Shown piece after piece: positions 1 through 64,000 of a stretch of 64,000 nucleotides of DNA. The stretch spans positions 5,963 to 69,962 of the forward strand of contig CAYGXQ010000001.1 of the NCBI GenBank assembly GCA_964354025.1. Reading direction: 5' to 3'. The notes below the pieces were generated by a model. It saw only the letters and a program-made list of their open reading frames with translations, was not told the origin of the DNA and did not search any database. The position numbers were made by a program, and so were the translations under genes. Position 1 is the first letter of the stretch, and each line of letters starts with the position of its first letter. This stretch comes from an uncultured Gammaproteobacteria bacterium. Lineage in GTDB: Bacteria > Patescibacteriota > Microgenomatia > 2-02-FULL-39-11.

Positions 1-1014
1 AAAAACCAAAAAAAACTGGGAGAAACATTCGTCTTTGTTTCTCAGCAATACGAAGAAGCGGTTAATTTGGTGGATTTGAATCCGGTTCGCTCGCGGACGC
101 TTTTGGCTGAAGCGAAATTGTCTTTATCTCCTCTTTTGAAAGAATTTCCCAAAGGATCAGGGGAATTTAAACAAGTTAACGAGTGGTTGGATAAAGTCTC
201 CCAGGAGGAGGTGGTGGCTTATAAAATCTATAAACTGACGGCTGTTCCTCTGTTTTTTGACTTAAACTTGGTGAAACAGGGAGGGGTGGGAGCAAAAATG
301 AGCGGTTGGAAGACAGACAAAGCGATATTGGACATGGTAAACAAAACAGTTTACAGTTTATCAACAGAGACAAAACAGTCAGGAATCGTAGCCGGAAGCG
401 AAGCGGTAAAGGATGCTAAGCTGATTACCAATCACGGAAAAATGATTTATCTCCTAAACAGTGACGGGATCGTCGGGATTGACGCGGAGGGTAAGACGGC
501 CAAAATTCTGATTAAACCGGACGAGAAGTGGGGTGAGATTGTTTCCCTTTGCAGTTTCGGCGGCAACCTGTATCTTTTGGATAAGAAAAACAACGCCATT
601 TGGAAATATATCGCCACTGATTTCGGCTTTTCCACCCGAAGCAATTATTTAAATCCCGATGTCCGGGCAAACTTTCAGGAAGCCGGAAGTATAGTGATAG
701 ACGGATCGGTTTGGGTGGCCGGGGTTAATGAAATTCTCAAATTTACCAGAGGATTAGGTGAACAGTTTTCATTGAAAAGCTTTGCCGATACCATCCAAAA
801 CATGTCGGTGATGACCACTGATGATGTAGCTAAAAATATCTATATTCTAGATAAGGCTTTATCGAGAATCGTTGTTTTCAATAAAGACGGAGAATATCAA
901 GCTCAATACCAGTGGGATGAGCTGAAGAAGGCTGATGATATAATTTCTTCAGAAGAGGAAAAAAAGATTTTTGTCCTGATAGGCAGTAAAATATACGGGA
1001 TTGATTTAAAATGA
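1..1014 (+). CDS. Hypothetical protein, 5'-truncated at the window edge. The frame is open from nt 1, so the 67 TTG start is probably internal. Repeated Y-L-D / I-Y-G-I-D blocks suggest a beta-propeller-like fold.
   Basis: Six-frame ORF 67..1014 with an in-frame open reading frame back to position 1; no recognisable catalytic motif. Confidence 0.4.
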   Translation, partial: KNQKKLGETFVFVSQQYEEAVNLVDLNPVRSRTLLAEAKLSLSPLLKEFPKGSGEFKQVNEWLDKVSQEEVVAYKIYKLTAVPLFFDLNLVKQGGVGAKMSGWKTDKAILDMVNKTVYSLSTETKQSGIVAGSEAVKDAKLITNHGKMIYLLNSDGIVGIDAEGKTAKILIKPDEKWGEIVSLCSFGGNLYLLDKKNNAIWKYIATDFGFSTRSNYLNPDVRANFQEAGSIVIDGSVWVAGVNEILKFTRGLGEQFSLKSFADTIQNMSVMTTDDVAKNIYILDKALSRIVVFNKDGEYQAQYQWDELKKADDIISSEEEKKIFVLIGSKIYGIDLK

Positions 1015-1448
1015 AAATCTTAAACCATCGAGCCACTCATGATTATCAGATTTTGGAGACCCTGGAAGCAGGGATCCATTTGACGGGACCGGAAGTCAAA
1101 TCCGTCAAAGGCGAGCGGATGTCTTTGGAAGGGTCTTTTGTGAAAGTGGTGGGAGGCGAGATATATCTGGTGAATGCCCAGATTTTCCCCTATCCCTTTG
1201 CCCGTCCGGAGGGCTATGATCCCAAGCGTTCCCGCAAGCTCCTGCTTCACAAAAGAGAGATTCTTAACTTAAAAAACAAACTGGCTACGGCCCGTTTGAC
1301 CCTGATACCCCTGGAATGTTATAATACACACGGATTTATCAAGCTGAAAATCGCTTTAGCCAAAGGGAAGAAAGAGTACGAAAAAAGGGAAAAGATAAAA
1401 AGAAAAGATTTGGATAGAGCCATGCAAAGAGAGTTAAGAGGCAAATAG
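1011..1448 (+). CDS. smpB: SsrA-binding protein SmpB
   Basis: 145 aa. Motifs HDYxIxETxEAGIxLxGxEVKS and KRSRKLLLHKRE match the SmpB family. A tmRNA follows immediately downstream. Confidence 0.9.
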   Translation: MKILNHRATHDYQILETLEAGIHLTGPEVKSVKGERMSLEGSFVKVVGGEIYLVNAQIFPYPFARPEGYDPKRSRKLLLHKREILNLKNKLATARLTLIPLECYNTHGFIKLKIALAKGKKEYEKREKIKRKDLDRAMQRELRGK

Positions 1449-1556
1449 CCCGCCTACGCTCAAATTCGTCTCGAGGTCTACGTCCTCGCAGCCGAATGTT
1501 CGCTTCGGCGGGCATAAGAAACAGTAGACTCTCTTTGTTCGTCAACTGTTTCTAAT

Positions 1557-1965
1557 GGGGACGTATTGATCGACAGAGAAAAGCTCTTTTAAATTGCAAG
1601 CCGACGATGGTACTAGGTCGCAAAAAGGTACCAAAAAATAACTGCTAATAAATCAGCAGACGAAGCAGAAGCAATTTTAGCTTTCAGAGCAAATCAAAGC
1701 TATCAATTCGCTTTTGCTCCAAGCTTATCAGCGTAAGCTGAAAGTTTTGGCATCTATTATTTCTTTCTCCCGATGAAGGGTAATAGGTGTAAACTCAGTC
1801 GGGACGCCAGGAGTTAAACCGGTCAATTAGCTTCGGAGGATTTAGACCAATACTGCGTGAACCGTTTCTGTCAGTTGAAACCACGCTTTTAGCCGACTGA
1901 CTAAGCTTGTAGATGTTTAAAGGAACTTTCTTTGGACGAGAGATCACTTCTCTCCGTCTCCACCA
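1557..1965 (+). ncRNA. ssrA: tmRNA (SsrA), standard one-piece
   Basis: The 5' GGGGACG pairs with the 3' CGUCUCC-ACCA, including a G3:U wobble. The conserved block GACUGACUAAGCUUGUAG lies near the 3' end. AAAAAAUAACU|GCU resembles the E. coli resume-codon context. The locus is directly downstream of smpB. Confidence 0.7.
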
Positions 1966-2040
1966 CGTAATAATCCGCCGGGAGGCGGATTAAACGTGGT
2001 TAGGAACGTTAATCGCAGAGCGATTTTACGTTCCACCACA

Positions 2041-2709
2041 ATGACTCTGTTAGACCTTTTATTTCCCCGCCGCTGTGTAAGTTGCGGCCGGATCGGAAAA
2101 TATATTTGTTCCCGCTGTTTCCCAAAGATTAAATTTATCCAACACCAGCTTTGTCCGGTTTGTGCCAAGCCGGCCGTTGACGGGATCACTCATCCGTATT
2201 GCCGGGGGAAATACCGGATGGACGGGATGTTTGCGGCCTGTCATTATCAGGGAGTGGTCAAACAGGCCATCCATCTTCTGAAATACCGACAGGTGAGCGA
2301 TCTGGTAGCAGAATTATCCTTATTGTTAGTTACGAATTATCCAAAGACAATTCCGAAATTAGATTTGTTAATCCCGGTTCCTCTTCACTTTCGAAGGGAA
2401 AAGGAGAGGGGATTTAACCAAAGTTTCCTGCTGGCTAAATCATTGGGGAAAAGATTGGGAGTTCCGGTTAACAATCATTTATTGAAAAGAATCAGATACA
2501 CCAAACCGCAGGCGGATCTGAAGCGGGAAAAACGGTTGGATAACATCAAAAATGTTTTTATCTGCAAAGAAAACGGAATACTTCGCGGCAAAACAATCGG
2601 TTTAGTCGACGACGTAGCCACCACCTTCGCCACCATCAACGAATGCTGTCGAGTTTTGAAACAGTCAGGAGTAAAAGCGGTTTGGGGCATCGTCCTGGCA
2701 CACGGTTAA
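2041..2709 (+). CDS. ComF-family (ComFC-like) phosphoribosyltransferase-domain protein
   Basis: N-terminal CxxC...CxxC zinc finger and C-terminal PRTase motif (GLVDDVATTFATI). The start is placed at the internal ATG at 2041. Confidence 0.7.
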   Translation: MTLLDLLFPRRCVSCGRIGKYICSRCFPKIKFIQHQLCPVCAKPAVDGITHPYCRGKYRMDGMFAACHYQGVVKQAIHLLKYRQVSDLVAELSLLLVTNYPKTIPKLDLLIPVPLHFRREKERGFNQSFLLAKSLGKRLGVPVNNHLLKRIRYTKPQADLKREKRLDNIKNVFICKENGILRGKTIGLVDDVATTFATINECCRVLKQSGVKAVWGIVLAHG

Positions 2710-3125
2710 TCCAGCCCGATTCTTCTAAGTTGATGTAATTTGTAGATTTTATCGAAGGAAAAAATATCGCTAAAGCCGTATTTCTGCATTACGGCGATAT
2801 TCGCGCAATCGACGACAGAGGTTTTATTTTTTATTTGCTTTCTAAAAAGGCTTAGAGTTTCTTTTTCCAATTCACCGGAAATGGTGTACATCTCCAAATT
2901 AGAATCTTTGACAGAATCTAAAAATTCAATTGCCGTTTGTTGATCTATACGATAACTCAAAAGATTGGCGACTTCATAGACAACAAGATTGATGACGGCA
3001 AATGTTATCTTTTCCCGGACCAATTTCTTATTAATAAATCGTGCCTTTTTATGATTTGCATCTTGAGGATTGATTAACGCATAGAAAGCGTCCGAATCGA
3101 CCAAAACTTTCTTGAGATCTTCCAT
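2706..3125 (-). CDS. vapC: PIN-domain toxin (VapC-like)
   Basis: 139 aa. Acidic residues (LVDSDAF, VVDCANIA, FSFD) are typical of PIN nucleases. It overlaps the upstream small gene by 1 nt. Confidence 0.7.
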   Translation of the reverse strand: MEDLKKVLVDSDAFYALINPQDANHKKARFINKKLVREKITFAVINLVVYEVANLLSYRIDQQTAIEFLDSVKDSNLEMYTISGELEKETLSLFRKQIKNKTSVVDCANIAVMQKYGFSDIFSFDKIYKLHQLRRIGLD

Positions 3126-3394
3126 TACCGGCCTCCTAAAACCGCTTCGGCCAAATATTTATCGTGATTTTTAGAAAGATCTTTCGGTAAACCTTTAAGG
3201 TTCCACTTAGCCAATTTATCCATCAGTTTCCAGGATTGATCTTTCCGGCTTTTTTCTTTAATAATTTTTTTAGCGCCCTTTCTGATCAGTTCTGAAAGAG
3301 TAAGATGTTCGGAACGGGCGAGAAATAGAAGATTTTGGTGCAGCTCTTCCGGAAGATAAATTTGTGTTCTAACCATATTATATACATTATACAT
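3125..3394 (-). CDS. Putative ribbon-helix-helix antitoxin (VapB-like)
   Basis: 89 aa, small, directly upstream of and overlapping the PIN gene. N-terminal TQIYLPEELHQNL resembles an RHH beta-strand. Confidence 0.5.
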   Translation of the reverse strand: MYNVYNMVRTQIYLPEELHQNLLFLARSEHLTLSELIRKGAKKIIKEKSRKDQSWKLMDKLAKWNLKGLPKDLSKNHDKYLAEAVLGGR

Positions 3395-3467
3395 TATACA
3401 TTATATCTGTCAAATAGACAGGATAGTGAATACACGTGAGATTTGATATAATTATCCAGGTTTATTT

Positions 3468-3553
3468 GGAGGCGTCCGATAGTGGTCAATTCGGGCGGTT
3501 TGCTAAACCGCTGAGCTGAAAGGCTCACGTGGGTTCAAATCCCACCGCCTCCG
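3468..3553 (+). tRNA. tRNA-Ser (anticodon GCU)
   Basis: Cloverleaf folded by hand. Acceptor GGAGGCG/CGCCUCC, long variable arm, T-loop GUUCAAAUC, anticodon loop UUGCUAA. CCA is not encoded. Confidence 0.85.
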
Positions 3554-3571
3554 CAAATTCCTGAAGTCTAT

Positions 3572-5002
3572 TTATAGTAAAAGAAAATGAGAGAGTGGAA
3601 TATTAACTGCTGTTTTACTTTCGTTTATTGATAAAGGTGATTTTGATACAACTAATCCGTATTTAGATTTTACACTCTTAGCAGTGTTATTTATTTGGGT
3701 AAATCCTTTTTTTCCGTATCCTACTTCTAATATAATATTTTGTTCATATAAACGGATAATAAAATCAGCTCCACCCGCTGCACTATCATAGGTAAGTGAG
3801 GCGTTTTTATTAACCAGACACCTTGTAAGATAAAGCCCTACCGTATCCTCCAACAACTTTCCCATATACATGTCTTGTCCGATGATATTTCCTACAAAGT
3901 TATAGTACATTGACCTAAAAGCCGGAGAAGCAAAAAGATATTTCGACGGCTTTCTCACTTGAGTTGCATGAGCTCCGTAAGGAAAGACTCTAAGCACTGT
4001 TTCTGTTTTCTCCAGCACATTTAATACCTGGGTAAGAGTTAATCTATCTATATCTAAATCGGGAGCTAAATTAGTAATGCTTAAAATATCGGTGGCGGCA
4101 ACCGTATATAAAATTTCGGGAATCTTTGAGATAATTTCATTTCTAAACTGCCCAAGTTGGGCAATATCCATACTTACCACTCTGTCTAATATCTTTTTTA
4201 TTTGGTCATAAACCAATCCCTCATTTTTCAACTTTACGGCAAACGGTAATGTTCCATATTTCATATATCTGTCTACCTCCAATCTCTCAATACCCATCCA
4301 GTACTGTTTTACTTCATTCTCCAGTATTTTTATTTGGTTAAATACTTCCTCAGATGTATTTGATTCGAAGACAGCCTTCCTTAATTTACCGGATAGTCCT
4401 TTTATTTCAAACTTGTTATCTTTAATTTTGATATATTCAGTAAAACTCATCGGATATAGCTTTTCAAAAATCACGCGTCTTGCTACATCAGGATTAGTTT
4501 GAAGCGTAACAGCAGAAGAGCCTGTTGCGAAAATGAAGACTTTTTTTGACCTGTCAAATATAGTTTTAAGGGTAATTGCCCATTTATTGTCATACTGCAC
4601 CTCATCAAGGAAAAGTACGACCGGTTTATCCAATCTTTCAAAGACGCTTCCCAAAATTTCTTCATAAGCGGACAACACATCGGAAAGCGTGACGCCTATA
4701 ATTTGGGTTATTTGGTCTACTGATAGAAAAAGTTTATTTACCCCAGGTTGAATAGTTTCATAAAATAGTTGAGAAAGAAGAGTTGTTTTCCCTACACCCC
4801 GAAATCCGGATATAGCTAACCAGCGAATTTCCGTATTATCCTGCCGAAAATCATTGTAATATTTATTTAGCTTCACATAACAATTGCGCTTAGGATTTTT
4901 GTTATTTTGTTCATCATATACATAGGCTCTGGCCCTGAAGTTTGCTTGAGCTATTTGTTCCTGAAGATATTTGAGAATAAGGTCTTTCTTCTCAGTAGTC
5001 AT
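3572..5002 (-). CDS. AAA-superfamily ATPase with DUF4143 (COG1373-like), paralog 1
   Basis: 476 aa. Walker A GFRGVGKTTL and Walker B LFLDEVQY. Paralogous to the genes at 13284 and 61119. Confidence 0.75.
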   Translation of the reverse strand: MTTEKKDLILKYLQEQIAQANFRARAYVYDEQNNKNPKRNCYVKLNKYYNDFRQDNTEIRWLAISGFRGVGKTTLLSQLFYETIQPGVNKLFLSVDQITQIIGVTLSDVLSAYEEILGSVFERLDKPVVLFLDEVQYDNKWAITLKTIFDRSKKVFIFATGSSAVTLQTNPDVARRVIFEKLYPMSFTEYIKIKDNKFEIKGLSGKLRKAVFESNTSEEVFNQIKILENEVKQYWMGIERLEVDRYMKYGTLPFAVKLKNEGLVYDQIKKILDRVVSMDIAQLGQFRNEIISKIPEILYTVAATDILSITNLAPDLDIDRLTLTQVLNVLEKTETVLRVFPYGAHATQVRKPSKYLFASPAFRSMYYNFVGNIIGQDMYMGKLLEDTVGLYLTRCLVNKNASLTYDSAAGGADFIIRLYEQNIILEVGYGKKGFTQINNTAKSVKSKYGLVVSKSPLSINESKTAVNIPLSHFLLL

Positions 5003-5408
5003 ATTACTAGTATATTACGCTAGACTAGAATAGTCAACTACTAGTGTATCCTACTATACTAGAGTACTGAAATGTGTCATTTAGCCTTGTATTTAAGGGA
5101 TTTACTAGTTTCCCCTTTTTCTTAAACTGTTTTACTTCATCCATTCATCCAGCCACATGCCGTTGTGATGGTCTTTAGCCCTGGTTTGCGCTTTGAGTAA
5201 CTCTTCATAAAGCATTGGTTTTCGCATTTTCCATTAATCAGTATTATATTTATAGTCTTCATGAGTTTATTTTATGATTTATATTAATGATAAAAAAGAG
5301 GTATATAAAGAGGAGAAAGAAAACCAAGTGTTGATACATTATATTAATTTTAGTTATTAAGAAGAAATAATAATTTTCATTTACGGCTTAGTCATGTAAA
5401 ATACAATT

Positions 5409-6260
5409 ATGAAGAGAGTTAACCCGCAACAACAAATAATTAATTATTACCACTCTGTTGAATCAAGACTCGGGTATGGATTCCTTTTAAGAGGGATTAA
5501 ACACTTTGGATATTATCCTCAAGATAAAAAACATATTTCCTTATGGAAAGCACAAATTCTTATGATTGATAAACTTGCTGAGACTATTAAATTGCCCAAG
5601 CATTCTTATCTTCTTGACGCGGGTTGCGGAGAAGGTTACACCGCTATTTACCTAGCAAAGCACTATCACTATCGTGTCTCAGGGGTAGATCTTTTGGATT
5701 TCAATATTACGAGCGCAGAGAAGAAGGCACAAAAAGAAAACGTGAAAGAAAAAGTAAATTTCCATATCATGAACTATGAACATCTAACCTATTCCGACAA
5801 TACATTTGATGGTGTTTATACTCTCGAGACTCTTGTTCATGCACAAAATTATATAAAAGCGCTAAGAGAATTTCATCGAGTATTAAAACCGCATGGAAAA
5901 ATTGTCCTCTTCGAATACACTATAGCACCACAAAAACTATTAACAAAGCAACAAAAAGAAATGGCGGTGCTCGTAAATAAAATGTCAGGAATGCATAGTT
6001 TCCCTCATTTTATTCATGGAAGTTTTCCCAACATCATGAAAGAGGCAGGTTTCACTACTGTATCTGTTACGGATATTACACAGGAAGTGTTGCCAGGGCT
6101 GAAATTTTTCTATTATCTAGCTTTCCTCGTTTATCCAATTATTAAGCTGTTGAAACTGCAAAAGATTTTTATAAATGCAACATGTGCTGTAGAGGCATAC
6201 AAAAATGTAAAGGATGATATTTTTCGCTATGTCATAGTAGAAGCAGTGAAAACACCGTGA
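5409..6260 (+). CDS. Class I SAM-dependent methyltransferase
   Basis: Motif I LDAGCGEGY and motif post-I VSGVDL. The gene body is AT-rich. Confidence 0.7.
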   Translation: MKRVNPQQQIINYYHSVESRLGYGFLLRGIKHFGYYPQDKKHISLWKAQILMIDKLAETIKLPKHSYLLDAGCGEGYTAIYLAKHYHYRVSGVDLLDFNITSAEKKAQKENVKEKVNFHIMNYEHLTYSDNTFDGVYTLETLVHAQNYIKALREFHRVLKPHGKIVLFEYTIAPQKLLTKQQKEMAVLVNKMSGMHSFPHFIHGSFPNIMKEAGFTTVSVTDITQEVLPGLKFFYYLAFLVYPIIKLLKLQKIFINATCAVEAYKNVKDDIFRYVIVEAVKTP

Positions 6261-6313
6261 ATTTGGGTAAAATATCAGCCAAATTCACGGTAATTTGACA
6301 AAACACCGTGAAT
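6249..6313. promoter_or_regulatory. Operator-like repeat unit upstream of fic. AAAACACCGTGAAT occurs twice as a direct repeat, with an inverted copy ATTCACGGT between them.
   Basis: Read directly from the sequence. The first copy overlaps the methyltransferase stop codon. Confidence 0.3.
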
Positions 6314-6332
6314 ATAGTATACTTCTCCCCAT

Positions 6333-7205
6333 ATGGCAGTCAACTCTTTGGTGAAAGAAAGGATCTGGAAGCTGAAGGAATCATACGATACACTGCGTTC
6401 GGGCAAAGACTCGCTTCTTTCGCTGATTGATGAAGCTGAACTGCCGGAAAATGTCTACAATTCCAATGCCATCGAAAACTCCACATTAACGCTTAAAGAA
6501 ACGGAACAGATTCTTATGGATTTGGAAGTGTCCAGGAAAGTATCGGTCCGCGAAGTTTTTGAAGCTAAAAACTTGGGTCGGGTGATCACCTACAAAAAAA
6601 ACATCTTACACCAGCAGGAATTGTCTATCGAGCTGATTCTTTTTCTTCATAAAATGCTTCTAAGCGGTATAAATGATGATATTGCCGGAAGATTTCGCCA
6701 AGACAATGAATATGTCCGGATCGGTACATTTATTGCCATCCCTCCTGAATATGTGGAACAGCGAATGAAGGAGATATTGATAGAATATTCCAGTAATTTT
6801 TCCCTGTATTTTTTGGAGAAAATTGCCAAATTCCATTTGGATTTTGAGACGATCCATCCGTTTAATGACGGAAACGGCCGTCTGGGACGTGTTTTAATAA
6901 ATTACCACCTGTTGTGTCTTGGTTTCCCCCGGATTATTATCCGCCAAAAAGACAGGAAAATATATTATAAAGCGTTTGAAATATACAGAAATGATAAGAA
7001 AACAAAACTGATGGAAAACGTAATATCGCTTGCGATTTTGGAATCCCTACACAAAAGAATTGCCTATTTAAAAGGGATGACGATTATTCTACTGTCGGAA
7101 TATGCCGGTAAACACAAACTGGGTTCTCCGGCGGTTTTCAATGCCGCCAAAAGACAAACCATTCCCGCTTTCAGGGAAAAAGGAATCTGGAAAATCGGTA
7201 TTTGA
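6333..7205 (+). CDS. fic: Fic/Doc family protein (AMPylase-like)
   Basis: Canonical Fic motif HPFNDGNGRLGR. Confidence 0.8.
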   Translation: MAVNSLVKERIWKLKESYDTLRSGKDSLLSLIDEAELPENVYNSNAIENSTLTLKETEQILMDLEVSRKVSVREVFEAKNLGRVITYKKNILHQQELSIELILFLHKMLLSGINDDIAGRFRQDNEYVRIGTFIAIPPEYVEQRMKEILIEYSSNFSLYFLEKIAKFHLDFETIHPFNDGNGRLGRVLINYHLLCLGFPRIIIRQKDRKIYYKAFEIYRNDKKTKLMENVISLAILESLHKRIAYLKGMTIILLSEYAGKHKLGSPAVFNAAKRQTIPAFREKGIWKIGI

Positions 7206-7332
7206 ATTCCTTATGTATCAAGTTAATACAAACCCGGCGTGAATGTAGAACTTCAGATTAAATATTAACGAACGAAGATATTATTTCTTTTATTGATTAT
7301 GCTATGAATCTACATTATTATTTAATACAAGT

Positions 7333-7719
7333 ATGAAAAATAAAATAAAAAGCAAGAAGTTCTTCTTCTTTATTATTTTTCTTTTAGCTAATTTTCCAGG
7401 AATAGGTTATTTGCCGATCGTTAATCATTTTGACTGTACAGGATTGCCAAATAATTGTACAGGAACAGAACTTGTTATCAAACTAAATCCAATCCTTTGG
7501 TTTCCAGAGATATTATCTAAATGGACCAGTGTTTTTCCTGGTAACCTATTTGGAATTAATGTACAGGAATTTGGTCACTTTACTCGTCCGTTTATGCTAT
7601 TTCCCATACTTTCATTTATAAATTATGGAGAAATTATTACAATAATGTTATTGACATTATATTGGATATTACTTTCAAATATTTTCCAAATTATTCTCAA
7701 AAAATTTAAAAGATCATAG
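7333..7719 (+). CDS. Hypothetical small membrane protein, AT-rich
   Basis: ORF only, with hydrophobic segments; no homology recognised. Confidence 0.25.
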   Translation: MKNKIKSKKFFFFIIFLLANFPGIGYLPIVNHFDCTGLPNNCTGTELVIKLNPILWFPEILSKWTSVFPGNLFGINVQEFGHFTRPFMLFPILSFINYGEIITIMLLTLYWILLSNIFQIILKKFKRS

Positions 7720-7807
7720 ATGGCCAATCGTCAATAAAAAGGTTTTAACACCGTAAATGGTCCCCCGCGAAATATACCAAGTTAGAACTTTTGGTATAAT
7801 AAATAAA

Positions 7808-8539
7808 ATGATGAAAGATAAATTTGCCGTTGTTACTGGAGCTTCGACTGGTATTGGCAGAGCCATTGCCGTAGCCTTTGCTAAAAAAGGAGTAAAGGTT
7901 GCCCTTGTGGCCCGGACAAAAGAGAGGCTACAGATGACAAAAGATTTAGTGGAAAAAGCCGGCGGCCAGGCGGAAATTTTCCCAACAGATCTTAGTAAAC
8001 TCGATTCCATCAACGATTTGATTTCCCGGATCAAGAGCAAAACAAAGAAGATAGATATCCTGGTAAACGTGGCCGGTATCTGGCATGGGGAAAATGAGGT
8101 TTATGCCGGAAGAAATTTTGCGGATTTTCCGCAGCCGGTTATTCTTGATACTTTTTTTGTCGGGACAATCGCTCCGACAATTCTTGCCCATGCTTTTGTA
8201 CCTTTGATGGGAAAGGGAAGTAAGATCATCAATATCTCCGGCACCTTTTCAAGCGGGGCAAAAGGCTGGTTGCCTTATTATGTTTCCAAAAGAGCCATTG
8301 AGGATTTGACAATCGGTTTGGCCGAGGAATTGAAGGAAAAAGACATTCAGGTCAACGCCATTTCGCCTTCCGATACCGCTACCGATGCATATAAAAAATA
8401 TTTTCCGCAATATCTGAAAGAGGCGATTAATCCCGAGGAAATTGCCGCTTATGCCGTTTACCTTTGCGAAAATAACCTGACCGGAAAAGTTTTCGTTTTG
8501 AAGAAAGACAAAGAACCCTCTGAAGGCTTTCACCGATAA
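7808..8539 (+). CDS. Short-chain dehydrogenase/reductase (SDR) family oxidoreductase
   Basis: TGASTGIGRAIA Rossmann motif, NVAG, and the YxxxK catalytic pair (YYVSK). Confidence 0.85.
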   Translation: MMKDKFAVVTGASTGIGRAIAVAFAKKGVKVALVARTKERLQMTKDLVEKAGGQAEIFPTDLSKLDSINDLISRIKSKTKKIDILVNVAGIWHGENEVYAGRNFADFPQPVILDTFFVGTIAPTILAHAFVPLMGKGSKIINISGTFSSGAKGWLPYYVSKRAIEDLTIGLAEELKEKDIQVNAISPSDTATDAYKKYFPQYLKEAINPEEIAAYAVYLCENNLTGKVFVLKKDKEPSEGFHR

Positions 8540-8569
8540 TAATCGCTAAGATTCTGGTAAAATAGACGC

Positions 8570-10306
8570 ATGAAGATGAAAGTGGTCTACTTCCTGGGAA
8601 TAATCCTTATTTTAACCGGTATCTTTTTCCGCTTTTATAATCTCCGTTACAACAGCGAATTTGAGTGGGACCAGGAAAATTCGGTAGCTTATCCGGCCAG
8701 AGGCATTATTGTTGACCATAAATTACCGCTCATCGGCGCTAAAACAAGCGTCGGCAACCTCTACGTTGGCCCGCTTTACTCCTATCTGGCGGCCGTCTTT
8801 TTTTTCTCTTTCAAGATGGACCCGATTGCCGGAGTCTATTTGGCGGCGACGGTGTCAGTGATAACAATTCTTATTAGTTACTTGTTGATGAGAAAACTGG
8901 GAAAAGAGGCCGCTTTCTTTTTCACTCTTCTTTGGTCGACCTCGTCTTTGATGATTACCTATGACCGGATACCGTGGAATGTAAATCTATTGCCGCCGGC
9001 TGCCATTTTGACTTTTTTCGGGATGTATTTAACCAATTGGATTTTGCTCGGTTTAGGCATTTTTCTCGGGATTAACAGCCATTACAGTTTTATCTTTTTT
9101 ATTCTTGCCTGCGTCATATTTTTTGTTATCAACAGGAAATTAATTACCAGGTCGATCTGTTGGACAATCCTTCTATCACTTCTTGGGATACTGCCGCTTC
9201 TGATTTTTCATTTCCGTCACGGTAATTCTCTGGGAAATAACTTACAGCAATTTACCGTCTCTTCAATCAACGGATTTTCCCGTTTGGGCAGTTCATTTAT
9301 TTTTGCTTTTACCAATACCCTTGAATCCCAAATGGCGGTGGTTTTTGGCCGCGAATCCGGCTGGATAAAGGAAATTTTTGCCGCCATTTTTATTTATTTC
9401 CTGATTTTTTTCCGGCATCTCAAGCCCATAAGGAATTTCCTCAAAGTATTTTCCGTCATTTTTTTGATGTATCTGTTGGGCTTTACCGTTTATCACGGTC
9501 ACGCGCCCTCGTACTATTTTATCGGGCTTTATCCTATAGCTACCATTGGATTGGCTTTGGTTTTGGCGGAAATTAGCCGCAGGCTTGCCGCTTTATCAGT
9601 CCTGATCCTTTTTATCGCCTTTATGAATCTTATGCAGGCGTATCCGCTGGTTAAAAAGATAAGTCCGACGTCTTTGGGTACCAAACAGGATTTATTGAAA
9701 ACCATCAAGAATCTGGCCGGAGAAGAGAAAACCAGCCTTATCTATGATATGGATCTGGGGAACAGTTTCGGCTACAGTTTCCTGGCTGATTATTACCGGC
9801 TTAATCTAGTTTCCGGGGAAGAAACGAAAAACAAGTATTGGATCAGCCGGCCGGCCGGCCGTTTTCCCGGCCGGCCGGATTATACTTTTGGCGACTTTGC
9901 CTTAGGTTTGCCTCAAACAGTAGAGCGGATCTATGCTTCTAAAGAAGTGCTATTGTTTGGGGAATTATTCCGCATAAGAATTCCCAAAAACTGGACCGTA
10001 GTTCAATGTCAGGGAATTGATTTCGATAAGTATTTTTTGACCGCGGACAACAGTGTTTCATGCGATATTTTTCCTAAAGAAAGCAAAGGCATCACCATTA
10101 CCAATCTTCCGGATTGCAACCGGTCAAAATTTGCGGCAAGTCAATTAATAAAATCGCCGGGCGGGGAGGAATTATATCAAGTAAATAATCAGGAAATCGC
10201 CGGGATTTTTGAGGAAAACCGGTGTGTTTTCTTTACTGATCTGGATAAGAGTATCAACGGAGAGATTTCATCCGATTTAGCGACAATTATATTGTCGCTA
10301 AAATAA
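8570..10306 (+). CDS. Polytopic membrane protein with a C-terminal soluble domain; possible GT-C-fold glycosyltransferase (PMT/ArnT-like)
   Basis: About 12 predicted TM helices followed by a ~200-aa hydrophilic domain. The assignment rests on architecture alone. Confidence 0.35.
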   Translation: MKMKVVYFLGIILILTGIFFRFYNLRYNSEFEWDQENSVAYPARGIIVDHKLPLIGAKTSVGNLYVGPLYSYLAAVFFFSFKMDPIAGVYLAATVSVITILISYLLMRKLGKEAAFFFTLLWSTSSLMITYDRIPWNVNLLPPAAILTFFGMYLTNWILLGLGIFLGINSHYSFIFFILACVIFFVINRKLITRSICWTILLSLLGILPLLIFHFRHGNSLGNNLQQFTVSSINGFSRLGSSFIFAFTNTLESQMAVVFGRESGWIKEIFAAIFIYFLIFFRHLKPIRNFLKVFSVIFLMYLLGFTVYHGHAPSYYFIGLYPIATIGLALVLAEISRRLAALSVLILFIAFMNLMQAYPLVKKISPTSLGTKQDLLKTIKNLAGEEKTSLIYDMDLGNSFGYSFLADYYRLNLVSGEETKNKYWISRPAGRFPGRPDYTFGDFALGLPQTVERIYASKEVLLFGELFRIRIPKNWTVVQCQGIDFDKYFLTADNSVSCDIFPKESKGITITNLPDCNRSKFAASQLIKSPGGEELYQVNNQEIAGIFEENRCVFFTDLDKSINGEISSDLATIILSLK

Positions 10307-10542
10307 TCCTATAGTAGTTATTGACTATTAAGCGGGTTTGTGGTAAACTTCTTTTACAGATTTATTAAACCGATAAATCTGCTTATATCAGATTTAGTTT
10401 TAAAGAGTCAAGATAAAGATACCCGTTTGTAAAATACTTCGTATCTTTTCCGCTTTTTGAGAGACCACTTCTTATTTAGGCAGATTCATCTGTTTTATAC
10501 TTCGACTAAGCTCAGTATTATTAATATTAAAAAGGAGAAAAA

Positions 10543-10863
10543 ATGGCTAAAAATTTATTTGTCGGGAGCATCCCCTTTACCGTTGATGAAAATGCTTTGA
10601 ACCAGTTGTTCACCACCATCGGTCAGGTTCAATCAGTCAGCATCATTAAGGATAAATATACCGGATCCAGCCGCGGATTTGCTTTCGTAGAAATGGTTAA
10701 TGAGGAAGACGCAAAAAAAGCCATAGAACAATTGAATGGACATTTACTTGAAGGCAGAAACATCGTCGTCAAAGAGGCTTTGCCGAAACCTACCTATACC
10801 AACGGTCGAAGCGACGGAAGAAGCCGCGGCGGCTTTGGTAATCGTGGCAGCCGAAGGTATTGA
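10543..10863 (+). CDS. RRM-type RNA-binding protein with a Gly/Arg-rich tail
   Basis: RNP2 LFVGSI, RNP1 RGFAFVEM, and a C-terminal RGG-like tail. Confidence 0.85.
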   Translation: MAKNLFVGSIPFTVDENALNQLFTTIGQVQSVSIIKDKYTGSSRGFAFVEMVNEEDAKKAIEQLNGHLLEGRNIVVKEALPKPTYTNGRSDGRSRGGFGNRGSRRY

Positions 10864-10888
10864 ATTTAATTTAATTTAACAAATTCTT

Positions 10889-11143
10889 GTGAAAACACCT
10901 ACTAATCCGTGCATTCGCTGCGGTAAGGAACGTATTTTTTCCAAGAAATGGAAAGAATATATCGGTAAGTCATTGGTGACTTATACCGACAATATCTGTC
11001 CGGATCCCGAGTGCCAGAAAATTGTGGAAACCGGTCTCAAAGATAAAAAAGACCGCCTTGAGACAATCCAGGCCAATTCCTTAAGACGCAGGACGGAAAA
11101 CCGGAGAAATAGAAAATCCTCAAGTAAAAGACAGACCCGTTGA
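10889..11143 (+). CDS. Small zinc-ribbon protein with a highly basic C-terminus
   Basis: CxxC ... CxxC followed by an Arg/Lys-rich tail; GTG start. Confidence 0.35.
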   Translation: MKTPTNPCIRCGKERIFSKKWKEYIGKSLVTYTDNICPDPECQKIVETGLKDKKDRLETIQANSLRRRTENRRNRKSSSKRQTR

Positions 11144-11187
11144 AGAAAGGCAGGTTGTTGTTCTATAATGATCTAAGATAGAAAAAT

Positions 11188-11721
11188 ATGAACACGGCTG
11201 CCCAAAACAATCCGCTATCCAATCAACCAAACCTTAACGAAATACTGATTTCCTGGACCAGCCCGGCTTACCCTTTCAAGAAAAGAAACCGGATTTTTTA
11301 CCAGACGATTGCCGCCCTGACTCTACTTCTGGTGGTTATTGTTTTTTTCCTGCATGAGTTTTTACTAATCGGTGTGATTTTGTCTATCGCCTTTGTCGTT
11401 TATGTTATTTCCACTATCCCGCCGCTTGAGACGGAGCACCGGATTACTCCTTTGGGGTTTGAAAATGCGGGGCGGATGTTCCGCTGGATAGAACTTTATT
11501 CTTTCTGGTTTGAAAGCAAATGGGAAGAAAGAGTACTGGTAATCCAGACGAGATTGCCTTTTCCGGCGCAACTGCGTGCGGTTGTGCGCGGAGTTGAGGA
11601 GAAAAAGCTGAAGGAGATTATCGGCAAATACCTTCTTTTTCAAGAAAAACCGCCGAAAAGCGTGGTTGATAATTTTTCCGACTGGCTGTCCAAAAAAATC
11701 CCCATGGAGTCGGAAAGCTAA
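11188..11721 (+). CDS. Hypothetical membrane protein
   Basis: Two TM helices near the N-terminus; no motif. Confidence 0.4.
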   Translation: MNTAAQNNPLSNQPNLNEILISWTSPAYPFKKRNRIFYQTIAALTLLLVVIVFFLHEFLLIGVILSIAFVVYVISTIPPLETEHRITPLGFENAGRMFRWIELYSFWFESKWEERVLVIQTRLPFPAQLRAVVRGVEEKKLKEIIGKYLLFQEKPPKSVVDNFSDWLSKKIPMESES

Positions 11722-11775
11722 GGTTACTCCTCAAAGTGGCGTATTTACCTTCCAGATAATATAATAGGTAGTAAT

Positions 11776-11847
11776 GTTCCCGTAGCTCAACGGATAGAGC
11801 GCGGCCCTGCGGAGGCTGAAATACCAGTTCGATTCTGGTCGGGAACG
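11776..11847 (+). tRNA. tRNA-Arg (anticodon reads GCG)
   Basis: 72-nt cloverleaf. Acceptor GUUCCCG/CGGGAAC, T-loop UUCGAUU, anticodon loop CUGCGGA. Confidence 0.7.
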
Positions 11848-11853
11848 CAAAAA

Positions 11854-11939
11854 GGAGAGTTGGCTGAGCGGTTCAAAGCGACGGTCTCGAAAACCGTTCT
11901 CCCGTAAGGGAGGCGCAGGTTCAAATCCTGCACTCTCCG
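11854..11939 (+). tRNA. tRNA-Ser (anticodon CGA)
   Basis: 86 nt, long variable arm, anticodon loop CUCGAAA, T-loop GUUCAAAUC. It lies 6 nt after the tRNA-Arg. Confidence 0.8.
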
Positions 11940-12050
11940 CAAAATCTGAAAATTTCAATTAATATAGATTGTTATATAGCCTCAAAACTCATTTTAGGTT
12001 CTAACACTATGACGGGCTGTCTCAAAATTCCTAATTCTTAAAATATCCGT

Positions 12051-13193
12051 TTGAGATGTATAATTCACTATATGGCAATTGAATTAATTGGAATGACTGG
12101 TGGGCATCCAGAACAACTAAATCCTACTTTCGTTAATCCTGCAGTAATGGCGGTAGTAAATAATGCTAATTTGGAAAGAATTATTGCAAAAGGTTTAAAT
12201 GTATCTGACAGTGGACAAATTCCAATTACGGATGTAAGGGATCTTATTCAAATGAGTCAAGAGATAAGGACCGCCAGTAGAAAAGAGGTAGGAGGATTTA
12301 AAGAAATAGTCGTATATCTAGGTAAAAAAAGTCATGATATCAGTCGAGGAGTTGGTGCTGTTTCATTCGTAGGGGTAGAAAGAAGTGTTCCAATCCCTTT
12401 TGCTGGTCAAACAAGCGCAATTCTTGATGATCTTAGTCCTGAATCTGATATTTTAATAGTTCATTTACACCCAGAATCCCCAGAAGCAAGCAATGAAGAT
12501 TTAAGCGCATTACAAACAATCGCTAGAGCTTTATCAGTAAAATCAGATAGAAATATAAGAGCTTCCTTATTAATTATTGGGGATAAAGATAATGAGGAGA
12601 TACTCTACACTTTTGATTCCAGAGGCAAATATATGACTGTTATTTTGGAGAATTTACTTGCCAGAGAACGGTTATCCCCGCCTCTTTTAGATAAACTTTT
12701 TCTATTAATATACAGAGGTGATCGTTTTGATAAAGCAGCAGATGCTTATCAGTCAACATGGTATCGGGATAATAAATTATATCCGCCGGAAATTCCAGGA
12801 ATAGGTCTTCTTCTACCCGGTTATTTAAATTCTACACCCCAAACTGCGTCTATTCCAGATCAGGCAATTATTGCTGAACCAAAGTCGAATTTACTAGTTT
12901 TACGTAATACTGGAGATACAGGAAAGTGGCCTGTTATATATATTGAAAAAGATGGAATTGTTCAACCTCTTGAGCGTCAATATAATGGAAAACAATATTG
13001 TTATCTATTAAATGGGATACCCTATTTTGCAGCGCCAAATAGTTTTATTCTTACTTCTGGAGTGAAAATTGGTATTCCTCAGGGAGGAATAAAGGTTGCA
13101 GATTATAAAATTAATCTAACTGGAGGAAGAAATATTCATGAAATTGATATACTTGCTGTGCCAAAAGACTCACTTCCGAGGGAAGCAAAATAG
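12051..13193 (+). CDS. Hypothetical protein in an AT-rich island; weak JAB/MPN-like HxH...S..D motif
   Basis: HLHPESPEASNED resembles the JAMM motif HxHx7Sx2D but is one residue short. Otherwise no homology is recognisable. Confidence 0.35.
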   Translation: MRCIIHYMAIELIGMTGGHPEQLNPTFVNPAVMAVVNNANLERIIAKGLNVSDSGQIPITDVRDLIQMSQEIRTASRKEVGGFKEIVVYLGKKSHDISRGVGAVSFVGVERSVPIPFAGQTSAILDDLSPESDILIVHLHPESPEASNEDLSALQTIARALSVKSDRNIRASLLIIGDKDNEEILYTFDSRGKYMTVILENLLARERLSPPLLDKLFLLIYRGDRFDKAADAYQSTWYRDNKLYPPEIPGIGLLLPGYLNSTPQTASIPDQAIIAEPKSNLLVLRNTGDTGKWPVIYIEKDGIVQPLERQYNGKQYCYLLNGIPYFAAPNSFILTSGVKIGIPQGGIKVADYKINLTGGRNIHEIDILAVPKDSLPREAK

Positions 13194-13283
13194 ATTTTAA
13201 TACTGTAAATGGTTCTCCGTCTGGTGCGGGACAAATCCCTCTCCCACCGCATAAAGAGGAAGATTGCCATCTGACGGAAAAAT

Positions 13284-14567
13284 TTAAGATAAATAATTAT
13301 TATCAATTACCCACTTATAAACAGGGATTACTTTTATAATCTGTTTCTTATCCGGTATTTCCTGCTCGGTATTATAAGTCAATATCAAACCGCTGGTTAC
13401 TTTTAATTCTTCCATTGCCTGCTTTAGACTGTCGATCTCTCTTTTCTTCGTCATTTCATCATGTAAATCCCAACATACCTGAATCAGCGCTTTTTTCCTG
13501 TTTGGCAGTTTAATCAAAAAATCAATTTCTTTATTATTCCCGGTTTTATAAAAATAGGTTTCACAACCTTTTCTTAATAACTCCAGAAAAACGCACTGTT
13601 CCATAATTCTTCCCTTATCTTCTGAAAATCTGAAGGAGACGGTATTTGCCAGTCCGCAATCAACGGAATATATCTTTTTGCTAGCTTTTTGTTGAAACTT
13701 GAGAGAATAGGAAAATTGAGACAGTTCAAACGTTAAAAATGCTTCATTGAAATAATTCAGATAATCAGAAATAGTTTCAAAAGAAAGGGAAAAAGTTTTT
13801 TTCAGTGATTCTATAGAAACAGTTTTTGCGGAGTTGGTAATAAGAAATATTCCCATTTTTTCCAGAGTATCTTTTTGCCGCACATCATATCTCATAACAA
13901 TATCTTTCTGGATGATATCAAAATAATATTGTTTTAATAGAGAAAGATTTCCTGTTTTGACTATTTCAGGAAATCCGCCGATTAACAGATATTCATCAAA
14001 ATTTTTAAGTAAAGTTTTTTCCTTGAGTATCAAATCCTTTTTACTTTCTACTTTTATTTCCTTAAAAGATAGAAATTCGCTGAAGGATAAAGGCAGTACC
14101 GAATATGAGATATGCCTGCCGGTAAGCAGAGTGGATAATTCCCGGCTTAACAATTTTGAAGAGGAACCGGTAAGAAAAATTTTATAATTCCCGCCGTCTC
14201 TTAATTTTCTCACCGCGCTTTCCCAATGATTCACGGCGTGGATTTCATCAAAGAAAAGATATTTCAGATTTTGACTGAAATATTCTTTCTGGACTGAGAT
14301 CAATTCTTCTATAACTTCAGGTGAATTATGGGAAACAAAATAAGGATCTTCAAAATTGATAAACAGAAAATCATCAGTGAGTTTTAATTTTTTGATCAGC
14401 AGTTTCAGAATTGATGACTTACCGCTTCTTCTGGGACCAATAATGTCGATCGCTTCCTTGCTTTTATAATCGATATGATCCACAACAGGACGATAATGTA
14501 GGTCTTCCTCATAAGCAGTCTTTTTCCAGAAGTCTATAATTTTGACCAATTGTTGGGTATCATACAT
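13284..14567 (-). CDS. AAA-superfamily ATPase with DUF4143, paralog 2
   Basis: Walker A GPRRSGKSSIL and Walker B LFFDEIH. The architecture matches the genes at 3572 and 61119. Confidence 0.75.
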   Translation of the reverse strand: MYDTQQLVKIIDFWKKTAYEEDLHYRPVVDHIDYKSKEAIDIIGPRRSGKSSILKLLIKKLKLTDDFLFINFEDPYFVSHNSPEVIEELISVQKEYFSQNLKYLFFDEIHAVNHWESAVRKLRDGGNYKIFLTGSSSKLLSRELSTLLTGRHISYSVLPLSFSEFLSFKEIKVESKKDLILKEKTLLKNFDEYLLIGGFPEIVKTGNLSLLKQYYFDIIQKDIVMRYDVRQKDTLEKMGIFLITNSAKTVSIESLKKTFSLSFETISDYLNYFNEAFLTFELSQFSYSLKFQQKASKKIYSVDCGLANTVSFRFSEDKGRIMEQCVFLELLRKGCETYFYKTGNNKEIDFLIKLPNRKKALIQVCWDLHDEMTKKREIDSLKQAMEELKVTSGLILTYNTEQEIPDKKQIIKVIPVYKWVIDNNYLS

Positions 14568-14626
14568 ACTAGAGTATAGTTTACTATAATATTAGATTAT
14601 AGTCAAGTATAGTTGATGATATCTTG

Positions 14627-15922
14627 TTACTTCATCCGCTTCTGGAGGTCTGATTCGACTGTCTGGCGGTCTTCTCCGAATTTCTTTTGGGATTGGATTT
14701 TAAACTCCTCAACTTTCGCTTTGTCAGGTTTATTTTCCGGTAAATTTTGTTCAAAATTGACCGGTTCTTCTTTAATGGCGACATTTCCCTCCTGAAGCGT
14801 TTTGAGATAAGCCTGGTATTTTTTAAGGAGACAAAGTTTGTCGACCGTGATATTTTGGGAATGAAATTCGGGTGCAACTACCTGAGCCTCTTCCGTTGTT
14901 TGTCTGAAAGAGACAAGCGTACCGACTTTTGATAAAGCTCTTTTAAGCGGAAGAGACGCTTCAGAGATTTTATTGGTCGTCAGAGTAAGGTTAATGCCGT
15001 ATCTTCGGTTTTCCATTAATAAATCGCACATTAAGGTTGTTGGCCAGGCTGAAGCTTCATCTATATAAAGATTAACGATTGGATTGCCGGCGGAATGTTC
15101 CAAATAATTGATGAGCTTAAAAAGAAGGATAGTAGTAATGATTTTATTGACATCGCTATTTTTCTTGAGGTTTTTGAAATCAAAGAGAATGATTTGATAA
15201 TTTGAAAAAAGTGACGGAAAAGAAAAGGTTGATTTTGGTTGTCCCAGAATATAGCGCATGGATTTATCGGTCACAAACAGACCGAGTTTTGAAACGATAT
15301 AATCCAATACTTCTGATTTATGAAAGTCAGAGGTTTGGGCGACCTGCTTATTCCAGTAATTCAGGACAATAGGATCCTGCACTTTCGGTAAAATATTTTT
15401 TAAGTACGAAGCATCCGTCAAACAGCGGAGAAGTTCGACAAAAGAAGCATTTTCGTCGTACAGAATTGTTAAAATGGCATTTCTGACCGCGTGTTCGAAA
15501 CGCGGTCCGATGACGCCGGTATGTTTCGGGTCATACAAATCATACATGAGGCTGATCAGGATATTGGCGATTTGTTGTCTGTTTTTCTCGTCTTTTTCTT
15601 CAAACAGATTAAGGCCAACAGGAAAGTCATTATTGCCCAGGTCCAGATAAGCGATTTTTGGCAACGTTTCGTTATCAGCACTGGTAATAATTTCTTCAGC
15701 CAGATCGCCATACTGATCGAATACGACAATGGGACAGGAGGAACGGATATCCTGATTGATTAAATTAAAAAAATATCTGGAAACACCGACTCCGGGAATA
15801 CCGGTGACAAGGATATTTCTTGACCGGTCGTCCGGGGACAAAAAAAGATTTTTAAAAATTTCCAGACCGTTAGTTGGATTATTCATATATTTATATACTA
15901 ACAAATTGGTTTTATTATTCAA
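14627..15922 (-). CDS. P-loop NTPase of the HerA/FtsK/VirD4-like (DUF87-type) class, with an atypical Walker A
   Basis: Walker B LYIDEASAW. Walker A reads GIPGVGVS, with Val in place of the canonical Lys. No TM segments. Confidence 0.5.
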   Translation of the reverse strand: MNNKTNLLVYKYMNNPTNGLEIFKNLFLSPDDRSRNILVTGIPGVGVSRYFFNLINQDIRSSCPIVVFDQYGDLAEEIITSADNETLPKIAYLDLGNNDFPVGLNLFEEKDEKNRQQIANILISLMYDLYDPKHTGVIGPRFEHAVRNAILTILYDENASFVELLRCLTDASYLKNILPKVQDPIVLNYWNKQVAQTSDFHKSEVLDYIVSKLGLFVTDKSMRYILGQPKSTFSFPSLFSNYQIILFDFKNLKKNSDVNKIITTILLFKLINYLEHSAGNPIVNLYIDEASAWPTTLMCDLLMENRRYGINLTLTTNKISEASLPLKRALSKVGTLVSFRQTTEEAQVVAPEFHSQNITVDKLCLLKKYQAYLKTLQEGNVAIKEEPVNFEQNLPENKPDKAKVEEFKIQSQKKFGEDRQTVESDLQKRMK

Positions 15923-15990
15923 CGGTCAGTCTTAAAACACACATTTGACAACGGATATAATGTAGTATATAGTATATACATAGAGAAATT

Positions 15991-16281
15991 ATGGGAAGTG
16001 AGAATATTACGAATTTTCAATGGGACAAGGGAAATATCGGGAAAAACCTTAAACATAAAGTGATGGATGAAGAGACAGAACAGGTATTTTTTGATAAGAA
16101 TAAAGTAATTTCAGAAGATATCGCTCACTCGCAAAAAGAAAAAAGATATATCATTATCGGTAAAACGAAAGAAGGAAGGTTACTTTATACAGTATATACA
16201 TTTAGAGGAAACAAGATAAGAGTCGTTTCCTCAAGAGATATTAATAAAAAGGAGGTTCATTTTTATGAAAAAGCCGCTTAA
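15991..16281 (+). CDS. brnT: BrnT-family ribonuclease toxin
   Basis: N-terminal FQWDKGNIGKNLKHKV matches the BrnT signature (FxWDxxKxxxNxxKHGV). It overlaps the downstream antitoxin gene. Confidence 0.65.
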   Translation: MGSENITNFQWDKGNIGKNLKHKVMDEETEQVFFDKNKVISEDIAHSQKEKRYIIIGKTKEGRLLYTVYTFRGNKIRVVSSRDINKKEVHFYEKAA

Positions 16282-16531
16282 ATTGCCAAAATTTAAGAAT
16301 GAGGAGGAAGAAAGAAAATATTGGTGGAATCTGGACCTTTCCGGATATTTTGAACCGTCTGATTTCAAAAAAGGCGTGACATTTCCGAATCTTAAGCCAA
16401 CTACCACTCCCATTTCTATCCGTATTCCGAAGTACCTTTTAAATCGGGTCAAAGAAAAAGCAAATGAACTGGCGATGCCTTATCAGAGCCTGATTAAGCA
16501 GTATATTCAAAAAGGAGTGATGGCAAGATAA
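16265..16531 (+). CDS. brnA: BrnA-family antitoxin
   Basis: 88 aa with a C-terminal RHH-like segment (ISIRIPKYLLNRVKEKANE). It overlaps the brnT stop. Confidence 0.6.
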   Translation: MKKPLKLPKFKNEEEERKYWWNLDLSGYFEPSDFKKGVTFPNLKPTTTPISIRIPKYLLNRVKEKANELAMPYQSLIKQYIQKGVMAR

Positions 16532-16550
16532 AATAAACAAGAGAATCAAT

Positions 16551-17030
16551 ATGATCAAAGAATTTTCCGCCGGAGGAATTGTTTATAAGCGTAAAGCGGA
16601 AAGCGTAAAGCGGAAAGCCAGTGATGTTGTTTGGTTAGTATGTCAACATTCGCAGCATAAGGGCTGGGTTTTTCCGAAAGGCTTTATCGGCGACCACCCT
16701 TCGACAAGCTCAGGGCAAGCAGAATCTGAAGAAGAAGCGGCTTTGCGGGAAGTGGAAGAGGAGACTGGCGTCAAAGGCAAAATCTTAGCCAAACTGCCCA
16801 AACCCGCCGGATATTTTTACGTTTGGAAAGGCGAGAAACGTTTTAAAACCGTCTATTATTTCCTGATGGAATATGCAGGAGGAGACATAAAAAACCATGA
16901 TTTCGAAATGATGAAAGTCGAATGGTGGCCGAGGGAGAAAGTGGAAAAAAGTTTGACGTATAAGTCCGATAAGACCGCCTTTGCCGAAGCGTTAAAATTA
17001 TTTAATGATGCGGAGTACAATAAATCCTGA
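16551..17030 (+). CDS. NUDIX hydrolase
   Basis: Nudix box (E)x7REVEEETGV. Confidence 0.8.
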   Translation: MIKEFSAGGIVYKRKAESVKRKASDVVWLVCQHSQHKGWVFPKGFIGDHPSTSSGQAESEEEAALREVEEETGVKGKILAKLPKPAGYFYVWKGEKRFKTVYYFLMEYAGGDIKNHDFEMMKVEWWPREKVEKSLTYKSDKTAFAEALKLFNDAEYNKS

Positions 17031-17088
17031 TTAAATCGGGATTTAAACACTCCAGCAAAGTTTAATCTTCGAAGAAGATTATTACTTT

Positions 17089-17277
17089 GCGCCTGTAGCT
17101 TAACTGGACCTGCCCGCAAATGCCTCGCATAGCGATGTCAGGCGGGTAGAGCATCCCGATTTGCTCCCGTAGCTTAATGGATAGAGTAGTGGTTTCCGGA
17201 ACCGCTGATGCCAGTCCGATTCTGGCCGGGAGCGCAACATCGGGGCGGTTGGAGGTTCGAGTCCTCTCAGGCGCGCA
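17089..17277 (+). other. Split tRNA-like locus. A 5' tRNA half (17089-17158) and a matching 3' tRNA half (17236-17277) flank the intact tRNA-Arg(CCG).
   Basis: The 5' half has acceptor GCGCCUG and a D-arm carrying a ~38-nt insert. The 3' half has T-arm GGAGGUUCGAGUCCUCU and CAGGCGC+G, which pairs perfectly with the upstream 5' acceptor. UCCCG (17154-17158) can pair with CGGGG (17241-17245) as an anticodon stem. Confidence 0.35.
17163..17234 (+). tRNA. tRNA-Arg (anticodon CCG), nested inside the split tRNA-like locus
   Basis: 72-nt cloverleaf. Acceptor GCUCCCG/CGGGAGC, anticodon loop UUCCGGA. The T-loop is the atypical UCCGAUU. Confidence 0.6.
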
Positions 17278-17373
17278 GAAGTGAATGATATAAAAATAAT
17301 ATTCTTTAATCAAAAAGCAGAAAAATTGGGAAAAGAGCTGCTTAATAAGTTATAATACAGTTTAATACATACT

Positions 17374-17459
17374 GGAGAGGTGTGATAATTGGTAGTCGGC
17401 GCGCTTGGAAAGCGCGTGTCTCGGAAACGAGATTACGGGTTCGAGCCCCGTCCTCTCCG
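17374..17459 (+). tRNA. tRNA-Ser (anticodon GGA)
   Basis: 86 nt, long variable arm (UCUCG-GAAA-CGAGA), anticodon loop UUGGAAA, T-loop GUUCGAGCC. Confidence 0.85.
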
Positions 17460-17598
17460 CAAGAAAAAGGTACCGTAAGAAATGGACTTCTATTTCGGCT
17501 TAAATTCCTTATGTGTCAAGCTAATACAAACCTGGTGTGGATATAATGGTGTGGATATAATAATTGATATCGGTAGCTGTTAGCTGTACCATATAAAT

Positions 17599-18141
17599 AT
17601 GGGTAAGAAACCGAAAATACTTTTAAGTATATTAATCATTATAATTTTAATATGTGTTGGTTTGTTAATTTATTTAAATAAATTTCGGACAGAAGAGGCA
17701 CCATCAAAAGACGGTCTTTTTACCTATACCGGGATATTAGATCCCAAAAAATTGGATGACACTGCTGTGTCAGGATATAAAATAAAAATCAACATAGATC
17801 AATTGAGGAATAACGATACAATAGAGTTAAACTTACCCGGACCAATCACCTATACGGTTATTAAGGATCATACTGATCCTGAATTGCTGGTCGATACGTT
17901 TAGTGACCCGGCAGGAAAGACAAGAATTGTCAATGATTTCATTTGGTTTGGCAAGACTGTCCAGCCGGATGGCAAGGTAGGCTTGGGAGGCGATGTATTA
18001 TTTAATGTAAGTGAGGGGAAATATGTTACAGCGACTATCCATACTTTTTTAAGCGATAGATATATGTATGATATCAGACATTTAAACGATTCAGAACATA
18101 TGCTGCAAAAAATTGACCAGAGAAGATTTGGGGAGGATTAA
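17599..18141 (+). CDS. Hypothetical membrane-anchored or secreted protein
   Basis: N-terminal TM/signal anchor; AT-rich; no motif. Confidence 0.35.
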   Translation: MGKKPKILLSILIIIILICVGLLIYLNKFRTEEAPSKDGLFTYTGILDPKKLDDTAVSGYKIKINIDQLRNNDTIELNLPGPITYTVIKDHTDPELLVDTFSDPAGKTRIVNDFIWFGKTVQPDGKVGLGGDVLFNVSEGKYVTATIHTFLSDRYMYDIRHLNDSEHMLQKIDQRRFGED

Positions 18142-18200
18142 TTTTCCAATTACTAGCCTTTTGAATATAGATTCTGGTTATACCCCAAAACAGATAATAG

Positions 18201-18893
18201 TTATTTCCTTGATACAGTCTTTGCTTGGGAAAAATAAATCTTCAGTCTCAAAAGGAAATGCATCACACAGGCTGTTCCAAACACGATAGATAATTCCACA
18301 TGATTATAGAGCATATTGCCGCCTGAAAAATTATAAAACCAGGGATATTGTTTTGCCAAAATCATGATAATTCCAAAACCAAAGGAAGGGATCAGTCCCA
18401 ACAGTAAAATGCTGTCCCAAATGAGATTATGGATTTGTCTTCGTAAAACCTTCAGGGTAAACAGATATGCCACTATCGTTCCTAATAAAGGAAGATACAA
18501 ATTATAATTTCCGACAGGATTTGTTGTTTTCACATTTATCAGAGTATCGGTTGGCTTGATTTGTCCTCCGGTATCTAAAATGCCGATAAGATATTGATTC
18601 AATAAACTGTTGGCCCGGCTGCTATGGCTTTGGCCTCTGCCGTTTTTATCATTATAATCAGTGGTGGCGTCTTTGCCGCACCAGGACCGAATATCTAAAT
18701 TACTGTCATGGTCGGTCAGATAGTTGGTCAGATCATAGACGTTTTGATTAATAATCATCCAACAATCTTTTGGATTGTTATGTTGGGCAACCTGATTTGA
18801 AGTATAAGAAGTTTGGGCATACGTATTGGTAGAAAGTAAAAGAGTCATGATTAATGAAACCAAAAATGCAGTTAAAAGAGAGATTTTTTTCAT
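18201..18893 (-). CDS. Membrane protein with an N-terminal extracytoplasmic cytochrome b5-like domain
   Basis: A signal peptide is followed by HNNPKDCWMIINQNVYDLTNYLTDH...GKDATTDYN. This resembles the cyt b5 heme-binding fold, but HPGG is replaced by HDSN. C-terminal TM helices follow. Confidence 0.4.
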   Translation of the reverse strand: MKKISLLTAFLVSLIMTLLLSTNTYAQTSYTSNQVAQHNNPKDCWMIINQNVYDLTNYLTDHDSNLDIRSWCGKDATTDYNDKNGRGQSHSSRANSLLNQYLIGILDTGGQIKPTDTLINVKTTNPVGNYNLYLPLLGTIVAYLFTLKVLRRQIHNLIWDSILLLGLIPSFGFGIIMILAKQYPWFYNFSGGNMLYNHVELSIVFGTACVMHFLLRLKIYFSQAKTVSRK

Positions 18894-19005
18894 ACAAACA
18901 TAATATACAATATTCCTTAAAAATTTGCTAAAGAATTATTACAGTTTAATTTACGGCAGGAATACAATAGAATATAGGAGTTATTAATTATTAATTTAAA
19001 CAAAT

Positions 19006-20301
19006 ATGAAAATAAAATCTGTGAAAGCCCTGGAAATTCTTGACAGTCGGGGGAATCCGACAGTGGAAACATTTATCACTTTGGCCAACGGTTGTGTCGG
19101 CTGGGCGGCGGTTCCCTCAGGAGCTTCAACCGGAAAGTACGAAGCGGTCGAACTGCGGGACGGCGACAAAAAACGATACCTGGGCGCCGGAGTTTTAAAA
19201 GCAGTAGCAAATGTTAATCAGAAAATTTCCAAAGCGGTCCGCGGACTTGACGCGGGTGACCAAAAAACACTTGATAGGACAATGATTGAACTGGACGGCA
19301 CGGAAAATAAAGCTCATCTGGGAGCCAATGCTATTTTGTCTGTTTCTCTAAGCGCGGCCCGGGCACAGGCAGTTTCGGAGAAAAAAGAACTCTATCAGTA
19401 TCTGACTAAATTCAATCCCCATTTTTCCGGAACATACCTCATGCCGATACCGGAAATGAACGTCATGAACGGCGGCAAACACGCCAACTGGGCCACTGAT
19501 ATCCAGGAATACATGTTGTTTCCCATCGGCGCAAAAACAATTGCCGAAGCCATCAGGATGAACGCGGAGGTCTATCAGCTTTTGAAAAAAATCATCAAAG
19601 CCAAAGGTTATGCCATTTCCGTTGGCGATGAGGGCGGCTTCGCGCCGAATGTCGGATCCAATGAAGAACCGTTTCAACTCCTTTCCGAAGCGATTAATAA
19701 ATCCGGATATCTGCTTGGAAAAGATATTTCTCTGGGAATCGATTCAGCTGCCTCCGAATTTTACAAAGACGGCAAGTATAAGCTGAACAAAGAGGGAAAA
19801 ACAGTCACCAGTGACGGGTTGGCTGATTTTTATGCCAAATTGGCCACCAAATACCCGATTGTCTCCATGGAGGATATCTTTGCCGAGGACGATTGGAATG
19901 CCTTCCAAAAATTTACCAGGTCACAGGGCCATAAAATCCAAATTGTCGGTGATGATCTGTATGTCACCAATAAAAAAAGGTTCCAAAGGGGAATTGCGGA
20001 AAAAACCACCAATTCCATTCTCATCAAGTTAAACCAGATCGGCACTTTGACCGAAACCGTCGAGACTGTTCTTTTGGCCAAAGAAAACGGAATGACCGCC
20101 ATTGTTTCCCACCGGAGCGGCGAGACGGAAGATCCTTTCATTGCCGATTTTGCGGTGGCCATGGGTTGCGGGCAGATAAAAACCGGGGCCCCGGCCCGGT
20201 CTGAACGGGTGGTCAAATACAACCGGCTGATCAAGATCGAAAATGATTTAGGTCCGAAAGCGGTTTATCCAACGGGAAACCTGAAAGCTTTTTTAAGCTG
20301 A
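19006..20301 (+). CDS. eno: Enolase (phosphopyruvate hydratase)
   Basis: N-terminal EILDSRGNPTVE plus catalytic motifs, at full length of 431 aa. Confidence 0.95.
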   Translation: MKIKSVKALEILDSRGNPTVETFITLANGCVGWAAVPSGASTGKYEAVELRDGDKKRYLGAGVLKAVANVNQKISKAVRGLDAGDQKTLDRTMIELDGTENKAHLGANAILSVSLSAARAQAVSEKKELYQYLTKFNPHFSGTYLMPIPEMNVMNGGKHANWATDIQEYMLFPIGAKTIAEAIRMNAEVYQLLKKIIKAKGYAISVGDEGGFAPNVGSNEEPFQLLSEAINKSGYLLGKDISLGIDSAASEFYKDGKYKLNKEGKTVTSDGLADFYAKLATKYPIVSMEDIFAEDDWNAFQKFTRSQGHKIQIVGDDLYVTNKKRFQRGIAEKTTNSILIKLNQIGTLTETVETVLLAKENGMTAIVSHRSGETEDPFIADFAVAMGCGQIKTGAPARSERVVKYNRLIKIENDLGPKAVYPTGNLKAFLS

Positions 20302-21078
20302 AGAATTGGCGTAGGTTGTGACTTTGTCTATTCTTTCCTCACGGGTTAGGGGACTGGTAATTCCCGGTCCGCCGATACAGCCTCCGTCGCAAAAGAGGAT
20401 GTCCAACAGACGGACTTTTTTGTTTGTCTCAAAATTTTTGATGGCCTCCTGGCAATTATTCCAATTGGAAATAATCTGGACTTCTCCGTTGGTGAATTTA
20501 CTTGTCAGGCCACTGCTGTGGGACAATCCGCCGTCGATAGGGTAAAGCCTGGTCAGGCCGGGCTCGGAAATGTCGAATTTATCATCAGGATTTGAATCTT
20601 GCCGTATATTGAAATGTTTAAAAACCTGGTTTAGTTCATTATAAGTAACGACCAGGATTTCCAACTCGGGGAAATCCTCAGTGGCTTCCAGTTTCTTGAC
20701 GATGCACGGTCCGATAAAAACCGGCCGGTAGCCGGGATATTTCTCCCTGACGATTTTTGCGGTGGCCACCATCGGAGAATCGACGTTATAGGTCAGGTAT
20801 TTTTCATACTGGGGCATTTGTTTTCGGATCATCCTCACCACTGTCGGACAGGGACTGGTGATATAGCGGGTATTGGGATTCTCCTGCAGAAGTTTTAAAA
20901 GTTGCTCATTGGTTCTTTTGGCACCGGCGGCCACTTCAAGTGTATAGGTAAAACCGAGCTTTTTCAGCATGGTGATGATGGCTGGATAACCAAACATAAT
21001 CGGAAAAGAAGGGGCCACCATGGCGGCCAGTTTGGCCTTTTTCCCGATAAGTTCGATTAAAGTAGCGGTTTCATTCAT
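20293..21078 (-). CDS. [FeFe]-hydrogenase large-subunit C-terminal (H-cluster) domain-like protein
   Basis: TSPCP, GPCIVKK and FCDGGCIGGPG correspond to the L1 TSCCPxW, L2 MPCxxK and L3 ExMxCxGGCxxGGG motifs. L1 has a single Cys. No ferredoxin-like N-terminal domain is present. Confidence 0.55.
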   Translation of the reverse strand: MNETATLIELIGKKAKLAAMVAPSFPIMFGYPAIITMLKKLGFTYTLEVAAGAKRTNEQLLKLLQENPNTRYITSPCPTVVRMIRKQMPQYEKYLTYNVDSPMVATAKIVREKYPGYRPVFIGPCIVKKLEATEDFPELEILVVTYNELNQVFKHFNIRQDSNPDDKFDISEPGLTRLYPIDGGLSHSSGLTSKFTNGEVQIISNWNNCQEAIKNFETNKKVRLLDILFCDGGCIGGPGITSPLTREERIDKVTTYANSSA

Positions 21079-21602
21079 ATCTGCTTTTTGGCAATTTTAA
21101 ATAAAGCAAATGCGACGGTTCCGCCCATCAGGGAGGTAAACAGTTGGATCATTCCCATGGAGGTTAGGAAAATATTGGGGGCTACGTGACTACCGACCAG
21201 AATCAGGGAGGAGAAATAAAGGACGGAAGTTTTCAAAATTGAAGGAAAAATTATACTCAACGGAAAAGAGAAAACAGTTTTTATTTTTGCAAATGACCGG
21301 ATCAGGATTATGTTGCCCAGCCAGATAGACGGGAGAAACAAAATCAAAAAAGGAGTGAATTTTCCCAAGAGGATGCCGTTGGAAATGGCTCCAACACTCG
21401 GAAGAAGGGAAATAAATACGAGTTGTTTTCCCTTGACTTGTTTGGAGGAAGCGAGATACAAAAGGGCGTTGACCATGGTGCCGGTTAGCCATTGAGGACC
21501 GGTGAGAAGAAAAGGGATGGCAAAAGCGAAGGCCGGTAAAATAATTTCTAAGCTTAACAAACGGATATTGGTGATGGAAATGCTCACTGCTTTCTTTTCC
21601 AT
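21075..21602 (-). CDS. Hypothetical polytopic membrane protein, translationally coupled to the hydrogenase-like gene
   Basis: 5-6 TM helices and a 4-nt overlap with the downstream gene. Confidence 0.4.
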   Translation of the reverse strand: MEKKAVSISITNIRLLSLEIILPAFAFAIPFLLTGPQWLTGTMVNALLYLASSKQVKGKQLVFISLLPSVGAISNGILLGKFTPFLILFLPSIWLGNIILIRSFAKIKTVFSFPLSIIFPSILKTSVLYFSSLILVGSHVAPNIFLTSMGMIQLFTSLMGGTVAFALFKIAKKQI

Positions 21603-21637
21603 GGATTAATTATACAATAACTCGGAATTACCTTGTA

Positions 21638-21733
21638 GTCATTCCGACCGATTCCACGATAGTGGATGAGTGGAGGAATCTTCCCCAGTTGGAAGATCCC
21701 TCGGATCCGCCAGCTGGCGGACTCGGGATGACA
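21638..21733. repeat. MITE-like element copy E1 (imperfect TGTCAT...ATGACA terminal inverted repeats, internal hairpin)
   Basis: A 45-nt core is near-identical to the copy at 33706-33815. The ends are AGTCATTCCGAC / TCGGGATGACAT. Confidence 0.5.
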
Positions 21734-22877
21734 TAAGATACTTTAAAGTATTGCTTTGGGGTGATTCATTTACTCGAAAACAGCGGAGGTAGGGGATATA
21801 GAAAGTAAATAGCCGATTCCCAATTTTCCGGTAATTTATCTGGCACTTCAGATAATCCCCAAAAACTATCTCGTACGGTGTCGGTACGGGTATGGAAACG
21901 GTCGGAGTGGGAGTCAGCGTCGGCGTCTCTATCGATTGGGGTGTAGGAGTAGTGGTAGGAGTAATTGTTGGTGAAACCGTCGGAGTAACAGTCGGCGTTG
22001 GAGTTTGAGTAATAGTTGGGGTGATAGTAGCAGTTGGCGTTAGTGTTTGAGTTGCGGTTGGAGTAGCGGTCATTGTCGGAGTTGGAGTTTCCGTTGGAGT
22101 AACGGTTACAGTTGGCGTAATGGTTGGTGTTACAGTCGGCGTTTCTGTAGGAGTGGGAGTTTGGGTGACAGTCGGGGTAACCGTTGGCGTTGTAGTAGGA
22201 GTTTCTGTCGGTGTTTCTGTTGGCGTTATAGTCGGTGTTACTGTCCCTTCAGGCGGCTCTTGGGGACTGCTGGCATTTTGCGGATCGGATATTGCCCGAG
22301 TGACAAAATCATTTGCGTTATTATCAGAATCTTCCCCGTTTCCGGCAAATTCTTCAAGACCGCCAGGTTTTCGTTCGATACTGCCATTTGCAGTCGGATT
22401 GGTTGGAAAAGGCGCACTCTCAAAATTTTCAGCGGTACCAAATCCCACTTCATCAATAATTGAATCAGTTTGGTTCGTAAGAAATATCGTGTTATTAGGA
22501 GCGAGGATATATGAACCAGAGTTAGAATAAGTAATATCTGGAGTAACCGCTCCATCGTAAGTTGGTGAAGAATAAGTTATCAGGAAATAACTACGCGCAT
22601 TGATAGAAGTTTGTGAAGGAAGTGTGATAATGTCATAAAATGTTGTTCCGCTAGCTGACTTTTTTCTTATTTTCCATCCACTAATATCTTCCGTTTGGCT
22701 CATTGGATTATAAAGTTCGATAAATTCGTCATTAGCAGTCGCGCCAGCAATTTGTATTTCTGAAATGACGACATGGCCGGCGGCGGAAAGGACATTTTGA
22801 GGGAAGAATTTAATGAGAGTTAAAAAAACACCAAAAAGAAAACAAAAAGAAAGAGCGGGCAGGTATTCTTTTTTCAT
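21639..22877 (-). CDS. Secreted lamin-tail-domain (LTD) protein with a long Thr-Pro repeat linker
   Basis: Signal peptide; LTD motif [23 protein letters not shown]...WKI; about 110 residues of TPT(E/V/I)TP repeats. The annotated C-terminus runs into the MITE-like element. Confidence 0.65.
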
Positions 22878-22983
22878 AAATAAAATTTAAACGATGTTTC
22901 TAATATATGGTTTTGAGAAAGACAAAGTCAAGAGGGATCTGGAAAAGCCGGCGGAATTTAGCTATAATCGTCAGGCAGGTATA

Positions 22984-23727
22984 ATGGATAAACTATTTTA
23001 TATTATTATTTCCACTTTTTTCATAAGCCTTGGAGCTTTAGTCGGTGTTTTCACTTTTTCCCTCAAACAGGAAAAATTATCAAAAATACTTTTATTTATG
23101 GTTTCTCTATCAGCCGGAGCTTTGATGGGCGGAGCATTTCTTCACCTTTTGCCAGAAGCCACGGAGAAGTTGGAAGCAGAGACTGTTTTTATAATCGTAC
23201 TAATCTCTTTTATTCTCTTTTTCCTTGTCGAGAAACTATTTCACTGGAGGCATTGCCATAAAGGAAAATGTAATATTCACAGTTTCGGTTATATGAATCT
23301 TTTCGGAGACAGTATCCATAATTTTATTGACGGATTGATTATTGCGGCTACTTTTCTGACAGATGTAAAACTCGGTTTTATTACCACTTTAGCCGTTGCC
23401 TTGCATGAGATACCGCAGGAAATAGGAGATTTTGGCGTTTTGCTTTATGCGGGATTTGAAAAAGAAAAGGCATTGATAGCCAACTTTCTGGTGGCTTTGA
23501 CAGTAGTCTTGGGAGGGATTGTTGGTTATTTTCTTTCATTTAGATTACAAAATTTTGTCAGCTATCTTCTTCCGGTGGCTGCCGGAGGATTTATCTATAT
23601 TTCAGCCTCAGACTTAATGCCGGAAATAAGGAAAGAAGAAAGTCTAAAGAAATCTCTCCTTTCATTCGGAATGTTCCTGATTGGTGTTTTGCTCATGTAT
23701 TTAGTGAAACTGATGGGTTATAAGTAG
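22984..23727 (+). CDS. zupT: ZIP-family metal (Zn/Fe) transporter
   Basis: Signature HEIPQEIGDFGVLL plus multiple TM helices. The start is set at the internal ATG at 22984. Confidence 0.8.
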   Translation: MDKLFYIIISTFFISLGALVGVFTFSLKQEKLSKILLFMVSLSAGALMGGAFLHLLPEATEKLEAETVFIIVLISFILFFLVEKLFHWRHCHKGKCNIHSFGYMNLFGDSIHNFIDGLIIAATFLTDVKLGFITTLAVALHEIPQEIGDFGVLLYAGFEKEKALIANFLVALTVVLGGIVGYFLSFRLQNFVSYLLPVAAGGFIYISASDLMPEIRKEESLKKSLLSFGMFLIGVLLMYLVKLMGYK

Positions 23728-23757
23728 CCCCCAGTACCAGAGAGCCCCGCACAACCT

Positions 23758-24009
23758 TTAGTTATAAACATTAGACCGGTGGCCGGCGGTGATAATGTTG
23801 ATAACATTATCCTTTTTGTTTATTTTATAAATAATTCTAAATACTCCTATCCGATATGAATATTTTCCTAAAAGCTCTCTTCCGAGTGGTTTGCCCAAAT
23901 ATGGATCCTGTTTAAGAGTCTCGATGATTGAGGCCAATGCATTTTGGTGGATCTGTTTAATTTGTTTCAGTTGATTCTTTGCTTCCGGAGAAATGATTAT
24001 TCTATACAT
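23758..24009 (-). CDS. ParE/RelE-family toxin
   Basis: 83 aa. YRIGVFRIIYKI...ITAGHRSNVY is typical of RelE/ParE. It overlaps the upstream antitoxin. Confidence 0.7.
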   Translation of the reverse strand: MYRIIISPEAKNQLKQIKQIHQNALASIIETLKQDPYLGKPLGRELLGKYSYRIGVFRIIYKINKKDNVINIITAGHRSNVYN

Positions 24010-24284
24010 TTAGCTTGAAGCTTGAGACTTTTTTTAACTTCTTCCCAATCCAATCCCTTTCCCTCAGCAAGCTCTTTTTCCCCCTTTTTTATTGCATGCA
24101 TAAGAGTTTTATCGGCTAGAATTTCATTGGTTTCTTTCCAGGATTCATATTCTGTCGCAGAGATCAGTACCGCCGCGGGAACACCGTTGACAGTAATGAT
24201 GTATTCATCCAGAAGCCGGTTAGCTTTTTCCACAAGCGTAGTCAGTTGTTCCCTGGCTTTGGTAATTGGAAGAGTTTTAGTCAT
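23997..24284 (-). CDS. Phd/YefM-family antitoxin
   Basis: 95 aa. LPITKAREQLTTLVEKA...ITVNGVPAAVLIS is the Phd/YefM fold signature. Confidence 0.7.
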   Translation of the reverse strand: MTKTLPITKAREQLTTLVEKANRLLDEYIITVNGVPAAVLISATEYESWKETNEILADKTLMHAIKKGEKELAEGKGLDWEEVKKSLKLQAKCIE

Positions 24285-24369
24285 AATTTGATTATTAATT
24301 GATCTTACATAATTCTGTACAGATTGTCAACAGATGTAGGATATTGGTATAATCAGTCACTCTTTTTAT

Positions 24370-25320
24370 ATGAATTTAAACTCTATTTTTTTCAAAGAAC
24401 AAGTAATCAAATCTGTCAGGAAGTTTTTTGCTGATCAGAAATTTCATGAAGTGATCTCGCCGGTTCTGGGTAAATCGGTTCCCTACGAGCCGAATATTTA
24501 TCCCTTTTCTACAGTTTGGGAAAATGGCAAAAATAGAGAGATTTTTTATCTAGCTACTTCACCGGAAGGTTATATGAAAAAAGTTCTCGTCCAAGGCATC
24601 GGCAATTGTTTTACCATCGGATATTCTTTTAGAAATCAGGAAGATTTCAGCCCGATCCACCGGCCGGAGTTTCTGATGCTTGAATGGTATAGGGAAAATT
24701 CAAATTATAAAGAAATAATAGAAGACACAAAAGAGTTGATAAAATTTATTATTAATAAAATCGGTTACCGGGGAAAGAAGATAAAAACGGATAATAAATG
24801 GCCGGTTTTTTCGATGATCCAACTTTTTCAAAAATACAGCGGTTTAGATCTGGAAAAAATTATTGGCGATGAAGAGATGATCAAAGCGGCGGTGGCAAGA
24901 AACTATAATATTAAAGGCGCAAACTGGGAACAGCTTTTTAATCAAATATTTCTAAATGAAATCGAACCGCATTTAGGCAGCAACCCGTTTTTTATCATTG
25001 ATTATCCTGCGCGGATTTCTCCCCTTTGTGCCAAAAGACGGGATAAACCAAACTTTGCCGAGCGTTTCGAGTTTTACCTTGACCGGACGGAAGTGGGCAA
25101 CGGCAATACGGAAAATACAGATGTGGAAGATGTAAAAAAAACTTTTTTGGCAGAAAAAAAACAAAGAGAGAAATCCAGGATGTCGGTTTCAGCGGTTGAC
25201 GAAGAATTTTTGGAAGCTTTGGGGAAAATGAAAGAAAAAAATTACAGCGGAATGGGACTGGGAGTTGACCGGTTGATAATGATTTTGGGAGAGATCAAAG
25301 ACATAGGAGAAATCTACTGA
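24370..25320 (+). CDS. Class II aminoacyl-tRNA-synthetase catalytic-core paralog without an anticodon-binding domain (EpmA/GenX-like, or AsnA-like)
   Basis: Motif 2 FRNQEDFSPIHRPEFLMLEWY and motif 3 GMGLGVDRLIM, in only 316 aa. Confidence 0.55.
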   Translation: MNLNSIFFKEQVIKSVRKFFADQKFHEVISPVLGKSVPYEPNIYPFSTVWENGKNREIFYLATSPEGYMKKVLVQGIGNCFTIGYSFRNQEDFSPIHRPEFLMLEWYRENSNYKEIIEDTKELIKFIINKIGYRGKKIKTDNKWPVFSMIQLFQKYSGLDLEKIIGDEEMIKAAVARNYNIKGANWEQLFNQIFLNEIEPHLGSNPFFIIDYPARISPLCAKRRDKPNFAERFEFYLDRTEVGNGNTENTDVEDVKKTFLAEKKQREKSRMSVSAVDEEFLEALGKMKEKNYSGMGLGVDRLIMILGEIKDIGEIY

Positions 25321-25361
25321 ATATTCTTGTTTTATAAATAATTATCTGGAATAATGAACAT

Positions 25362-26750
25362 ATGGCCGTACAACTTGACTACCTTGCTCCATCGGGCTGG
25401 CAGCCGGAGAATCCGGATGAAAATTACGTTTTGGCCCAGTATAAACTGGAACTGGCGGACGGGATTGATAAAAGCATGTTTGTCCAGGCGGCCGCCTCAA
25501 TCGCCGCCGAATCCTCCACCGGTACCTGGACCAAAGTGGATGCGGGACCGGATTCGGGTATAAAAGTCGCCGAGCAATATAAAGCGGTCGTTTATGACAT
25601 TGATGAGGCAAGCCGTCTTTTCAAAGTCGCATATAAAAAGGATCTCTTTGAAAGAGATAATCTCTCCGGTCTTTTGGCCGGGCCGGCCGGTAACATCGCC
25701 GGAATGAAAATGGTCAAGGCTATGCGGCTTTTTGATATCCGTTTCCCCAAAGTGATGGTTGAGGCTTTCCCTGGACCAAGATACGGCGTTTTGGGAGTGC
25801 GTGACCTTTTGAGCCAAAGCGATGAACAAAGACAAATGCCGATTTTAGGCACTGTCGCCAAACCGAAAGTCGGAAGAACTGCCGGTGAGCAGGCTATTTT
25901 GGCTAAAAGATTGTGGACGGCCGGCGGAGGACTTTACGATTTCATCAAAGATGACGAGAATCTGACCAGTTTGCCTTTTAATAAATTTGAAGACCGCGTC
26001 CGTTTAGTCCATCAAGTCCAAAAAGAGCTGGAAGGAAAAGGCGGCCCCAAAAAACTGTATCTGTGCAACATCACCCATTCCAATCTCGATGTGATGTTGG
26101 AAAGAGCCAACTTGATCAAAGAAAACAGCGGCAGATGTTTAATGATTGACGCAGTGGTTACCGGTTTTTCCGCAGTACATACCCTCAGGTTGAAAAATCC
26201 GGATTTGATCATCCATGCCCACCGGGCGATGCACGGTTTTTTGACGCGGGAAAGCGGTAAAGATTTTATGGGCAGCGGATCTTTGCAGGGATTCAGTATT
26301 TCCATGATTTTACTGGCAAAAATATACCGATTATTGGGAGTGGATTCCCTGCATTCCGGTTCCCCGAAGGCCAAAATGGAGGATTACGGTGAAAGCGGGG
26401 AAATCATGCGTTTACTGACAACGGAAATTACTCCGCCAAATTCCAATTATCATTCTTTAGGGCAAAACTGGTTTGGGAAGTATAAGGTTTGGCCGGTGGC
26501 CTCCGGCGGATTGCATCCGGGAGTGATGGATAAAGTGATGGAAGCCTTCAGCAAAGATTGTTATATCCAGCTCGGCGGCGGAGTTTTGGGGCACCCGCAA
26601 GGGATAGAACGCGGAGTGGAAGCGGCCATTGAGGCAAGAAAAACTGTAATGAAAGGAATGACAATCAATGATTATGTCCGGAAATACCCTGAGTCTGCCC
26701 TTTCTGCCGCCGTCAAACTTTGGGGTACCGAGCCGAAGATTGTTTACTGA
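25362..26750 (+). CDS. rbcL: Ribulose-1,5-bisphosphate carboxylase large-subunit homolog (form II/III-like)
   Basis: GGLYDFIKDDENL, the active-site Lys context MPILGTVAKPKVG, and HAHRAMHG. Size is 462 aa. Confidence 0.85.
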   Translation: MAVQLDYLAPSGWQPENPDENYVLAQYKLELADGIDKSMFVQAAASIAAESSTGTWTKVDAGPDSGIKVAEQYKAVVYDIDEASRLFKVAYKKDLFERDNLSGLLAGPAGNIAGMKMVKAMRLFDIRFPKVMVEAFPGPRYGVLGVRDLLSQSDEQRQMPILGTVAKPKVGRTAGEQAILAKRLWTAGGGLYDFIKDDENLTSLPFNKFEDRVRLVHQVQKELEGKGGPKKLYLCNITHSNLDVMLERANLIKENSGRCLMIDAVVTGFSAVHTLRLKNPDLIIHAHRAMHGFLTRESGKDFMGSGSLQGFSISMILLAKIYRLLGVDSLHSGSPKAKMEDYGESGEIMRLLTTEITPPNSNYHSLGQNWFGKYKVWPVASGGLHPGVMDKVMEAFSKDCYIQLGGGVLGHPQGIERGVEAAIEARKTVMKGMTINDYVRKYPESALSAAVKLWGTEPKIVY

Positions 26751-26778
26751 TAGAAGAGGAGAGTATAATATAAAATCT

Positions 26779-27987
26779 ATGGAAGAATTGGACAGGCTAT
26801 ATCCTTTGATTACGAGCGAAGACCTGACGAAGTACGCCAAACTTTTCCAAAGGGATTTGATCGCCGCTTTGCACAACCAACAGTCTTCGCTTCCTTCCAT
26901 CCTCAATCCCATCCATAAAATTTCAGCCAAAGAGGGTTTTGGAGTGGCTCTCTCCATCGGCGGGACCAACGGTTATGTCTCGGCCTTCCGGATCTCCCGG
27001 AAAAAGGTGATCACTTTCTTAAACCGGAAAATATTTAATCTGCCGGAAAAAACGACCAGGGAAGAACTTTTTCATTTAATCACTAAAAATGTTTTTGCGG
27101 TGGCCTCCGGCCGGAAGAAAAAATTCCCCATAGGTATCGGTCTGGCATACACGCTGAAGCCGGTGCTTCACCACCGCTTCATCGACGGCACTTTGATGTA
27201 TATGTCCAAGGGCAGGGAGATTGAGGGACTGGTGGGACTGCGGGTCGGACAGGAATATCATAAATTTTTAATCGATAAATACGGGATTGATACGGAAGTG
27301 GCGGTGGCCAACGATGCCATTTGTCTGCTTTTGGGCGGAGACGGAGTGGAAATTGCCGGAGTGGTTGGGACAGGACTTAACTTCGCCTATTGGGAAAAAA
27401 GGACGGCCATTGCCCCTTTGAAACTCGGGGAGCTTAATAATTTCTGCCAGGGGGATATCGCCGTCAACATTGAGTCAAATAATTTTGACAAGATAGAGGG
27501 GACGAAGTTAAGAAGCATTGTCGATAAAGAAAGTGAAGATGTTGGATATTCTCTGGCGGAAAAAGAAGCCTCAGGTGCTTATCTGTACCGGCTGTTTAAT
27601 GCCGGAAAAGTGAAACTTTTGGGCAAAGATTTTCCCGATCTGTCTTCCACCGATCAGCTGAACGATATTCTGACGGGCGCTTATATTTTTCCGAAAAATA
27701 TCAGTCAGGAAAAAATAAAAAAGGCCGGACTTTTTGCCCAGCGACTGTTACATCGGAGCGCCCAGATTACGGCCATCCAGTTATGCGGGATCTTCATGAA
27801 AATCGGCAAAACCAAAGGAATAGTATCGGTAGTTATGGAAGGCGGGATTTTTTGGAAAGCGAAAAACTACGCTTCCTTGGTTAACCTTTACGTCAATATG
27901 ATCTTGCCGGAAGTGATCCCTTCTTTTGCCCGGCTTTTTGGAAGCAGTCGTCGCGGAATGGCCATTCTGGCCAGCAGCTTGATCTAA
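26779..27987 (+). CDS. Hexokinase-family sugar kinase
   Basis: SIGGTN, VAVANDAICLLLG, VVGTGLNFAYWE and VNIESNNFD map onto the hexokinase phosphate-1, connect and adenosine motifs. The start is set at an ATG preceded by GAGGAG. Confidence 0.55.
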   Translation: MEELDRLYPLITSEDLTKYAKLFQRDLIAALHNQQSSLPSILNPIHKISAKEGFGVALSIGGTNGYVSAFRISRKKVITFLNRKIFNLPEKTTREELFHLITKNVFAVASGRKKKFPIGIGLAYTLKPVLHHRFIDGTLMYMSKGREIEGLVGLRVGQEYHKFLIDKYGIDTEVAVANDAICLLLGGDGVEIAGVVGTGLNFAYWEKRTAIAPLKLGELNNFCQGDIAVNIESNNFDKIEGTKLRSIVDKESEDVGYSLAEKEASGAYLYRLFNAGKVKLLGKDFPDLSSTDQLNDILTGAYIFPKNISQEKIKKAGLFAQRLLHRSAQITAIQLCGIFMKIGKTKGIVSVVMEGGIFWKAKNYASLVNLYVNMILPEVIPSFARLFGSSRRGMAILASSLI

Positions 27988-28027
27988 TAACTTCTCCATT
28001 GTAATTATTCAGTTCTTCCCAAAAACA

Positions 28028-28128
28028 ATGTCATTGCGATCCCGATGGAAATCGGGAGAAGCAATCCCGTGATGCTGCAATAATTCCTGCGGGATCGCCA
28101 CGGCCAGTCGGACTGGCCTCGCGATGAC
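28028..28128. repeat. MITE-like element copy E4 (TGTCATTGCGA...TCGCGATGACA)
   Basis: 11-nt terminal inverted repeats. Internal blocks GAAGCAATCCCG and GCCACGGC are shared with the copy at 45933-46002. Three internal hairpins. Confidence 0.5.
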
Positions 28129-28205
28129 ATATTTACTGGGACATACTGAATAGATACCCTCCATTCCATTGACTATCCGTTTATATTCCCTTACCATGAA
28201 ATTAT

Positions 28206-31200
28206 ATGAGTTCACCGGAACACGGACATCATGGAGGAGACGCCAAGCCGGATTTGATGAAAAGGCTGGCTCAATTTTTTAGGGCGCTTTTTCAAAATAA
28301 AGCGGAGAAAGAGATGGCTGAAAGGGCAGCCGCGGGAGAAATCGCTAAGCGCGATTACGCCAAACACGAAACTGAAGCAAAATGGGAAGAGGAAAGAAGA
28401 AAACGGGAAGAAAGAGACCGGACACGAAAATACCATGAAGCCAGAAGCGCGGAAGTGGCTGAAGCCGAGGTGGAAGTAACCAGACGGCAAAACGCACAGA
28501 AAGTGAGAGATAAGCTGCAAGATGTAATCAATGATACCTCCGGTCAAAACGATATCGAAGGTTCAAGATATCTAATGGCGGAGATAAGAGGAAATACACA
28601 TGTACAAGAAGCCTTGAAGCATCTAATTGACGAAAGTCCCAACGCTAGGGAAGTCATCAGGGAGTTTTTGACGCAAGATAAGCGGGTTCACGGGAGAAGT
28701 CGGGAACTGATCAAACTGACACAGGCGCTTTTGTATGAAGCCCAAAAAACCGGTGACATAGGCAACTTGGATTCTTTTATTACCCAAGTAAAAAAACAAA
28801 TTGACGGACTTTTGATAGATGAATATTCCGCGGCAAATAGAGCAGCTAGGGGAAGGAGGGGGCAGGGATTTAATACTTTCAAGGAATTCTTAGAGGAGGA
28901 ACCGGGAATCGTGATGACTGATGACGAACAAAAAGAACTACAAACGCCTGTTTATTATAAAGATAAAGATAATAAAGATACAGATAGAGTCAATGAAACG
29001 GAAACTACGGAGAAATGGAAAAGAATAGTTCAGGAAATGGTGACAGAACCTCGAGTTGGTACCGTCCGAGCTTTTACTGCTGCGAAAGTAGATAAATTTG
29101 CCGAGAATTATGGCGGCAATATTCCTGACAGTCAAGTTGTCATTGATAAGATGGTGGCGCCGCTTGACCGGGTTTGGGGCGAGCTTGAAAGGAAAGATGT
29201 TGCCGGACAGTTAACGAGTGAAGATTTAATCAAATACAGCCGACAATTAGTCAGGGAAGAATCGCAGATCCGGCCAACTGATGTGGCGCCGGGAAGTGAT
29301 GCTTATTTTGCCGCTTCTCGAGCAATGGGGGATTACATGAATAATAAATTGGAAATTTTAGCCAAGAAGCTGGAAGAAAAATTAAAAGCGGAGAAAGTGG
29401 TCATGAAAGAAGGGATTAACGATGAGACGGAATTTTTGGCGGAAATGGCCAAAAGAAAAGGCCGGATAGGAGATTTGTTTGAACTTAACCCGGCGATGGA
29501 AGAACTTTTATACGGATTGGATGATAAAAGCCGTAAGTTTCGGGATAGAGTTTTTATGAATATCCACTCCAGAGTTTTATCCGATCAACGGAATTCCTCA
29601 AACGATAACTTCGGCCTTTACGAGCGGGCGGATTTTTCGACTATAATTGATCTTTTAAAAGTAGGATTGGAAAAATTTAAGGTAATGGAAACAGGCAGAA
29701 GTTTGGGTGAAACTCTAAGCGACCATTACAATAATCTCAGCAACGCCATCCGCCAGTGCCGGGACATTGATTTTTGGGCCTCCCAACCGGCTGCCAATTC
29801 GGAGAACTTCAACAAATCTCTCGGCATGTTCCAAAATGAGTATGTCAAAGAAGCTCTTAACATCCCTGGGGTGATAGTGGCTTTCCGGGCTTTTGAGGAT
29901 AATCTTCGCAGTATTATCGCTTCCAACGACGGTTATCTGCCGCCGGCTCTCATGGAATACGATGCGACCAGCGGACGCTCTTTCTGGGATAACATGTCCC
30001 GGGCACAGGTTGAGAAAATGGTCGGCATGGGAGTGGTCCCGGGTATCAAAAGAGATGAAAGAAATTATTATCTTCATGTCAGAAATAAAGACGGCTATTC
30101 AGTCGAGATGGACTTTAAAAATCCTTTGAAAAAAGAGGATGTTTCCTCCGATGAGTATCTGATGTATATGACTTTGGCCAAAGGGATCGGAATGGCCACT
30201 GCCCGGTATCTGGAAATGATTGCCCAGACGAAAGTCCCGGGGTCGGACAATCCGACGCTGGGTTTGGATACTTTCCACAGTATGCCTTATGAGGGAATGG
30301 CGAAAGCGATGAACTATTTTAATGTCTATATTGAGAAATGGAAAATGGGTTCATATAAATACGGCCATCTCATGAATATGCTGATACCGGATGAAAAAAA
30401 TAGGATGACAATAGACCAAAATGATTCTACTTCAGCCATCCGCGCTTATATGGCTTACCAGGACGGCACTTTTGAGGAAAAATTCGGCACTGATGCCAAA
30501 AGATTTATTGACCTGACTAATTTCTCCGGCATTTCCTCGGCTATAGGCAAAGACACAACCTGGCGGCAATATGACATGACGCTTGACTGGGAGGACCGGA
30601 AAAAAGAATTTTTAGGCGGTCCGACGCAGCTGGTTTTAAGCAAAAGATACGCGGAGGAGAAAGTCAAAGACCATCTGGTAGTGGCCAAATATCGGGAGCA
30701 ATACCGGCAGGAACTAATCAGCCAAAAATCCGGACTGCCGACCAGCGGCGCCGGTTTTGATAAGCTTTGGCGGGAATACGGGAAAAATAGATATGCTTAT
30801 AACATTGAAAAGGAATGGGAAAAACTTAACGGGCTTGACCCTAAAAAAGGCAGACAGCATACGGCTTTATGGCATCAGACAGACCATTTGATAGGAGCAT
30901 ATAGAAATGCCTTGAAGGCGAGAGTCTGGGTAGAGATGGCCATGAGAAATCCTCTGGTGGTGGCTCACAGCTTAAAAGTCGACCTTCCTTTGGTTGGGGG
31001 AGAGAAACGGAAGAAACAGATGACTCTTCATACCATGCTGGTACAGGATATTTTAGGCATTCCGCCGGAAGATACGAAATACGGTGAGGAAGTCGGTAAA
31101 TCCGCTACCAGAAAATCACCGACAAAACAGCAAGAACAATACATGATTGACGTCATGAATCTGGAGTGGGATCTGGCGGCAGTACGGGAGAAAGCCATCA

Positions 31201-32180
31201 ATGGTGAAGATACAGAATATGTGAGAGATCTGACCGATAAGGATTTTAAGGTTATTGGAGATGAAAAAAGGAAAGAACAGGCTTTGGCTTACTGGAGAAG
31301 AGTGAAAAAAGTAATTTTAGGCAGCGAAGATTCGGCTGAAGCGGATAGATTGATTAAACATTTTGGTTTGGGTCTGATGGAAAATCAGGTGGATTACGAA
31401 TGGGATCATCATCACATCCATGAATTGATGACCGATAAAAAGGACGGCTTTTTGGATAAATTAGATAAACAGTTAAATCAAAGTCCGATGTTTACGATTG
31501 TCGGTTCAGACGGCCAACAGATCGAAATCCCTTTTCTTTTGAAAAAAGCGGTGAAGATGGAGCCGGAGTGGATTTTAGGAACTGACGATATGGTTTTTAA
31601 CAAAATGGATATCCTCAATCTCGGTTCAAGACAGCTGATAAGAAGAGGAGGCGATATTGCCGCCCACCAGGCCGGCGGCGATGCCGTTATTCAGTATCTC
31701 CTGTATGGTTTAACGCCAACGCCAAATAAGGAAGAAGCGGTGAAACTGCTTGCCAAACTTCGTGATGCCTACTCCGGCGATATGATTGAAATCGGTTGGT
31801 CAGTTGGATCCAATCTTGCTTACATGACTGACCGGCTTTATGCCTGGGATTGGAATCATTATGGGCAGTCGGTCGCGCAAAGAGATGTCTGGGGTACAAG
31901 AAGAGGAGTGGCCTCCTGGTTAGCCAATGAAAGACGGGAATGGTGGGATACTTTGGAACACGCTGATGTTTTTCCGCCGAACGCGCATTCTTACTTTTAT
32001 AACATCGATGATAAAGTAAATATCCATACAATGAGAAAATGGTGCCACGCGGATAATTCGGATGTCTGGAAAGAAATCATTGCCCTGGGAGTTTTACTGG
32101 CTTTGGCGATCACCATCTACCGTGCCTTCACCGCCCCAAGTGAAGAAGAAGAGGGCGGCGGTAAAGGCGGACACCATTAG
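28206..32180 (+). CDS. Giant hypothetical protein (1324 aa), with a charged coiled-coil-like N-terminus, one C-terminal TM helix, and an EEEEGGGKGGHH tail
   Basis: A single long ORF with CDS-like composition; no catalytic motif recognised. Convergent with the VirB6-like gene. Confidence 0.6.
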   Translation: MSSPEHGHHGGDAKPDLMKRLAQFFRALFQNKAEKEMAERAAAGEIAKRDYAKHETEAKWEEERRKREERDRTRKYHEARSAEVAEAEVEVTRRQNAQKVRDKLQDVINDTSGQNDIEGSRYLMAEIRGNTHVQEALKHLIDESPNAREVIREFLTQDKRVHGRSRELIKLTQALLYEAQKTGDIGNLDSFITQVKKQIDGLLIDEYSAANRAARGRRGQGFNTFKEFLEEEPGIVMTDDEQKELQTPVYYKDKDNKDTDRVNETETTEKWKRIVQEMVTEPRVGTVRAFTAAKVDKFAENYGGNIPDSQVVIDKMVAPLDRVWGELERKDVAGQLTSEDLIKYSRQLVREESQIRPTDVAPGSDAYFAASRAMGDYMNNKLEILAKKLEEKLKAEKVVMKEGINDETEFLAEMAKRKGRIGDLFELNPAMEELLYGLDDKSRKFRDRVFMNIHSRVLSDQRNSSNDNFGLYERADFSTIIDLLKVGLEKFKVMETGRSLGETLSDHYNNLSNAIRQCRDIDFWASQPAANSENFNKSLGMFQNEYVKEALNIPGVIVAFRAFEDNLRSIIASNDGYLPPALMEYDATSGRSFWDNMSRAQVEKMVGMGVVPGIKRDERNYYLHVRNKDGYSVEMDFKNPLKKEDVSSDEYLMYMTLAKGIGMATARYLEMIAQTKVPGSDNPTLGLDTFHSMPYEGMAKAMNYFNVYIEKWKMGSYKYGHLMNMLIPDEKNRMTIDQNDSTSAIRAYMAYQDGTFEEKFGTDAKRFIDLTNFSGISSAIGKDTTWRQYDMTLDWEDRKKEFLGGPTQLVLSKRYAEEKVKDHLVVAKYREQYRQELISQKSGLPTSGAGFDKLWREYGKNRYAYNIEKEWEKLNGLDPKKGRQHTALWHQTDHLIGAYRNALKARVWVEMAMRNPLVVAHSLKVDLPLVGGEKRKKQMTLHTMLVQDILGIPPEDTKYGEEVGKSATRKSPTKQQEQYMIDVMNLEWDLAAVREKAINGEDTEYVRDLTDKDFKVIGDEKRKEQALAYWRRVKKVILGSEDSAEADRLIKHFGLGLMENQVDYEWDHHHIHELMTDKKDGFLDKLDKQLNQSPMFTIVGSDGQQIEIPFLLKKAVKMEPEWILGTDDMVFNKMDILNLGSRQLIRRGGDIAAHQAGGDAVIQYLLYGLTPTPNKEEAVKLLAKLRDAYSGDMIEIGWSVGSNLAYMTDRLYAWDWNHYGQSVAQRDVWGTRRGVASWLANERREWWDTLEHADVFPPNAHSYFYNIDDKVNIHTMRKWCHADNSDVWKEIIALGVLLALAITIYRAFTAPSEEEEGGGKGGHH

Positions 32181-32196
32181 TTACTACTAGTTACTA

Positions 32197-33726
32197 CTAC
32201 TTGTGAGTTCCTTTATCTCCACCTCCGAAGATACCGCTGGCCATCATTTTCAACTGGCCCATATAGTAGAACTGGCTGGCCGCGCCCATGGCCGTCTGGA
32301 AAGAACCGGTCAAAGGCGCCATGATGGTGCCCGGAGAAACAGGCAGGGCCGGTTTAGGCGCGAACATCTTTTTGATCGAGGCAATCAAAGTCGGGGCCAT
32401 GAAAAGGACACCGATGCCGATAAAAGCGGAAAAAACAGGAGGAGTCCCTATGCCCAAAAGAGGCGGTTGCCAGGCCGTGTTTTCCGGATTTTGGGAAGTC
32501 AAAAACATGGCAAACATCAAGACGGCGGCGGTGGCCGGGAAGACGACCAGATTAGCAATGACATTTAAAATCCAGTCGGTAAAAGCGGATTTGCCGGGGA
32601 CAGCCTCCGCCAGAAGCTGGATCGGGCCAATGATCAAAGAAATCATCACCTGGATATAGGAATTCACCAGAAGAAGTACCAGTCTGATGAAAGTAAAAAG
32701 CAGTCCCAGAGCCAAAATCAATATAATAATAGCTGATGGAGCAGCAGCGACAGCTGCTGTGCCCAAACCGATAGTAACGAGACCGGGAATCATAGAAATG
32801 AGTCCAATTACAACAGAGATACCGCCCAGTTGACCTCCATAACCTTTGATAAAATCGTCTACAGATCGGAAGCCGCCGCTGAAAACCGATCCGGCTAAAG
32901 TGCCTAACCCGCCGGTCATATACTGGCTTTGCAGTTCCGCCACTTTTGAAGCAAAACCGCCGCCCATGCCCTGAGCCATGACAGAGATCAGGATAGCCAT
33001 GACCAGATACATCATGTCAATCAGAAAACCGACGATCGGATAAGAAAGGGTGATCAGGACTAAAGTCAGAATGATTTTTGGTAAAGCCGCCTGAAGAGAG
33101 ATGACTGTTTTCGGATCAATTTTCATCCGGAAGATGATCATGAAGCCGATGGCCACCATGACGATAATCAAGATAGCGTAAGCAATATTTCGGGAAGTTT
33201 TCCAAAGAGAAAGAAGCGGGGTCATGGCGGCAAAACCGATCCCTTGGGCAAAAACAGGCTTGATAAAGCCGGCGTTGGCCAGATAGTCACGGGCATAATA
33301 GGCAAAACTGGCCGGAGGATTAGCGTAAATGGATGCTATAACTGTGCTGATATTTCCCAGAGCCGTTTGCTGCGGATTACAATTGTTATCATCAGGAAGG
33401 CAGACTAACAAACTAGTAATAGCGGCCACTTGGACATTAGCGATAAAGATGCTATGAGGGACCGCAGAAATATCAGTTTGTCCTTCTTTGGCTTTTTCCT
33501 CAGTAATATTTAAGTCGTTGACGATTTCCTTCAAACCCATCCTCCAATATCTTGTAGCGGTAGCGGCCGTAGCTTCTTTGGGGAATGAGAAGAATGGAAT
33601 TGCGGCAATAAATATCAAAAGTAAAAATCTGTAGATTTTGGGCAGACGGAGCATATTTTTATTATTCTGCTTTTTGACGGTGGTGTCAATCCTGTATTGT
33701 GTTATTGTCATCCCGACCGATTCCAC
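32197..33726 (-). CDS. VirB6/TrbL-like polytopic membrane protein (putative type-IV-secretion channel component)
   Basis: Signal/TM followed by an extracytoplasmic segment, then 8 or more TM helices and a Gly-rich tail. It sits directly downstream of six VirB2/TrbC-like genes. The true start is probably the ATG at 33711. Confidence 0.45.
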   Translation of the reverse strand: MESVGMTITQYRIDTTVKKQNNKNMLRLPKIYRFLLLIFIAAIPFFSFPKEATAATATRYWRMGLKEIVNDLNITEEKAKEGQTDISAVPHSIFIANVQVAAITSLLVCLPDDNNCNPQQTALGNISTVIASIYANPPASFAYYARDYLANAGFIKPVFAQGIGFAAMTPLLSLWKTSRNIAYAILIIVMVAIGFMIIFRMKIDPKTVISLQAALPKIILTLVLITLSYPIVGFLIDMMYLVMAILISVMAQGMGGGFASKVAELQSQYMTGGLGTLAGSVFSGGFRSVDDFIKGYGGQLGGISVVIGLISMIPGLVTIGLGTAAVAAAPSAIIILILALGLLFTFIRLVLLLVNSYIQVMISLIIGPIQLLAEAVPGKSAFTDWILNVIANLVVFPATAAVLMFAMFLTSQNPENTAWQPPLLGIGTPPVFSAFIGIGVLFMAPTLIASIKKMFAPKPALPVSPGTIMAPLTGSFQTAMGAASQFYYMGQLKMMASGIFGGGDKGTHK

Positions 33727-33815
33727 GATAGTGGATGAGTGGAGGGATCTTCCGCGTTCCGTTAGATGGAAGATTCCTCGACGCGGCCATTATCATGGCC
33801 TTACTCGGAATGACA
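33706..33815. repeat. MITE-like element copy E2 (TGTCATCCCGAC...ACTCGGAATGACA)
   Basis: Same 45-nt core as the copy at 21638. It overlaps the 5' end of the VirB6-like gene. Confidence 0.5.
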
Positions 33816-33816
33816 C

Positions 33817-34137
33817 TCAAGGTGAAGAAGGAATTTCGAAAATCAGGACATTGACGCCGGTGAAGTATTGGATGATTTTAAAAATCAGAAAAGCGACGGC
33901 CATCAGAGCGATGCCGGCAATGGCATAAGTCATCGTTTGTTGGGCGGAAGCGGTTGCTTTATGGTCACCGCCTGAAGTGAGATACTTGAAGCCGCCGATG
34001 ATAAGCATAACCATCAGAGCCAGCCCGGCTAAACTGACGGCGACAGTCAAAATATTGGAAAAAACAATTTCCAGACATTTGAGGGTGGGAACATCAACTC
34101 CGCCCACCGTCTGCATGCAGGAAGTCCAGTCTTTCAT
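33817..34137 (-). CDS. TrbC/VirB2-like small membrane protein (pilin-like), paralog 6 of 6
   Basis: TM1 - SGGD(H/K) motif - amphipathic helix - TM2 architecture, shared by all six tandem genes. Confidence 0.5.
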   Translation of the reverse strand: MKDWTSCMQTVGGVDVPTLKCLEIVFSNILTVAVSLAGLALMVMLIIGGFKYLTSGGDHKATASAQQTMTYAIAGIALMAVAFLIFKIIQYFTGVNVLIFEIPSSP

Positions 34138-34156
34138 GAGGGTTTAAATCTTCTGT

Positions 34157-34537
34157 TTAATAACCCGACGGCAACTTGATACCTCTCAGGATCGAGATAC
34201 CGAAGAATTGTTCGATGACGATCATCAGTCCCCAAGCGGCAAAGACGATGAAAAGGCCGAGGATGGCCGCCTGGATTTTGTGCTGGGCGGCTTCCACTTT
34301 ACTCTTGTCTCCACCGGAAAGGATCCATTCAACACCGGCGATAAGAAGATAGATGAAAGTCGCCAGAGCAGCCATTACAAGGATAAGACCGACCGCACCG
34401 CTGACTAATTTACCCAAATCGCCTGTTCTCAGATTTGAAGGACTAGGGATGATAATAGGAATGTCTTCAGCGAAAGCGGTTGTTTTTGAGAACAAAACCA
34501 GCGATAAAGTAGAAAGACCGGCGATAATTTTTTTCAT
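34157..34537 (-). CDS. TrbC/VirB2-like small membrane protein, paralog 5
   Basis: N-terminal signal peptide; LSGGDKSKVEAAQHKIQAAILGLFIVFAAWG. Confidence 0.5.
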   Translation of the reverse strand: MKKIIAGLSTLSLVLFSKTTAFAEDIPIIIPSPSNLRTGDLGKLVSGAVGLILVMAALATFIYLLIAGVEWILSGGDKSKVEAAQHKIQAAILGLFIVFAAWGLMIVIEQFFGISILRGIKLPSGY

Positions 34538-34596
34538 AAAATTTTTCCTCCCCTTATAAAATTATTATGACAATGTTTTGACTTGTTTGTCAAGCT

Positions 34597-34953
34597 CTAA
34601 AATAAAGTCGGCAGTTTTATCTGAAAACCGCCGCCTCCGCCAAGAGGCGAAATGCCCAAGAATTGCAAAACAACAACATACAATCCCCAGGATGCAAAAA
34701 GAATGAAGAGTCCGACGATGGCATTGGTAATTCTTTTTTGCGCTCCTTCCAGCGCTGCCTTATCTCCGCCTGAAGAAATCCATTCTAAACCGCCCTGGAG
34801 GAGATTGACAAAAGCCCAGATAGAGCCGGCGGTAAGCATGACGCCAACCAAAGCGGCAAAAAATTTGGCAAAAATCTCCGGCGCTTTTTCTGGATTTTGG
34901 CCGGAAATACCGGTGACAACTGGATTGGTGATTGGTGAGATTTGATAAATCAT
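34597..34953 (-). CDS. TrbC/VirB2-like small membrane protein, paralog 4
   Basis: ISSGGDKAALEGAQKRITNAIVGLFILFASWG. Confidence 0.5.
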   Translation of the reverse strand: MIYQISPITNPVVTGISGQNPEKAPEIFAKFFAALVGVMLTAGSIWAFVNLLQGGLEWISSGGDKAALEGAQKRITNAIVGLFILFASWGLYVVVLQFLGISPLGGGGGFQIKLPTLF

Positions 34954-34955
34954 AG

Positions 34956-35369
34956 TTAAAATCCGATATTCTGTAAAACTGCTCCCGGATTTAAGATGTT
35001 CAAACCGATGATTTTGCCGATCAATCCGGTAATTACCCAGGCGGAAACAACAATGATCAAGCCGATTAGGGCATTAACGATTTTATTACGGGCTTCTTCA
35101 AGATTATGCTTGTCGCCGCCCGCATTCATCCAGCCGTAACCGGCGATAATTATCTGGAAGATAAACCAGAGCGCGGCAACTATTGTTAAGAAACCTATGA
35201 TGCCGCTGAGAGCTTTGTTTAACTGGTTGCCGACTTTGGCGCTGTCGCCAATACCCAAATTGCACATCGCTTTTGCGATCTCTCCGAAACCATCACCGCA
35301 ACCCAAACCTTTGCTTGAAGGCGGAAGCGGGGCGGCCGCGTAGACAGCACTGATTAATTTATTTATCAT
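34956..35369 (-). CDS. TrbC/VirB2-like small membrane protein, paralog 3
   Basis: MNAGGDKHNLEEARNKIVNALIGLIIVVSAW. Confidence 0.5.
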   Translation of the reverse strand: MINKLISAVYAAAPLPPSSKGLGCGDGFGEIAKAMCNLGIGDSAKVGNQLNKALSGIIGFLTIVAALWFIFQIIIAGYGWMNAGGDKHNLEEARNKIVNALIGLIIVVSAWVITGLIGKIIGLNILNPGAVLQNIGF

Positions 35370-35740
35370 TGTAATTTCGGTTGTAAAATAGCCGTCGGAT
35401 CTTTGAAAAACAATATACCGAATACCGCCGCCAGCAAAAATGAAGCAACGATAATCACCAATCCCAAGAGAGTTTGCCAGATCCGGTCCAAGGCTTTGGT
35501 GACTTTTTTCGCGTCGCCGCCGGCCGACATATAATCAAAGCCGGCAATAATCAGATTGACGAATGAATAAAGTCCGGCGACAACAAAAACCAGTTTAAGG
35601 ATGGAATTCAGTAAAACCATGATACCGGTTAGCTCTCCGCCTGATCCAATCCCTTCAGGCATATAGGGAGGACGGGAAATGCAACCGATCGGGTCATTCG
35701 GATCGCAGGCGGCCAGAAGGGTGGTTAAAAGATAAATCAT
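35366..35740 (-). CDS. TrbC/VirB2-like small membrane protein, paralog 2
   Basis: MSAGGDAKKVTKALDRIWQTLLGLVIIVASF. Confidence 0.5.
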   Translation of the reverse strand: MIYLLTTLLAACDPNDPIGCISRPPYMPEGIGSGGELTGIMVLLNSILKLVFVVAGLYSFVNLIIAGFDYMSAGGDAKKVTKALDRIWQTLLGLVIIVASFLLAAVFGILFFKDPTAILQPKLQ

Positions 35741-35744
35741 ATTG

Positions 35745-36053
35745 CTAGCCTAAAATACCGCTTAGAGCTCCTCCAGTGATGAAATTTATTATTTGTAAAA
35801 TCCAATAGGCTCCAAACATAATAGTAAAGCCGATGATGGCAAAAGTCAAAATATTTTTACGCGATTCGGCTGCGTGTTCGTCGCCGCCGGCGTTCATAAT
35901 CACCCCTAAACCGGTAATGACGATGATAAAAAAGAAAATGACTCCGCCGACGATCAATATTTTCGGCAGCAGCGAGGACACCAGTGAGGAAAGGGTCGGA
36001 AAATTTTTGGCAAGCGGCCACTCTTTACTTATGTCCACCTGTGCGAGAAGCAT
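35745..36053 (-). CDS. TrbC/VirB2-like small membrane protein, paralog 1 (first gene of the array)
   Basis: MNAGGDEHAAESRKNILTFAIIGFTIMFGAY. Confidence 0.5.
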   Translation of the reverse strand: MLLAQVDISKEWPLAKNFPTLSSLVSSLLPKILIVGGVIFFFIIVITGLGVIMNAGGDEHAAESRKNILTFAIIGFTIMFGAYWILQIINFITGGALSGILG

Positions 36054-36150
36054 ACCTTCAGTCTAAGGAATCGGAGGCGGATTTGTCAAATGGCGGGAGA
36101 AGAACTAAAATAAGAGCATGAATTTATTAGTTTTGACCGACTTATAAGAT

Positions 36151-36699
36151 ATGTTCGACGAAAAATTGCTAGTCAAAGACATTTTGGCGGGAAACGAAAA
36201 AACCTTAAGGTTTTTTTACCGGCATTTCAAAAATCCCCTTATGAGTTATATAAAAAACAAAGTCGGTAATCCCCAGGATGCCGAAGAAATTATGCAGGAC
36301 GTCCTTCTTTCGACCATTGAAGCTTTCCGGGATTTCACTTTCCGCTGCCGGATTTTTACCTATATTTGCAGTATTGCCAATCACAAAGTGATTGATTATT
36401 ACCGCCGGAAGAAAATAAAAAACATCGTTTTCTCCCGGATCAAAGACGTGGAGCCGTTGATAATTACCCTCTTAAGCCCGGAAACTACTTTCGACGACGA
36501 GCTTTTGAAGGAAAAAATAACCCTGACATTTGGCCGGTTGACACCGCTGTACCGTAAAATTTTAACCTTGAAATATATTGACGGCTATTCCGTTTCCGAA
36601 ATTGCCCGGATGCTCTCCCTTTCTTTCAAAAGCGTAGAGAGCCATCTTTTCCGGGCCAGACGAACGTTTGCGATAATTTTTTCCTATGAAAGAAGATAA
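36151..36699 (+). CDS. ECF-type RNA polymerase sigma-70 family factor
   Basis: Region 2 (FYRHF...DAEEIMQDVLL) and region 4 (YSVSEIARMLSLSFKSVESHLFRARR). Divergent from the pilin array. Confidence 0.8.
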   Translation: MFDEKLLVKDILAGNEKTLRFFYRHFKNPLMSYIKNKVGNPQDAEEIMQDVLLSTIEAFRDFTFRCRIFTYICSIANHKVIDYYRRKKIKNIVFSRIKDVEPLIITLLSPETTFDDELLKEKITLTFGRLTPLYRKILTLKYIDGYSVSEIARMLSLSFKSVESHLFRARRTFAIIFSYERR

Positions 36700-36919
36700 A
36701 ACCTATCAGTTGCTGGTTCAAAGAATGCATGAGGTAGCCCTGTTGCCGACACAAAACGTCGGTTTCTTCACTCCTTTATATAAAAAAATAGCGCCAAAAC
36801 TGAAATTCTCACCCTGGAAAAGCGCCACAGTCATCTCCGTTACGGCCGCCGTCTGTCTGTATATTTTGTTTGGAGCAATTTTGGTTAGATTGGCATCTCT
36901 TCTTCAATTCGGTTTTTAA
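36686..36919 (+). CDS. Putative membrane-anchored anti-sigma factor
   Basis: 77 aa with a single TM, overlapping the sigma factor stop codon. The call rests on position and architecture alone. Confidence 0.3.
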   Translation: MKEDKTYQLLVQRMHEVALLPTQNVGFFTPLYKKIAPKLKFSPWKSATVISVTAAVCLYILFGAILVRLASLLQFGF

Positions 36920-36925
36920 CCCATT

Positions 36926-37555
36926 ATGGCTGATTTTGTCATCAAAATACTCAGACAATCTTTCCTGTTCGGTAGAAATGTTGCCGGCTGTTTGAACAAT
37001 CCTTATATTACTTTTCGGAAAATAGCGCTGGAAAAGAATAATTTTTGGCCGACCGCATTTATTACCCTTTTCTCGCTAGCCTATTTTGAATTTGCCGGTA
37101 TCATCAGAGCCGGTTTAGGCAACCCCATTTTTTTGACGTCGAAATTTAACAGCTTGGTATTGACTTCCTCCATCTGCTTTATCGGCTGCATTTCGCTTTT
37201 TTATCTTTTGGGAAAGATAATGAAGAAGACCGGCAGTTTCAGGACTTTGACCGTGCTTTGGTCTTACTCCCTTTTGCCGACCTTAATTTGGTTTTTTACC
37301 ACTTCCTGTTTGTATCTTATTTTGCCGCCGCCGCGGACGATGAGCATCCTGGGTAAAATCTATAGCGTATTCTATATCGCTTTTTCCATCGCTCTTCTTT
37401 ATTGGAAAATCATCCTTTACTATTTGACCTTGAGGTTCGGCTTGAAAATGGAAATCGGGAAAATTATGCTTGTCTCGGTTGTCTTTGTTGCCTATCTTGG
37501 ATTATTTGCATTGATTACATACCGTTTGGGAGTTTTCCGGATTCCGTTTATATGA
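36926..37555 (+). CDS. Hypothetical polytopic membrane protein
   Basis: 5 TM helices; the stop overlaps the hmgA start (ATGA). Confidence 0.35.
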   Translation: MADFVIKILRQSFLFGRNVAGCLNNPYITFRKIALEKNNFWPTAFITLFSLAYFEFAGIIRAGLGNPIFLTSKFNSLVLTSSICFIGCISLFYLLGKIMKKTGSFRTLTVLWSYSLLPTLIWFFTTSCLYLILPPPRTMSILGKIYSVFYIAFSIALLYWKIILYYLTLRFGLKMEIGKIMLVSVVFVAYLGLFALITYRLGVFRIPFI

Positions 37556-38706
37556 AATTACGACAATATAAAACCATTGAAGAAAGAAGAAAGTTGATCG
37601 AAGAAAAAACCAAGCTTTGTTTTGAGTCTATCAATATTTACCCTAAAGATTTAGAAGAAGCGCAGTTTCGAAACTGCGAAAATATGATCGGAGCAGTTCA
37701 GATTCCGCTTGGCATTGCCGGACCGTTACTGGTAAAAGGTCAGGAAGCCCGGGGAGAATATTTTTTGCCCCTAGCAACGACAGAAGGAGCTTTAGTGGCT
37801 TCAGTCAACCGCGGCTGTAAAGCAGTATCTTTAGCCGGCGGAGTAACTGTTTTTTCGGAAAATGCCGGGATGACCCGGGGTCCGATTTTCAAAACCAAAA
37901 ACCTTGAAGAGAGTTTTATGCTTAAAAAATGGCTGGAAGGGCATTTTGATTTGTTATCTCAAACCGCTTCTTTGACTTCGTCACATATCAAACTTCTTGA
38001 CGTTTTCATGAAAATAGTCGGCCGGAATGTTTATATCCGTTTCTCATACGATACTGATGAAGCGATGGGGATGAATATGGTGACTATTGCTACTGATAAA
38101 ATAGTGAAGTTGATAGAACAAAAGACGGGAACAGTCTGTCTTTCGCTGGCCGGCAATTTTGACACGGACAAAAAACCGTCATGGTTAAATTTTATTTTAG
38201 GCCGCGGCAGACAGGTTTGGGCAGAAGCGTTAATAAGTGAAAAAATAGTGAAGGAGGTTTTAAAAACTACTCCCCAAAAAATCCATCAGGTCGTTTTGGA
38301 TAAATGCCATTTAGGATCAATCGTCAGCGGTTCGATGGGATATAACGCCCATTTCGCCAATATTATTACCGCTCTTTTTATCGCTCTCGGTCAGGACGTT
38401 GCCCACACAGTTGAAGGAAGTCTGGGGGTGACTGCGACAGAAATAGCAAACGGAAATCTTTATATGACCGTCTATCTTCCGGATTTGCCGATCGGGACGG
38501 TGGGAGGAGGGACGGTTTTACCTTCCCAAAAAGAAGCGCTGAAGATTTTGGGAGTCGATCAAGAGAATGGAAAGAAAAACAGCCAGACTTTAGCAGAAAT
38601 TGTTGGAGGAGCCGTATTGGCAGGAGAATTATCACTGCTGGCTGCTTTGGCGCAAGGAGAATTGGCAGAAGCTCACGCGAGTTTGGCAAGAGGAAAAAAT
38701 GCATAA
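37552..38706 (+). CDS. hmgA: HMG-CoA reductase (class I-like)
   Basis: ENxIGxxxxPLGxAGPL, ATTEGxLVAS, DAMGMNMV and GTVGG motifs. The start is the internal ATG at 37552. Confidence 0.85.
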   Translation: MKLRQYKTIEERRKLIEEKTKLCFESINIYPKDLEEAQFRNCENMIGAVQIPLGIAGPLLVKGQEARGEYFLPLATTEGALVASVNRGCKAVSLAGGVTVFSENAGMTRGPIFKTKNLEESFMLKKWLEGHFDLLSQTASLTSSHIKLLDVFMKIVGRNVYIRFSYDTDEAMGMNMVTIATDKIVKLIEQKTGTVCLSLAGNFDTDKKPSWLNFILGRGRQVWAEALISEKIVKEVLKTTPQKIHQVVLDKCHLGSIVSGSMGYNAHFANIITALFIALGQDVAHTVEGSLGVTATEIANGNLYMTVYLPDLPIGTVGGGTVLPSQKEALKILGVDQENGKKNSQTLAEIVGGAVLAGELSLLAALAQGELAEAHASLARGKNA

Positions 38707-39742
38707 AGTCGGAATTACCGCTTACGGTGTTTATGTGCCAAGCAATCGGATTACAACCGCCGAGATTGCTTCTGTCTGGGGAAAAAATGCCGCCGATATC
38801 ACCAGATCATTGGGTGTCACCGAAAAATCAACGGCTGACCGTGATGAAGACACGGTGACTTTGGCCTTTGAAGCCGCTTCCAACGCGCTCCTTCGGACAA
38901 AGATCCTTCCCAGTCAGATAGACGCCTGTTTGGTTGGCTCCGAAAGCCATCCGTATGCCGTCAATCCCACTTCAACCATCGTGGCCGAATTCTTGGGTGT
39001 AGAAAAAAATTACCTGGCGGCTGATTTGGAGTTTGCCTGTAAAGCGGCGACCGCCGGTATAATTGCGCTATCAGGATTATTAATTTCCGGAAAAATCAAT
39101 TACGGTTTAGTGATTGGCAGCGACACCGCCCAAGCCAAACCGCACGATGTTTTGGAATATACGGCGGCGGCTGGCGCAGCCGCCTACATTTTAAGCCGTA
39201 AAGAAGCTGATTTTTTGGCCGAGATTTTGGATTTTGCCTCTTTTTCTTCAGATACTCCGGATTTTTGGCGGAGGGACGCTGTCCGTTTTCCCAGCCACGG
39301 CGGCCGGTTTACCGGAGAGCCGGCTTATTTTTATCATGTCGAATCAAGCGCCAGAAGCCTGCTCCAAAAGACCAAATCAGAACCGGCTGATTTTGCCTAC
39401 TGTGTTTTCCATATGCCCAACGGTAAATTTCCCCGGCAAGCGGCCAAACGTCTGGGTTTTTCCGAGAAACAACTGGCGCCTTCTTTGATTATTGACCAAA
39501 TAGGCAATCCTTACAGCGCCTCCAGTCTTTTAGGACTGGCGGCGGTTTTGGATATCGCCAAGGCCGGCGAAAAAATATTTATGGTTTCATACGGTTCCGG
39601 CGCCGGTTCAGACGCTTTTATTTTCGAAACCACTAAAAATCTTGAAAAAAGGCAAAAATCAGTGCCCACGTTTTCAGGTCAAATGAAAAATAAAAAATAC
39701 ATCTCTTATACCGATTATTTAAAATCAAGTAAAAAAATATGA
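38699..39742 (+). CDS. HMG-CoA synthase (archaeal type)
   Basis: GITAYGVYVP N-terminus plus the catalytic Cys context ACKAAT, at 347 aa. It overlaps hmgA by 8 nt. Confidence 0.8.
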   Translation: MHKVGITAYGVYVPSNRITTAEIASVWGKNAADITRSLGVTEKSTADRDEDTVTLAFEAASNALLRTKILPSQIDACLVGSESHPYAVNPTSTIVAEFLGVEKNYLAADLEFACKAATAGIIALSGLLISGKINYGLVIGSDTAQAKPHDVLEYTAAAGAAAYILSRKEADFLAEILDFASFSSDTPDFWRRDAVRFPSHGGRFTGEPAYFYHVESSARSLLQKTKSEPADFAYCVFHMPNGKFPRQAAKRLGFSEKQLAPSLIIDQIGNPYSASSLLGLAAVLDIAKAGEKIFMVSYGSGAGSDAFIFETTKNLEKRQKSVPTFSGQMKNKKYISYTDYLKSSKKI

Positions 39743-40887
39743 AAATCAATATTGCCGGCGCGGCCACTACCAAATTCGGTGAGCTCTGGCGGACTTCTCC
39801 TCGAGACTTGATCAAAGAAGCGGCCAGTAATGCTTTGGATCAGGCAAAAATAAAACCCTCGGCCGTTAAAGCGGTTTTCGTCGGCAACATGCTTTCCAGT
39901 GCTTTGGGTAATCAGGACCATTTGGGCGCTTTTTTTGCCGAGGAATTGGGGATGCCGGTAGCCGCCATGAAAATAGAAGGCGCTTGCGCCTCAGGCGGTT
40001 TGGCAGTTCATAGCGGTGTGATGGCCATTGAGTCAGGCCTTTACGGGACGGTTTTGGTTTTGGGAGTGGAGAAAATGACCGATCATAAACCTGAAGAAGT
40101 AGCTCAAATGCTGATGGGGGCAGGGACTGATGCCGAACGGGAAGCCGGGGCTACTTTTCCCGGGCTTTACGCGATTATGGCCAGGTGCCACATGCAAAAA
40201 TACGGGACTACCGAAGAGGAGATGGCGCAAGTGGCAGTCAAGAATCATTATCATGCTTCCCTTAATTCCCACGCCCAATTTGTTTTTCCGGTCACTTTGG
40301 AAAAGGTGATGAAGAGTCCGAAAGTGGCCGATCCTCTGAAGCTTTTGGACTGTTCGCCGATTACCGATGGCGCGGCGGCGGTAGTGTTAACAACGACTAA
40401 AGACCAACGAGCAAAGACCAATGTATCCATTATCGCTTCGGTGGTGGCGACCGATACTTTAGGCCTGTCTGAAAGGGAAGATCTGACCGGTTTGAAAGCG
40501 GTGAGAGTTGCCTCCCAAAAAGCCTACCGGATGGCGGGAATTTCCCCGAAAGAAATTGAGGTGGCCGAAGTGCATGACTGTTTTACCATTGCCGAAATCA
40601 TGGCTATGGAAGATTTGGGATTTTTCGAAAAAGGAAAAGCGGCCCGAGCCATCACTTCCGGAAAGACAAAGTTGGGCGGCAGCGGGCCGATAGTCAATAC
40701 TTCCGGAGGGCTGAAAGCCTGCGGTCATCCGGTGGGAGCCACCGGCGTCAAACAGATTGTCGAGATTTACAGTCAGTTAAAAGGAATTGCCGGCCGGAAA
40801 CAGGTTGAAGGAGCAAAAATCGGTTTAACTCATAATGTCGGCGGTAGCGGAGCAACGGCAGTTGTTCATATTTTAATAAAAGGATAA
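39739..40887 (+). CDS. Acetyl-CoA acetyltransferase (archaeal-type thiolase)
   Basis: Catalytic Cys in GACASGG, a C-terminal CGHPVGATG, and N-terminal similarity to SCP-x/archaeal thiolases. Confidence 0.8.
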   Translation: MKINIAGAATTKFGELWRTSPRDLIKEAASNALDQAKIKPSAVKAVFVGNMLSSALGNQDHLGAFFAEELGMPVAAMKIEGACASGGLAVHSGVMAIESGLYGTVLVLGVEKMTDHKPEEVAQMLMGAGTDAEREAGATFPGLYAIMARCHMQKYGTTEEEMAQVAVKNHYHASLNSHAQFVFPVTLEKVMKSPKVADPLKLLDCSPITDGAAAVVLTTTKDQRAKTNVSIIASVVATDTLGLSEREDLTGLKAVRVASQKAYRMAGISPKEIEVAEVHDCFTIAEIMAMEDLGFFEKGKAARAITSGKTKLGGSGPIVNTSGGLKACGHPVGATGVKQIVEIYSQLKGIAGRKQVEGAKIGLTHNVGGSGATAVVHILIKG

Positions 40888-40901
40888 GTATATAAGTATA
40901 T

Positions 40902-41201
40902 ATGATTTCACCTGTAAAAATTTGGCGAAACCAGAAAAGGATAAGACAACTTTTGGGTTTGGAGGGGAAAATCGTTTCCTTTACCAAAATATTCGTGCCG
41001 CCGGCCGGTTTCGAAGCCCAGGCTCCTTATATTGTCGCTTTGGTTAAACTGGACAACGGCCGAAATTTTACCGCCCAGATGGTCGATTGGGAAGAAAAAC
41101 AATTACAGATCGGACAAAAAGTAAAAACCATCCTTCGTAAAACCCGGGACCCGGGAGAAGAAGGGATCATTCCATACGGGATTAAATTCAGACCGATATG
41201 A
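40902..41201 (+). CDS. DUF35 OB-fold protein (scaffold subunit of the archaeal thiolase/HMG-CoA synthase complex)
   Basis: 99 aa; sits between the thiolase and mevalonate kinase genes; lacks the Zn-ribbon. Confidence 0.55.
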   Translation: MISPVKIWRNQKRIRQLLGLEGKIVSFTKIFVPPAGFEAQAPYIVALVKLDNGRNFTAQMVDWEEKQLQIGQKVKTILRKTRDPGEEGIIPYGIKFRPI

Positions 41202-42151
41202 CTCTTACAGTTTCCGCTCCGGGTAAAATCCATCTTTTAGGTGAACACGCGGTCGTTTACGGGAGACCGGCGTTTTTAGCGGCGATTGATAAAAGACTTT
41301 ACGTAAGTATTAAGTATCAGGTATCAGGTATCAGGTATAAAAATAACTCGCTAATTAATTCATCTGAAAAAAAAGATTTGATCCATAGCGCGATTGAAGT
41401 TTTTAAAAAATATTATCAACTAGATAAATTACCTCCAATAGAAATTACCGTAGATTCCCAGATTCCCGTCGGTAGCGGGCTTGGTTCATCGGCCGCGCTT
41501 TCAGCCGCCTTGATCGGCGCACTGATGAAACTTATCAAAAATCTCTGGAATCCGGTAAAAATAAACGAGTTGGTTTACGAAGTGGAAAAAATAGCCCACG
41601 GTCATCCTTCAGGCGCGGATAACACAGCGGTTGTTTTCGGCGGCTTGGTCTGGTACCGGCGTGAATTTGATTTTTTAAAATCCATTTGGAGCTTGCCGGT
41701 TACCGCTTATAAAATCCCTAAATTTCTTTTGATAGATTCGGGCAGACCGATTGAAACAACTAAAAAGATGGTAGAGGCGGTTGCTTCTCAATATCATAAA
41801 AATCCAAAAAAGATGGAAGTAGTTTTTGCCGATCAGGAGAAACAGACAAAAAAACTGCTTTTGGCTTTAAAAAGCGGCGACCGTCAAATTTTGATTAGAA
41901 CGATGAAAAAAGGACAGAGGAATCTGGATAAAATATCTGTTGTTGGTTCATACGCAAGAAAAATTATCAAAGAGATTGAAAAGGCGGGAGGAGCGGCAAA
42001 AGTTACCGGCGCCGGGGGAAAGAAAAAAGGAAGCGGAATGATTCTTGCTTATCATCATGATCCAAGCGTCATCCAGCAAATTGCGGCAATGTTTAAAGTG
42101 TCAGTTTTATCGGTTGATTTAGGAGGAGAAGGAGTGCGGATTGAGTATTAG
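41198..42151 (+). CDS. mvk: Mevalonate kinase (GHMP family)
   Basis: APGKIHLLGEHAVVYG and PVGSGLGSSAA, with a C-terminal GAGGKKKGSG. Contains an in-frame GTATCA hexamer repeat. Confidence 0.75.
   Translation: MTLTVSAPGKIHLLGEHAVVYGRPAFLAAIDKRLYVSIKYQVSGIRYKNNSLINSSEKKDLIHSAIEVFKKYYQLDKLPPIEITVDSQIPVGSGLGSSAALSAALIGALMKLIKNLWNPVKINELVYEVEKIAHGHPSGADNTAVVFGGLVWYRREFDFLKSIWSLPVTAYKIPKFLLIDSGRPIETTKKMVEAVASQYHKNPKKMEVVFADQEKQTKKLLLALKSGDRQILIRTMKKGQRNLDKISVVGSYARKIIKEIEKAGGAAKVTGAGGKKKGSGMILAYHHDPSVIQQIAAMFKVSVLSVDLGGEGVRIEY
41305..41338. repeat. In-frame hexamer microsatellite (AGTATT/GGTATC, about 5.5 units) inside mvk
   Basis: aagtattaagtatcaggtatcaggtatcaggtat, encoding VSIKYQVSGIRYK. Confidence 0.6.
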
Positions 42152-42236
42152 GTATTAGGTATCAAGTATTAAGTATAAAAATACTTTTTTAATAAATACA
42201 TAATACCTAATACTTAATACCTGATACTTTATACTA
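42144..42236. repeat. Palindromic hexamer-repeat hairpin (GTATTA/GGTATC arms) in the mvk-kinase intergenic spacer
   Basis: A left arm of hexamer repeats and a right arm that is its approximate reverse complement, separated by an AT-rich loop. Confidence 0.55.
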
Positions 42237-42238
42237 TT

Positions 42239-43150
42239 ATGTCAATTACAGTAACAGCGCCGGGGAAACTGATGCTCATGGGAGACCATGCGGTGGTTTA
42301 CGGCCGGCCGTGCCTGGTGGCCACCGTTGATAAATATTTGACCGTCAAAGCCGGTTTATCAGATAGTCAAGACGATGTTTTGGCAACGCCCACGGCAAAC
42401 AATCAGACTTTTTTGACCCAGGCGATAAAATTATTCCGGGAACATTACCGGCTGGACAAACCGGTGACGCTCGAGACGGAAAGCGAGTTGGGAAATTACG
42501 GTTTAGGTTCGTCATCGGCGGTGACGGTGGCAACAATCAAAGCCTTAAGCGAGTTATTCCAGCAAAAAATTACGGATAGAGAATTATTTGATCTGTCGTT
42601 TAAAACTGTTTTGTCGGTTCAGGGTTTGGGATCGGGTTTTGACGTGGCCAGCGTCATATATGGCGGCATTATTTATTTTGTTTCCAAAGGTGAAACGATC
42701 GAACGGTTACCGATGACGGATTTAAATTTGGTTGTTGGTTACTCCGGAGTGAAAGCCGATACGGTCAAAATGGTAAAATCGGTGGAAGGAAAAAAGAAAC
42801 AGTACTCGGAAGGGGTAGAGAAAATTTTTAACAGCATTGCCGACTTGGTGGAAAAGGGAAAAAATGCCATCTTTGAAAAAGACTGGCCGACTCTGGGGAA
42901 ATATCTGAATTACCATCAGGACTATCTGGAGGATTTGGGCGTTTCGACGCCAAAACTGGCCGGGATGATTGCGGCGGCCAGGGAAGCCGGCGCCTACGGA
43001 GCCAAGTTGTCCGGAGCCGGCGGAGGAGATTGCATGTTCGCATTAGTTGACCAAACTTCAAAAGAAAAAGTGACCAAAGCAATCGAAAAAGCGGGTGGAG
43101 AAATTGTCGAAATGATTGTTGGAACAGCGAAAGGCGTGAGTCAGGTATGA
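42239..43150 (+). CDS. Second GHMP kinase, probable phosphomevalonate kinase
   Basis: APGKLMLMGDHAVVYG, GLGSSSAV and GAGGGDC motifs. Its position between mvk and the decarboxylase supports the call. Confidence 0.55.
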   Translation: MSITVTAPGKLMLMGDHAVVYGRPCLVATVDKYLTVKAGLSDSQDDVLATPTANNQTFLTQAIKLFREHYRLDKPVTLETESELGNYGLGSSSAVTVATIKALSELFQQKITDRELFDLSFKTVLSVQGLGSGFDVASVIYGGIIYFVSKGETIERLPMTDLNLVVGYSGVKADTVKMVKSVEGKKKQYSEGVEKIFNSIADLVEKGKNAIFEKDWPTLGKYLNYHQDYLEDLGVSTPKLAGMIAAAREAGAYGAKLSGAGGGDCMFALVDQTSKEKVTKAIEKAGGEIVEMIVGTAKGVSQV

Positions 43151-44127
43151 AAGCAACCGCTATCGCACCATCAAATATCGCCTTTATCAAATACTGGGGA
43201 AAGACGGATGAAATCTTGCGTCTGCCGGCAAACAGTAGTATTTCCATGAATTTAAGCGAGTTGCAGACAACTACTACCGTGGAATTTAATAATGATTTAA
43301 ATGAAGACACAGTGCTTATTGACGGGAAAAAAGTTACAGAGCTGAAAAAAAAGCGGGTAACAGAGCATCTGGACCGGATCAGAAAAATGGCCGGAATAAA
43401 TTCGAAAGGGAAAGTAGTCAGTCAAAATAATTTTCCCATGGGAGGAGGATTATCTTCCTCCGCTTCCGCTTTTGCGGCCTTGACCCTGGCGGGAGTGATT
43501 GCCGCCGGTTTGGATTTGACGGAAAAAGAATTGTCAATTTTAGCCAGGCAGGCTTCCGGTTCGGCTTGCCGGTCAATCCCCGACGGTTTTGTGGAATGGT
43601 TGGAAGGTAAAACCAATGAGGATTCCTACGCTGTTTCCCTGTTTCCCCACGACTTTTGGGAGATCTGCGATATTGTCGTTGTTGTTAACACTGCCGAAAA
43701 GGCGGTAACTACTACAGAGGCGCAACAATCGGCCTTTTCCAGCCCGTTTTTCAGGGAAAGATTGAGTAAAATCGACGATAAAATTTCCCTGCTTAAAAAA
43801 TATCTTGGAGAAAAAGATTTCCCTAAATTTGGAACACTCGTGGAAAATGAAGCTTTGGAAATGCACGCTATCATCATGACCTGCCAACCGAGCTATCTTT
43901 ATTGGCTGCCGGAAACGGTCAAATTAATGTTACTCGTGAGACAGTGGCGGAAAGACGGCCTAGCGGTTTATTTTACGATTAATACCGGCCATGATCTGCA
44001 CCTGCTTTGTCAGAAAAATGACGTAGACAGAATAACTCAATTGTTAAAAGTGATCCCGGAGGTAAAAAATATAATAATTAATCAACCGGCAGTCGGGGCA
44101 AAAACAATCGATAAACATTTATTTTAA
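43147..44127 (+). CDS. Mevalonate diphosphate (or phosphomevalonate) decarboxylase
   Basis: N-terminal NIAFIKYWGK, GGGLSSSASAFAAL and RxxSGSACRS motifs. Confidence 0.75.
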   Translation: MKATAIAPSNIAFIKYWGKTDEILRLPANSSISMNLSELQTTTTVEFNNDLNEDTVLIDGKKVTELKKKRVTEHLDRIRKMAGINSKGKVVSQNNFPMGGGLSSSASAFAALTLAGVIAAGLDLTEKELSILARQASGSACRSIPDGFVEWLEGKTNEDSYAVSLFPHDFWEICDIVVVVNTAEKAVTTTEAQQSAFSSPFFRERLSKIDDKISLLKKYLGEKDFPKFGTLVENEALEMHAIIMTCQPSYLYWLPETVKLMLLVRQWRKDGLAVYFTINTGHDLHLLCQKNDVDRITQLLKVIPEVKNIIINQPAVGAKTIDKHLF

Positions 44128-45165
44128 GTGCTTATGCATTTTAAAGATTATTTAGAAGATTCAAAAAAAGAAATTGAAAAAGAGATGTCCATAGTTTTTA
44201 ACGGATGGGAAAAAGAGATTGCCGGGACTAAGCCGAAACTATTGCCGCTATTTCAGGCTTTGGTGGGAAGTATGACCGGCGGGAAGAAATTACGCGGAAC
44301 GCTGGTTAAATTGGGATATTCTCTCATTAATCCCAATCCTCCGCCGGAAATTATTAAGGCGTCTTTAGCTTACGAAATTTTCCAAACTTCCATCCTCATC
44401 CATGATGATATTATTGACAGAAGTGAACTTCGGCGCGGGAAAAAGTCCCTTTACACATTATTAGGTGCTGATCATTATGGCATCTCCCAGGCGATTTGTT
44501 TGGGTGATCTTGGTTTTTTTCTCTCCCTAAAACTTTTTAATTCATTGGATTTTCCTAAAACCAATAAAGAGATGGCTACCCGGTTATTTATCCAAACAAT
44601 GCAGGATACGGTTTTGGGAGAAATGGCGGATATTCAGGAAGCCGGGAAAAAATTAATTTCCGAGAAAAAAATTATTGATATTTATCGCAGTAAAACCGCC
44701 CTCTATACCATCATCGGACCGATGCAGCTTGGCGCGGTTTTGGCTGGAGCTGATAAAAAAATTCTTACTGAGATAAGAAATTTCGGCGAAAATTTAGGAA
44801 TTGCTTTCCAAATATATGATGATATCATAGGAGTTTTTGGTCAAAAAGAAATCACCGGCAAATCGGCCTCATCTGATATTAAAGAAGGGAAAGCCACCTT
44901 ACTATTGATTGAGGCGAGAAAACAGGTCAATCAAAAACAATTAGATATTCTTGACAAATATTACGGTCAAGATAAAGTAACAGAAAATGAAGCGGAAATA
45001 ATAAGAAAAGTTTTTATTGAAACAGGCGCATTGACATGCACAGAAGAAAAAGCTAAGGAATATATGACCGAAGCCAAAGCGCAAATCTCTACAATGAAGA
45101 TAAGCAGTAATATGAGGAAAATATTATTTGAATTAGTAGACGATCTTACCAATAGAGTAAAATAA
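44128..45165 (+). CDS. Polyprenyl diphosphate synthase (trans-isoprenyl diphosphate synthase)
   Basis: First DDIID (LIHDDIIDR) and second DDxxD (QIYDDIIG) motifs. Confidence 0.85.
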   Translation: MLMHFKDYLEDSKKEIEKEMSIVFNGWEKEIAGTKPKLLPLFQALVGSMTGGKKLRGTLVKLGYSLINPNPPPEIIKASLAYEIFQTSILIHDDIIDRSELRRGKKSLYTLLGADHYGISQAICLGDLGFFLSLKLFNSLDFPKTNKEMATRLFIQTMQDTVLGEMADIQEAGKKLISEKKIIDIYRSKTALYTIIGPMQLGAVLAGADKKILTEIRNFGENLGIAFQIYDDIIGVFGQKEITGKSASSDIKEGKATLLLIEARKQVNQKQLDILDKYYGQDKVTENEAEIIRKVFIETGALTCTEEKAKEYMTEAKAQISTMKISSNMRKILFELVDDLTNRVK

Positions 45166-45169
45166 GCCT

Positions 45170-45913
45170 ATGATAAAGGGAAATATTCCCACACACGTCG
45201 CTTTCATCATGGACGGCAACCGCCGGTGGGCCAAAGAACGCGGTAAGCCAGTCTTTGAAGGTCACCGGGAAGGGGAAAAGCGGGTTGAACCGCTGATCGA
45301 TAAAGCGATAGAAATGGGTATTTCGCATCTTACTTTTTGGGCCTTCTCAACGGAAAATTGGTACCGTTCAAGCAAAGAAGTGCAATTCCTCTGCAATATA
45401 TTCAGGTATGTCCTTGATAAAAAATACGACGCATATCACCGGAAAAACATAAAAATAAATATCATTGGTGATCTATCCAAATTTCCGGAAGATATTCAGA
45501 AAAAGACCAAAAAGTGGATGGAGGAGATGAAAAATAACAAGAAAATCACCGTTAATTTTGCCTTAAATTACGGCGGTCGGGACGAGATTATGCGCGCCAT
45601 TAATAAATTGAATCATGAATTAAGAATTAAGAATTATGCCTGTCCGCCATCAGCTATTGCTGAAGGCAATTGCAGGCGGGAATTAGGAGTAACAAAAGAA
45701 GAATTTGAGAAATATTTGGATACGGCGGGACAGCCGGATCCGGATCTGATCATAAGAACCGGAGGCGAAAAAAGACTATCCGGTTTTCTTTTGTGGCAGT
45801 CGGAATACGCGGAATTGTATTTTACCGAATCTTTTTGGCCGGATTTTACTCCGGCGGAATTTGAGAAAGCGGTTGATGATTATTCAAACAGAAAGAGAAG
45901 ATTTGGGAAATAG
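45170..45913 (+). CDS. uppS: Undecaprenyl diphosphate synthase (cis-prenyltransferase)
   Basis: HVAFIMDGNRRWA, FSTENWYR and RTGGEKRLSGFLLWQ motifs. Confidence 0.9.
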   Translation: MIKGNIPTHVAFIMDGNRRWAKERGKPVFEGHREGEKRVEPLIDKAIEMGISHLTFWAFSTENWYRSSKEVQFLCNIFRYVLDKKYDAYHRKNIKINIIGDLSKFPEDIQKKTKKWMEEMKNNKKITVNFALNYGGRDEIMRAINKLNHELRIKNYACPPSAIAEGNCRRELGVTKEEFEKYLDTAGQPDPDLIIRTGGEKRLSGFLLWQSEYAELYFTESFWPDFTPAEFEKAVDDYSNRKRRFGK

Positions 45914-45932
45914 TATCAGTATCAGTATAGAT

Positions 45933-46002
45933 TGTCATTGCGAGCAAAGCGAAGCAATCCCGGTCGAGATTGCCACGGCTACTTCGTAGCCTCGCAATGA
46001 CA
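45933..46002. repeat. MITE-like element copy E3 (perfect 12-nt terminal inverted repeats TGTCATTGCGAG / CTCGCAATGACA)
   Basis: Internal blocks are shared with the copy at 28028. It is preceded by a GTATCA tandem repeat (45911-45930). Confidence 0.55.
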
Positions 46003-46045
46003 TAGGATTGCGTAAGTCTTGGTAGTATAATAAAGGAAATTTTTT

Positions 46046-46882
46046 ATGGATAGAGAGCGCCTGACCATCACTTTAAAAAAATCCCTACTGACTAAAGTAG
46101 ACGGTTTCATCGACGGGACGAAAATCAGAAACCGTTCACACGCCATCGAGTATTTAGTCACCCAAAGCTTATCTCCCCGGGTAAACCAGGCGGTTATCCT
46201 GGTTGGCGGAAAGGGACTGAATATGCGGCCATTTACTTTTGAGATGCCCAAAGGGCTTTTCCCGGTTGGCGGCCGGCCGATTTTAGAGCACATTGTTGAG
46301 AGGCTGAAAAAATACGAGATCAGGGATATCATTTTTTCCATCGGCCATCTGGGAGAGAAAATCAGGGAACATTTCGGCGACGGCAAGAAATTCGATGTCA
46401 AAATCACTTACGTCGATGAAAGCAAAGAAGCGGGTACCGGCGGAGCGCTGGTCTTGGCGAAAAAATATCTTAAAAGCGAATCGTTTCTGGTTATCCACGG
46501 CGATATTTTGATTGACATCAATCTGGCAGATTTAGTGGCTTTCCACAAAGAACAGGGGACGGTCGGGACAATTGCCTTAACCTCGGTCGTTGATCCTTCC
46601 AGTTTCGGGGAAGTGATTTTGCATGGCGCCCTCATCAAGCAATTTATCGAAAAGCCGGAAAAGGGACGGCAGACTTCGCAGTTGATCAACAGCGGCCTCT
46701 ATGTTTTTGACAGGGAAATTTTTGATTATTTGCCCAAAACCGGCAGTTGCCTTTTAGAAGATATTTTTTCCAAGCTGGCCCAAAACCGGCAACTTTCCGG
46801 ATTCCTCTTTGCCGGCCGGTGGGTAGATATCGGCACGCCTCAATCCTACGAAAAAGCCATCAAAGAGTGGGGGAAGATATAA
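46046..46882 (+). CDS. Sugar-phosphate nucleotidyltransferase with an N-terminal ribbon-helix-helix-like extension
   Basis: ILVGGKGLNMRPFTFEMPKGLFPVGGRPIL is the NTP-transferase signature. The first ~40 aa (RLTITLKKSLLTKVDGFIDG...RSHAIEYLV) resemble a CopG/RHH fold. Confidence 0.6.
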   Translation: MDRERLTITLKKSLLTKVDGFIDGTKIRNRSHAIEYLVTQSLSPRVNQAVILVGGKGLNMRPFTFEMPKGLFPVGGRPILEHIVERLKKYEIRDIIFSIGHLGEKIREHFGDGKKFDVKITYVDESKEAGTGGALVLAKKYLKSESFLVIHGDILIDINLADLVAFHKEQGTVGTIALTSVVDPSSFGEVILHGALIKQFIEKPEKGRQTSQLINSGLYVFDREIFDYLPKTGSCLLEDIFSKLAQNRQLSGFLFAGRWVDIGTPQSYEKAIKEWGKI

Positions 46883-46884
46883 TT

Positions 46885-47343
46885 TTATCGGTAGGTTTTG
46901 ATGCGGTAGGATTTGGAGACGGTCGAGCCGTTGGTCATTTTGGCGGTTAAGACCAATCTGGCCCCCGTTAAATTATAGTGGTAAGTACAAACGGAGGTTG
47001 AACAGGTGCCGAAAAGAAGTTCCCTTTCCATCCCCGGATTGTTATCCGCTCTGACGGCACCACCGGCTCCCTGTTGGATATTATTGCTTCTATAAAGAAA
47101 AGAATAGGCGACTGATTCGATGCCTGAGAAATTGGAAAAGGAGAAAAGGATACCCAGTTTATCAGAACGGTAACGGACAACGGCCGGGATAGAACCGGAT
47201 GAAGCGGTTGATTTTTTAACAGTCGTTGTTTTTTTGGTGGAAGGGACGAATTTTTTCGCTGCGTCAGCATTTTTCGGAAAGGCAGCGGCAATTATGATAC
47301 AGAATATAATAATTAAAAATATTTTTTTCATTTTACCACCCAA
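46885..47343 (-). CDS. Hypothetical secreted protein
   Basis: Signal peptide; no motif. Confidence 0.35.
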   Translation of the reverse strand: MGGKMKKIFLIIIFCIIIAAAFPKNADAAKKFVPSTKKTTTVKKSTASSGSIPAVVRYRSDKLGILFSFSNFSGIESVAYSFLYRSNNIQQGAGGAVRADNNPGMERELLFGTCSTSVCTYHYNLTGARLVLTAKMTNGSTVSKSYRIKTYR

Positions 47344-47382
47344 TTATAGCAATTCTTCTCTCTGATTGGTATACTATTCCCT

Positions 47383-47997
47383 ATGGGAATAGGGAAATGG
47401 CTCGTTATTATTGTTGTGACCGTGCTTTTGGCTGCTGGCGGATATTTTGCCTACCGGCAATTTTTGGCTCCCCAAGTCACCAGTCCGGTGGCTAATGTCC
47501 AACCCACACCGTTGCCGGCGGAAGAATTGGCTGAATGGGTAGATCAATCGGAATTTTCTTTTAAATATCCTAAAAGCCTGAAGCTTGATCCGCATGTAGA
47601 AGACCAGAAAAATTATGCCCATGTGGAACTGACGGTACCGGACAAATCGGGCAACCTGATTATCTGGGTGAAAGATACCAATGCCGAGGACATAGAAGAC
47701 TGGATCAAAAAGGAAAAAATTTCCAGCGCGATCGACAGTACCTTAGGCGGCGAGCCGGCGAAGAAAGTTTTAGGGAGCGAAGGAGATTCGAAGTTGACTT
47801 TAACCACAATCAGAGGCGGTTATTTATACCAGATAGAGGTGAATGATAAAGGCGAAAACTACTGGAACAAAATTTTTGAGATTATTGCCCCGAGTTTCAA
47901 ATTTGTCAGTGTGGAGAAAGAAAAGACAGAAGAAAATGGAGGAGAGAGCGCTCCGGTCGAAGAAGAATTTACAGGAGATGAAGAAGTAATAGAATAA
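47383..47997 (+). CDS. Hypothetical membrane-anchored acidic protein
   Basis: N-terminal TM; acidic C-terminus. Confidence 0.35.
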   Translation: MGIGKWLVIIVVTVLLAAGGYFAYRQFLAPQVTSPVANVQPTPLPAEELAEWVDQSEFSFKYPKSLKLDPHVEDQKNYAHVELTVPDKSGNLIIWVKDTNAEDIEDWIKKEKISSAIDSTLGGEPAKKVLGSEGDSKLTLTTIRGGYLYQIEVNDKGENYWNKIFEIIAPSFKFVSVEKEKTEENGGESAPVEEEFTGDEEVIE

Positions 47998-48156
47998 ATA
48001 GATTAAGGCACTCCCTCGGAGACGGAATTTCTCCATTGCTTATGTCTTTTCTGATCTTGATTATTTTGGGCAAAGTATCATATCTTTACTTAATCGATTA
48101 TTATTATTGGTATCCCGCATTCCGAAATTGTCTCCTTCGGGATTGCCATATTTTAT

Positions 48157-49428
48157 ATGAGTAACTATTTCTTCATATTAGGCCGTGATCCGGCCTTGTC
48201 AGTGGCCGAAATTATTTCTGTCCTCAACCGTTTATCCGTCAAGCACTCCCTGAAATATTTTTCCCAGGAAGCATTAATCGTCGAAACGGAAACGGATTTA
48301 TCAAAGATGTCTCTGATGAATGTTTTGGGCGGGACGGTGAAGTTCGGAAAAGTTATTAGTGAAGTGGGATTGGATGAAAGCGAAAAAAAATTTGAGGAAG
48401 TCATCAGCGCCAAAAGTTTAAGGAAAAATTTCCTCCCTGAATACCCCGGCAAACTGCATACCGGTATCAGCATATACGACGCCGGAGGGGAGAAATTGCT
48501 GCTTTCCAGTTTGACGGATCAGTTAAAAGATCTTAATGTTGTGGTCAAAAAAAATCTGCAGGCGGACGGTTTGAAAATCGGTTTTGTCCAGATAAAAGAC
48601 CGGTATCTCTCAAGCGTTTCGGTTGAGAAAAATGAACTTTTGAAAAAAGGGGCGGAAATAGTTTTCCTGGTTTCTAAAGACAAAATACTAATCGGGAAAA
48701 CGCTTGAGGTACAGAAATTCGCTGAATTCACCTTCCGGGATATGGCCAGGCCGGAGAAAGACAAACGCTCCGGTATCATGCCGCCGAAACTGGCGCGGAT
48801 GATGATAAATTTGTCGGAGACCGCAAGCGTAGGAGTTTTGCTTGATCCTTTTTGCGGCAGCGGCACTATTTTACAGGAAGCGGTAACGATGGGGTACAGG
48901 CAAATTCATGGAACCGATATCAGCCAAAAAGCCGTTTCCGACAGCCAAAAAAATATCCACTGGCTGTTGGGACATATCCACAATGCGGAGAGATCGTCGT
49001 ACAATATAAAAATAGGGGAGGCGGACGCGCGCAGACTGTCGGAAAAATTTTCCCGAAATTCTGTTGACGCCATTGTGACCGAACCGTATCTCGGACCGGC
49101 ATTTTTTGAAAAACCGAAATTTTTGACAGTTAACAGACTTTTGCCGGAACTGGGCAGTTTGTATCTGGCGGCTTTCGGAAGTTTCGGGAAAATATTGCAA
49201 AAAGACGGTAAAGTGGTAATCATTTTTCCGGCTTTTAACGTCGAGGGAAAATGGCAGTTTATGGATATCCTGCCGCAGATACAAAGAAACGGTTTTATCC
49301 AGAAAGATTTGTTGTCATCAGTCGTGCAGACCGCATATCCTGCTTATCAGAAAGACAGACGATCGGTGGTTTACGGCGGCAAGGAGCAGTTTGTCAGGCG
49401 GGAAATTCTCGTTTTTCAAAAAATATGA
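48157..49428 (+). CDS. Putative RNA (guanine-N2/adenine-N6-type) methyltransferase, UPF0020/Trm14-like
   Basis: Motif I LDPFCGSGT and motif IV VTEPYLGP (a DPPY-like variant), with an N-terminal THUMP-like region. Confidence 0.5.
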   Translation: MSNYFFILGRDPALSVAEIISVLNRLSVKHSLKYFSQEALIVETETDLSKMSLMNVLGGTVKFGKVISEVGLDESEKKFEEVISAKSLRKNFLPEYPGKLHTGISIYDAGGEKLLLSSLTDQLKDLNVVVKKNLQADGLKIGFVQIKDRYLSSVSVEKNELLKKGAEIVFLVSKDKILIGKTLEVQKFAEFTFRDMARPEKDKRSGIMPPKLARMMINLSETASVGVLLDPFCGSGTILQEAVTMGYRQIHGTDISQKAVSDSQKNIHWLLGHIHNAERSSYNIKIGEADARRLSEKFSRNSVDAIVTEPYLGPAFFEKPKFLTVNRLLPELGSLYLAAFGSFGKILQKDGKVVIIFPAFNVEGKWQFMDILPQIQRNGFIQKDLLSSVVQTAYPAYQKDRRSVVYGGKEQFVRREILVFQKI

Positions 49429-49555
49429 GCAATTTTAATACCACTTTTAAGCTGATCATGATGCTGGCGATAGCCGTCGGTTCGCTTCTGTTGTATTTCC
49501 TTTATATGATTATATTTACCCCAAACGGGGTTTTAAGTATGTTATAATCTTTTTT

Positions 49556-49990
49556 ATGTTAAAAGACGACATCCAAAAATCGGTAAATGAAAACCTAAAA
49601 GCCGGTAAAGCTCTGGAAGTGAAAGTCCTCCGATTTCTTCTTTCGGAAATCCAATACGCCGAGATTGCCAAACAGGCTCCTTTAACTGACGAGGAGACGG
49701 TTACCCTTTTGGCCAAAGAACTGAAAAAACGGAAAGAAGCCATCGGGATGTTCCAAAAAGCCAATCGTGACGATTTGGTAGCCGATGAAGAAAAACAACT
49801 AACTGTCATCCAAAAATATTTACCGCAACAGCTGACGGAAAAAGAATTGGAAAAAGCGGTTGACGAAATCCTCTCTACCCTAACCGATAAATCAAATATG
49901 GGAAAAATCATCGGGTTAGTGATGGCCAAAGTAAAAGGGCAAGCCGACGGAAAAACAGTTGCGGATTTAGTGAAAAATAAAATCAGTTAA
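49556..49990 (+). CDS. GatB/YqeY-domain protein
   Basis: 144 aa. LKAGKALEVKVLRFLLSEIQ is typical of YqeY. Confidence 0.7.
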   Translation: MLKDDIQKSVNENLKAGKALEVKVLRFLLSEIQYAEIAKQAPLTDEETVTLLAKELKKRKEAIGMFQKANRDDLVADEEKQLTVIQKYLPQQLTEKELEKAVDEILSTLTDKSNMGKIIGLVMAKVKGQADGKTVADLVKNKIS

Positions 49991-50035
49991 CGTACAACTT
50001 GCAGAAACGTTAAGAGTCGTGTATATTATGCCAAT

Positions 50036-50680
50036 ATGCCAAGAAAAACTAAAAAATTAAAGACAGAAATAGCCGTCGAACCGCAAAAGCCGGAAAAAAA
50101 GAAAATAAAGCTTTTTTCGGTAAAAAACATCATCCTACTCGCAGTATTTGTAATTATTGTTTTAGCCTGGAAATTCAAAGGTAATTTCGTCGCTGCCCTG
50201 GTTAACGGACAGCCTATCTCGCGTTTTGAATTAAACGACCAGCTGGTTAAACAGTATGGCGACTCGACTTTGGACAACATTATCAATGAACGGTTAATTA
50301 TTGCCGGGGTCAGACAGAAAGGCATTTTTGTCACTTCAGCAGAAATCAATGATAGGGTGAAACAGATTGAAGATAAATTAAAAGACAAGATCTCTCTGGC
50401 AGACGCTTTGAAGGCTCAAGGGTTAACGGAGGCGGCTTTTCGAAAACAGCTGGAAATCCAAATCTCAATCGAAAAAATGTTTGATAAAGACGCGACAGTT
50501 TCTTCAAAAGAAATAGATGATTATCTTGCCCAAAACAAAGAGGCTTTCAAGACCGCCACCGATCAGGCGGCCATCCGGACAGACATTGAGAGCACACTCA
50601 AGCAGCAAAAAAGCAGTGATCTTTTTAACAACTGGTTTACCGAAATCCGCAAGAACGCCAGCATCAAAAAATTTCTCTAA
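50036..50680 (+). CDS. Membrane-anchored SurA-N/PpiD-like chaperone-domain protein
   Basis: A TM anchor followed by a SurA N-terminal-like segment. Adjacent to the cyclophilin gene. Confidence 0.4.
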   Translation: MPRKTKKLKTEIAVEPQKPEKKKIKLFSVKNIILLAVFVIIVLAWKFKGNFVAALVNGQPISRFELNDQLVKQYGDSTLDNIINERLIIAGVRQKGIFVTSAEINDRVKQIEDKLKDKISLADALKAQGLTEAAFRKQLEIQISIEKMFDKDATVSSKEIDDYLAQNKEAFKTATDQAAIRTDIESTLKQQKSSDLFNNWFTEIRKNASIKKFL

Positions 50681-50694
50681 ATACTAAAATATAC

Positions 50695-51357
50695 ATGGCT
50701 GATGAGTTGAAACCTTACCTGAAAGATTTTCTTCTATATTTATTGATCATTATTATCGTCATTGCCGGTTTAACTTTCTTGATCTCACAAAAACCAACAT
50801 CCAATAATGAAAATAAAGAGGCCACCGGTTCCTCATCGGTTGCTTACAAACAATACTCTACCCCACCGAAGATGGAGATTGATGTGTCCAAAAAATACAC
50901 CGCTAAACTGACAACCGGAAAAGGCGTAATTTCCGTGGAACTTTTTGCCAAAGAAGCGCCCAACGCCGTCAATAATTTCGTCTTTCTGGCCAAAGAAGGA
51001 TTTTACGACGGAACAAAATTCCACCGGATCGTTAAAGATTTCATGATCCAAGGCGGTGATCCTCAAGGAGATGGTGCCGGCGGGCCGGGGTACACTTTTC
51101 CTGATGAGCCGATCACCAGGGATTACAAAAGAGGAATAATTGCCATGGCCAACAGGGGGCCGGATACTAATGGCAGCCAGTTTTTCATCATGCTCAAAGA
51201 CAACGACCTGCCTAAACAATATGTTATTTTCGGACAGGTGACCAGCGGTTTGGACGTGGTCGACAAAATCGCCCAGACACCGGTGGCCGACAACGGCATG
51301 GGAGAAATATCCAAACCGACGGAAGAAATAAAAGTTGAAAAAATTGTCATCCAATGA
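50695..51357 (+). CDS. ppiB: Cyclophilin-type peptidyl-prolyl cis-trans isomerase, membrane-anchored
   Basis: FHRIVKDFMIQGGDP, MANRGPDTNGSQFFI and an N-terminal TM. Confidence 0.9.
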   Translation: MADELKPYLKDFLLYLLIIIIVIAGLTFLISQKPTSNNENKEATGSSSVAYKQYSTPPKMEIDVSKKYTAKLTTGKGVISVELFAKEAPNAVNNFVFLAKEGFYDGTKFHRIVKDFMIQGGDPQGDGAGGPGYTFPDEPITRDYKRGIIAMANRGPDTNGSQFFIMLKDNDLPKQYVIFGQVTSGLDVVDKIAQTPVADNGMGEISKPTEEIKVEKIVIQ

Positions 51358-52211
51358 GCCTCCTCTTTGCCTTACTGACCGCCTTTTTCTGGGGCTGTGG
51401 TGATTTCTTCATCGCCATTTCTTCAAAAAAGTTCGGAGCCGGTTTCAGCTTTCACTTTTTTCGGATAGTTTCTCTTCTCGTCCTGACGATTCCGGCCATT
51501 ATCCTTTTTCCGACGACGAATTTTACGCCAATAAATTTTTGGACCGTGGTCGCCACTTCTATCCTGGAAAGCATCGGTATCCGTTTCTTTTTCAAAGCGC
51601 TGGCCGAAAAAAACACCATCATCAACGGGACAATCGCTTCTTCATTTTCAATTATTACTGTTTTAGTTTCCCTGATATTTTTTGGAGAGAGGCCGACAGT
51701 TACTCAATTGATAATTATTGGTTTGGTGATTGTCGGTATCATCATGGCATCGCTCAATGTCCGCGACTTATCCAAAATCCACCTGATTGAAAAAGGGGCC
51801 CTTTATGCTTTCGCCGCCATGTTTATTTGGGGAGTCTATTTTGCGGTGGTGCGGATTCCCACCCGGGAACTGGGTTGGTTCTGGCCGGTCTATTTTGTCA
51901 GATTGACGGTCATTTTGGAACTGCCGTTTATTTTCTCCAAAAAAATTTCTTTACCAAAAAGATTTTTCAGTTGGAAAGCGATTGGTTTAATGATGATTGC
52001 GGCTGTAATACCGACCATCGGCGACTCTTTTTATAATTTGGGAATTGCCGTCCCCCAAACCGCTACCTCTTTGTTTGTACCGGTGGCGTCCGCTTCACCA
52101 GTTATTTATAATATTCTAGCCGGTTGGTTTTTCCGGGAAAAAATCGAGCCGATCCAAAAACTGGGCATTGCCGCCACTATCCTCGGCGTCATCCTTTTGA
52201 GTATAAAGTAA
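51354..52211 (+). CDS. EamA/DMT-superfamily transporter
   Basis: 10 TM helices arranged as two EamA-like repeats. Confidence 0.65.
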   Translation: MSLLFALLTAFFWGCGDFFIAISSKKFGAGFSFHFFRIVSLLVLTIPAIILFPTTNFTPINFWTVVATSILESIGIRFFFKALAEKNTIINGTIASSFSIITVLVSLIFFGERPTVTQLIIIGLVIVGIIMASLNVRDLSKIHLIEKGALYAFAAMFIWGVYFAVVRIPTRELGWFWPVYFVRLTVILELPFIFSKKISLPKRFFSWKAIGLMMIAAVIPTIGDSFYNLGIAVPQTATSLFVPVASASPVIYNILAGWFFREKIEPIQKLGIAATILGVILLSIK

Positions 52212-52220
52212 TTTATTTGT

Positions 52221-52505
52221 TTAATTCTTTTCGGATCGTTTGTCCAATTCCATCATGATTTCTTTGGGAGTAATATTAACCGATGCCAAAAAGACTAATA
52301 AGTGAAACCAAAGGTCAGCCATTTCGGAAATGATCATTTTTCTATTTTTGTTTTTTCCGGCAATGATTACTTCACTGGCTTCTTCCCCGATTTTTTGAAG
52401 GATACGATCTGTTCCATTTTTACACAAAAAAACAACATACGACTTTTTTGGAAGCGTTTTTAATCGTTCTTGAATAATGGTAAATAATTTATTTAGCGTC
52501 ATCAT
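52221..52505 (-). CDS. hisE: Phosphoribosyl-ATP pyrophosphatase
   Basis: 94 aa; EEASEVIIAGKN and EMADLWFHLLV motifs. Confidence 0.8.
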   Translation of the reverse strand: MMTLNKLFTIIQERLKTLPKKSYVVFLCKNGTDRILQKIGEEASEVIIAGKNKNRKMIISEMADLWFHLLVFLASVNITPKEIMMELDKRSEKN

Positions 52506-52816
52506 ATTTTTTCCCTAAAACAACTTTTATATCCCCAGTGACAGGCGGCCGAACCGATTAAATCTGCTTTTATAAGCAAAGTATCTCTGTCACAATCGGT
52601 AAAAATATTTTTCACCCGTAATTTATTACCCGAAGATTCTCCTTTTAACCAAATTTTTCGTCGGCTTCGGCTCCAGAAATAGACATAACCGGTCTTTAGC
52701 GTAAGTTGCAGAGCTTGTCTATTGGTATAACCGAGCATTAATACTTCAGCGGATTTTTCTTCCTGAATGATAACCGGAATCAATCCAGTTAGTTTTTCAA
52801 AGTTAAGTTTTCTCAT
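52502..52816 (-). CDS. hisI: Phosphoribosyl-AMP cyclohydrolase
   Basis: 104 aa; GLIPVIIQ and CDRDTLL...CHWGYKSCF motifs. Confidence 0.85.
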   Translation of the reverse strand: MRKLNFEKLTGLIPVIIQEEKSAEVLMLGYTNRQALQLTLKTGYVYFWSRSRRKIWLKGESSGNKLRVKNIFTDCDRDTLLIKADLIGSAACHWGYKSCFREKI

Positions 52817-52817
52817 A

Positions 52818-53576
52818 TTAATTCCTTATAAAAATATTTTTATTTTTTAAATATGTTTTTACATCAGGAACCGTTAATTCTCCAAAGTGGAAAAGGGAAG
52901 CCGCCAACGCCGCATCCGCTTTTCCTTCTTCAAAAATTTCTGCAAAATCAGACAATTTACCGGCACCGCCTGAGGCAATTACTGGGATTGAGAGGTTGCT
53001 TGATACGAGCCGTGTCAATTCCAGATCAAAGCCTTTTTTTGTCCCGTCAGAGTCAATGCTGGTTAAAAGTATTTCTCCGGCACCCAATGCTGCCGCTTTT
53101 TTGGTCCAGTCAAAGGCGGAAATACCGGTATCGGTTCGGCCGCCATTAATAAAGACGTGCCACTCGTCAGGACCGGTTTTTCTGGCATCAAGTGATAAAA
53201 CCACACACTGACTGCCGAAAATATTGGCGCAGTCGCTGATCAGTTTCGGACGATTGAAAGCACCGGTATTCACAGAGACTTTATCAGCCCCGGTACGAAG
53301 AATAATCCGCATATCTTCAATAGTCCGCACTCCACCACCGACGGAAAAAGGGATAGTAACCTCAAGAGCGGTTTTTTTCACTACCTCCAGTAAAATATCC
53401 CTATTTTCCACCGTGGCGGTGATATCCAAAAAGACCAATTCGTCGGCCCCCTGCCGGTCGTAAACTTTGGCTAGCTTGACCGGATCGCCGGCATCACGAA
53501 AAGTCTCAAAGCATATGCCTTTGACGACTTTACCTTCAGTCATATCCAGACAGGGAATAATCCGTTTAGTCAACAT
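52818..53576 (-). CDS. hisF: Imidazole glycerol phosphate synthase cyclase subunit
   Basis: RIIPCLDMTEGKVVKG, SVGGGVRT and ASGGAG motifs. The start is set at the internal ATG (MLTKRIIPC). Confidence 0.9.
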   Translation of the reverse strand: MLTKRIIPCLDMTEGKVVKGICFETFRDAGDPVKLAKVYDRQGADELVFLDITATVENRDILLEVVKKTALEVTIPFSVGGGVRTIEDMRIILRTGADKVSVNTGAFNRPKLISDCANIFGSQCVVLSLDARKTGPDEWHVFINGGRTDTGISAFDWTKKAAALGAGEILLTSIDSDGTKKGFDLELTRLVSSNLSIPVIASGGAGKLSDFAEIFEEGKADAALAASLFHFGELTVPDVKTYLKNKNIFIRN

Positions 53577-54207
53577 AATAGTTTCTCCAATTCTTGAGTA
53601 ATTGAAAACCAGCTTTACCGCTTTTTTCCGGGTGAAATTGGGTTGCGACGATATTATTTTTAACAATAATACTGGCGAACTTTTCTCCATAATCAGTTTC
53701 GCCGGCAATAATTGATTTTTCTGCCGGTTGGCAATAATAACTGTTCACGAAATAAAAAAAACTTTTATCCCGGATAGAAAAAAATAATTGTTTTATTGCC
53801 TGCCTTGTCGGCAGGCAGGTTAAATTGTTAAATTGTTGCATTGCTACCTGGTTCCAGCCGATCTGCGGTATCTTCCTCTCCTTGCGGAATTTTTTGACTT
53901 GGCCTTTGAGCAGACCCAAACAATTGACATTGCCTTCTTCACTTTTGTCAAACAAAAGCTGCATCCCTAAACAAATTCCCAAAACCGGTTTACCTCGTTT
54001 AACTTCCTCTTTAATGACTTTCGTTAAACCTTTTTTCTCCAAGTTTTTCATGCCTTCTCCGGCCGCCCCGACTCCGGGGAAAACCAGGGCTTTGGCCTTG
54101 GTAAGCACAAGAGAATCGCCGGAAATTTCCGTTGGAATTCCCAGTTTGGTAAAAGCATTAGACACGCTGGCCAGGTTACCCAGGCCATAATCAATAATGG
54201 CGATCAT
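53566..54207 (-). CDS. hisH: Imidazole glycerol phosphate synthase glutaminase subunit
   Basis: MIAIIDYGLGNL, the catalytic GICLGMQ, and HPEKS. Confidence 0.9.
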   Translation of the reverse strand: MIAIIDYGLGNLASVSNAFTKLGIPTEISGDSLVLTKAKALVFPGVGAAGEGMKNLEKKGLTKVIKEEVKRGKPVLGICLGMQLLFDKSEEGNVNCLGLLKGQVKKFRKERKIPQIGWNQVAMQQFNNLTCLPTRQAIKQLFFSIRDKSFFYFVNSYYCQPAEKSIIAGETDYGEKFASIIVKNNIVATQFHPEKSGKAGFQLLKNWRNYYVD

Positions 54208-54797
54208 AAAACTCCTTTCGTCGAAGGAATGTCGCTGCTTACCCGCTGGTCAATTTCTAAGGCCTTGCGGATGGCCCGGGCACAGGCTTTGAAAATCGCC
54301 TCTATTTGGTGATGATCGTTGCGTCCGTTTTCCACTTTGATGAATAAATTGATTTTGGCATTTTGGGCAAAAGCCTCCCAAAAGTCATAAACCAGTTCCG
54401 TCGGCAGATCGCCGACTTTTTCCCGGGTAAATTGACAATTAAAATTAAAGGCATACCGGCCGGAAAAATCGACTGCCGCCGTTGCCAGGACTTCATCCAT
54501 CGGCAGGATAAAAAAACCATAACGGTTGACGCCTTTTTTATCACCTAAGGCTTTTTGAAAAGCCTGGCCCAATAAAATGCCTATATCTTCAACTGTGTGG
54601 TGTTCGTCAACTTCGATGTCACCAATAGCTTTGATATTTAAATCGAACAAACCGTGTTTGGCAAAAAGATCGAGCATGTGATTTAGAAATCCAACCGGAG
54701 TCTTGATCATCCTCTTTCCGCAACCATCGATATTTAAAACAATTGAAATATCGGTTTCTCCAGTCTTACGTGTAATTTCCGCGATTCTTGGTTTCAT
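54204..54797 (-). CDS. hisB: Imidazoleglycerol-phosphate dehydratase
   Basis: RKTGETDISIVLNIDG and the two His-rich motifs DEHHTVED and RNDHHQIEA. Confidence 0.9.
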   Translation of the reverse strand: MKPRIAEITRKTGETDISIVLNIDGCGKRMIKTPVGFLNHMLDLFAKHGLFDLNIKAIGDIEVDEHHTVEDIGILLGQAFQKALGDKKGVNRYGFFILPMDEVLATAAVDFSGRYAFNFNCQFTREKVGDLPTELVYDFWEAFAQNAKINLFIKVENGRNDHHQIEAIFKACARAIRKALEIDQRVSSDIPSTKGVL

Positions 54798-55555
54798 AAA
54801 AGTATCTCCTTCAACTGATTAACATTAGTAATTTGGAAATCACCAAGTGGGTTTTGGCCGATAAAAATACATTTCATCCCCGCATTTTTGGAAGCTAATA
54901 CGTCGTTGATACTGTCACCGACATAGATGGGGTTTTGAACTTGCATTCTCTTTTTAGCTGTAAGCAGAGGTTCAGGATTTGGTTTTTCCCGTAAAACATC
55001 TTCCAGGGCTATGACGGAGGTTTCTTGAATATAATCCGGCAGATACTGGAGATTTTTTAAGGCATACAAAGCTTCAAACCGGGGCCGGCCGGTGGCGACG
55101 CCAAGCCGGTATTTCCGGGACAGTTTTTTCCAGAGACTGAATTTTAATAAAGAAGGTTCGTTGTCGATAAGACCAACCGGATATTTAACCGGAGGCAAAC
55201 GGTTATAACAGGAAGAAAATAATCGTTCGCCTAAATAATAAGATTGAAAGACATCTTTGATTTTTTGGTATTTATCCGACTCTCTTAATTTTATATCAAT
55301 GCCTTTGGCTTTTTGCGCGAAATTTTTCCGCGGAATACCATCAGTAAAAAGTTCTATTAATGAATATGACAAATCCCAATCATTATTGTAGCCTGGCAAT
55401 TCTTTCAAAGCTTCAATATCTTCCTGCAAAGCCCTGATTTTATTGGAATATTTGTCTAAAAAATAATTCACCGTTTTTTCAATAGCCAAACGGTATGATT
55501 GACTGACGTCGACTAAGACGCCGTCCATATCGAAAATGATGCCGTCAAATTTCAT
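54794..55555 (-). CDS. HAD-superfamily hydrolase, candidate histidinol-phosphate phosphatase
   Basis: HAD motif I IIFDMDGVL and motif IV GDSINDV. Embedded in the his operon. Confidence 0.55.
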   Translation of the reverse strand: MKFDGIIFDMDGVLVDVSQSYRLAIEKTVNYFLDKYSNKIRALQEDIEALKELPGYNNDWDLSYSLIELFTDGIPRKNFAQKAKGIDIKLRESDKYQKIKDVFQSYYLGERLFSSCYNRLPPVKYPVGLIDNEPSLLKFSLWKKLSRKYRLGVATGRPRFEALYALKNLQYLPDYIQETSVIALEDVLREKPNPEPLLTAKKRMQVQNPIYVGDSINDVLASKNAGMKCIFIGQNPLGDFQITNVNQLKEILL

Positions 55556-56640
55556 ATAACCTCCTTGATAGTTTTTAGTAATAAACGATTTTCTTCAGAA
55601 CTTCTGACGGTGATTCTTACGCAACCATCGAGATACTTTTTGTTACTCCGGTCGCGGATAATAAATCCTTTCTTTTTCAACTTTTGACAAAGCAGAGTTG
55701 CTCCACTGCCGACTTTAACCAGCAAAAAATTTGTTCGTGAAGGATAAACATAAAGACCTAAGTCCGTCAGTTCTTTTGTAAGTCTCTCTCTTTCTTTAAT
55801 TATCATTTTTATTTGCTTTTTGATCCAATTTCCGTCTTTTTCCAAAACCGTTTCCGCCAGTTTATAGGAGAAATAACTGACACCCATCGGGAAGCGGATA
55901 CCGTCAAATTTTTGACTCAAAAATCGGTTGCTGATCAGATAACCGACTCTGGCTCCGGCGATGGCGGCAAATTTGGAAAAGCTGCGCAAGATCACTAAGT
56001 TATCATATTTTTGCAGAAAGAAAGTTGTGCTTTGACCATAAAATTCCCGATAGGCTTCATCGACAACCACAATACTTTTTGATCTCTTAACAATTTCCCC
56101 AATAACTTTCGGAGGAATAACCGTCCCGGTCGGATTATTGGGATTGCATAGAAAAATAATTTTCACTCTATTTTTATTGGCAAGATCAATTATTTTTTCC
56201 GCGTCAATGGAAAAATCCGGCAGAAGAAGAGGCACCTCCAAATTTATGCCTCTGTTTATTTCACACTGGATGGAAAACATTTCATAAGTCGGCGGAGAAG
56301 TAATAAAAAAATCTCCAGGATTGAGAAAAGTTTTTGCCAGTATGTCGATTGCTTCATCGCCGCTGTTGGTAACGGTAATCATGGAAGGCTTAGCCTTTTC
56401 ATAGCCGGCGATCAATTTTTTCAGTTTGGTGTAAGAGGGATCGGCGTATTCATTGATTGGGCAGTTAAGCGCCATTGTTTTCAGGAAAAAAGGCAGGCTT
56501 TTGGGAGGAAATGGCGGAGTATTGGCATCGAAACGCCAGGTTTTTTCCAGACCGGTTTCTTCCCACTGATAGGGAATTATTTTTTCCGCTACTTCTGATA
56601 GATATTGATTATTATTTTTCATATATTTGTAGTGACACAA
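55552..56640 (-). CDS. hisC: Histidinol-phosphate aminotransferase
   Basis: Class II aminotransferase motifs: NPNNPTG and the PLP lysine context SFSKFAAIAGARVGY. Confidence 0.85.
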   Translation of the reverse strand: MCHYKYMKNNNQYLSEVAEKIIPYQWEETGLEKTWRFDANTPPFPPKSLPFFLKTMALNCPINEYADPSYTKLKKLIAGYEKAKPSMITVTNSGDEAIDILAKTFLNPGDFFITSPPTYEMFSIQCEINRGINLEVPLLLPDFSIDAEKIIDLANKNRVKIIFLCNPNNPTGTVIPPKVIGEIVKRSKSIVVVDEAYREFYGQSTTFFLQKYDNLVILRSFSKFAAIAGARVGYLISNRFLSQKFDGIRFPMGVSYFSYKLAETVLEKDGNWIKKQIKMIIKERERLTKELTDLGLYVYPSRTNFLLVKVGSGATLLCQKLKKKGFIIRDRSNKKYLDGCVRITVRSSEENRLLLKTIKEVI

Positions 56641-56665
56641 ATGTAACAGATAGCATGCATCCGTG

Positions 56666-57970
56666 TCAGTTATTAATAAACCTTATACTGGTTGCGTTTT
56701 TATGCGCCGGCAACTGTTCGATATCCGCCATAATTTCAATTGTTTCTGAAATCCTTGATAATCCGTTTCTGGTACATTTTTGGATCTGCATCCATTTGCC
56801 GAAAGCGTCCACACCCAGAGGCGGATACATTTTGGCCATTCCGCCGGTTGGCAGGACATGGTTGGCGCCGGTTGCGTAGTCTCCGCTTGACTTAGTCGTC
56901 CAATTGCCAAGAAAGACTGATCCGGCATTTTGGATTTGACTGACGATTTTTTCCGGATTTCCGGTCATGATTTCCAAGTGCTCGGGCGCATAATCATTGA
57001 TAAAATCAATCGCTTCTTTAAAGGTATCGGCCGTCAGAATCAAACCGTATTTTTTTAACGATTCCTTTATCCGGTCTTTGGTTGCGAGATTATTTATTTG
57101 TTTCTTAATTTCCTTAACACAGTTTTTCGCTATAGCGAAATTTTGTGTTTTGACCGTTACAATAACGCAGGCAGAATCAGGACCGTGTTCGGCGTCAGCC
57201 ATAAGATCGGCTACTGCCCAGGCGGGATTGGCGCTCTCGTCAGCCAGGATCAGGACTTCCGAAGGGCCGGCCGGCATATCGATGGCGACTTTCGGGAAAA
57301 CCGTTATTTTAGCAGCCGTCACGAATGAATTTCCGGCGCCGAAAATCTTATAGACTTTTGGAATACTTTCAGTTCCGTAAGCCATGGCGGCGATTGCTTC
57401 GGCGCCGCCGACTTTAAATATCTTTTTCAAACCCAACATGTCAGCCGCAACCAGTGTCGCCGGCGGAATTTGTCCGTCTCCTCTTGGCGGAGAGCAAATA
57501 ATAATTTCCCGGCAGCCGGCAATTTGGGCCGGAATGGCGGTCATGAGGACCGATGACGGATAAACCGCTTTTCCGCCAGGAATATATAAACCGACTTTTT
57601 CAATCGGCCGCCAGACCCGCCAGACGGAAATACCCTTTTCCGGTTTGACCACGGTATCAACTTTTTTCGGTAGTTGCGCCTTCTGCACAGCGGTAATATT
57701 TTTTATCATTTGTTTTATGGCTGAGATAAATGCTTGATTTACTTCCTTATAAGCGTTGGTTATTTCTTCTTCAGTTGTTTGGATTGATCGATAATTCTCT
57801 TTCCCAAACCTGGCTTGGTATTTTTCCAGCATGATTTGGTTCCCGTCTCTTTTCACGTTTTCAATAATTTTTATCACTTGAGGCATGATTTCCTCATTGG
57901 TTCCAAATGACCTTTGCATAATTCTTTGATAGTCTTTTCTTGATAATTTATTAAGCTGAACAATTTTCAT
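56666..57970 (-). CDS. hisD: Histidinol dehydrogenase
   Basis: 434 aa with typical HisD blocks (IICSPP, GPSEVLILADE, HGPDSACVIVT). Confidence 0.9.
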   Translation of the reverse strand: MKIVQLNKLSRKDYQRIMQRSFGTNEEIMPQVIKIIENVKRDGNQIMLEKYQARFGKENYRSIQTTEEEITNAYKEVNQAFISAIKQMIKNITAVQKAQLPKKVDTVVKPEKGISVWRVWRPIEKVGLYIPGGKAVYPSSVLMTAIPAQIAGCREIIICSPPRGDGQIPPATLVAADMLGLKKIFKVGGAEAIAAMAYGTESIPKVYKIFGAGNSFVTAAKITVFPKVAIDMPAGPSEVLILADESANPAWAVADLMADAEHGPDSACVIVTVKTQNFAIAKNCVKEIKKQINNLATKDRIKESLKKYGLILTADTFKEAIDFINDYAPEHLEIMTGNPEKIVSQIQNAGSVFLGNWTTKSSGDYATGANHVLPTGGMAKMYPPLGVDAFGKWMQIQKCTRNGLSRISETIEIMADIEQLPAHKNATSIRFINN

Positions 57971-57985
57971 AATTTACTCCTTAAA

Positions 57986-58861
57986 TTAAATAATTATTTT
58001 TTCAATCGGTAGTACCATGATTTCCGAGGCGCCGACTTTTTTTAATCTTTCCATCGTCTCCCAAAAAATATCTTCTTTGACTACCGATTGGACTGAAACC
58101 CAACCGGTCTTTGCCAGAGAAGAAATGGTTGGCGATTTCAGGCCGGGAATGATTTTTTTAAGCCTCGGCAATATTTTTTCAGGCGCATTCATCAAGATAT
58201 ATTTGTAGTTTCTTGCCGATAAAACTCCCTTAAATCTGGTTAATAACTGTTTTATACAAGATTGTCGTTTTTGGGAAGTTAATGATTTATCATTTGTAAT
58301 CAAAACCGCTTCCGAATCGTAGATTTTCCTGATAATTTTCAAATCATTTAAGATCAGAGTGCTACCGGTTGAAACCAGGTCAACGATCACTTGGGCAACT
58401 CCCAAAGATGGTGCAACCTCAACCGAACCTTTAATCTGCACAAGATCAACCGGTATATTTTGCCGGCTGAAAAAACGTTCTGCCGAGTTCGGATAAGCGG
58501 TGGCAATTTTCTGGTTTTTCAATTCCTTAATGTTGGTAAAGTTTGATTCTTTGGGAACAGCGACGATCAAAGAACAAAAACCGAATCTCAAGTTAAGGAG
58601 TTTCTTAACTTTTGGCCTCAGTTCATATAGTAAATTTTGTCCAATGATGCCGAGATCGACAATACCGGCAGAAACATAATTTGGGATATCGTCATCCCGC
58701 AGGAATAGGATTTCCAGAGGGAAATTCAGACAGCGGGAAAAAAGTCTCTTTTGATAACTTTCAAAAACTAAACCGGAAGACCGCAAAAAAGCGAGCGTCT
58801 CGTCCGTCAAACGCCCATCTTTCTGGATCGCTAATTTAAGATATTTATCTGATGTATTCAT
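57986..58861 (-). CDS. hisG: ATP phosphoribosyltransferase (long form)
   Basis: LKLAIQKDGRL and DLVSTGSTL, with a C-terminal regulatory domain. Confidence 0.9.
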   Translation of the reverse strand: MNTSDKYLKLAIQKDGRLTDETLAFLRSSGLVFESYQKRLFSRCLNFPLEILFLRDDDIPNYVSAGIVDLGIIGQNLLYELRPKVKKLLNLRFGFCSLIVAVPKESNFTNIKELKNQKIATAYPNSAERFFSRQNIPVDLVQIKGSVEVAPSLGVAQVIVDLVSTGSTLILNDLKIIRKIYDSEAVLITNDKSLTSQKRQSCIKQLLTRFKGVLSARNYKYILMNAPEKILPRLKKIIPGLKSPTISSLAKTGWVSVQSVVKEDIFWETMERLKKVGASEIMVLPIEKIII

Positions 58862-58868
58862 ATCTTTG

Positions 58869-58942
58869 GGTGACCGAGCGGGTTTGAACCGCCGACCTTC
58901 TCGTTCACAGCGAGATGCTCTACCAATTGAGCTACGGCCACC
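58869..58942 (-). tRNA. tRNA-His (anticodon GUG), with an encoded G-1
   Basis: The reverse complement folds as GGUGGCCG...anticodon loop CUGUGAA...GGUUCAAACCC...CGGUCACC. The extra 5' G pairs with the discriminator C. Confidence 0.85.
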
Positions 58943-59268
58943 ATGCCCCGCCTTTGGCGGGGAATTATCAAATTACAAATTTCAAATTACAAAAAAAGAC
59001 CCTCGTTACTTAAACACAAGTTATTATCAACTCGTGATCAAGGAACGAAGGTCTTAAATAAAAAAGAGACCTCCGCGGTCCCATCCTTTTTCCCTATACC
59101 GTATAGTATAGGGCTCTTGGGGTCGGCTCCGTCCGCCAGCTGGCGGACGACATCGACTGTTGTATTTTTACGGTTCAACTTCCGTCCCACATTTTGGCGG
59201 GAAGCTCGTGGATCGTGACTCCACTCAAACGCTTTTATGAATTGTATTAAACATTATACCAAAGCTTG

Positions 59269-59595
59269 TCAAATTTTTTGTTTATTTCCCAATTCCTGTT
59301 TTATCCAGTGCTCTACCTTTTTGGTAGTTTTTGTTACCGGAGAAGACAGAAGAACGAAGGTTTCGTAACTGTGGATTTTGGCTACTTCTTTCTCTATTTT
59401 TGGGAAATTTTCCTCAATAGATTCCATCACCAGCATTACTTCATTGTTTGAAGCAATCTTTCCTTTCCACAAATATGAAGAAGTAACGGGAAACCTCTTC
59501 GTGCAGACTACCAGTTTTTTGGCCAAAAGAGTTTTAGCGATTTTTTCCGCCTCTTTATCACTGGCGCAGGTGAGAAAAAGCAAACACATTTTCAT
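59269..59595 (-). CDS. cutA: Divalent-cation tolerance protein CutA
   Basis: 108 aa with a CutA1 fold signature (LVVCTKRFPVTSSYLWKGKI). Confidence 0.75.
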   Translation of the reverse strand: MKMCLLFLTCASDKEAEKIAKTLLAKKLVVCTKRFPVTSSYLWKGKIASNNEVMLVMESIEENFPKIEKEVAKIHSYETFVLLSSPVTKTTKKVEHWIKQELGNKQKI

Positions 59596-60644
59596 TGGAA
59601 ATAATGGGTATTTGAGTAGAGATACTGATTGACAAAGATCCGTTTGAAATTGAAAATATTGTTTTGCTCATAAAAGACAATCAGGGCTTTTTTATACTCC
59701 AGCTCATCAATATCCCGGTAAGAAAGAGGAATCAGGTCATAAGCGATAAGGATGGCGTTGGCAATCATTCTTCCGGTCCTTTTATTGCCATCGGTAAACG
59801 GCTGTAAATAAGAAATCATACTGATTGCCGTCAGCGCTTTGGTAAAAGGATTATTAAGTTTATTAATGAAGGAAACTGTTTTTCTTAAATACTTTTCAAT
59901 TGCTTCTTTATTGGAAGGAGGTAAGTAGTTTGTCCCCGAAATCCCCACACGATGAGAACGGATACCGGAGGTAACCGGAAGATCTTTGATCATCAGAGAG
60001 TGTATTTCGATTATTTTGTCAACGGAAAGATTATCAAATTGAGAAGGATTTTCCAAAACAAAAGAAAGCGCGTCTTTATGATTGAGTATCATAATAGCCT
60101 CCTCTTTCGGGTGACCGGCAGCCTGCTGTTTTTGTTTTATCAATTGCTCCGTCTCAAGAAGGGTATAGGTATTGCCTTCAATCCTGCTTGATTTCCAGGA
60201 AAATTCGATGGTCAATCTTTCAAGTTCTTTCTGAAAAATTGTCGGACCAATAATACTTTTTTGCCGGGCAAGACTTTTTTTACTTCCTTGAAGAGTTTTT
60301 ATTTCCTCATCGGTAAAAAGGTCGCAAAGTTTGGAAAAAATTGTTTCATCGAATGATTCCTTTACGTATTGCCTGATACTGCTTCCCTCGGAAAAGTAAA
60401 AATCAAGGCTGAGCGGAATAAGAAGTGAATATTTTTCATTGATGAGATATTTGGTCGATCTTCCCGCGCCTGTCGATTTGACCCAATTCATTTTGATAAG
60501 ACTGTTTAAGTCACGCAGGATGGTTATCTTTGACGAAGGATTTGTTTCCCGTAAGGCAAGTTCTAACTCGCCGCGGGTTTGGGGCTTGGCGATTAATTGG
60601 CAGATGATCGCCTGAATACGTCTTGAAATGATCGTATCATTCAT
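59592..60644 (-). CDS. Fic/Doc family protein, second copy
   Basis: Fic motif HPFTDGNKRTGR, with an N-terminal wHTH-like region. Confidence 0.75.
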   Translation of the reverse strand: MNDTIISRRIQAIICQLIAKPQTRGELELALRETNPSSKITILRDLNSLIKMNWVKSTGAGRSTKYLINEKYSLLIPLSLDFYFSEGSSIRQYVKESFDETIFSKLCDLFTDEEIKTLQGSKKSLARQKSIIGPTIFQKELERLTIEFSWKSSRIEGNTYTLLETEQLIKQKQQAAGHPKEEAIMILNHKDALSFVLENPSQFDNLSVDKIIEIHSLMIKDLPVTSGIRSHRVGISGTNYLPPSNKEAIEKYLRKTVSFINKLNNPFTKALTAISMISYLQPFTDGNKRTGRMIANAILIAYDLIPLSYRDIDELEYKKALIVFYEQNNIFNFKRIFVNQYLYSNTHYFQ

Positions 60645-60704
60645 TCCTTAATATCGTATCATAATGAAACGGAAAATGGTATTGTTTGGAACGAAAAAGA
60701 CTAA

Positions 60705-61043
60705 TTAGAAAGTGCCTATTTGGCCGGTGATGGCCTGGCTGTAGGTGTTCATGAAATTAAATATAAGCATAATTGAAACGATTAAAGAGATCACAGTGAG
60801 AACGATGGCGATAATGCCAACTTGTTTTGATTTGCTATCTTCCTGACGAAGATATTTGATGGCCGGGATAAGCCCAAATGGCGGCAGAAGGAAACTGAGG
60901 GCATAGAGTGATAATTGCTTAAATAATGAGATGGAGGGCGGCTTTTCTTTCAGCTTCGCTCCGCAAGCCCGGCAGAAAAAATCCGTCAGATCAATGCTAT
61001 TTCTACATACAGGACATACAGAATAAGCAACTATCTGATCCAT
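60705..61043 (-). CDS. Zinc-ribbon membrane protein
   Basis: CPVCxn...CRAC followed by two TM helices. Confidence 0.4.
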   Translation of the reverse strand: MDQIVAYSVCPVCRNSIDLTDFFCRACGAKLKEKPPSISLFKQLSLYALSFLLPPFGLIPAIKYLRQEDSKSKQVGIIAIVLTVISLIVSIMLIFNFMNTYSQAITGQIGTF

Positions 61044-61118
61044 ACGATCATTATATCATCGAAAGAAACAGGATAATATCGTCTTGCAAACAGGACGATA
61101 ATATGGTAATATTGTTCT

Positions 61119-62423
61119 ATGAATACAATATTAAGGACGCTTTTATACGAATGGAAGGATAGAAAATTACCCCCGATAATAGGGCGGGATACCCATTTGG
61201 ACACCTCACTGCAACAGGGGACTAATAACGCAACGGTGATAACCGGGTTTAGACGGGTAGGAAAGACATACCTGGTTTATGAGGCTATAGAAAAGCTTTT
61301 GGAGACCCATCCCCGTGATGAGGTAGTTTATATTAACTTTGAAGATGAGCGGATAATTTCACCCGCCACCGAGTTACTCACTGATCTGATACCGGAAATA
61401 CAGGCGGTTTACGGTAAAAAACCTAAATATCTCTTTTTGGATGAACTGCAGCTTATCCCTAACTGGTCAAAATGGGTGCGCCGGATACTGGATACAGAGT
61501 CAATACAAATATTTATAACCGGTTCCTCCTCAAAAATGGGCAGTGCGGAATTGCCGACAGAGCTTCGGGGCAGAGAATGGGAAGTAATAGTCAGCCCGCT
61601 TACCTTCGCCGAATTTTTACGCTTTAAGAAGGTAAATATAGACTTTGGGAAATCAGCCTTCGTAAAAGATGAGATGGCGCGCTTTCGTTTTCTTTTTGAC
61701 GAATACCTGACATTTGGATCGTTACCGGCCGTAGTGTTGACAACACATGAGAAAAAACAGGAGCTTTTACAGTCCTATTTTCAGACCGTAGTACAAAGGG
61801 ATATAGCCGAAAGGCATAAGATAGACAATGACACCGCGCTAAAAACACTTTTGAAACTGCTTCTTAATTCGAGCTATATTACGATTTCAAAACTGGCCAA
61901 TTCTCTCAAAAGCATGAGTATACCAATAGGAAAGTCAACAGTAAATAATTACCTTTCCTATATAGAAAGCTCGTACTTTATGAGCGAGCTTTATATCTAT
62001 AGTCCGGCAGTGATAAATCAACTGCAATATCCGCGAAAAGTATATTTTGTCGATACCGGATTTATGACCGCGTTGTCCACTAAATTTTCTAAAAATATGG
62101 GTAGACTATTTGAAAACACAGTTTTTCATAAGTTGGTGCGGGAAAACCTGTTAGCACAGACAGGCGAAACTATACACTACTACAAAGACGATAAAGGCAG
62201 CGAGGTAGATTTTGCCATTCTTAGTCAAGGTAAAACTACTGCTTTATATCAGGTATGTTTTGATCTGACTGATGAAGAAACACAGAGCCGGGAAGTGAAA
62301 TCGCTCATAAAAGCGGGGACAACTTTAAACTGCAAAAACCTTAACCTTATAACCCTGGAAAAACCTAATGCATTAAAACTGCTTCAAGAAATAAAAGTTA
62401 TTTCCGCCCCGGAATTTCTATAA
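61119..62423 (+). CDS. AAA-superfamily ATPase with DUF4143, paralog 3
   Basis: Walker A GFRRVGKTYL and Walker B LFLDELQ. A C-terminal DUF4143-like region as in paralogs 1 and 2. Confidence 0.75.
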   Translation: MNTILRTLLYEWKDRKLPPIIGRDTHLDTSLQQGTNNATVITGFRRVGKTYLVYEAIEKLLETHPRDEVVYINFEDERIISPATELLTDLIPEIQAVYGKKPKYLFLDELQLIPNWSKWVRRILDTESIQIFITGSSSKMGSAELPTELRGREWEVIVSPLTFAEFLRFKKVNIDFGKSAFVKDEMARFRFLFDEYLTFGSLPAVVLTTHEKKQELLQSYFQTVVQRDIAERHKIDNDTALKTLLKLLLNSSYITISKLANSLKSMSIPIGKSTVNNYLSYIESSYFMSELYIYSPAVINQLQYPRKVYFVDTGFMTALSTKFSKNMGRLFENTVFHKLVRENLLAQTGETIHYYKDDKGSEVDFAILSQGKTTALYQVCFDLTDEETQSREVKSLIKAGTTLNCKNLNLITLEKPNALKLLQEIKVISAPEFL

Positions 62424-62504
62424 TGCAGTGAATCCTTTTATTAATGGATACGGCCTTAGGTGCCAACCATGAACCAGAACAAAGTTCGGTATCATGGCAT
62501 AGCG

Positions 62505-62527
62505 TAATACACACCTGGTGTGTATGA
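62505..62527. terminator. Perfect palindrome ATACACACC-T-GGTGTGTAT between two convergent genes (candidate bidirectional terminator)
   Basis: 9-bp stem with a short loop, read directly from the sequence. The flanks are not strongly T-rich. Confidence 0.35.
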
Positions 62528-62542
62528 ATAGCCAATCCATAT

Positions 62543-62980
62543 CTATATATGAACTACCTCGACTTGTTTGCCCGCGTAATCCTTTATATAATCCGCGACT
62601 ACATTTCTGTGACAGTAATGCGGATCTTTCTCAAAACAGAGAAGACATATTTTTTTATCGGATCCCATGTCAATGATATCATCGATGGAATCCTTAAATT
62701 CCGGCAGATATGATCGGTATTGGTCAAAAAAAGTACGGTAATCCTGATAATGAGCAAGATAGTTTCTTAGCGGTTTGGGAGTTCCCAATTCCTGAAAATG
62801 GTAATAGGAAATCCCGGTTTGCTTAAGATAATTACTTAATGCCTTTTGGCTAAATCCCGGTTTGCGACTGTAAGGATTTTCCCGGATATCAACGATAGTG
62901 TCTATATTTTCCGCCTGTAATTTATTTAGAAATTCTTTTATTGTTTCCCCTTCATATCCTGACGTGAATAGGTGTGTCAT
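62543..62980 (-). CDS. DUF488-family protein
   Basis: 145 aa; the N-terminal LFTSGYEG...DIRENP...KPGFS pattern is typical of DUF488. Confidence 0.6.
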   Translation of the reverse strand: MTHLFTSGYEGETIKEFLNKLQAENIDTIVDIRENPYSRKPGFSQKALSNYLKQTGISYYHFQELGTPKPLRNYLAHYQDYRTFFDQYRSYLPEFKDSIDDIIDMGSDKKICLLCFEKDPHYCHRNVVADYIKDYAGKQVEVVHI

Positions 62981-63194
62981 AAATCCAGTATATCAAAAAC
63001 TGGAGAGAATAATTATAGGAAGATTTTTTCCCGTCGGAGATGGCTAAACCAGTTTATTTATTTGTATAACTTGGCCAGGAGGTGATGATTAAAGGATTTT
63101 GATCCCAAATATTGATCTGCTGGTTTATTTCTTCGGTGATAAACGGCATGAAGGGATGAAGGAGTTTCAAACAGAAACATCTTGAGGCAACTCT

Positions 63195-64000
63195 TTAACT
63201 TTTTCTTTCTTGAGCGAAGGGAGAGACTGTCAGAGATAATGGTTGGGGAACAATTACCGCCTGTCCTATACCATGTGATAAAAGAGAGTCATTTTGTGAA
63301 AGTTTGTATGCTTTGCCGATCATATCCACTGTATGTAATGATGACCGAAATCGCATACCGTTGTCTGGAGAAACCGTTTGACCTATTCCGTAGACCTTAA
63401 GAAGAAAATCAGTTAATGTTCTGGTATAACCAACTCCTCCACCAGGAAATTGCCAAATTTGTGGAGGATTTCCGTTCGCTTGCCGAAGTAATAAATATGG
63501 TTCATGTACTTCACTACCGGTAAAAATTTCCAATGAACCTCTGTCACCGGTGAGTCGAATACCATAATAGGTCGTCTCAAGTCCCTTCCCGCCATCAAAT
63601 AAGACCGTAATATTGCCTATGTGTCCTTTTAACCAAAGATAGGTTTCTAAATTTCCAGGAGCAGGGGTATTATCAGACTGTTGATAGCGTGCTAAGACAG
63701 CTTGATCAACCGTAGCACGTAATTTATTTCCTGATAATTGCGCGAAGAGAAATCCAAGATGCGCCGGGTGGACAACCATATCCATTCCCAAGCCTCCGCC
63801 ACTCTTATTTCTATCTGCAACCAACCATTCTCTTCCCTCTTCAATCGGCCAGCGTTCGATACATCTTCCTTCAATTTGCGAGAGAGTGCCAATCTTTTCA
63901 TAAAGTTTTTCCTGAATAGTATATCGAAGAGCATCACTGTCGGCAAAAAAGTCAATGGGCACAAGACGGTCTTTATTTCCTTGGAATAGTTGGACCATAG
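63195..64000 (-). CDS. Gfo/Idh/MocA-family oxidoreductase, C-terminal part only
   Basis: The alpha/beta C-terminal domain is typical of Gfo/Idh/MocA. The ORF reaches the window end, so the gene is 5'-truncated and the N-terminal Rossmann domain lies outside the window. Confidence 0.5.
   Translation of the reverse strand, partial: MVQLFQGNKDRLVPIDFFADSDALRYTIQEKLYEKIGTLSQIEGRCIERWPIEEGREWLVADRNKSGGGLGMDMVVHPAHLGFLFAQLSGNKLRATVDQAVLARYQQSDNTPAPGNLETYLWLKGHIGNITVLFDGGKGLETTYYGIRLTGDRGSLEIFTGSEVHEPYLLLRQANGNPPQIWQFPGGGVGYTRTLTDFLLKVYGIGQTVSPDNGMRFRSSLHTVDMIGKAYKLSQNDSLLSHGIGQAVIVPQPLSLTVSPFAQERKS

Follow-up and report, generated by a model that had tools for sequence, protein, structure and literature searches.

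Does the placement of a RuBisCO gene between a class II synthetase-like gene and a hexokinase-family gene indicate a RuBisCO-coupled sugar-kinase route, as originally predicted for this DNA, or have otherwise ordinary genes come to lie side by side? The genes are part of a 64,000-nucleotide stretch, referred to here as the window, whose lineage belongs to the Gottesmanbacteria/Microgenomates (CPR), as indicated by the depositor names of homologs (Gottesmanbacteria and Microgenomates). We consider it probable that an EpmA homolog, a RuBisCO, and a kinase that are individually ordinary for the group became neighbors through lineage-specific rearrangement, rather than as components of a new pathway. 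The features of the locus, in window coordinates, are the following.

23758..24284, - strand: ParE toxin / Phd-YefM antitoxin pair; left boundary, at which the ancestral nadD/nadE flank appears to have been replaced
24324..24353, + strand: promoter-like site, TTGTCA-18-TATAAT plus an extended -10 TG; its end is 17 nt upstream of the EpmA-like ATG
24370..25320, + strand: EpmA (PoxA/GenX)-like homolog of EF-P lysine ligases, 316 aa (Pfam tRNA-synt_2, NCBIfam, and PDB matches)
25362..26750, + strand: predicted RuBisCO large subunit, form III-like, 462 aa (Pfam, TIGR03326, complete catalytic residues)
26259..26291, + strand: 11-residue insertion KDFMGSGSLQG, RuBisCO residues 300-310 (gap in the 8dht alignment)
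26779..27987, + strand: predicted compact hexokinase-family sugar kinase, 402 aa (Pfam, AlphaFold2 model, Foldseek)
28206..32180, + strand: 1324-aa protein (BIG), conserved downstream partner of the kinase, no Pfam match
32197..33726, - strand: conserved 509-aa protein (p509), no Pfam match, in the kinase / large protein / p509 / pilin block
34157..35740, - strand: four tandem T4SS-pilin genes (Pfam T4SS_pilin), right-hand conserved flank of the synteny block

Gene Calls and Integrity of the Locus

All three genes are present and intact on one strand, as open reading frames at 24370-25320 (316 aa), 25362-26750 (462 aa), and 26668-27987 (439 aa as the longest ORF), and the motifs quoted in the original prediction are found in their translations. 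The longest-ORF reading of the kinase produces an 83-nt overlap with the RuBisCO gene, which had been noted as a feature of the locus. The N-termini of kinase homologs align instead to an ATG at 26779, and in an independent contig the product is called as exactly 402 aa, matching that start. Because the supported start is 26779 and not 26668, the two genes most likely do not overlap, the apparent overlap being an artefact of the longest ORF. The resulting intergenic gap is 28 nt, compared to 190 nt in the closest relative (contig L005), and 41 nt separate the EpmA-like gene from the RuBisCO gene on the same strand. An enolase gene is located ~5 kb upstream.

A chimeric contig created during assembly or binning could also place unrelated genes next to each other; the source is a metagenome-assembled CPR genome, and on the left, relatives have a nadD/nadE flank that the window does not share. 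We regard such an artefact as extremely unlikely, given that the RuBisCO-kinase junction recurs at 100% identity in a Logan contig (L089), the order EpmA-RuBisCO-kinase-BIG at 91-92% identity in an NCBI MAG contig (L005), the order ZIP-ParE/Phd-EpmA-RuBisCO with an identical EpmA in L123, and the EpmA-RuBisCO junction in L090 and L091. A search of the window for a break in composition found none. Since both junctions recur in independent assemblies, they are not assembly artefacts.

The promoter-like site at 24324-24353 has 11 of 12 matches and is the top site of the region, and no terminator-like site was found in either of the two short gaps. Co-expression would follow from these same-strand gaps of 41 and 28 nt, and the EpmA-like, RuBisCO, and kinase genes may be co-transcribed from this possible promoter. 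The site is a lead only, because the total number of promoter-like sites in the region is no higher than in shuffled sequence.

A RuBisCO Assigned to the Form III-Like Type

The 462-aa product matches RuBisCO_large_N (PF02788, 99 bits) and RuBisCO_large (PF00016, 192 bits), and had been described as form II/III-like. The type III model TIGR03326 scores 379.5 bits compared to 223 bits for the form II model, and the best PDB matches, 8dht and 1geh, are form III; with the window protein as query, form III structures score 260-272 bits, versus 190 bits for 5mac (II/III or form II comparison). On these scores form II/III, the Methanococcoides burtonii type, was ruled out. The NCBIfam models for the RLPs MtnW and OiaX score far lower. 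The closest named relatives (P0138, P0204, and P0222; 63-73% identity) are deposited as 'Form III-like', and the HMMER alignment to 8dht contains an 11-column gap opposite residues 300-310; insertions in III-like RuBisCO are mostly 11 aa long (Jaffe 2019, PMC6389311). Compared with archaeal form III, an insertion of this size is the hallmark of the III-like enzymes. The catalytic and RuBP-binding residues, a complete set of which distinguishes true RuBisCO from form IV RLPs, were mapped to spinach numbering by motif; none of E50, T55, W56, N111, K167, K169, K196, D198, E199, H287, R288, H331, K338, S381, G383, and GGG405-407 varies among 22 relatives.

Judged by its sequence, the protein belongs to the form III-like type already described from CPR bacteria and DPANN archaea (Wrighton et al. 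2016; Jaffe et al. 2019), and its catalytic set is complete; the earlier description holds for a catalytically complete RuBisCO and is revised in the form assigned. [quoted passage not shown] This laterally mobile type of enzyme would carboxylate ribulose-1,5-bisphosphate (RuBP) to two 3-phosphoglycerate.

The original prediction had also pointed out that the usual AMP phosphorylase and ribose-1,5-bisphosphate (R15P) isomerase genes are not neighbors of this RuBisCO, and this is borne out across the 64-kb window, which has no deoA or e2b2 homolog. A Pfam screen of all window ORFs of at least 110 aa for Glycos_transf_3 (AMP phosphorylase) and IF-2B (R15P isomerase) and a search for PRK returned nothing over 24 kb on the upstream side and 36 kb on the downstream side, and neither G6PDH nor 6PGDH was found in the window. 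RuBP would be supplied by genes outside the window, through deoA/e2b2 nucleotide salvage and/or PRK.

The Kinase Belongs to the Hexokinase Fold Family

The assignment of the downstream gene to the hexokinase family was confirmed by both Pfam models, Hexokinase_1 (PF00349, 46.3 bits, GA 24.3) and Hexokinase_2 (PF03727, 64.4 bits, GA 24), whereas the same search gave no match to ROK or BcrAD_BadFG. An AlphaFold2 model (pLDDT 91.3, pTM 0.90) retrieved exclusively eukaryote-type hexokinases and glucokinases among its top 50 Foldseek matches in the PDB, with TM values up to 0.86 and 6jj7_A as the best match (E 3e-27, TM 0.85). Sequence and model together identify the protein as a predicted true member of the hexokinase fold family, not a ROK or BadF protein. 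Its description as a family rare in bacteria is likewise upheld: matches at E<=0.001 number 784 among 1.84 billion cluster representatives, and NCBIfam has no model for it.

Across 40 representatives (25-73% identity), G61, G62, N178, D179, G197, G199, N201, E232, E261, K262, and G355 are invariant, and K144 and T198 are nearly so. By our own reading of the alignment, N178, D179, N201, E232, E261, and K144 correspond to N204, D205, N231, E256, E290, and K169 of human glucokinase (GK). A HMMER alignment to rice HXK6 places S59 at the phosphate-1 aspartate of the 'DLGGTN' motif. Of 120 close homologs, 113 carry S, A, or V at this position; among 146 clade representatives, 115 have V, S, A, or T there and only two have aspartate. 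The CPR clade of the kinase almost universally lacks the canonical phosphate-1 aspartate.

The loss of this residue raises the alternative that the clade has the hexokinase fold without being a conventional ATP:hexose 6-kinase. For such a protein the phosphoryl donor or the arrangement of the metal may be a different one; it may also be a sugar sensor or a regulator, a role played in plants and fungi by non-catalytic hexokinase-like proteins. The missing NCBIfam model would fit this alternative, as would the literature, in which no biochemically characterized member of the clade was found. We nevertheless judge it quite improbable. The general base D179, together with N178, the hexose ligands N201, E232, and E261-K262, the residue K144, the phosphate-2 loop (GTG), and the adenosine motif (GG), is invariant or nearly so down to 25% identity, which is the pattern expected of an active kinase under purifying selection. 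Moreover, some ASKHA kinases, such as acetate kinase, function without an aspartate at the phosphate-1 position. As a conventional kinase, the 402-aa protein, from a compact, mainly Microgenomates subfamily, would most probably make hexose-6-phosphate.

The Upstream Gene Encodes an EpmA-Type Homolog

The upstream gene had been read as a class II synthetase core without an anticodon domain, and this reading stands: Pfam tRNA-synt_2 covers residues 7-315 of the 316-aa protein (152 bits), and the Pfam search found no anticodon-binding domain. Three identities had been offered for it: EpmA/GenX, AsnA, or a novel ligase. The best-scoring NCBIfam family is TIGR00462 genX, at 245.1 bits and below the equivalog cutoff of 286.9, followed by NF006828 at 218.7 bits (cutoff 264, not reached); the LysRS core models reach 200 and 183 bits, less than either EpmA-type model. 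PDB sequence matches are to LysRS cores and GenX/PoxA, at about 116-125 bits. AsnA was rejected (18 bits only), and the options resolve to an EpmA-like protein.

Two CPR homologs, each 49% identical to the window protein, are encoded after a radical-SAM gene (L121 and L122), and in L121 the EpmA homolog is followed by an EF-P gene (efp) whose product meets TIGR00038 and has the loop NPGKGS, with a lysine at the loop tip. The radical-SAM proteins of L121 and L122 are 264-300 aa long, and their listed NCBIfam matches include no KamA/EpmB, only weak SPASM/twitch-type maturase matches. Neither an efp nor a radical-SAM partner gene was found in the 64-kb window. The window protein is an EpmA-type homolog that scores below the equivalog cutoff. 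Because the radical-SAM partner in relatives is not of the KamA/EpmB type, the chemistry on EF-P may differ. The expected reaction would be adenylation of a lysine-type amino acid and its transfer to the lysine at the tip of the EF-P loop, an activity without connection to carbon metabolism.

Gene Order in Gottesmanbacteria

The shared order in Gottesmanbacteria is dnaA, rnpA, yidC, jag, wzy, nadD, nadE, RuBisCO, island, kinase, BIG, p509, pilins, sigma. The RuBisCO gene, when present, and the kinase gene occupy opposite edges of a variable island of 0-7 genes that carries sugar-metabolism genes and varies in content: IMPase-HAD-ROK-SIS-aldolase-PfkB; epimerase-GalT with unknowns; or a glycoside hydrolase with an unknown. 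Among 25 dereplicated RuBisCO lineages, two have the kinase as the next gene downstream of RuBisCO: the window and its 91-92% relative L005. Of 16 dereplicated kinase lineages, 5 have a RuBisCO gene no more than 10 kb upstream of the kinase, in each case within 7 kb, and the other 11 have the kinase at the same locus with no RuBisCO within 10 kb. Pairs with and without RuBisCO at the same site (L015 versus L018, L085 versus L003) both keep the kinase site. In comparative terms, the adjacency fails as a sign of a RuBisCO-coupled kinase pathway: it is confined to the window's own lineage, and the kinase keeps its site without RuBisCO.

The conserved partner of the kinase is the downstream ~1300-aa gene, not RuBisCO; a homolog follows the kinase, mostly directly, in most Gottesmanbacteria loci with downstream sequence. 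The 1324-aa protein has a C-terminal hydrophobic segment, read from its translation. Further small pilin paralogs are found near the four tandem T4SS-pilin genes.

The association of RuBisCO with EpmA is also restricted, occurring only in the window, L005, L090, and L091. Relatives have the nadD/nadE flank at the left of RuBisCO, and tblastn of this flank against the window gave no match. L090 has a 91% identical RuBisCO and the same EpmA left flank, with two island genes (c32 and GH) directly after RuBisCO.

A Functional Module or a Rearrangement?

An alternative model would make the kinase and RuBisCO a functional module, a glucose-to-3-PGA shunt in which hexokinase forms glucose-6-phosphate, oxidative pentose-phosphate enzymes yield ribulose-5-phosphate and CO2, PRK forms RuBP, and RuBisCO produces two 3-PGA. 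If true, CO2 would be re-fixed, the phosphofructokinase step missing in most CPR would be bypassed, and the window would represent the most compact form of the module. Exactly this RuBP supply, from glucose-6-phosphate through the oxidative pentose-phosphate pathway and ribulose-5-phosphate to PRK, was proposed for Gottesmanbacteria (Jaffe 2019, PMC6389311), and phosphofructokinase and hexokinase are rare in CPR (Jaffe 2020). A PRK gene directly adjoins this RuBisCO type, convergent and 3' of it, in L099, L100, L101, and L103, its product meeting NF005655 (281.6 bits, cutoff 236), and genes for IMPase/FBPase-family, PfkB, SIS, aldolase, and AAA_33 kinase proteins recur beside RuBisCO. The proximity in 5 of the 16 kinase lineages and in L005, the possible co-transcription, and the nearby enolase gene are also consistent with a module.

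The glucose-to-RuBP route is thus possible, though unproven; as an explanation of this locus, we consider the module unlikely. Besides the 11 kinase lineages that maintain the locus without RuBisCO, L087 has a RuBisCO with no kinase nearby on a 1.1-Mb contig, and the window lacks PRK, G6PDH, and 6PGDH. By our own stoichiometry, the shunt skips GAPDH and PGK and gives no net ATP up to pyruvate. Finally, because the proximity is limited to one phylum-level group in which gene order near dnaA is strongly conserved, vertical synteny explains it without function.

Under the favored rearrangement model, RuBisCO in ancestral Gottesmanbacteria would have been located just after nadD/nadE and the kinase just before the ~1300-aa gene and pilin cluster, with 0-7 genes between them. 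In the window lineage the island would have been emptied and the left flank exchanged for EpmA and the toxin-antitoxin pair, so that RuBisCO came to lie between EpmA and the kinase. A handful of contigs indicates that the direction was most likely loss of intervening genes and not insertion elsewhere, and a recent loss fits the retention of c32 and GH after RuBisCO in L090. Some functional relationship between RuBisCO and the kinase is possible, because they lie within 7 kb in several lineages, often with genes for sugar or sugar-phosphate enzymes between or beside them, and PRK is adjacent to RuBisCO in four contigs. What survives of the original suggestion is this looser link, seen in 5 of 16 kinase lineages, where RuBisCO and the kinase are the edges of a variable island with sugar-metabolism genes among its contents.

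Comparison with Known Systems

At the protein level the RuBisCO does not differ from the form III-like enzymes of CPR bacteria and DPANN archaea, sharing their domains, catalytic and substrate-binding set, and ~11-aa insertion; its neighbors, EpmA and a hexokinase-family gene, are unlike the deoA/e2b2 neighbors emphasized for form III-c. It shares the form III lineage with the AMP (nucleotide salvage) pathway of Thermococcus kodakarensis, 1geh/3a12 being among its best PDB matches (260 bits), but that pathway has DeoA and E2b2, whereas the window has neither. The partial Calvin cycle with PRK and RuBisCO, or RuBP supply fed by the pentose-phosphate pathway, proposed by Jaffe et al. (2019) concerns the same organism group and RuBisCO type. 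The four contigs in which PRK adjoins this RuBisCO type agree with it, as does the candidate glucose-phosphorylating enzyme next to RuBisCO in the window; the window has no PRK or oxidative pentose-phosphate genes, and the kinase-RuBisCO linkage is not conserved.

Like EpmA/PoxA/GenX, the EF-P-(R)-beta-lysine ligase (TIGR00462; PDB 3a5z, 3g1z), the 316-aa protein is a LysRS-derived class II core without an anticodon domain, and one CPR homolog is encoded directly beside an efp whose loop carries the target lysine. The window protein differs in its sub-cutoff score and in the detachment of its gene from radical-SAM and efp genes, and, in contrast to the EpmA/EpmB system, the partner gene of two CPR relatives encodes a small radical-SAM protein with no listed match to KamA/EpmB lysine 2,3-aminomutase. 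The kinase, finally, shares the two-lobe fold of eukaryote-type hexokinases and glucokinases (PF00349, PF03727; rice HXK6, 6jj7; human GK, 3fgu) at a TM of 0.85 and keeps the catalytic aspartate, all hexose ligands, and the phosphate-2 and adenosine motifs. It is ~17-22% identical to them and shorter (402 aa versus roughly 450-485 aa), its phosphate-1 aspartate is replaced by S59 (mostly V, S, A, or T in the clade), and most of its named homologs are from Microgenomates CPR bacteria.

Arrangement and Authenticity of the Gene Trio

Three consecutive open reading frames (ORFs), all on the forward strand, make up the trio:

24370–25320, forward strand: EpmA-like paralog of class II aminoacyl-tRNA synthetases, 316 aa; Pfam tRNA-synt_2 over residues 7–315, above the gathering score
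25362–26750, forward strand: RuBisCO, 462 aa; Pfam RuBisCO_large_N and RuBisCO_large, above gathering scores
26668–27987, forward strand: hexokinase-family kinase, 439 aa as the longest ORF; Pfam Hexokinase_1 and Hexokinase_2, above gathering scores

The first ORF contains no anticodon-binding domain detectable by Pfam. The original prediction had the kinase overlapping the end of the RuBisCO gene, which amounts to 83 nt when the longest ORF is taken. This overlap is not real, because the N-termini of kinase homologs line up with an ATG at 26779 (alignment A1), the identical 402-aa product is called on an independent contig, and the spacer between the two genes in the closest relative, L005, is 190 nt. 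With the start at 26779, the EpmA-like and RuBisCO genes are separated by 41 nt and the RuBisCO and kinase genes by 28 nt.

The RuBisCO–kinase junction recurs in locus L089 at 100% identity, L123 carries the ZIP, ParE/Phd, and EpmA-like genes and the start of the RuBisCO gene, and L005 carries the EpmA-like, RuBisCO, kinase, and downstream large-protein genes at 91–92% identity. Since the junctions are found again in independent assemblies, the arrangement is genuine; an assembly chimera is ruled out, and it is vanishingly improbable that the adjacency is an artefact of assembly. A strong candidate promoter-like site, which matches at 11/12 positions and carries TG, ends 17 nt upstream of the ATG of the EpmA-like gene, and neither of the two short gaps contains a terminator-like site, so co-transcription of the trio is possible. 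An Rfam scan of the window returned only tmRNA and tRNAs and left the trio's intergenic regions empty.

The RuBisCO Is a Form III-Like Enzyme

The RuBisCO had been described as II/III-like, an assignment that the comparison with characterized families overturns. The NCBIfam type III model scores 379.5 bits, versus 223 bits for form II, and the top PDB matches are the form III enzymes 8dht and 1geh, with the II/III enzyme 5mac ranking far lower; form II/III is thereby ruled out. Relatives at 63–73% identity are deposited as "RuBisCO long chain, Form III-like," and residues 300–310 form an 11-residue insertion relative to 8dht, an insertion of about this length being a hallmark of the III-like group (Jaffe et al. 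2019, PMC6389311). The catalytic set is complete and invariant in 22 relatives, which excludes a form IV RuBisCO-like protein. Together, these model scores, structural matches, names of relatives, insertion, and catalytic residues identify the predicted protein as a bona fide form III-like enzyme, neither II/III nor RuBisCO-like.

The absence of AMP phosphorylase and ribose-1,5-bisphosphate isomerase genes beside the RuBisCO was borne out for the whole window. A Pfam search of essentially all ORFs of at least 110 aa found no Glycos_transf_3 (DeoA), IF-2B (E2b2), phosphoribulokinase (PRK), EF-P, or oxidative pentose phosphate pathway (PPP) domain.

A Compact Hexokinase with an Altered Phosphate-1 Loop

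No NCBIfam model matches the kinase. Its AlphaFold2 model (pLDDT 91.3, pTM 0.90) retrieves only eukaryote-type hexokinases and glucokinases among the top 50 Foldseek PDB matches, the best being rice HXK6 (E 3e-27, TM 0.85). Together with the Pfam Hexokinase_1/2 matches, this upholds the predicted family and rules out a ROK/BadF glucokinase. The family was also predicted to be rare in bacteria, and the kinase indeed matches just 784 of 1.84 billion cluster representatives (E ≤ 0.001); Jaffe et al. (2020, PMC7304191) noted that hexokinase-family genes are rare in CPR and were probably acquired by ancient transfer. In Gottesmanbacteria, about 100 homologs are 53–91% identical to the kinase; beyond them, identity falls to 28–37%, in shorter proteins (~357 aa) from Levy-, Roizman-, Woese-, Davies-, and Beckwithbacteria. 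Depositor names place the window in CPR, the nearest homologs being attributed to Candidatus Gottesmanbacteria and Microgenomates. The title "uncultured Gammaproteobacteria bacterium" (TPA assemblies) stands on many GTDB loci with the short Microgenomates-type hexokinase (L033–L084); these records are almost certainly mislabelled, and the title does not reflect the true host range.

Across 40 representatives at 25–73% identity, G61, G62, N178, D179, G197, G199, N201, E232, E261, K262, and G355 are invariant and K144, T198, and E354 nearly so. We read these residues as the probable counterparts of the human glucokinase catalytic base and hexose ligands N204, D205, N231, E256, E290, and K169. 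The canonical Asp of the phosphate-1 "DLGGTN" loop is missing, its place being taken by S59; of 146 clade representatives, 115 have V, S, A, or T there and two have Asp. Some ASKHA kinases, such as acetate kinase, likewise lack that Asp. Our reading is that the protein is probably a catalytically active sugar kinase whose nucleotide/Mg site is unusual; that it is instead non-canonical or non-catalytic we regard as highly unlikely. A literature search on the hexokinase phosphate-1 Asp returned nothing usable, and in the literature found, the residue pattern and synteny of this clade seem to be undescribed.

The Synthetase Paralog Resembles EpmA

Three identities had been entertained for the 316-aa protein: EpmA/GenX, AsnA, or a novel amino-acid ligase. 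EpmA models score highest in NCBIfam (TIGR00462, 245 bits; NF006828, 219 bits; both below cutoffs), followed by LysRS core models (200 and 183 bits), and AsnA, at 18 bits, is ruled out. Two CPR homologs (49% identity) follow a radical-SAM gene, and one of them precedes efp, a context for which the novel-ligase reading was dropped. Based on these scores and on the radical-SAM/efp context, the protein is predicted to be an EpmA-type EF-P ligase homolog with no link to carbon metabolism.

The rows in question lie at 7191–9544 of locus L121 (radical-SAM, EpmA-like, EF-P) and 7089–8990 of L122 (radical-SAM, EpmA-like). The L121 EF-P meets TIGR00038 and has a Lys in its NPGKGS loop. The radical-SAM partners, 264–300 aa long, both have a Cys-rich C-terminus, with a CxxxCxxC motif in L122; among the NCBIfam matches listed, none was to EpmB/KamA, and SPASM/twitch maturases matched weakly. 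Many phyla are known to modify EF-P by the EpmAB-type route, and a survey of it (PMC11388002) makes no mention of CPR. The gene rows in these two relatives hint at what could be an undescribed route of EF-P modification in CPR.

Conserved Synteny and a Variable Island

Window proteins were mapped by tblastn on 80 kinase-centred loci (GTDB species genomes), 31 RuBisCO-centred loci (metagenome), and contigs from exact-protein matches; all ORFs of these loci were clustered, and gene-order maps were drawn. Gottesmanbacteria share a ground plan that runs dnaA (reversed), rnpA, yidC, jag, wzy, nadD, nadE, an optional RuBisCO, zero to seven variable genes, and the kinase, followed by a ~1300-aa protein, the 509-aa protein and pilins (both reversed), and a sigma factor. 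The variable island carries IMPase, HAD, ROK, SIS, tagatose-bisphosphate-aldolase-like, and PfkB genes; or epimerase and GalT with unknown genes; or a GDE/trehalase-like glycoside hydrolase with an unknown gene. Some loci that are otherwise collinear differ in having or lacking RuBisCO at the same site (L015 versus L018, L085 versus L003).

Counts refer to lineages dereplicated at 97% identity, and a kinase lineage was counted only if its upstream sequence reached 5 kb or more. Of 16 such kinase lineages, 5 have RuBisCO no more than 10 kb upstream of the kinase. Of 25 RuBisCO lineages, only two, the window and L005, have the kinase as the next gene downstream. In the remaining lineages the place next to RuBisCO is taken by a convergent PRK (four lineages), an AAA_33 P-loop kinase (four), the ORF cluster c31 (three), an epimerase (two), cluster c55 (two), an IMPase, a glycoside hydrolase, and cluster c32 (one each), and unrelated singletons (five).

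The PRK gene lies on the opposite strand directly downstream of form III-like RuBisCO in L099, L100, L101, and L103 (NCBIfam NF005655, 281.6 bits against a cutoff of 236; Pfam PRK, 140 bits). PRK was reported in genomes of this kind by Jaffe et al. (2019, PMC6389311); the literature yielded nothing usable on later PRK/RuBisCO work in Gottesmanbacteria. The AAA_33 neighbour is a 183-aa zeta-toxin-like kinase right after RuBisCO (L087, 11396–11947; also L094, L095, and L098). An IMPase/FBPase-family gene follows RuBisCO, directly or one or two genes on, in L001/L020, L015, L095, and L115.

Adjacency of an EpmA-like gene to RuBisCO is limited to the window and to L005, L090, and L091. In L090, the RuBisCO is 91% identical and has the same EpmA-like left flank, yet two island genes are kept directly after it. 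The most parsimonious interpretation is that, in the window lineage, the interval genes were lost and a new left flank was gained.

Independent Genes or a Coupled Pathway

The comparison indicates that this striking trio in a CPR genome is most likely the outcome of rearrangement around a variable island carrying sugar-metabolism genes. The three genes are probably functionally independent: EpmA would modify EF-P, RuBisCO would turn RuBP supplied from genes elsewhere in the genome into 3-PGA, and the kinase would phosphorylate hexoses, plausibly sugars released or imported by island products in relatives.

The original suggestion of a sugar kinase coupled to RuBisCO in a variant route fits poorly with an adjacency confined to two of 25 lineages. 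In its explicit form, put forward for Gottesmanbacteria by Jaffe et al. (2019, PMC6389311), the kinase would feed RuBisCO via G6P, the oxidative PPP, Ru5P, PRK, and RuBP. The recurrent proximity of the two genes, the sugar-phosphate enzymes among their neighbours, and the PRK beside this RuBisCO type in four contigs speak for such a feed. However, the kinase persists without RuBisCO, RuBisCO occurs in L087 with no kinase nearby, and the window holds no PRK or PPP gene, which leaves this route unlikely. Queries from related loci for PRK, NadE, IMPase, GalT, epimerase, PfkB, ROK, SIS, glycoside hydrolase, AAA_33 kinase, radical-SAM, and EF-P likewise found no tblastn match in the window.

A bolder and quite unlikely proposal is that compact hexokinase, PRK, and form III-like RuBisCO constitute a glycolytic bypass and that the Asp-less loop defines a distinct hexokinase subfamily found mainly in CPR. 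In PFK-poor Gottesmanbacteria, glucose would then pass through G6P, the oxidative PPP, Ru5P, and RuBP to two 3-PGA, with the released CO2 re-fixed, and the window would be the most condensed genomic trace of this bypass.

Other Features of the Window

Left of the trio lie ParE/Phd, ZIP transporter, LTD-protein, hydrogenase-like fragment, and enolase genes; to its right are the genes for two proteins of 1324 and 509 aa, for T4SS pilins, and for a sigma factor, along with a mevalonate-pathway operon. Features with coordinates are:

1011–1965: SmpB, then tmRNA, with an unusually long predicted tag peptide of 30 residues, ANKSADEAEAILAFRANQSYQFAFAPSLSA
3572–5002, 13284–14567, and 61119–62423: three AAA_14/DUF4143 ATPase paralogs
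6333–7205 and 59592–60644: two Fic-domain genes
18201–18893, reverse strand: cytochrome b5-domain protein
19006–20301: enolase
20293–21078, reverse strand: [FeFe]-hydrogenase large-subunit C-terminal domain alone, 261 aa
28206–33726: 1324-aa and divergent 509-aa genes
37402–45913: mevalonate/isoprenoid cluster (HMG-CoA reductase, HMG-CoA synthase-like, thiolase, two GHMP kinases, diphosphomevalonate decarboxylase, polyprenyl synthase, undecaprenyl diphosphate synthase)
52818–58941: hisG, hisD, hisC-like, HAD phosphatase, hisB, hisH, and hisF/A-type genes, adjoined by tRNA-His

In the majority of Gottesmanbacteria loci whose sequence extends past the kinase, the 1324-aa and 509-aa genes come after it, with the T4SS-pilin cluster next; in L001, the gap between kinase and large protein is 27 nt. 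Pfam assigns no family to these two proteins or to the recurrent island clusters c26, c27, c32, c44, and c71. The tandem T4SS-pilin genes are a CPR hallmark. The enolase gene is flanked by the cytochrome b5- and hydrogenase-domain genes (18201–21078). The AAA_14/DUF4143 and Fic genes are scattered across the window; together with a PIN gene and a ParE/Phd pair, they make an accessory or defence-type load that is dense for a small genome. The mevalonate cluster is apparently complete. The genes at 52818–58941 form a row for histidine biosynthesis; to our knowledge, biosynthetic operons are uncommon in CPR.

Relation to Known Systems

According to the synteny map, the form III-like RuBisCO, which was laterally acquired, has a fixed insertion point close to the Gottesmanbacteria replication origin. 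Its variable neighbours include sugar-phosphate enzymes and, in some lineages, PRK, which lends modest independent genomic support to the suggestion by Jaffe et al. (2019, PMC6389311) that sugar phosphates, in addition to nucleotides, can be a source of RuBP. The compact hexokinase clade, mainly from Microgenomates, retains all sugar ligands but not the canonical Mg-ATP Asp; it would be easy to study biochemically and bears on glucose intake in organisms usually without upper glycolysis. Form III-like RuBisCO was already reported for Gottesmanbacteria (Jaffe et al. 2019, PMC6389311). The enzyme type and its host group are thus both already known, and the trio is not a new system; the finding clarifies more than it discovers.

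What the first reader, a model, noticed from the sequence alone, without database searches (positions are those of the whole stretch)
28206..32180. 1324-aa orphan giant protein, convergent with the pilin/VirB6 module and preceded by a MITE-like element
A single ORF of 3975 nt has no recognisable enzymatic motif. It has a highly charged, heptad-like N-terminal ~100 aa (EKEMAERAAAGEIAKRDYAKHETEAKWEEERRKREERDRTRKYHEARSAEVAEAEVEV). It ends in one TM helix plus an acidic/Gly tail (EEEEGGGKGGHH). Its stop lies 16 nt from the VirB6-like stop on the opposite strand, and the spacer contains a tandem TAGTTACTAC duplication. Proteins of this size adjacent to secretion machinery are often substrates, adhesins or tape-measure-like scaffolds.
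Basis: inference. Interest (0 to 1): 0.65.

Follow-up and report, generated by a model that had tools for sequence, protein, structure and literature searches.

The report
Giant tail-anchored partner of CPR T4SS
The 1324-aa ORF is a real, conserved gene for a membrane-anchored protein with no known fold, always paired with the channel-like membrane protein of the type IV secretion/pilin locus of Microgenomates-group ultrasmall bacteria, which makes it a likely undescribed and unusually variable part of that poorly understood machine.

The parts
28206..32180 (+). Giant gene, 1324 aa plus TAG stop; type-A member of an unannotated family of tail-anchored proteins
   Evidence: ORF list and translation; full-length homologs with the same start M-x-x-(P)EHG and the same end; 122 cluster representatives in the family
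28206..29417 (+). Variable N-terminal region (aa 1-404): N-terminal PEHGHHGG motif (aa 4-11), amphipathic helix aa 16-30 (hydrophobic moment 0.71), E/R/K-rich charged helix aa about 33-95
   Evidence: Alignment A1 shows low conservation before about aa 410; charge and heptad analysis; hydrophobic moment, and PE within the first 10 residues in 20 of 51 members. This region was not structure-modelled.
29418..32066 (+). Conserved core (aa 405-1287): mostly alpha-helical with small beta elements and no known fold; family motifs RDIDFWASQP, SNDGYLPP, LAKG, SMPYEG, NFSGISSAIGK, MRNPLVVAH, RDLT..DF, GTDDM, LNLGSRQLIRRGGDIAAH
   Evidence: AlphaFold2 model on the 51-sequence alignment A5: pLDDT 89.7, pTM 0.91; invariant and near-invariant columns; no PDB or BFVD structural match
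32067..32129 (+). Single C-terminal transmembrane helix (aa 1288-1308, WKEIIALGVLLALAITIYRAF), with Glu1290 conserved in at least 90% of the family
   Evidence: Only Kyte-Doolittle peak in the protein, 2.09 over 19 aa; present in nearly all full-length family members; E1290 at least 90% conserved
32130..32177 (+). Short acidic Gly/His tail (aa 1309-1324, TAPSEEEEGGGKGGHH), predicted extracytoplasmic
   Evidence: Conserved across the main family; tails are 6-24 aa, mean net charge -1.9 against +0.3 for the 15 residues before the helix; 86% of 51 members have the more positive side N-terminal
32178..32197 (.). Tandem 10-nt duplication TAGTTACTAC x2, running from the giant gene's stop codon to the first base of the neighbour's stop codon; 16-nt spacer
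   Evidence: Sequence; not conserved in 16 other loci; no terminator-like hairpin here
32197..33726 (-). Convergent partner: polytopic membrane protein (509 aa as listed from GTG; the true start is probably Met25, MLRLPK, about nt 33654), occupying the VirB6 position
   Evidence: Translation and hydrophobic segments; homologs tail-to-tail with the giant gene in all 20 distinct loci with downstream sequence; family consensus starts MMxxLPK; no TrbL/VirB6 Pfam or PDB-sequence hit
33817..36053 (-). Array of six VirB2-like pilin paralogs (33817-34137, 34157-34537, 34597-34953, 34956-35369, 35366-35740, 35745-36053)
   Evidence: PF18895 hits, 2 of 6 above the gathering score and the rest just below; two-helix sequences with a shared GGD loop; arrays of 2-7 hits in related loci with enough downstream sequence
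36151..37555 (+). ECF-type sigma factor (36151-36699), 77-aa membrane protein (36686-36919) and Yip1-domain membrane protein (36926-37555), conserved next to the pilin array in most loci; membership in the system is uncertain
   Evidence: Pfam; recurrent in related loci
28001..28157 (.). Genome-specific structured imperfect palindrome in the 218-nt spacer between the hexokinase-like gene and the giant gene; a promoter-like TTGACT-17-TACCAT lies downstream at 28169-28197
   Evidence: Inverted repeats; folding z = -8.06; promoter scan; relatives have only about 40 nt here; single copy

Best explanation
The ORF encodes a member of an undescribed protein family of about 900-1350 aa. The members with a source name come from Gottesmanbacteria/Microgenomates/Patescibacteria MAGs; the window itself is placed in Gottesmanbacteria by its closest relatives. 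The protein has no signal peptide. A roughly 1285-aa body, with a variable charged N-terminal part and a compact, mostly helical core of no known fold, is predicted to stay in the cytoplasm. It is held at the membrane by one C-terminal TM helix with a short acidic tail outside, i.e. a tail-anchored protein. The gene is the fixed convergent partner of the polytopic membrane protein that occupies the VirB6 position in the origin-proximal T4SS/VirB2-pilin locus of these bacteria. I propose that it is a lineage-specific accessory subunit that docks on the cytoplasmic face of that polytopic/pilin module, as an adaptor or platform between the membrane channel and the cytoplasmic machinery or cargo. 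Because the giant gene alone occurs in discrete, deeply diverged types within otherwise congruent loci, it more likely sets specificity (which cargo, partner or host) than performs an invariant mechanical step. Shown: gene reality, architecture, family extent, lack of known fold, conserved gene pairing, T4SS neighbourhood, dimorphism. Inferred: topology, physical interaction, role.
For: A real gene under constraint: at least 40 intact full-length homologs, core 55-63% identical among close relatives. Family architecture is conserved: no hydrophobic segment until a single C-terminal TM helix, then a 6-24-aa net-acidic tail. Confident model (pLDDT 89.7, pTM 0.91) with no structural relative and no sequence family. 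Gene pairing: in all 20 distinct loci with downstream sequence, the giant (+) is followed by a homologous polytopic gene (-). The stop codons are -4 to 41 nt apart in 19 of the 20. This holds in the distant subfamily, where the pilins and VirB4/TraC-like/PrgI have moved to the other side. T4SS context: VirB4, TraC-like and PrgI lie within about 10 kb in L014, L015, L023, L024, L026 and L027, a T4CP-like ATPase in L014, L023, L024 and L026, and an M23 peptidase in L026. Pilin genes are present in every locus with enough flanking sequence. Literature: Patescibacterial T4SS genes lie near dnaA, VirB2 arrays are abundant in Microgenomatia, and VirB6 homologues are 'scarce' there, 'suggesting extreme sequence divergence' (PMC12102498); the T4SS cluster with its pilin array is essential in S. 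epibionticum (PMC10633639). Dimorphism: giant core type A vs B is 24-28% identical against 42-62% within a type, while the polytopic partner, hexokinase-like, sigma, HMGR, thiolase and pilins show no A/B split.
Against: No experiment and no interaction prediction links the giant to the polytopic protein. The two genes are convergent, so they are not co-transcribed. The wider region is also syntenic with unrelated housekeeping genes (nadD-like, NAD synthase, mevalonate pathway), so adjacency alone is weaker evidence than in a shuffled genome. No VirB4 or PrgI lies within the 64-kb window; there is only a degenerate T4CP-like ORF at 14627-15922. Topology is predicted from charge bias only, and R/K residues sit directly after the helix. 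Many conserved polar residues (D520, K659, R914, D1128, R1142, R1146, D1150) could equally mark an enzyme active site. Discrete sequence types are more typical of host-interaction or effector proteins than of machine subunits. Loci were retrieved through the giant gene, so I could not test whether the polytopic gene ever occurs without it.
Confidence: 0.55

Rival explanations
1. It is a T4SS substrate: a giant tail-anchored effector or 'translocated anchor'. It would be recognised through its Glu-rich C-terminal tail, exported (possibly in two steps through an inner-membrane intermediate) and inserted by its C-terminal helix into the membrane of the host bacterium. The discrete sequence types would reflect host range.
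For: No signal peptide and a single C-terminal TM helix followed by an EEEE block within the last about 15 residues, conserved across the main family. E-block Glu-rich C-terminal signals, tail-anchored TM effectors and two-step export of highly hydrophobic TM effectors are documented for T4SSs (PMC12981334). The gene is encoded inside or next to T4SS loci. Only the giant gene is dimorphic in a congruent locus, as expected for a host-interaction protein. Patescibacterial T4SSs lack relaxases and are thought to move proteins or other molecules (PMC12102498 and PMC10633639).
Against: It is a single-copy positional ortholog present in every locus sampled, whereas effectors usually vary in presence and location. 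The whole 900-aa core keeps one fold and motif set across all types, unlike modular effectors. The TM helix is strongly hydrophobic (KD 2.09), while the review finds that most TM effectors are only moderately hydrophobic. The E-block receptor DotM belongs to type IVB systems, not the MPF-FATA-like system of Patescibacteria. If the helix inserts N-in/C-out, the acidic block is on the wrong side for a cytoplasmic receptor.
Confidence: 0.2
2. It is a membrane-anchored cytoplasmic protein with a function unrelated to secretion (for example an enzyme or cell-envelope or division scaffold). It sits next to the pilin module only because this origin-proximal region is syntenic throughout the lineage.
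For: Unrelated genes are equally syntenic: nadD-like, NAD synthase or hexokinase-like upstream, and ECF sigma, Yip1 and mevalonate genes downstream. The orientation is convergent, so there is no shared transcript. Many invariant polar and Gly/Pro residues suggest a catalytic or ligand site. In the window's own lineage no VirB4 or PrgI is nearby.
Against: The giant-polytopic junction is the one adjacency that survives where the rest of the neighbourhood changes: upstream genes differ among loci, and the pilins and VirB4 cluster are relocated in L025, L027, L028 and L029. The stop-to-stop distance stays at -4 to 41 nt in 19 of 20 loci. No housekeeping family matches at any sensitivity. A housekeeping protein would not be expected to show a 57% vs 26% type split between equally related genomes.
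Confidence: 0.13
3. It is a cell-surface adhesin or a tape-measure-like extended scaffold.
For: Large size, location beside a pilin array and a C-terminal membrane anchor.
Against: No N-terminal signal peptide or other hydrophobic segment, no LPXTG, and an acidic rather than basic tail. No internal repeats. A compact, confidently packed fold (pTM 0.91) rather than a fibre or a single long helix. No PHROG or BFVD match and no phage genes nearby.
Confidence: 0.03

Closest known systems
Patescibacterial (CPR) MPF-FATA-like T4SS with VirB2-like pilin arrays (Quinonero-Coronel et al. 2025, PMC12102498; Wang et al. 2023, PMC10633639)
   Same: The same kind of locus: chromosomal and origin-proximal, with arrays of sequence-divergent PF18895 pilins. 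VirB4, TraC/TrsD-like and PrgI (and in most of these loci a T4CP-like ATPase) lie nearby in related genomes, and no relaxase was seen.
   Different: Neither paper describes a roughly 1300-aa tail-anchored protein as part of the system. The large unknowns of the S. epibionticum cluster are a peptidase-domain protein (SEML1_0007) and polytopic proteins with helical domains (SEML1_0011, SEML1_0013), not single-helix tail-anchored proteins. The exhaustive profile search returned no polytopic relatives apart from one repetitive outlier.
Extended VirB6 proteins (polytopic region plus a large hydrophilic domain; PMC12857230)
   Same: Taken together, the 509-aa polytopic protein and the giant hydrophilic, membrane-anchored protein resemble an extended VirB6 split into two polypeptides. 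The review notes that the role of the hydrophilic domains is unknown.
   Different: There is no detectable sequence similarity of either protein to VirB6/TrbL. The two genes are convergent, so this is not a simple gene fission. The giant core has no ARM-like or other recognised fold.
Bacterial tail-anchored secretion-system subunits such as TssL/DotU of T6SS/T4BSS
T4SS transmembrane effectors with E-block signals (PMC12981334)
   Same: A Glu-rich block near the C-terminus, a TM segment within the last 65-70 residues, and no Sec signal.
   Different: Universal single-copy positional conservation, a very hydrophobic helix, an acidic block placed after the helix, and a different T4SS class.

Membership tests
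Tail-anchored membrane protein (architectural class) | Single TM segment within the C-terminal 65-70 residues (definition quoted in PMC12981334) | tested here: met
   The only hydrophobic peak is at aa 1288-1308 of 1324; the same holds across the family
Tail-anchored membrane protein (architectural class) | No N-terminal signal peptide or other TM segment; short translocated tail | tested here: met
   No 19-aa window with KD above 1.5 anywhere else; tails are 6-24 aa and net acidic. The actual topology was not measured.
VirB4 / T4CP ATPases | Walker A motif GxxxxGK[ST] and a P-loop NTPase domain | tested here: not met
   No Walker A; the nearest string is GISSAIGKD with the wrong spacing; no AAA/P-loop Pfam hit; no P-loop fold in the PDB searches
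Sortase-anchored (LPXTG) surface adhesin | N-terminal signal peptide, LPXTG motif, C-terminal helix followed by a basic tail | tested here: not met
   No signal peptide, no LPXTG, and the tail is EEEE-rich
Phage tape-measure protein | Phage structural gene context; extended helical or repeat architecture; match to PHROG/BFVD families | tested here: not met
   Only one sub-threshold PHROG hit of unknown function to 30 residues over the TM helix (E 0.042); no phage DNA similarity for the upstream spacer; BFVD best E 0.018 with TM below 0.1; no repeats; housekeeping neighbours
T4SS E-block transmembrane effector | Glu-rich block in the C-terminal about 20 residues | tested here: met
   EEEE at aa 1313-1316, conserved in the main family
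T4SS E-block transmembrane effector | Actual translocation by the T4SS; usually moderate TM hydrophobicity and variable gene presence | not testable with these tools
   Translocation needs an experiment. Hydrophobicity is high (KD 2.09) and the gene is present in every locus sampled, both atypical but not excluding.
VirB6/TrbL (applies to the 509-aa neighbour) | Sequence match to PF04610 TrbL/VirB6 or to solved VirB6 chains | tested here: not met
   0 of 15 family members hit TrbL/VirB6 at E up to 1; the profile against PDB sequences found nothing
VirB6/TrbL (applies to the 509-aa neighbour) | Polytopic protein (at least 5 hydrophobic helices) encoded with VirB2 pilins and other T4SS genes | tested here: met
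   About 7-9 hydrophobic segments; adjacent to pilin arrays and, in relatives, VirB4/PrgI/T4CP.
PF18895 T4SS_pilin (the six genes 33817-36053) | Score at or above the Pfam gathering threshold (26.6 bits); two-helix VirB2-like architecture | tested here: inconclusive
   Scores are 33.1, 26.5, 22.6, 41.3, 25.9 and 18.8 bits, so 2 of 6 pass and 2 miss by less than 1 bit. All six share the leader, helix, GGD loop and helix layout, and their homologs in related loci are annotated PF18895.
MITE (the upstream element 28001-28157) | Terminal inverted repeats, target-site duplication, multiple copies in the genome | tested here: inconclusive
   Imperfect 39-nt inverted arms at 74%; no direct repeat immediately flanking the arms; no second copy in the 64-kb window or in 29 related loci. 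The rest of the source genome could not be searched.

The most novel reading that the evidence does not exclude
The giant protein is delivered by the Patescibacterial T4SS into the host bacterium and tail-anchors in the host membrane. There it would act as a self-supplied receptor or conduit component for the epibiont, and its discrete, exchangeable sequence types (A and B) would determine which hosts can be colonised. This would be the first identified cargo, and the first host-range determinant, of the essential but functionally unexplained CPR T4SS.
Probability: 0.15. Interest if true: 0.9.

Novelty: new variant of a known kind. Interest (0 to 1): 0.62.

Why it matters
The T4SS of Patescibacteria is essential for epibiotic growth in the one species tested, yet what it transports and how it is built are unknown. 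In the Microgenomates group even VirB6 has not been recognised. This analysis points to two unannotated families. One is a conserved polytopic protein in the VirB6 position. The other is its obligate partner, a 1300-aa tail-anchored protein with a confidently predicted fold that matches nothing in the PDB. Both are concrete candidates for missing parts of the machine. The finding that only the giant gene switches between deeply diverged types, in otherwise congruent loci, gives a testable handle on specificity (cargo or host choice). If instead it is the system's cargo, it would answer the open question of what these T4SSs deliver.

Tried and rejected
1. Sequence family searches of the giant protein (Pfam, NCBIfam, PHROGs, PADLOC, PDB sequences; single sequence, 8 distant members, 12 members at E up to 1, and a 51-sequence profile) gave nothing but coiled-coil noise in the N-terminal region.
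2. The first AlphaFold run, on a 5-sequence alignment, was unusable (pLDDT 49.8). It was rescued with the 51-sequence alignment.
4. The search for homologous proteins with the full-length 51-sequence alignment returned only 5 proteins. My guess is that low-complexity words filled the 8000-candidate limit. The repeat with trimmed cores gave 43 hits, and every source name was 'hypothetical protein'.
It was redone with a 12-sequence subset.
6. I looked for a Saccharibacterial ortholog in the essential S. epibionticum T4SS cluster. SEML1_0007 turned out to be a peptidase-domain protein, and 0011 and 0013 are polytopic, so no counterpart was identified.
7. Internal repeats: none by self-BLAST.
8. 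A Walker-type ATPase reading was rejected.
9. For the upstream element there was no Rfam family, no phage match and no second copy.
10. Cluster look-up for source names of 10 members gave no names.


Full report
OBSERVATION. The window holds a single ATG-to-TAG ORF at 28206-32180 (+), 1324 aa. Its start is supported by homologs that begin with the same M-x-x-(P)EHG motif, and its end by a conserved helix and tail. The only hydrophobic segment in the protein is aa about 1288-1308 (Kyte-Doolittle 2.09), followed by TAPSEEEEGGGKGGHH. Its TAG lies 16 nt from the stop of the minus-strand ORF 32197-33726, and TAGTTACTAC occurs twice in tandem at 32178-32197. The N-terminal 33-95 stretch is extremely charged, up to 20 of 30 residues. 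However, only 11% of best-register a/d positions are L/I/V/M/F and i/i+4 salt-bridge pairs are dense, so it resembles an E/R/K single helix rather than a heptad coiled coil. Self-BLAST finds no internal repeats.

GENOMIC SETTING. The 64-kb window is ordinary chromosome of a CPR bacterium. It carries type III RuBisCO, an EpmA-like ligase, a hexokinase-like gene, an FeFe-hydrogenase domain, enolase, a full mevalonate pathway and histidine genes. Close relatives of the giant gene lie in MAGs named Candidatus Gottesmanbacteria or Microgenomates, which belong to the Patescibacteria group, Microgenomates group. Beyond the convergent 509-aa gene lie six PF18895 (VirB2-like) pilin paralogs, then an ECF sigma factor, a 77-aa membrane protein, a Yip1 protein and the mevalonate genes.

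NOT AN ORPHAN, BUT AN UNANNOTATED FAMILY. A word-indexed search of 5.8 billion proteins found only four full-length relatives at 48-54% identity. An exhaustive HMMER profile search of 1.84 billion cluster representatives, using residues 431-1324, found 122 proteins, 63 of them below 1e-30 and mostly 900-1350 aa. Nearly all full-length members share one architecture: no hydrophobic segment until a single C-terminal helix. In the main family the helix is followed by a 6-24-aa net-acidic tail, often with a Gly run and His. A trimmed-core search returned 43 proteins; every one that carried a source name was called 'hypothetical protein', and none had a Pfam domain. Pfam, NCBIfam, PHROGs, PADLOC and PDB-sequence searches, by single sequence, by diverse members and by profile, give nothing beyond coiled-coil noise in the N-terminal part.

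CONSERVED GENE PAIRING. I fetched loci for close relatives, for 24-30% relatives and for the most distant subfamily, at E 1e-5 to 1e-10. I scanned them with local HMMs. In all 20 distinct loci that include downstream sequence, the giant gene is followed tail-to-tail by a homolog of the window's polytopic protein (E 1e-32 to 1e-154). The distance between the two stop codons is -4 to 41 nt in 19 of the 20; the exception has a PaaX-like gene inserted. In most loci the pilin array follows directly. In the distant subfamily (L025, L027, L028, L029) the pilins, and in L027 also VirB4, TraC-like and PrgI, lie elsewhere within 10 kb, yet the giant-polytopic junction persists. In L026, L024, L023, L014 and L015 the genes for VirB4, a TraC/TrsD-like protein and PrgI (VirB3) sit immediately upstream. 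A T4CP-like ATPase accompanies them in all of these except L015, and an M23 peptidase in L026. The window's own lineage has replaced that upstream block with RuBisCO, a glycosidase and a hexokinase-like gene. It keeps only a T4CP-like ORF 12 kb away (14627-15922) whose Walker A lysine is lost.

LITERATURE. Quinonero-Coronel et al. 2025 (PMC12102498) describe the Patescibacterial T4SS as MPF-FATA-like, often near dnaA, with VirB2 arrays especially abundant in Microgenomatia. They report VirB6 homologues as 'scarce' there, 'suggesting extreme sequence divergence'. Wang et al. 2023 (PMC10633639) showed that the T4SS cluster, including its pilin array, is essential in S. epibionticum. Neither paper describes a giant tail-anchored component. 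The large unknowns in the Saccharibacterial cluster are a peptidase-domain protein and polytopic 'extended VirB6-like' proteins. A 2025 review notes that the role of the hydrophilic domains of extended VirB6 proteins is unknown (PMC12857230). The 509-aa polytopic family found here has no TrbL/VirB6 sequence signature. It is nevertheless the natural candidate for the 'missing' Microgenomates VirB6, on position and topology alone.

AN UNEXPECTED DIMORPHISM. Pairwise identities of the giant core fall into discrete types. Type A is the window plus L001, L004, L006, L007 and L012 (56-62% within the type; 82% for the L001/L012 pair). Type B is L016, L017, L018, L020 and L021 (42-58% within the type). 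Between types the identity is only 24-28%. The polytopic partner shows no such split: 41-48% across types, much the same as within them. L016 is as close to the window as the type-A loci by every flanking marker. Hexokinase-like is 67% (type-A loci 66-72%), sigma 62% (54-62%), HMG-CoA reductase 59% (55-64%), thiolase 70% (68-72%) and polytopic 52% (45-51%). Its giant, however, is 25% identical against 48-50%. Its pilins are the closest of all to the window's, with a mean best hit of 60% against 51-54% for the type-A loci with complete arrays. So only the giant gene has been replaced in place, or has kept ancient alleles, within a congruent locus.

MECHANISM, BEST READING (confidence about 0.55). 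With no signal peptide, a net-positive N-flank and a net-acidic short tail (86% of 51 members), the protein should be tail-anchored, with its large body in the cytoplasm. From general knowledge, acidic tails favour membrane-potential-driven, YidC-type insertion; this was not tested. Its invariant pairing with the polytopic protein, inside or beside T4SS gene sets, argues that it is a lineage-specific accessory subunit at the cytoplasmic face of the channel/pilin module. The type dimorphism suggests that it sets specificity rather than performing a fixed mechanical step. The interaction, the topology and the role are all inferred.

RIVALS. (a) A translocated tail-anchored effector with an E-block-like signal (about 0.2). 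This is supported by the conserved EEEE tail, the dimorphism and documented precedents (PMC12981334). It is opposed by universal single-copy positional conservation, one fold across all types, a very hydrophobic helix and a different T4SS class. (b) An unrelated membrane-anchored protein kept adjacent by region-wide synteny (about 0.13). Synteny of unrelated neighbours is real, but the giant-polytopic junction is the adjacency that survives rearrangement. (c) Adhesin or tape measure (about 0.03). This is contradicted by the lack of an export signal, LPXTG, repeats or phage context, and by the compact fold.

SIDE CLAIMS. The 218-nt spacer upstream holds a genome-specific, very stable imperfect palindrome at 28001-28157 (z = -8.06). 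Relatives have only about 40 nt there. The element is single-copy in everything I could search and has no Rfam match, so 'MITE' is unproven. A promoter-like site lies between it and the start codon. The TAGTTACTAC duplication is real but unique to this genome, so it is most simply a small slippage event in a very short convergent spacer.

VERDICT. The gene is genuine, and it is more interesting than 'orphan giant ORF' suggests. It belongs to a widespread but unannotated family with no known fold, tied by conserved gene pairing to the Patescibacterial T4SS/pilin locus, and it shows an unusual in-place type replacement. Function remains inferred from context. I rate it a new variant of a known kind of system, with interest 0.62.

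Noticed in passing
window 28001-28157: A genome-specific 157-nt imperfect palindrome (39-nt arms, inner three-way junction) folds at -72.7 kcal/mol, z = -8.06. It is absent from relatives, which have about 40 nt here. It is single-copy in the window and in 29 loci and has no Rfam match. It could be a MITE remnant, a terminator for the hexokinase-like gene, or a regulatory structure.
   Followed up: partly
window 14627-15922 (-): A 431-aa ORF with no Pfam hit is 28% identical over about 350 residues to the ATPase half of the T4CP-like protein of L026 (E 6e-45). Its Walker A reads GIPGVGVS instead of GKTGTGKS, so the lysine is lost, and it lacks the N-terminal half. It is probably a degenerate coupling-protein paralog.
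   Followed up: partly
window 33655-33726 (-): The listed GTG start of the polytopic ORF probably lies upstream of the true start. The family consensus begins MMxxLPK, which corresponds to Met25 (MLRLPKIY) of the listed translation.
   Followed up: partly
window 28215-28238, 32154-32177 and 32200-32226: Gly/His-rich ends recur. The giant protein starts with PEHGHHGG and ends with GGGKGGHH, and the polytopic partner ends with GGGDKGTHK. Family members commonly end in Gly runs followed by H or HH. This could reflect metal binding or a shared recognition tag; it remains unexplained.
   Followed up: no
window 36151-37555 and loci L001, L004, L007, L015, L016, L018, L024, L026: An ECF-type sigma factor, a 77-88-aa single-helix membrane protein (possibly an anti-sigma factor) and a Yip1-domain membrane protein follow the pilin array in most loci. 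They may form a dedicated regulatory module for the pilin/T4SS genes.
   Followed up: partly
L025 1093-3398 and 12092-12469; L028 4966-5427; L029 66-428 and 4099-4479: In the distant subfamily, small PF05635 (23S_rRNA_IVP) / PF22296 (bAvd) genes sit directly beside the giant gene and inside or near the pilin arrays, together with pilin-domain fusion proteins of 379-569 aa. bAvd-like proteins are accessory factors of diversity-generating retroelements, so pilin diversification by a DGR is worth checking.
   Followed up: no
window 3572-5002 (-), 13284-14567 (-), 61119-62423 (+): There are three paralogous AAA_14 + DUF4143 ATPase genes within 64 kb, an unusual density for a small genome.
   Followed up: no
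window 21639-22877 (-): A 412-aa protein carries a lamin-tail domain (PF00932, E 1.5e-15) and a weak resemblance to the extracellular nuclease ExeM N-terminus. It may be a secreted or surface nucleic-acid-binding protein.
   Followed up: no
L007 and L008 record titles: Two MAG contigs that carry type-A giant genes and the typical Gottesmanbacteria synteny are titled 'uncultured Gammaproteobacteria bacterium'. This is probably a taxonomic mislabel in the public records.
   Followed up: no

Follow-up and report, generated by a model that had tools for sequence, protein, structure and literature searches.

A six-gene VirB2-like pilin array adjoining a candidate VirB6, likely part of a known kind of Patescibacteria type IV secretion system

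The T4SS cluster of Ca. Southlakia epibionticum ML1 (SEML1_0006-0019; Wang et al. 2023, PMC10633639) includes six essential PF18895 pilins adjoining a VirB6 that was inferred from structure (PMC10633639 and its supplement). Across Patescibacteria, 441 VirB2 arrays of 2-11 genes have been described, mostly in Microgenomatia and Saccharimonadia; VirB6 was reported to be 'scarce' in Microgenomatia, and variability of the pilins was suggested to possibly serve host-range adaptation (Quinonero-Coronel et al. 2025, PMC12102498). In Bartonella Trw and Anaplasma, tandem amplification and variation of VirB2 genes are thought to serve antigenic or host-surface variation (PMC12102498). Here, we analysed a 64-kb window (the whole stretch of DNA under study) and consider it likely that one block within it represents the pilin and VirB6-like sub-cluster of a chromosomal, non-conjugative Patescibacteria T4SS in a Gottesmanbacteria-like (Microgenomatia) genome. 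The system is real but largely known, being of a kind already described in ultrasmall Patescibacteria. The T4SS-like pilin module of a preliminary description of this DNA held up, while its ATPase-free design, its inclusion of a sigma factor and its 'unexplained' status did not, the last because comparable pilin arrays are already published (PMC10633639, PMC12102498). What is new is that the six pilins form ordered, ancient orthologous subfamilies, and that a conserved giant ORF, predicted to be tail-anchored, lies beside the pilin/polytopic block.

Every previously described ORF is present at its coordinates, including six tandem minus-strand pilin-like genes with the shared two-helix, GGD-motif layout that had been noted, encoding proteins of 102-137 aa. 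All six match PF18895 (T4SS_pilin; Pfam) far above chance, with E values ranging from 1.7e-10 to 1.8e-3: p1, a two-TM hairpin encoded by the first gene of the p1-p4 unit (35745..36053, 102 aa, E 1.8e-3); p2 (35366..35740, 124 aa, E 1.1e-5); p3 (34956..35369, 137 aa, E 1.7e-10, 41.3 bits); p4, the last of the first unit (34597..34953, 118 aa, E 1.2e-4); p5 (34157..34537, 126 aa, E 7.1e-6); and p6 (33817..34137, 106 aa, E 6.1e-8). Two of these proteins, p3 and p6, score above the gathering score and four below it, two of the latter by less than 1 bit. The suggested search with TrbC (PF04956) returned a weak match to p2 (E 0.085). In their alignment G..GGD..G is invariant, and each protein consists of two hydrophobic helices flanking a polar loop (~20 residues). 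A signal/TM1 segment had been ascribed to each pilin; the two hydrophobic helices are indeed there, but among the window's six pilins a canonical Sec signal peptide is found only in p5, whose N-terminus reads MKKIIAGLSTLSLVLFSKTTAFA/ED, the leaders of p1-p4 and p6 being polar or very short. An N-terminal Cys pair in p6 is kept in 18/29 orthologs.

We assessed positional orthology by asking, for each position, where its best match lies in other genomes. Across 29 genomes, the best match occupied the same position in 98, 100, 91, 54, 90 and 93% of cases for p1 to p6, respectively. Orthologs are 44-60% identical, compared to 24-36% between positions, with p5 being the most conserved subfamily (60%). 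The low value for p4 reflects confusion with p5, its closest relative, the two positions sharing 45% identity. Taken together, these results show the six genes to encode distinct and, by sequence, anciently diverged VirB2-like hairpin subunits (PF18895) in a fixed order, and the pilin duplications took place before the 29 sampled genomes diverged.

Transcription of the array would start at sigma-70-type promoters. The pilin-array promoter (36060..36089, minus strand; TTGACA-18-TAGACT) has a strict motif that occurs at this site in 23/37 loci, compared with a background rate of 0.022 per kb, and its -10 element ends 6 nt ahead of the p1 ATG, so close that the mRNA would have little or no leader. 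An internal p5-p6 promoter (34564..34593, minus strand; TTGACA-18-CATAAT with a TG) matches 11/12 consensus positions, and a third promoter precedes the polytopic gene (33661..33689, minus strand; TTGACA-17-AATAAT), with its -10 ending 6 nt before the ATG at 33654. Promoters of this type are conserved upstream of p1 in 18/29 genomes, p5 in 21/29 (equivalent sites having at least 10 of 12 consensus matches) and the polytopic gene in 22/29; p2-p4 lack such upstream sites (2/29 genomes at most). The 3' end of p4 bears a terminator-like hairpin (34609..34633, minus strand), a pattern match comprising a 10-bp stem and a T-rich tail. These data show an arrangement in which conserved sigma-70-type promoters of the housekeeping kind would drive two pilin units, p1-p4 and p5-p6.

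We questioned whether the hairpins might instead belong to a translocon of the Gram-positive type as membrane-embedded or accessory components, or serve another membrane role, and form no extracellular filament. Pili are generally missing from monoderm T4SSs (PMC12102498), p3 nearly reaches the NCBIfam model for a Mycoplasma-ICE pilin-like protein (NF045849; 39.8 bits, cutoff 40), canonical leaders are missing from most of the pilins, direct similarity of the pilins to TrwL/VirB2 was sought and none was detected, and the cited literature contains no visualised pilus of this family from any Patescibacterium. We nevertheless view this explanation as unlikely: six conserved subfamilies with strong promoters suit abundant structural subunits, the PF18895/TrbC link, albeit weak here, is stronger in the S. 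epibionticum pilins, and published reviews hold pilus formation to be plausible (PMC12857230).

Directly following the pilins is a polytopic membrane protein. The full ORF (32197-33726, 509 aa) is real, but translation probably starts at M25 (32197..33654, minus strand, 485 aa), since that product is identical to a database protein (P0001) and the conserved -10 ends 6 nt upstream. This protein had been called VirB6/TrbL-like. Searches of Pfam, including PF04610, NCBIfam and PDB profiles for VirB6/TrbL similarity were all negative, and a comparison with the TrwI family by hhalign gave a probability of 0.1%; the VirB6 label is therefore based on structure and synteny. The AF2 model (pLDDT 72) finds its best structural match in TrwI/VirB6 (PDB 7o3v, 8rtd), and also matches DotA, with moderate scores (TM 0.27/0.42, Foldseek E 3e-3), making the protein a candidate, at the level of predicted fold, for the VirB6 described as scarce in Microgenomatia.

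Convergent with the polytopic gene is a giant ORF of 1324 aa (28206..32180, plus strand), a conserved neighbour with an ORF at the same position in 36 loci (minimum length 700 aa; 1150-1420 aa in most, with a few cut off by the end of the contig). The window's protein is all-alpha with ~31% charged residues (~25-33% across the 36 loci) and a single C-terminal TM helix, which is followed by an acidic/Gly/His tail, SEEEEGGGKGGHH. It has no Pfam, NCBIfam or PHROG match, and its poor AF2 model (pLDDT 53) yielded no meaningful match by fold. The giant ORFs include two sequence groups related in their C-terminal ~200 aa only (hhalign probability 91.7%). The order of pilins (five to eight), polytopic gene and giant ORF is kept in ~35 loci.

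On the opposite side of the array, across a 97-bp spacer, lie a divergent gene for an ECF-type sigma factor (36151..36699, plus strand; Sigma70_r2, r4_2 and ECF domains in Pfam; TIGR02937) and, overlapping it by 14 nt, one for a 77-aa single-pass membrane protein (36686..36919, plus strand; C-terminal TM ~residues 49-67), which has no family match in Pfam or NCBIfam, is kept after the sigma gene in 33 loci and is a possible anti-sigma factor. Sigma, 77-aa ORF and pilin array adjoin in ~30 genomes, as would be expected if six pilins and a channel made up a self-contained surface filament or apparatus for attachment, lacking an ATPase and under ECF sigma/anti-sigma control. The pilin and polytopic promoters, however, are of the housekeeping rather than the ECF type, and in 11 relatives ~0.9-1.3 kb separates the sigma gene from the pilins, and where this stretch is annotated it carries a polyprenyl synthase gene; the sigma factor is therefore probably a neighbour only. 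Roizmanbacteria-type loci lack it altogether. In ~30 loci it shares strand and operon with the 77-aa ORF, Yip1 and HMG-CoA reductase, and it is co-oriented and coupled with these Yip1-HMG-CoA reductase (mevalonate) genes. The sigma, 77-aa and Yip1 genes probably form the start of a neighbouring mevalonate-side operon. The divergent gene pair reported earlier is present, but is probably not part of the module.

An ATPase-less apparatus also draws on the absence of motor genes. The 64-kb window encodes no VirB4, VirB11 or VirD4-type ATPase whose P-loop is intact, which extends what had been noted near the block; VirB4, PrgI, TrsD and CHAP genes are likewise missing from the window, so that a functional machine is putative for this genome. 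Of the 52 loci with full flank in related genomes, 17 have T4SS core genes 2-9 kb downstream of the corresponding block, namely PrgI/VirB3, TrsD (TraC_F_IV) and/or a T4CP-like ATPase of 725 aa, and the proposed synteny check for VirB4 found it (P-loop_TraG/AAA_10/CagE_TrbE_VirB) in the four of these 17 whose flank extends that far; in one the flank reaches a CHAP hydrolase. Given these relatives, the lack of an ATPase is not part of the array's design; previously read as a trait of the apparatus, it is an arrangement of this genome. We therefore regard an ATPase-less, ECF-controlled apparatus as very improbable.

The one candidate motor, a T4CP/HerA-like ATPase-domain protein (14627..15922, minus strand, 431 aa; weak TraD/HerA matches), does have the degenerate P-loop reported for it (Walker A GIPGVGVS). 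It aligns to residues 340-684 of the relatives' 725-aa ATPase (30% identity, E 8e-41), with no N-terminal half and no lysine in Walker A. It could be a relic of a decaying or split T4SS that kept its pilin/VirB6 part and lost its motor in this lineage, in line with the lack of core genes in the window and, within 10 kb, in relatives with a window-like giant ORF, except for one locus of that group (L024) with PrgI and TrsD ~7-8 kb downstream. Such decay is hard to reconcile with seven intact ORFs, conserved gene order and promoters, and evidently constrained orthologs. Moreover, the 431-aa ORF is 17 kb from the block, flanked by a BrnT/BrnA toxin-antitoxin pair, and matches a phage family (phrog_5156, E 5e-27), and pilins are far from virB4 in 813/1,948 assemblies (PMC12102498). 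We accordingly give decay little credence, and the 431-aa protein is probably not the system's motor.

For the preferred reading, a Patescibacteria T4SS sub-cluster, we envisage that the hairpin pilins would be inserted into the cytoplasmic membrane, then pulled from it and polymerised on the VirB6-like platform. A VirB4 ATPase would supply the power, acting with PrgI/VirB3, TrsD and a CHAP wall hydrolase; in this genome the genes for all of these presumably lie outside the window. The product may be a heteromeric filament or conduit for contact with a host bacterium rather than for plasmid transfer.

As in S. epibionticum, six tandem PF18895 pilin genes adjoin a VirB6-like polytopic protein. 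That system, for which alone essentiality is demonstrated, is chromosomal and has no relaxase; PrgI, VirB4, a TrsD-like protein and wall hydrolases are associated with it, and large proteins of unknown function are also among its components. Its parts are contiguous, whereas here the motor genes would lie beyond the window and the 1,324-aa tail-anchored ORF follows the polytopic gene. Its VirB6-like protein is 'extended' (1,088 aa) and divergent from the pilins, while that described here has 485 aa and is co-oriented directly after them. Other Patescibacteria arrays likewise contain divergent pilins (average ~25% identity, compared to ~30% within this genome), often apart from virB4 (PMC12102498); the present array departs from that picture in that its paralogs form orthologous subfamilies in fixed order and a candidate with a VirB6-like fold lies beside it. 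The pairing of a hairpin pilin with a polytopic platform protein recalls R388 Trw (TrwL/VirB2, TrwI/VirB6), although no sequence-profile similarity of the block's proteins to their Trw counterparts was found, and Trw serves conjugation in diderms as an MPF_T machine that has a single pilin and, in addition, a VirB5 tip, an outer-membrane core and a relaxase. Finally, Bartonella Trw and the Anaplasma T4SS also have several tandem VirB2 paralogs per system, but the duplications described here predate the divergence of the genomes sampled.

Each open reading frame of the preliminary description was found in the window where it had been placed. Between 33817 and 36053, six genes in tandem on the minus strand (p1, 35745-36053, through p6, 33817-34137) encode proteins of 102-137 aa. 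By hydropathy, each protein has two hydrophobic helices of transmembrane length flanking a polar loop of ~20 residues that carries an invariant GGD, and G..GGD..G is invariant in an alignment of all six (A1). The gathering score of the Pfam family T4SS_pilin (PF18895) is 26.6 bits. It was exceeded by p3 (41.3 bits) and p6 (33.1 bits) and approached within 1 bit by p5 (26.5) and p2 (25.9); p4 (22.6) and p1 (18.8) scored below it, both being clear paralogs by alignment A1. With p3 and p6 above the gathering score and the two-helix layout present in all six, the TrbC/VirB2-type pilin assignment originally made from sequence alone was confirmed. The proposed link to Pfam TrbC/VirB2 (PF04956) itself held in part: p2 gave a weak match, and the family matches otherwise ran through PF18895. 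hhalign detected no likeness of the six-pilin alignment to TrwL. Against the NCBIfam Mycoplasma-ICE model 'pilin-like conjugal transfer protein', p3 scored 39.8 bits (cutoff 40). This near-match hints that VirB2-like hairpin proteins may occur inside monoderm MPF_FATA systems, and bears on a question left open in the literature, whether the pilins of Patescibacteria were co-opted from diderm T4SSs.

Among the window pilins, only p5 carries a canonical Sec signal peptide. Very short leaders of the form M-x3-6-[VIL][FYL]-A, followed by Q or E, are common in pilin orthologs of related genomes (loci L007-L059), and some orthologs at the equal array position in these loci possess a full Sec signal peptide with the same terminal motif. 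This mixture of short and full leaders sharing one motif suggests that the site of processing is unusual or vestigial. The N-terminal Cys pair of p6 is present in 18 of 29 orthologs.

Orthology was compared across 29 genomes that each carry a six-gene array. A pilin at a given position had its best match at the same position elsewhere in 98% (p1), 100% (p2), 91% (p3), 54% (p4), 90% (p5) and 93% (p6) of cases, p4 and p5 being the only confusable positions. Identity was 44-60% between orthologs, compared to 24-36% across positions. Based on this positional orthology and identity gap, the six pilins represent ancient, ordered and individually conserved subfamilies, and a conserved six-subunit pilin set in fixed order is new here. 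Such ordered subfamilies argue against models of recent amplification or antigenic variation, and favour non-redundant roles, for example in one filament with major and minor subunits. The fixed order thereby constrains models of the apparatus, a heteromeric filament being favoured over antigenic variation.

Conserved sigma-70-type promoters (TTGACA-N17/18-TAnAnT), which are of the housekeeping type, lie upstream of p1 in 18, of p5 in 21 and of the gene for the neighbouring polytopic protein in 22 of the 29 genomes. No comparable conserved promoter was found before p2-p4 (at most 2 of 29 genomes), where the intergenic gaps are just -4 to +3 nt. The -10 element ends exactly 6 nt before the ATG of both p1 (36054-36089, minus strand) and the polytopic gene (33655-33689, minus strand), implying leaderless mRNAs for these 2 genes, and the arrangement is kept in many related genomes.

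An ECF sigma factor gene (36151-36699, plus strand) is divergent from p1 at a distance of 97 bp, and is followed by an overlapping 77-aa ORF (36686-36919, plus strand) and then by a gene for a Yip1-domain protein. Identification of the sigma factor was correct, as it matched PF04542, PF08281 and PF07638, and scored 80.6 bits against TIGR02937 (cutoff 42.9). The 77-aa ORF had been paired with it as an anti-sigma factor. This assignment was not borne out: neither Pfam nor NCBIfam returned an anti-sigma domain, or any other family match, and it is only the translational overlap with the sigma gene and the single TM helix of the product that suggest such a role. The genes for sigma, the 77-aa protein and Yip1 share one orientation and lie in close succession with mevalonate genes. 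Sigma and p1 are ~0.9-1.3 kb apart in 11 relatives; in the annotated case (L001), a polyprenyl synthase gene lies between them. An ECF-type target promoter before the pilin genes was not found, the conserved promoters being of the housekeeping type. Since adjacency in one lineage is the sole tie of the ECF sigma/77-aa pair to the array, we set the pair aside as neighbours rather than regulators.

The gene for the polytopic protein (32197-33654, minus strand) is contained in a longest ORF of 509 aa. Its real start is very probably M25 (position 33654), yielding a 485-aa protein that equals database protein P0001; a conserved -10 element ends 6 nt upstream of this start. Proposed as a VirB6/TrbL-like channel protein, it displays about 7-8 hydrophobic segments together with long helices in the AF2 model, in line with the at least 5 TM helices of VirB6/TrbL. 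The search for PF04610 was negative in the window protein, which had no Pfam or NCBIfam match of any kind at E<=1, and only 1 of 49 family members matched PF04610 (E 3.5e-4). Two profiles of the polytopic family found no sequence matches in the PDB. An hhalign comparison with a 33-sequence TrwI family alignment gave a probability of 0.1%; its best segment pairs the invariant P-x4-F-x2-W of the two families, and is not statistically significant. When the AF2 model (pLDDT 72, pTM 0.59) was compared with the PDB by Foldseek, the seven best matches were R388 TrwI/VirB6 chains exclusively (E 3e-3 to 0.55, probability 0.85-1.0), so that predicted structure supports a VirB6-like fold with moderate confidence. 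The VirB6 assignment thus stands on predicted fold and cluster position, and fails as a sequence-profile link. Taken together, its fold and cluster position indicate that the polytopic protein is probably a highly diverged VirB6-like platform protein; demonstrated membership of PF04610 is not claimed. It is also the only candidate for the VirB6 role identified in the T4SS clusters of relatives. Microgenomatia are among the best-represented classes in a recent T4SS survey, which reported that VirB6 homologues are scarce in this class, 'suggesting extreme sequence divergence' (PMC12102498). The candidate described here would complete the Microgenomatia parts list.

Directly downstream of the polytopic gene, and convergent to it in every case seen, lies a giant ORF (28206-32180, plus strand; 1,324 aa) with ~31% charged residues. 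Its C-terminus consists of a single hydrophobic/TM helix followed by an acidic/Gly/His tail, for example SEEEEGGGKGGHH. Pfam, NCBIfam and PHROG returned no family match, and a word search returned just 5 database homologues. A comparable ORF, mostly of 1,150-1,420 aa, nevertheless occupies this position in 36 loci, with a few counterparts truncated by contig ends or sequence gaps. At least two groups can be told apart among these sequences, related to each other in the last ~200 residues only (hhalign probability 91.7%). The protein is fast-evolving, with a C-terminal TM helix that is conserved. Modelling of residues 125-1324 with AF2 gave a poor result (pLDDT 53.5) and no fold was assigned; the Foldseek matches of this model were generic alpha-solenoids and were discarded. 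The giant ORF is a conserved neighbour, and a putative T4SS component or substrate.

A scan of species-representative genomes yielded 471 relatives of the polytopic protein. Those with lineage-naming records are labelled Gottesman-, Roizman-, Woesebacteria or other Patescibacteria, the titles of many others being uninformative or plainly in error, and every close homologue whose source is informatively named derives from a Gottesmanbacteria or Microgenomates MAG. We annotated 80 loci using HMMs built from the window's own proteins. Approximately 35 of them retain one gene order: HMG-CoA reductase, Yip1, the 77-aa ORF and ECF sigma, followed divergently by 5-8 pilins, the polytopic gene and the convergent giant ORF. 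In Roizmanbacteria-type loci, just 1-2 pilins flank the polytopic gene and the sigma gene is absent. T4SS core genes were found 2-9 kb beyond the polytopic gene in 17 of the 52 loci with a full downstream flank, comprising PrgI/VirB3 (PF12666) together with a TrsD-like protein (TraC_F_IV) and/or a T4CP-like ATPase; a divergent 725-aa form of the latter occurs in eleven of the 17. When the synteny of relatives was inspected for a co-occurring VirB4, as the preliminary description had proposed, a VirB4 of 610-680 aa (P-loop_TraG, AAA_10, CagE_TrbE_VirB) was present within the fetched flank of four loci, and an 854-aa CHAP-domain protein within that of one. Since core genes lie close to the block in these relatives, it represents part of a T4SS gene neighbourhood that is split in the window's genome.

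The reported lack of a T4SS ATPase extends to the whole 64-kb window, whose ORFs include no VirB4, VirB11 or intact VirD4. Likewise, no VirB4, PrgI/VirB3, TrsD or CHAP protein was detected there by Pfam searches of the tested ORFs of at least 150 aa, or by tblastn and jackhmmer with the relatives' proteins. The one ATPase candidate is a 431-aa ORF with a T4CP/HerA-like ATPase domain (14627-15922, minus strand). It aligns to residues 340-684 of the relatives' 725-aa T4CP-like ATPase (30% identity, E 8e-41). Its N-terminal half is missing, as is the lysine of Walker A, the P-loop reading GIPGVGVS in place of GxxGxGKS, the degeneracy noted previously. It also matches a phage family (phrog_5156, E 5e-27), and its neighbours are a BrnT/BrnA toxin-antitoxin pair (15991-16531, plus strand), a NUDIX gene and two tRNAs. 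As it matches a T4CP-like paralogue rather than VirB4, is missing half of its length as well as the P-loop lysine, and has a toxin-antitoxin neighbour, it was rejected as the system's ATPase. It may have been left behind by a phage or mobile element. Three AAA_14/DUF4143 ATPase paralogs are scattered across the window (3572-5002 and 13284-14567, minus strand; 61119-62423, plus strand), and in locus L033 the region of the pilin array is interrupted by a fourth such gene. Two Fic/DOC-domain proteins are also encoded (6333-7205, plus strand; 59592-60644, minus strand).

The window is a stretch of Patescibacteria (CPR) chromosome of the Microgenomates/Gottesmanbacteria type, with form II/III RuBisCO, enolase, a class II aaRS, a complete mevalonate pathway and a his operon. 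The six-gene VirB2-like array is chromosomal, with RuBisCO, enolase, mevalonate pathway and tRNA synthetase genes as neighbours, and no relaxase family was seen in the window. These housekeeping flanks, together with an unremarkable G+C content and a gene order kept across loci whose polytopic proteins are 30-60% identical to that of the window, led us to reject a mobile element or ICE. The RuBisCO large subunit gene (form II/III type) is followed by a hexokinase-family gene (25362-27987, plus strand), their longest ORFs overlapping by 83 nt. A near-complete histidine operon (52818-58861, minus strand) ends beside tRNA-His and encodes HisG, HisD, a class I/II aminotransferase, a HAD phosphatase, IGP dehydratase, a HisH-type amidotransferase and HisA/F; Patescibacteria are generally described as devoid of amino-acid biosynthesis, making this operon unusual. 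A tmRNA gene (1557-1965, plus strand; tag ANKSADEAEAILAFRANQSYQFAFAPSLSA) precedes a gene for a ComF-like protein with a double zinc ribbon and a phosphoribosyltransferase domain (1996-2709, plus strand).

The block is the pilin plus VirB6-like portion of a Patescibacteria-type chromosomal T4SS. The analysis shows its family assignments, its fold similarity, its synteny and the conservation of its promoters. For assembly, filament formation and function of the apparatus, we infer the following. Hairpin pilins would be made constitutively from strong primary-sigma promoters and stored in the membrane until a VirB4/VirB3/TrsD motor, encoded elsewhere, assembles them on the VirB6-like platform; the filament or conduit so formed would serve host contact, not conjugation. 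A dependence on host bacteria is assumed for Patescibacteria, and no T4SS other than theirs is known to be essential for growth, which was seen in Ca. Southlakia epibionticum. We tentatively offer a joint reading, which we consider possible though somewhat short of probable. In it, the 485-aa family would be the highly diverged VirB6 described by HMM surveys as scarce in, or missing from, Microgenomatia. The six pilins, encoded in one operon of p1-p4 and another of p5-p6, would each have a non-redundant place in a heteromeric T4SS filament, and would not be host-range or antigenic variants. The giant tail-anchored protein that always follows them, which evolves fast, would be a T4SS component or substrate specific to the lineage.

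The block had been called unexplained, a label that does not hold, as the pattern is already published (PMC10633639, PMC12102498). In view of the published Patescibacteria arrays, a six-fold pilin expansion with no adjacent ATPase is a known pattern, and the finding mostly rediscovers a published system. What it adds is chiefly a VirB6 candidate for Microgenomatia, a six-subunit set in fixed order and a giant neighbour that is conserved. In the survey of 3,035 Patescibacteria genomes by Quinonero-Coronel et al. (2025), pilin genes were not near virB4 in 813 of 1,948 assemblies (PMC12102498), and a 2025 review gives the same picture of the Patescibacteria T4SS (PMC12857230). Wang et al. (2023) described an essential chromosomal T4SS cluster in S. 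epibionticum, in which six PF18895 pilin genes lie beside a structure-inferred VirB6, together with PrgI, VirB4, hydrolases and large essential proteins of unknown function, with no relaxase (PMC10633639). As in that cluster, six PF18895 pilins adjoin a VirB6-like gene in the window.
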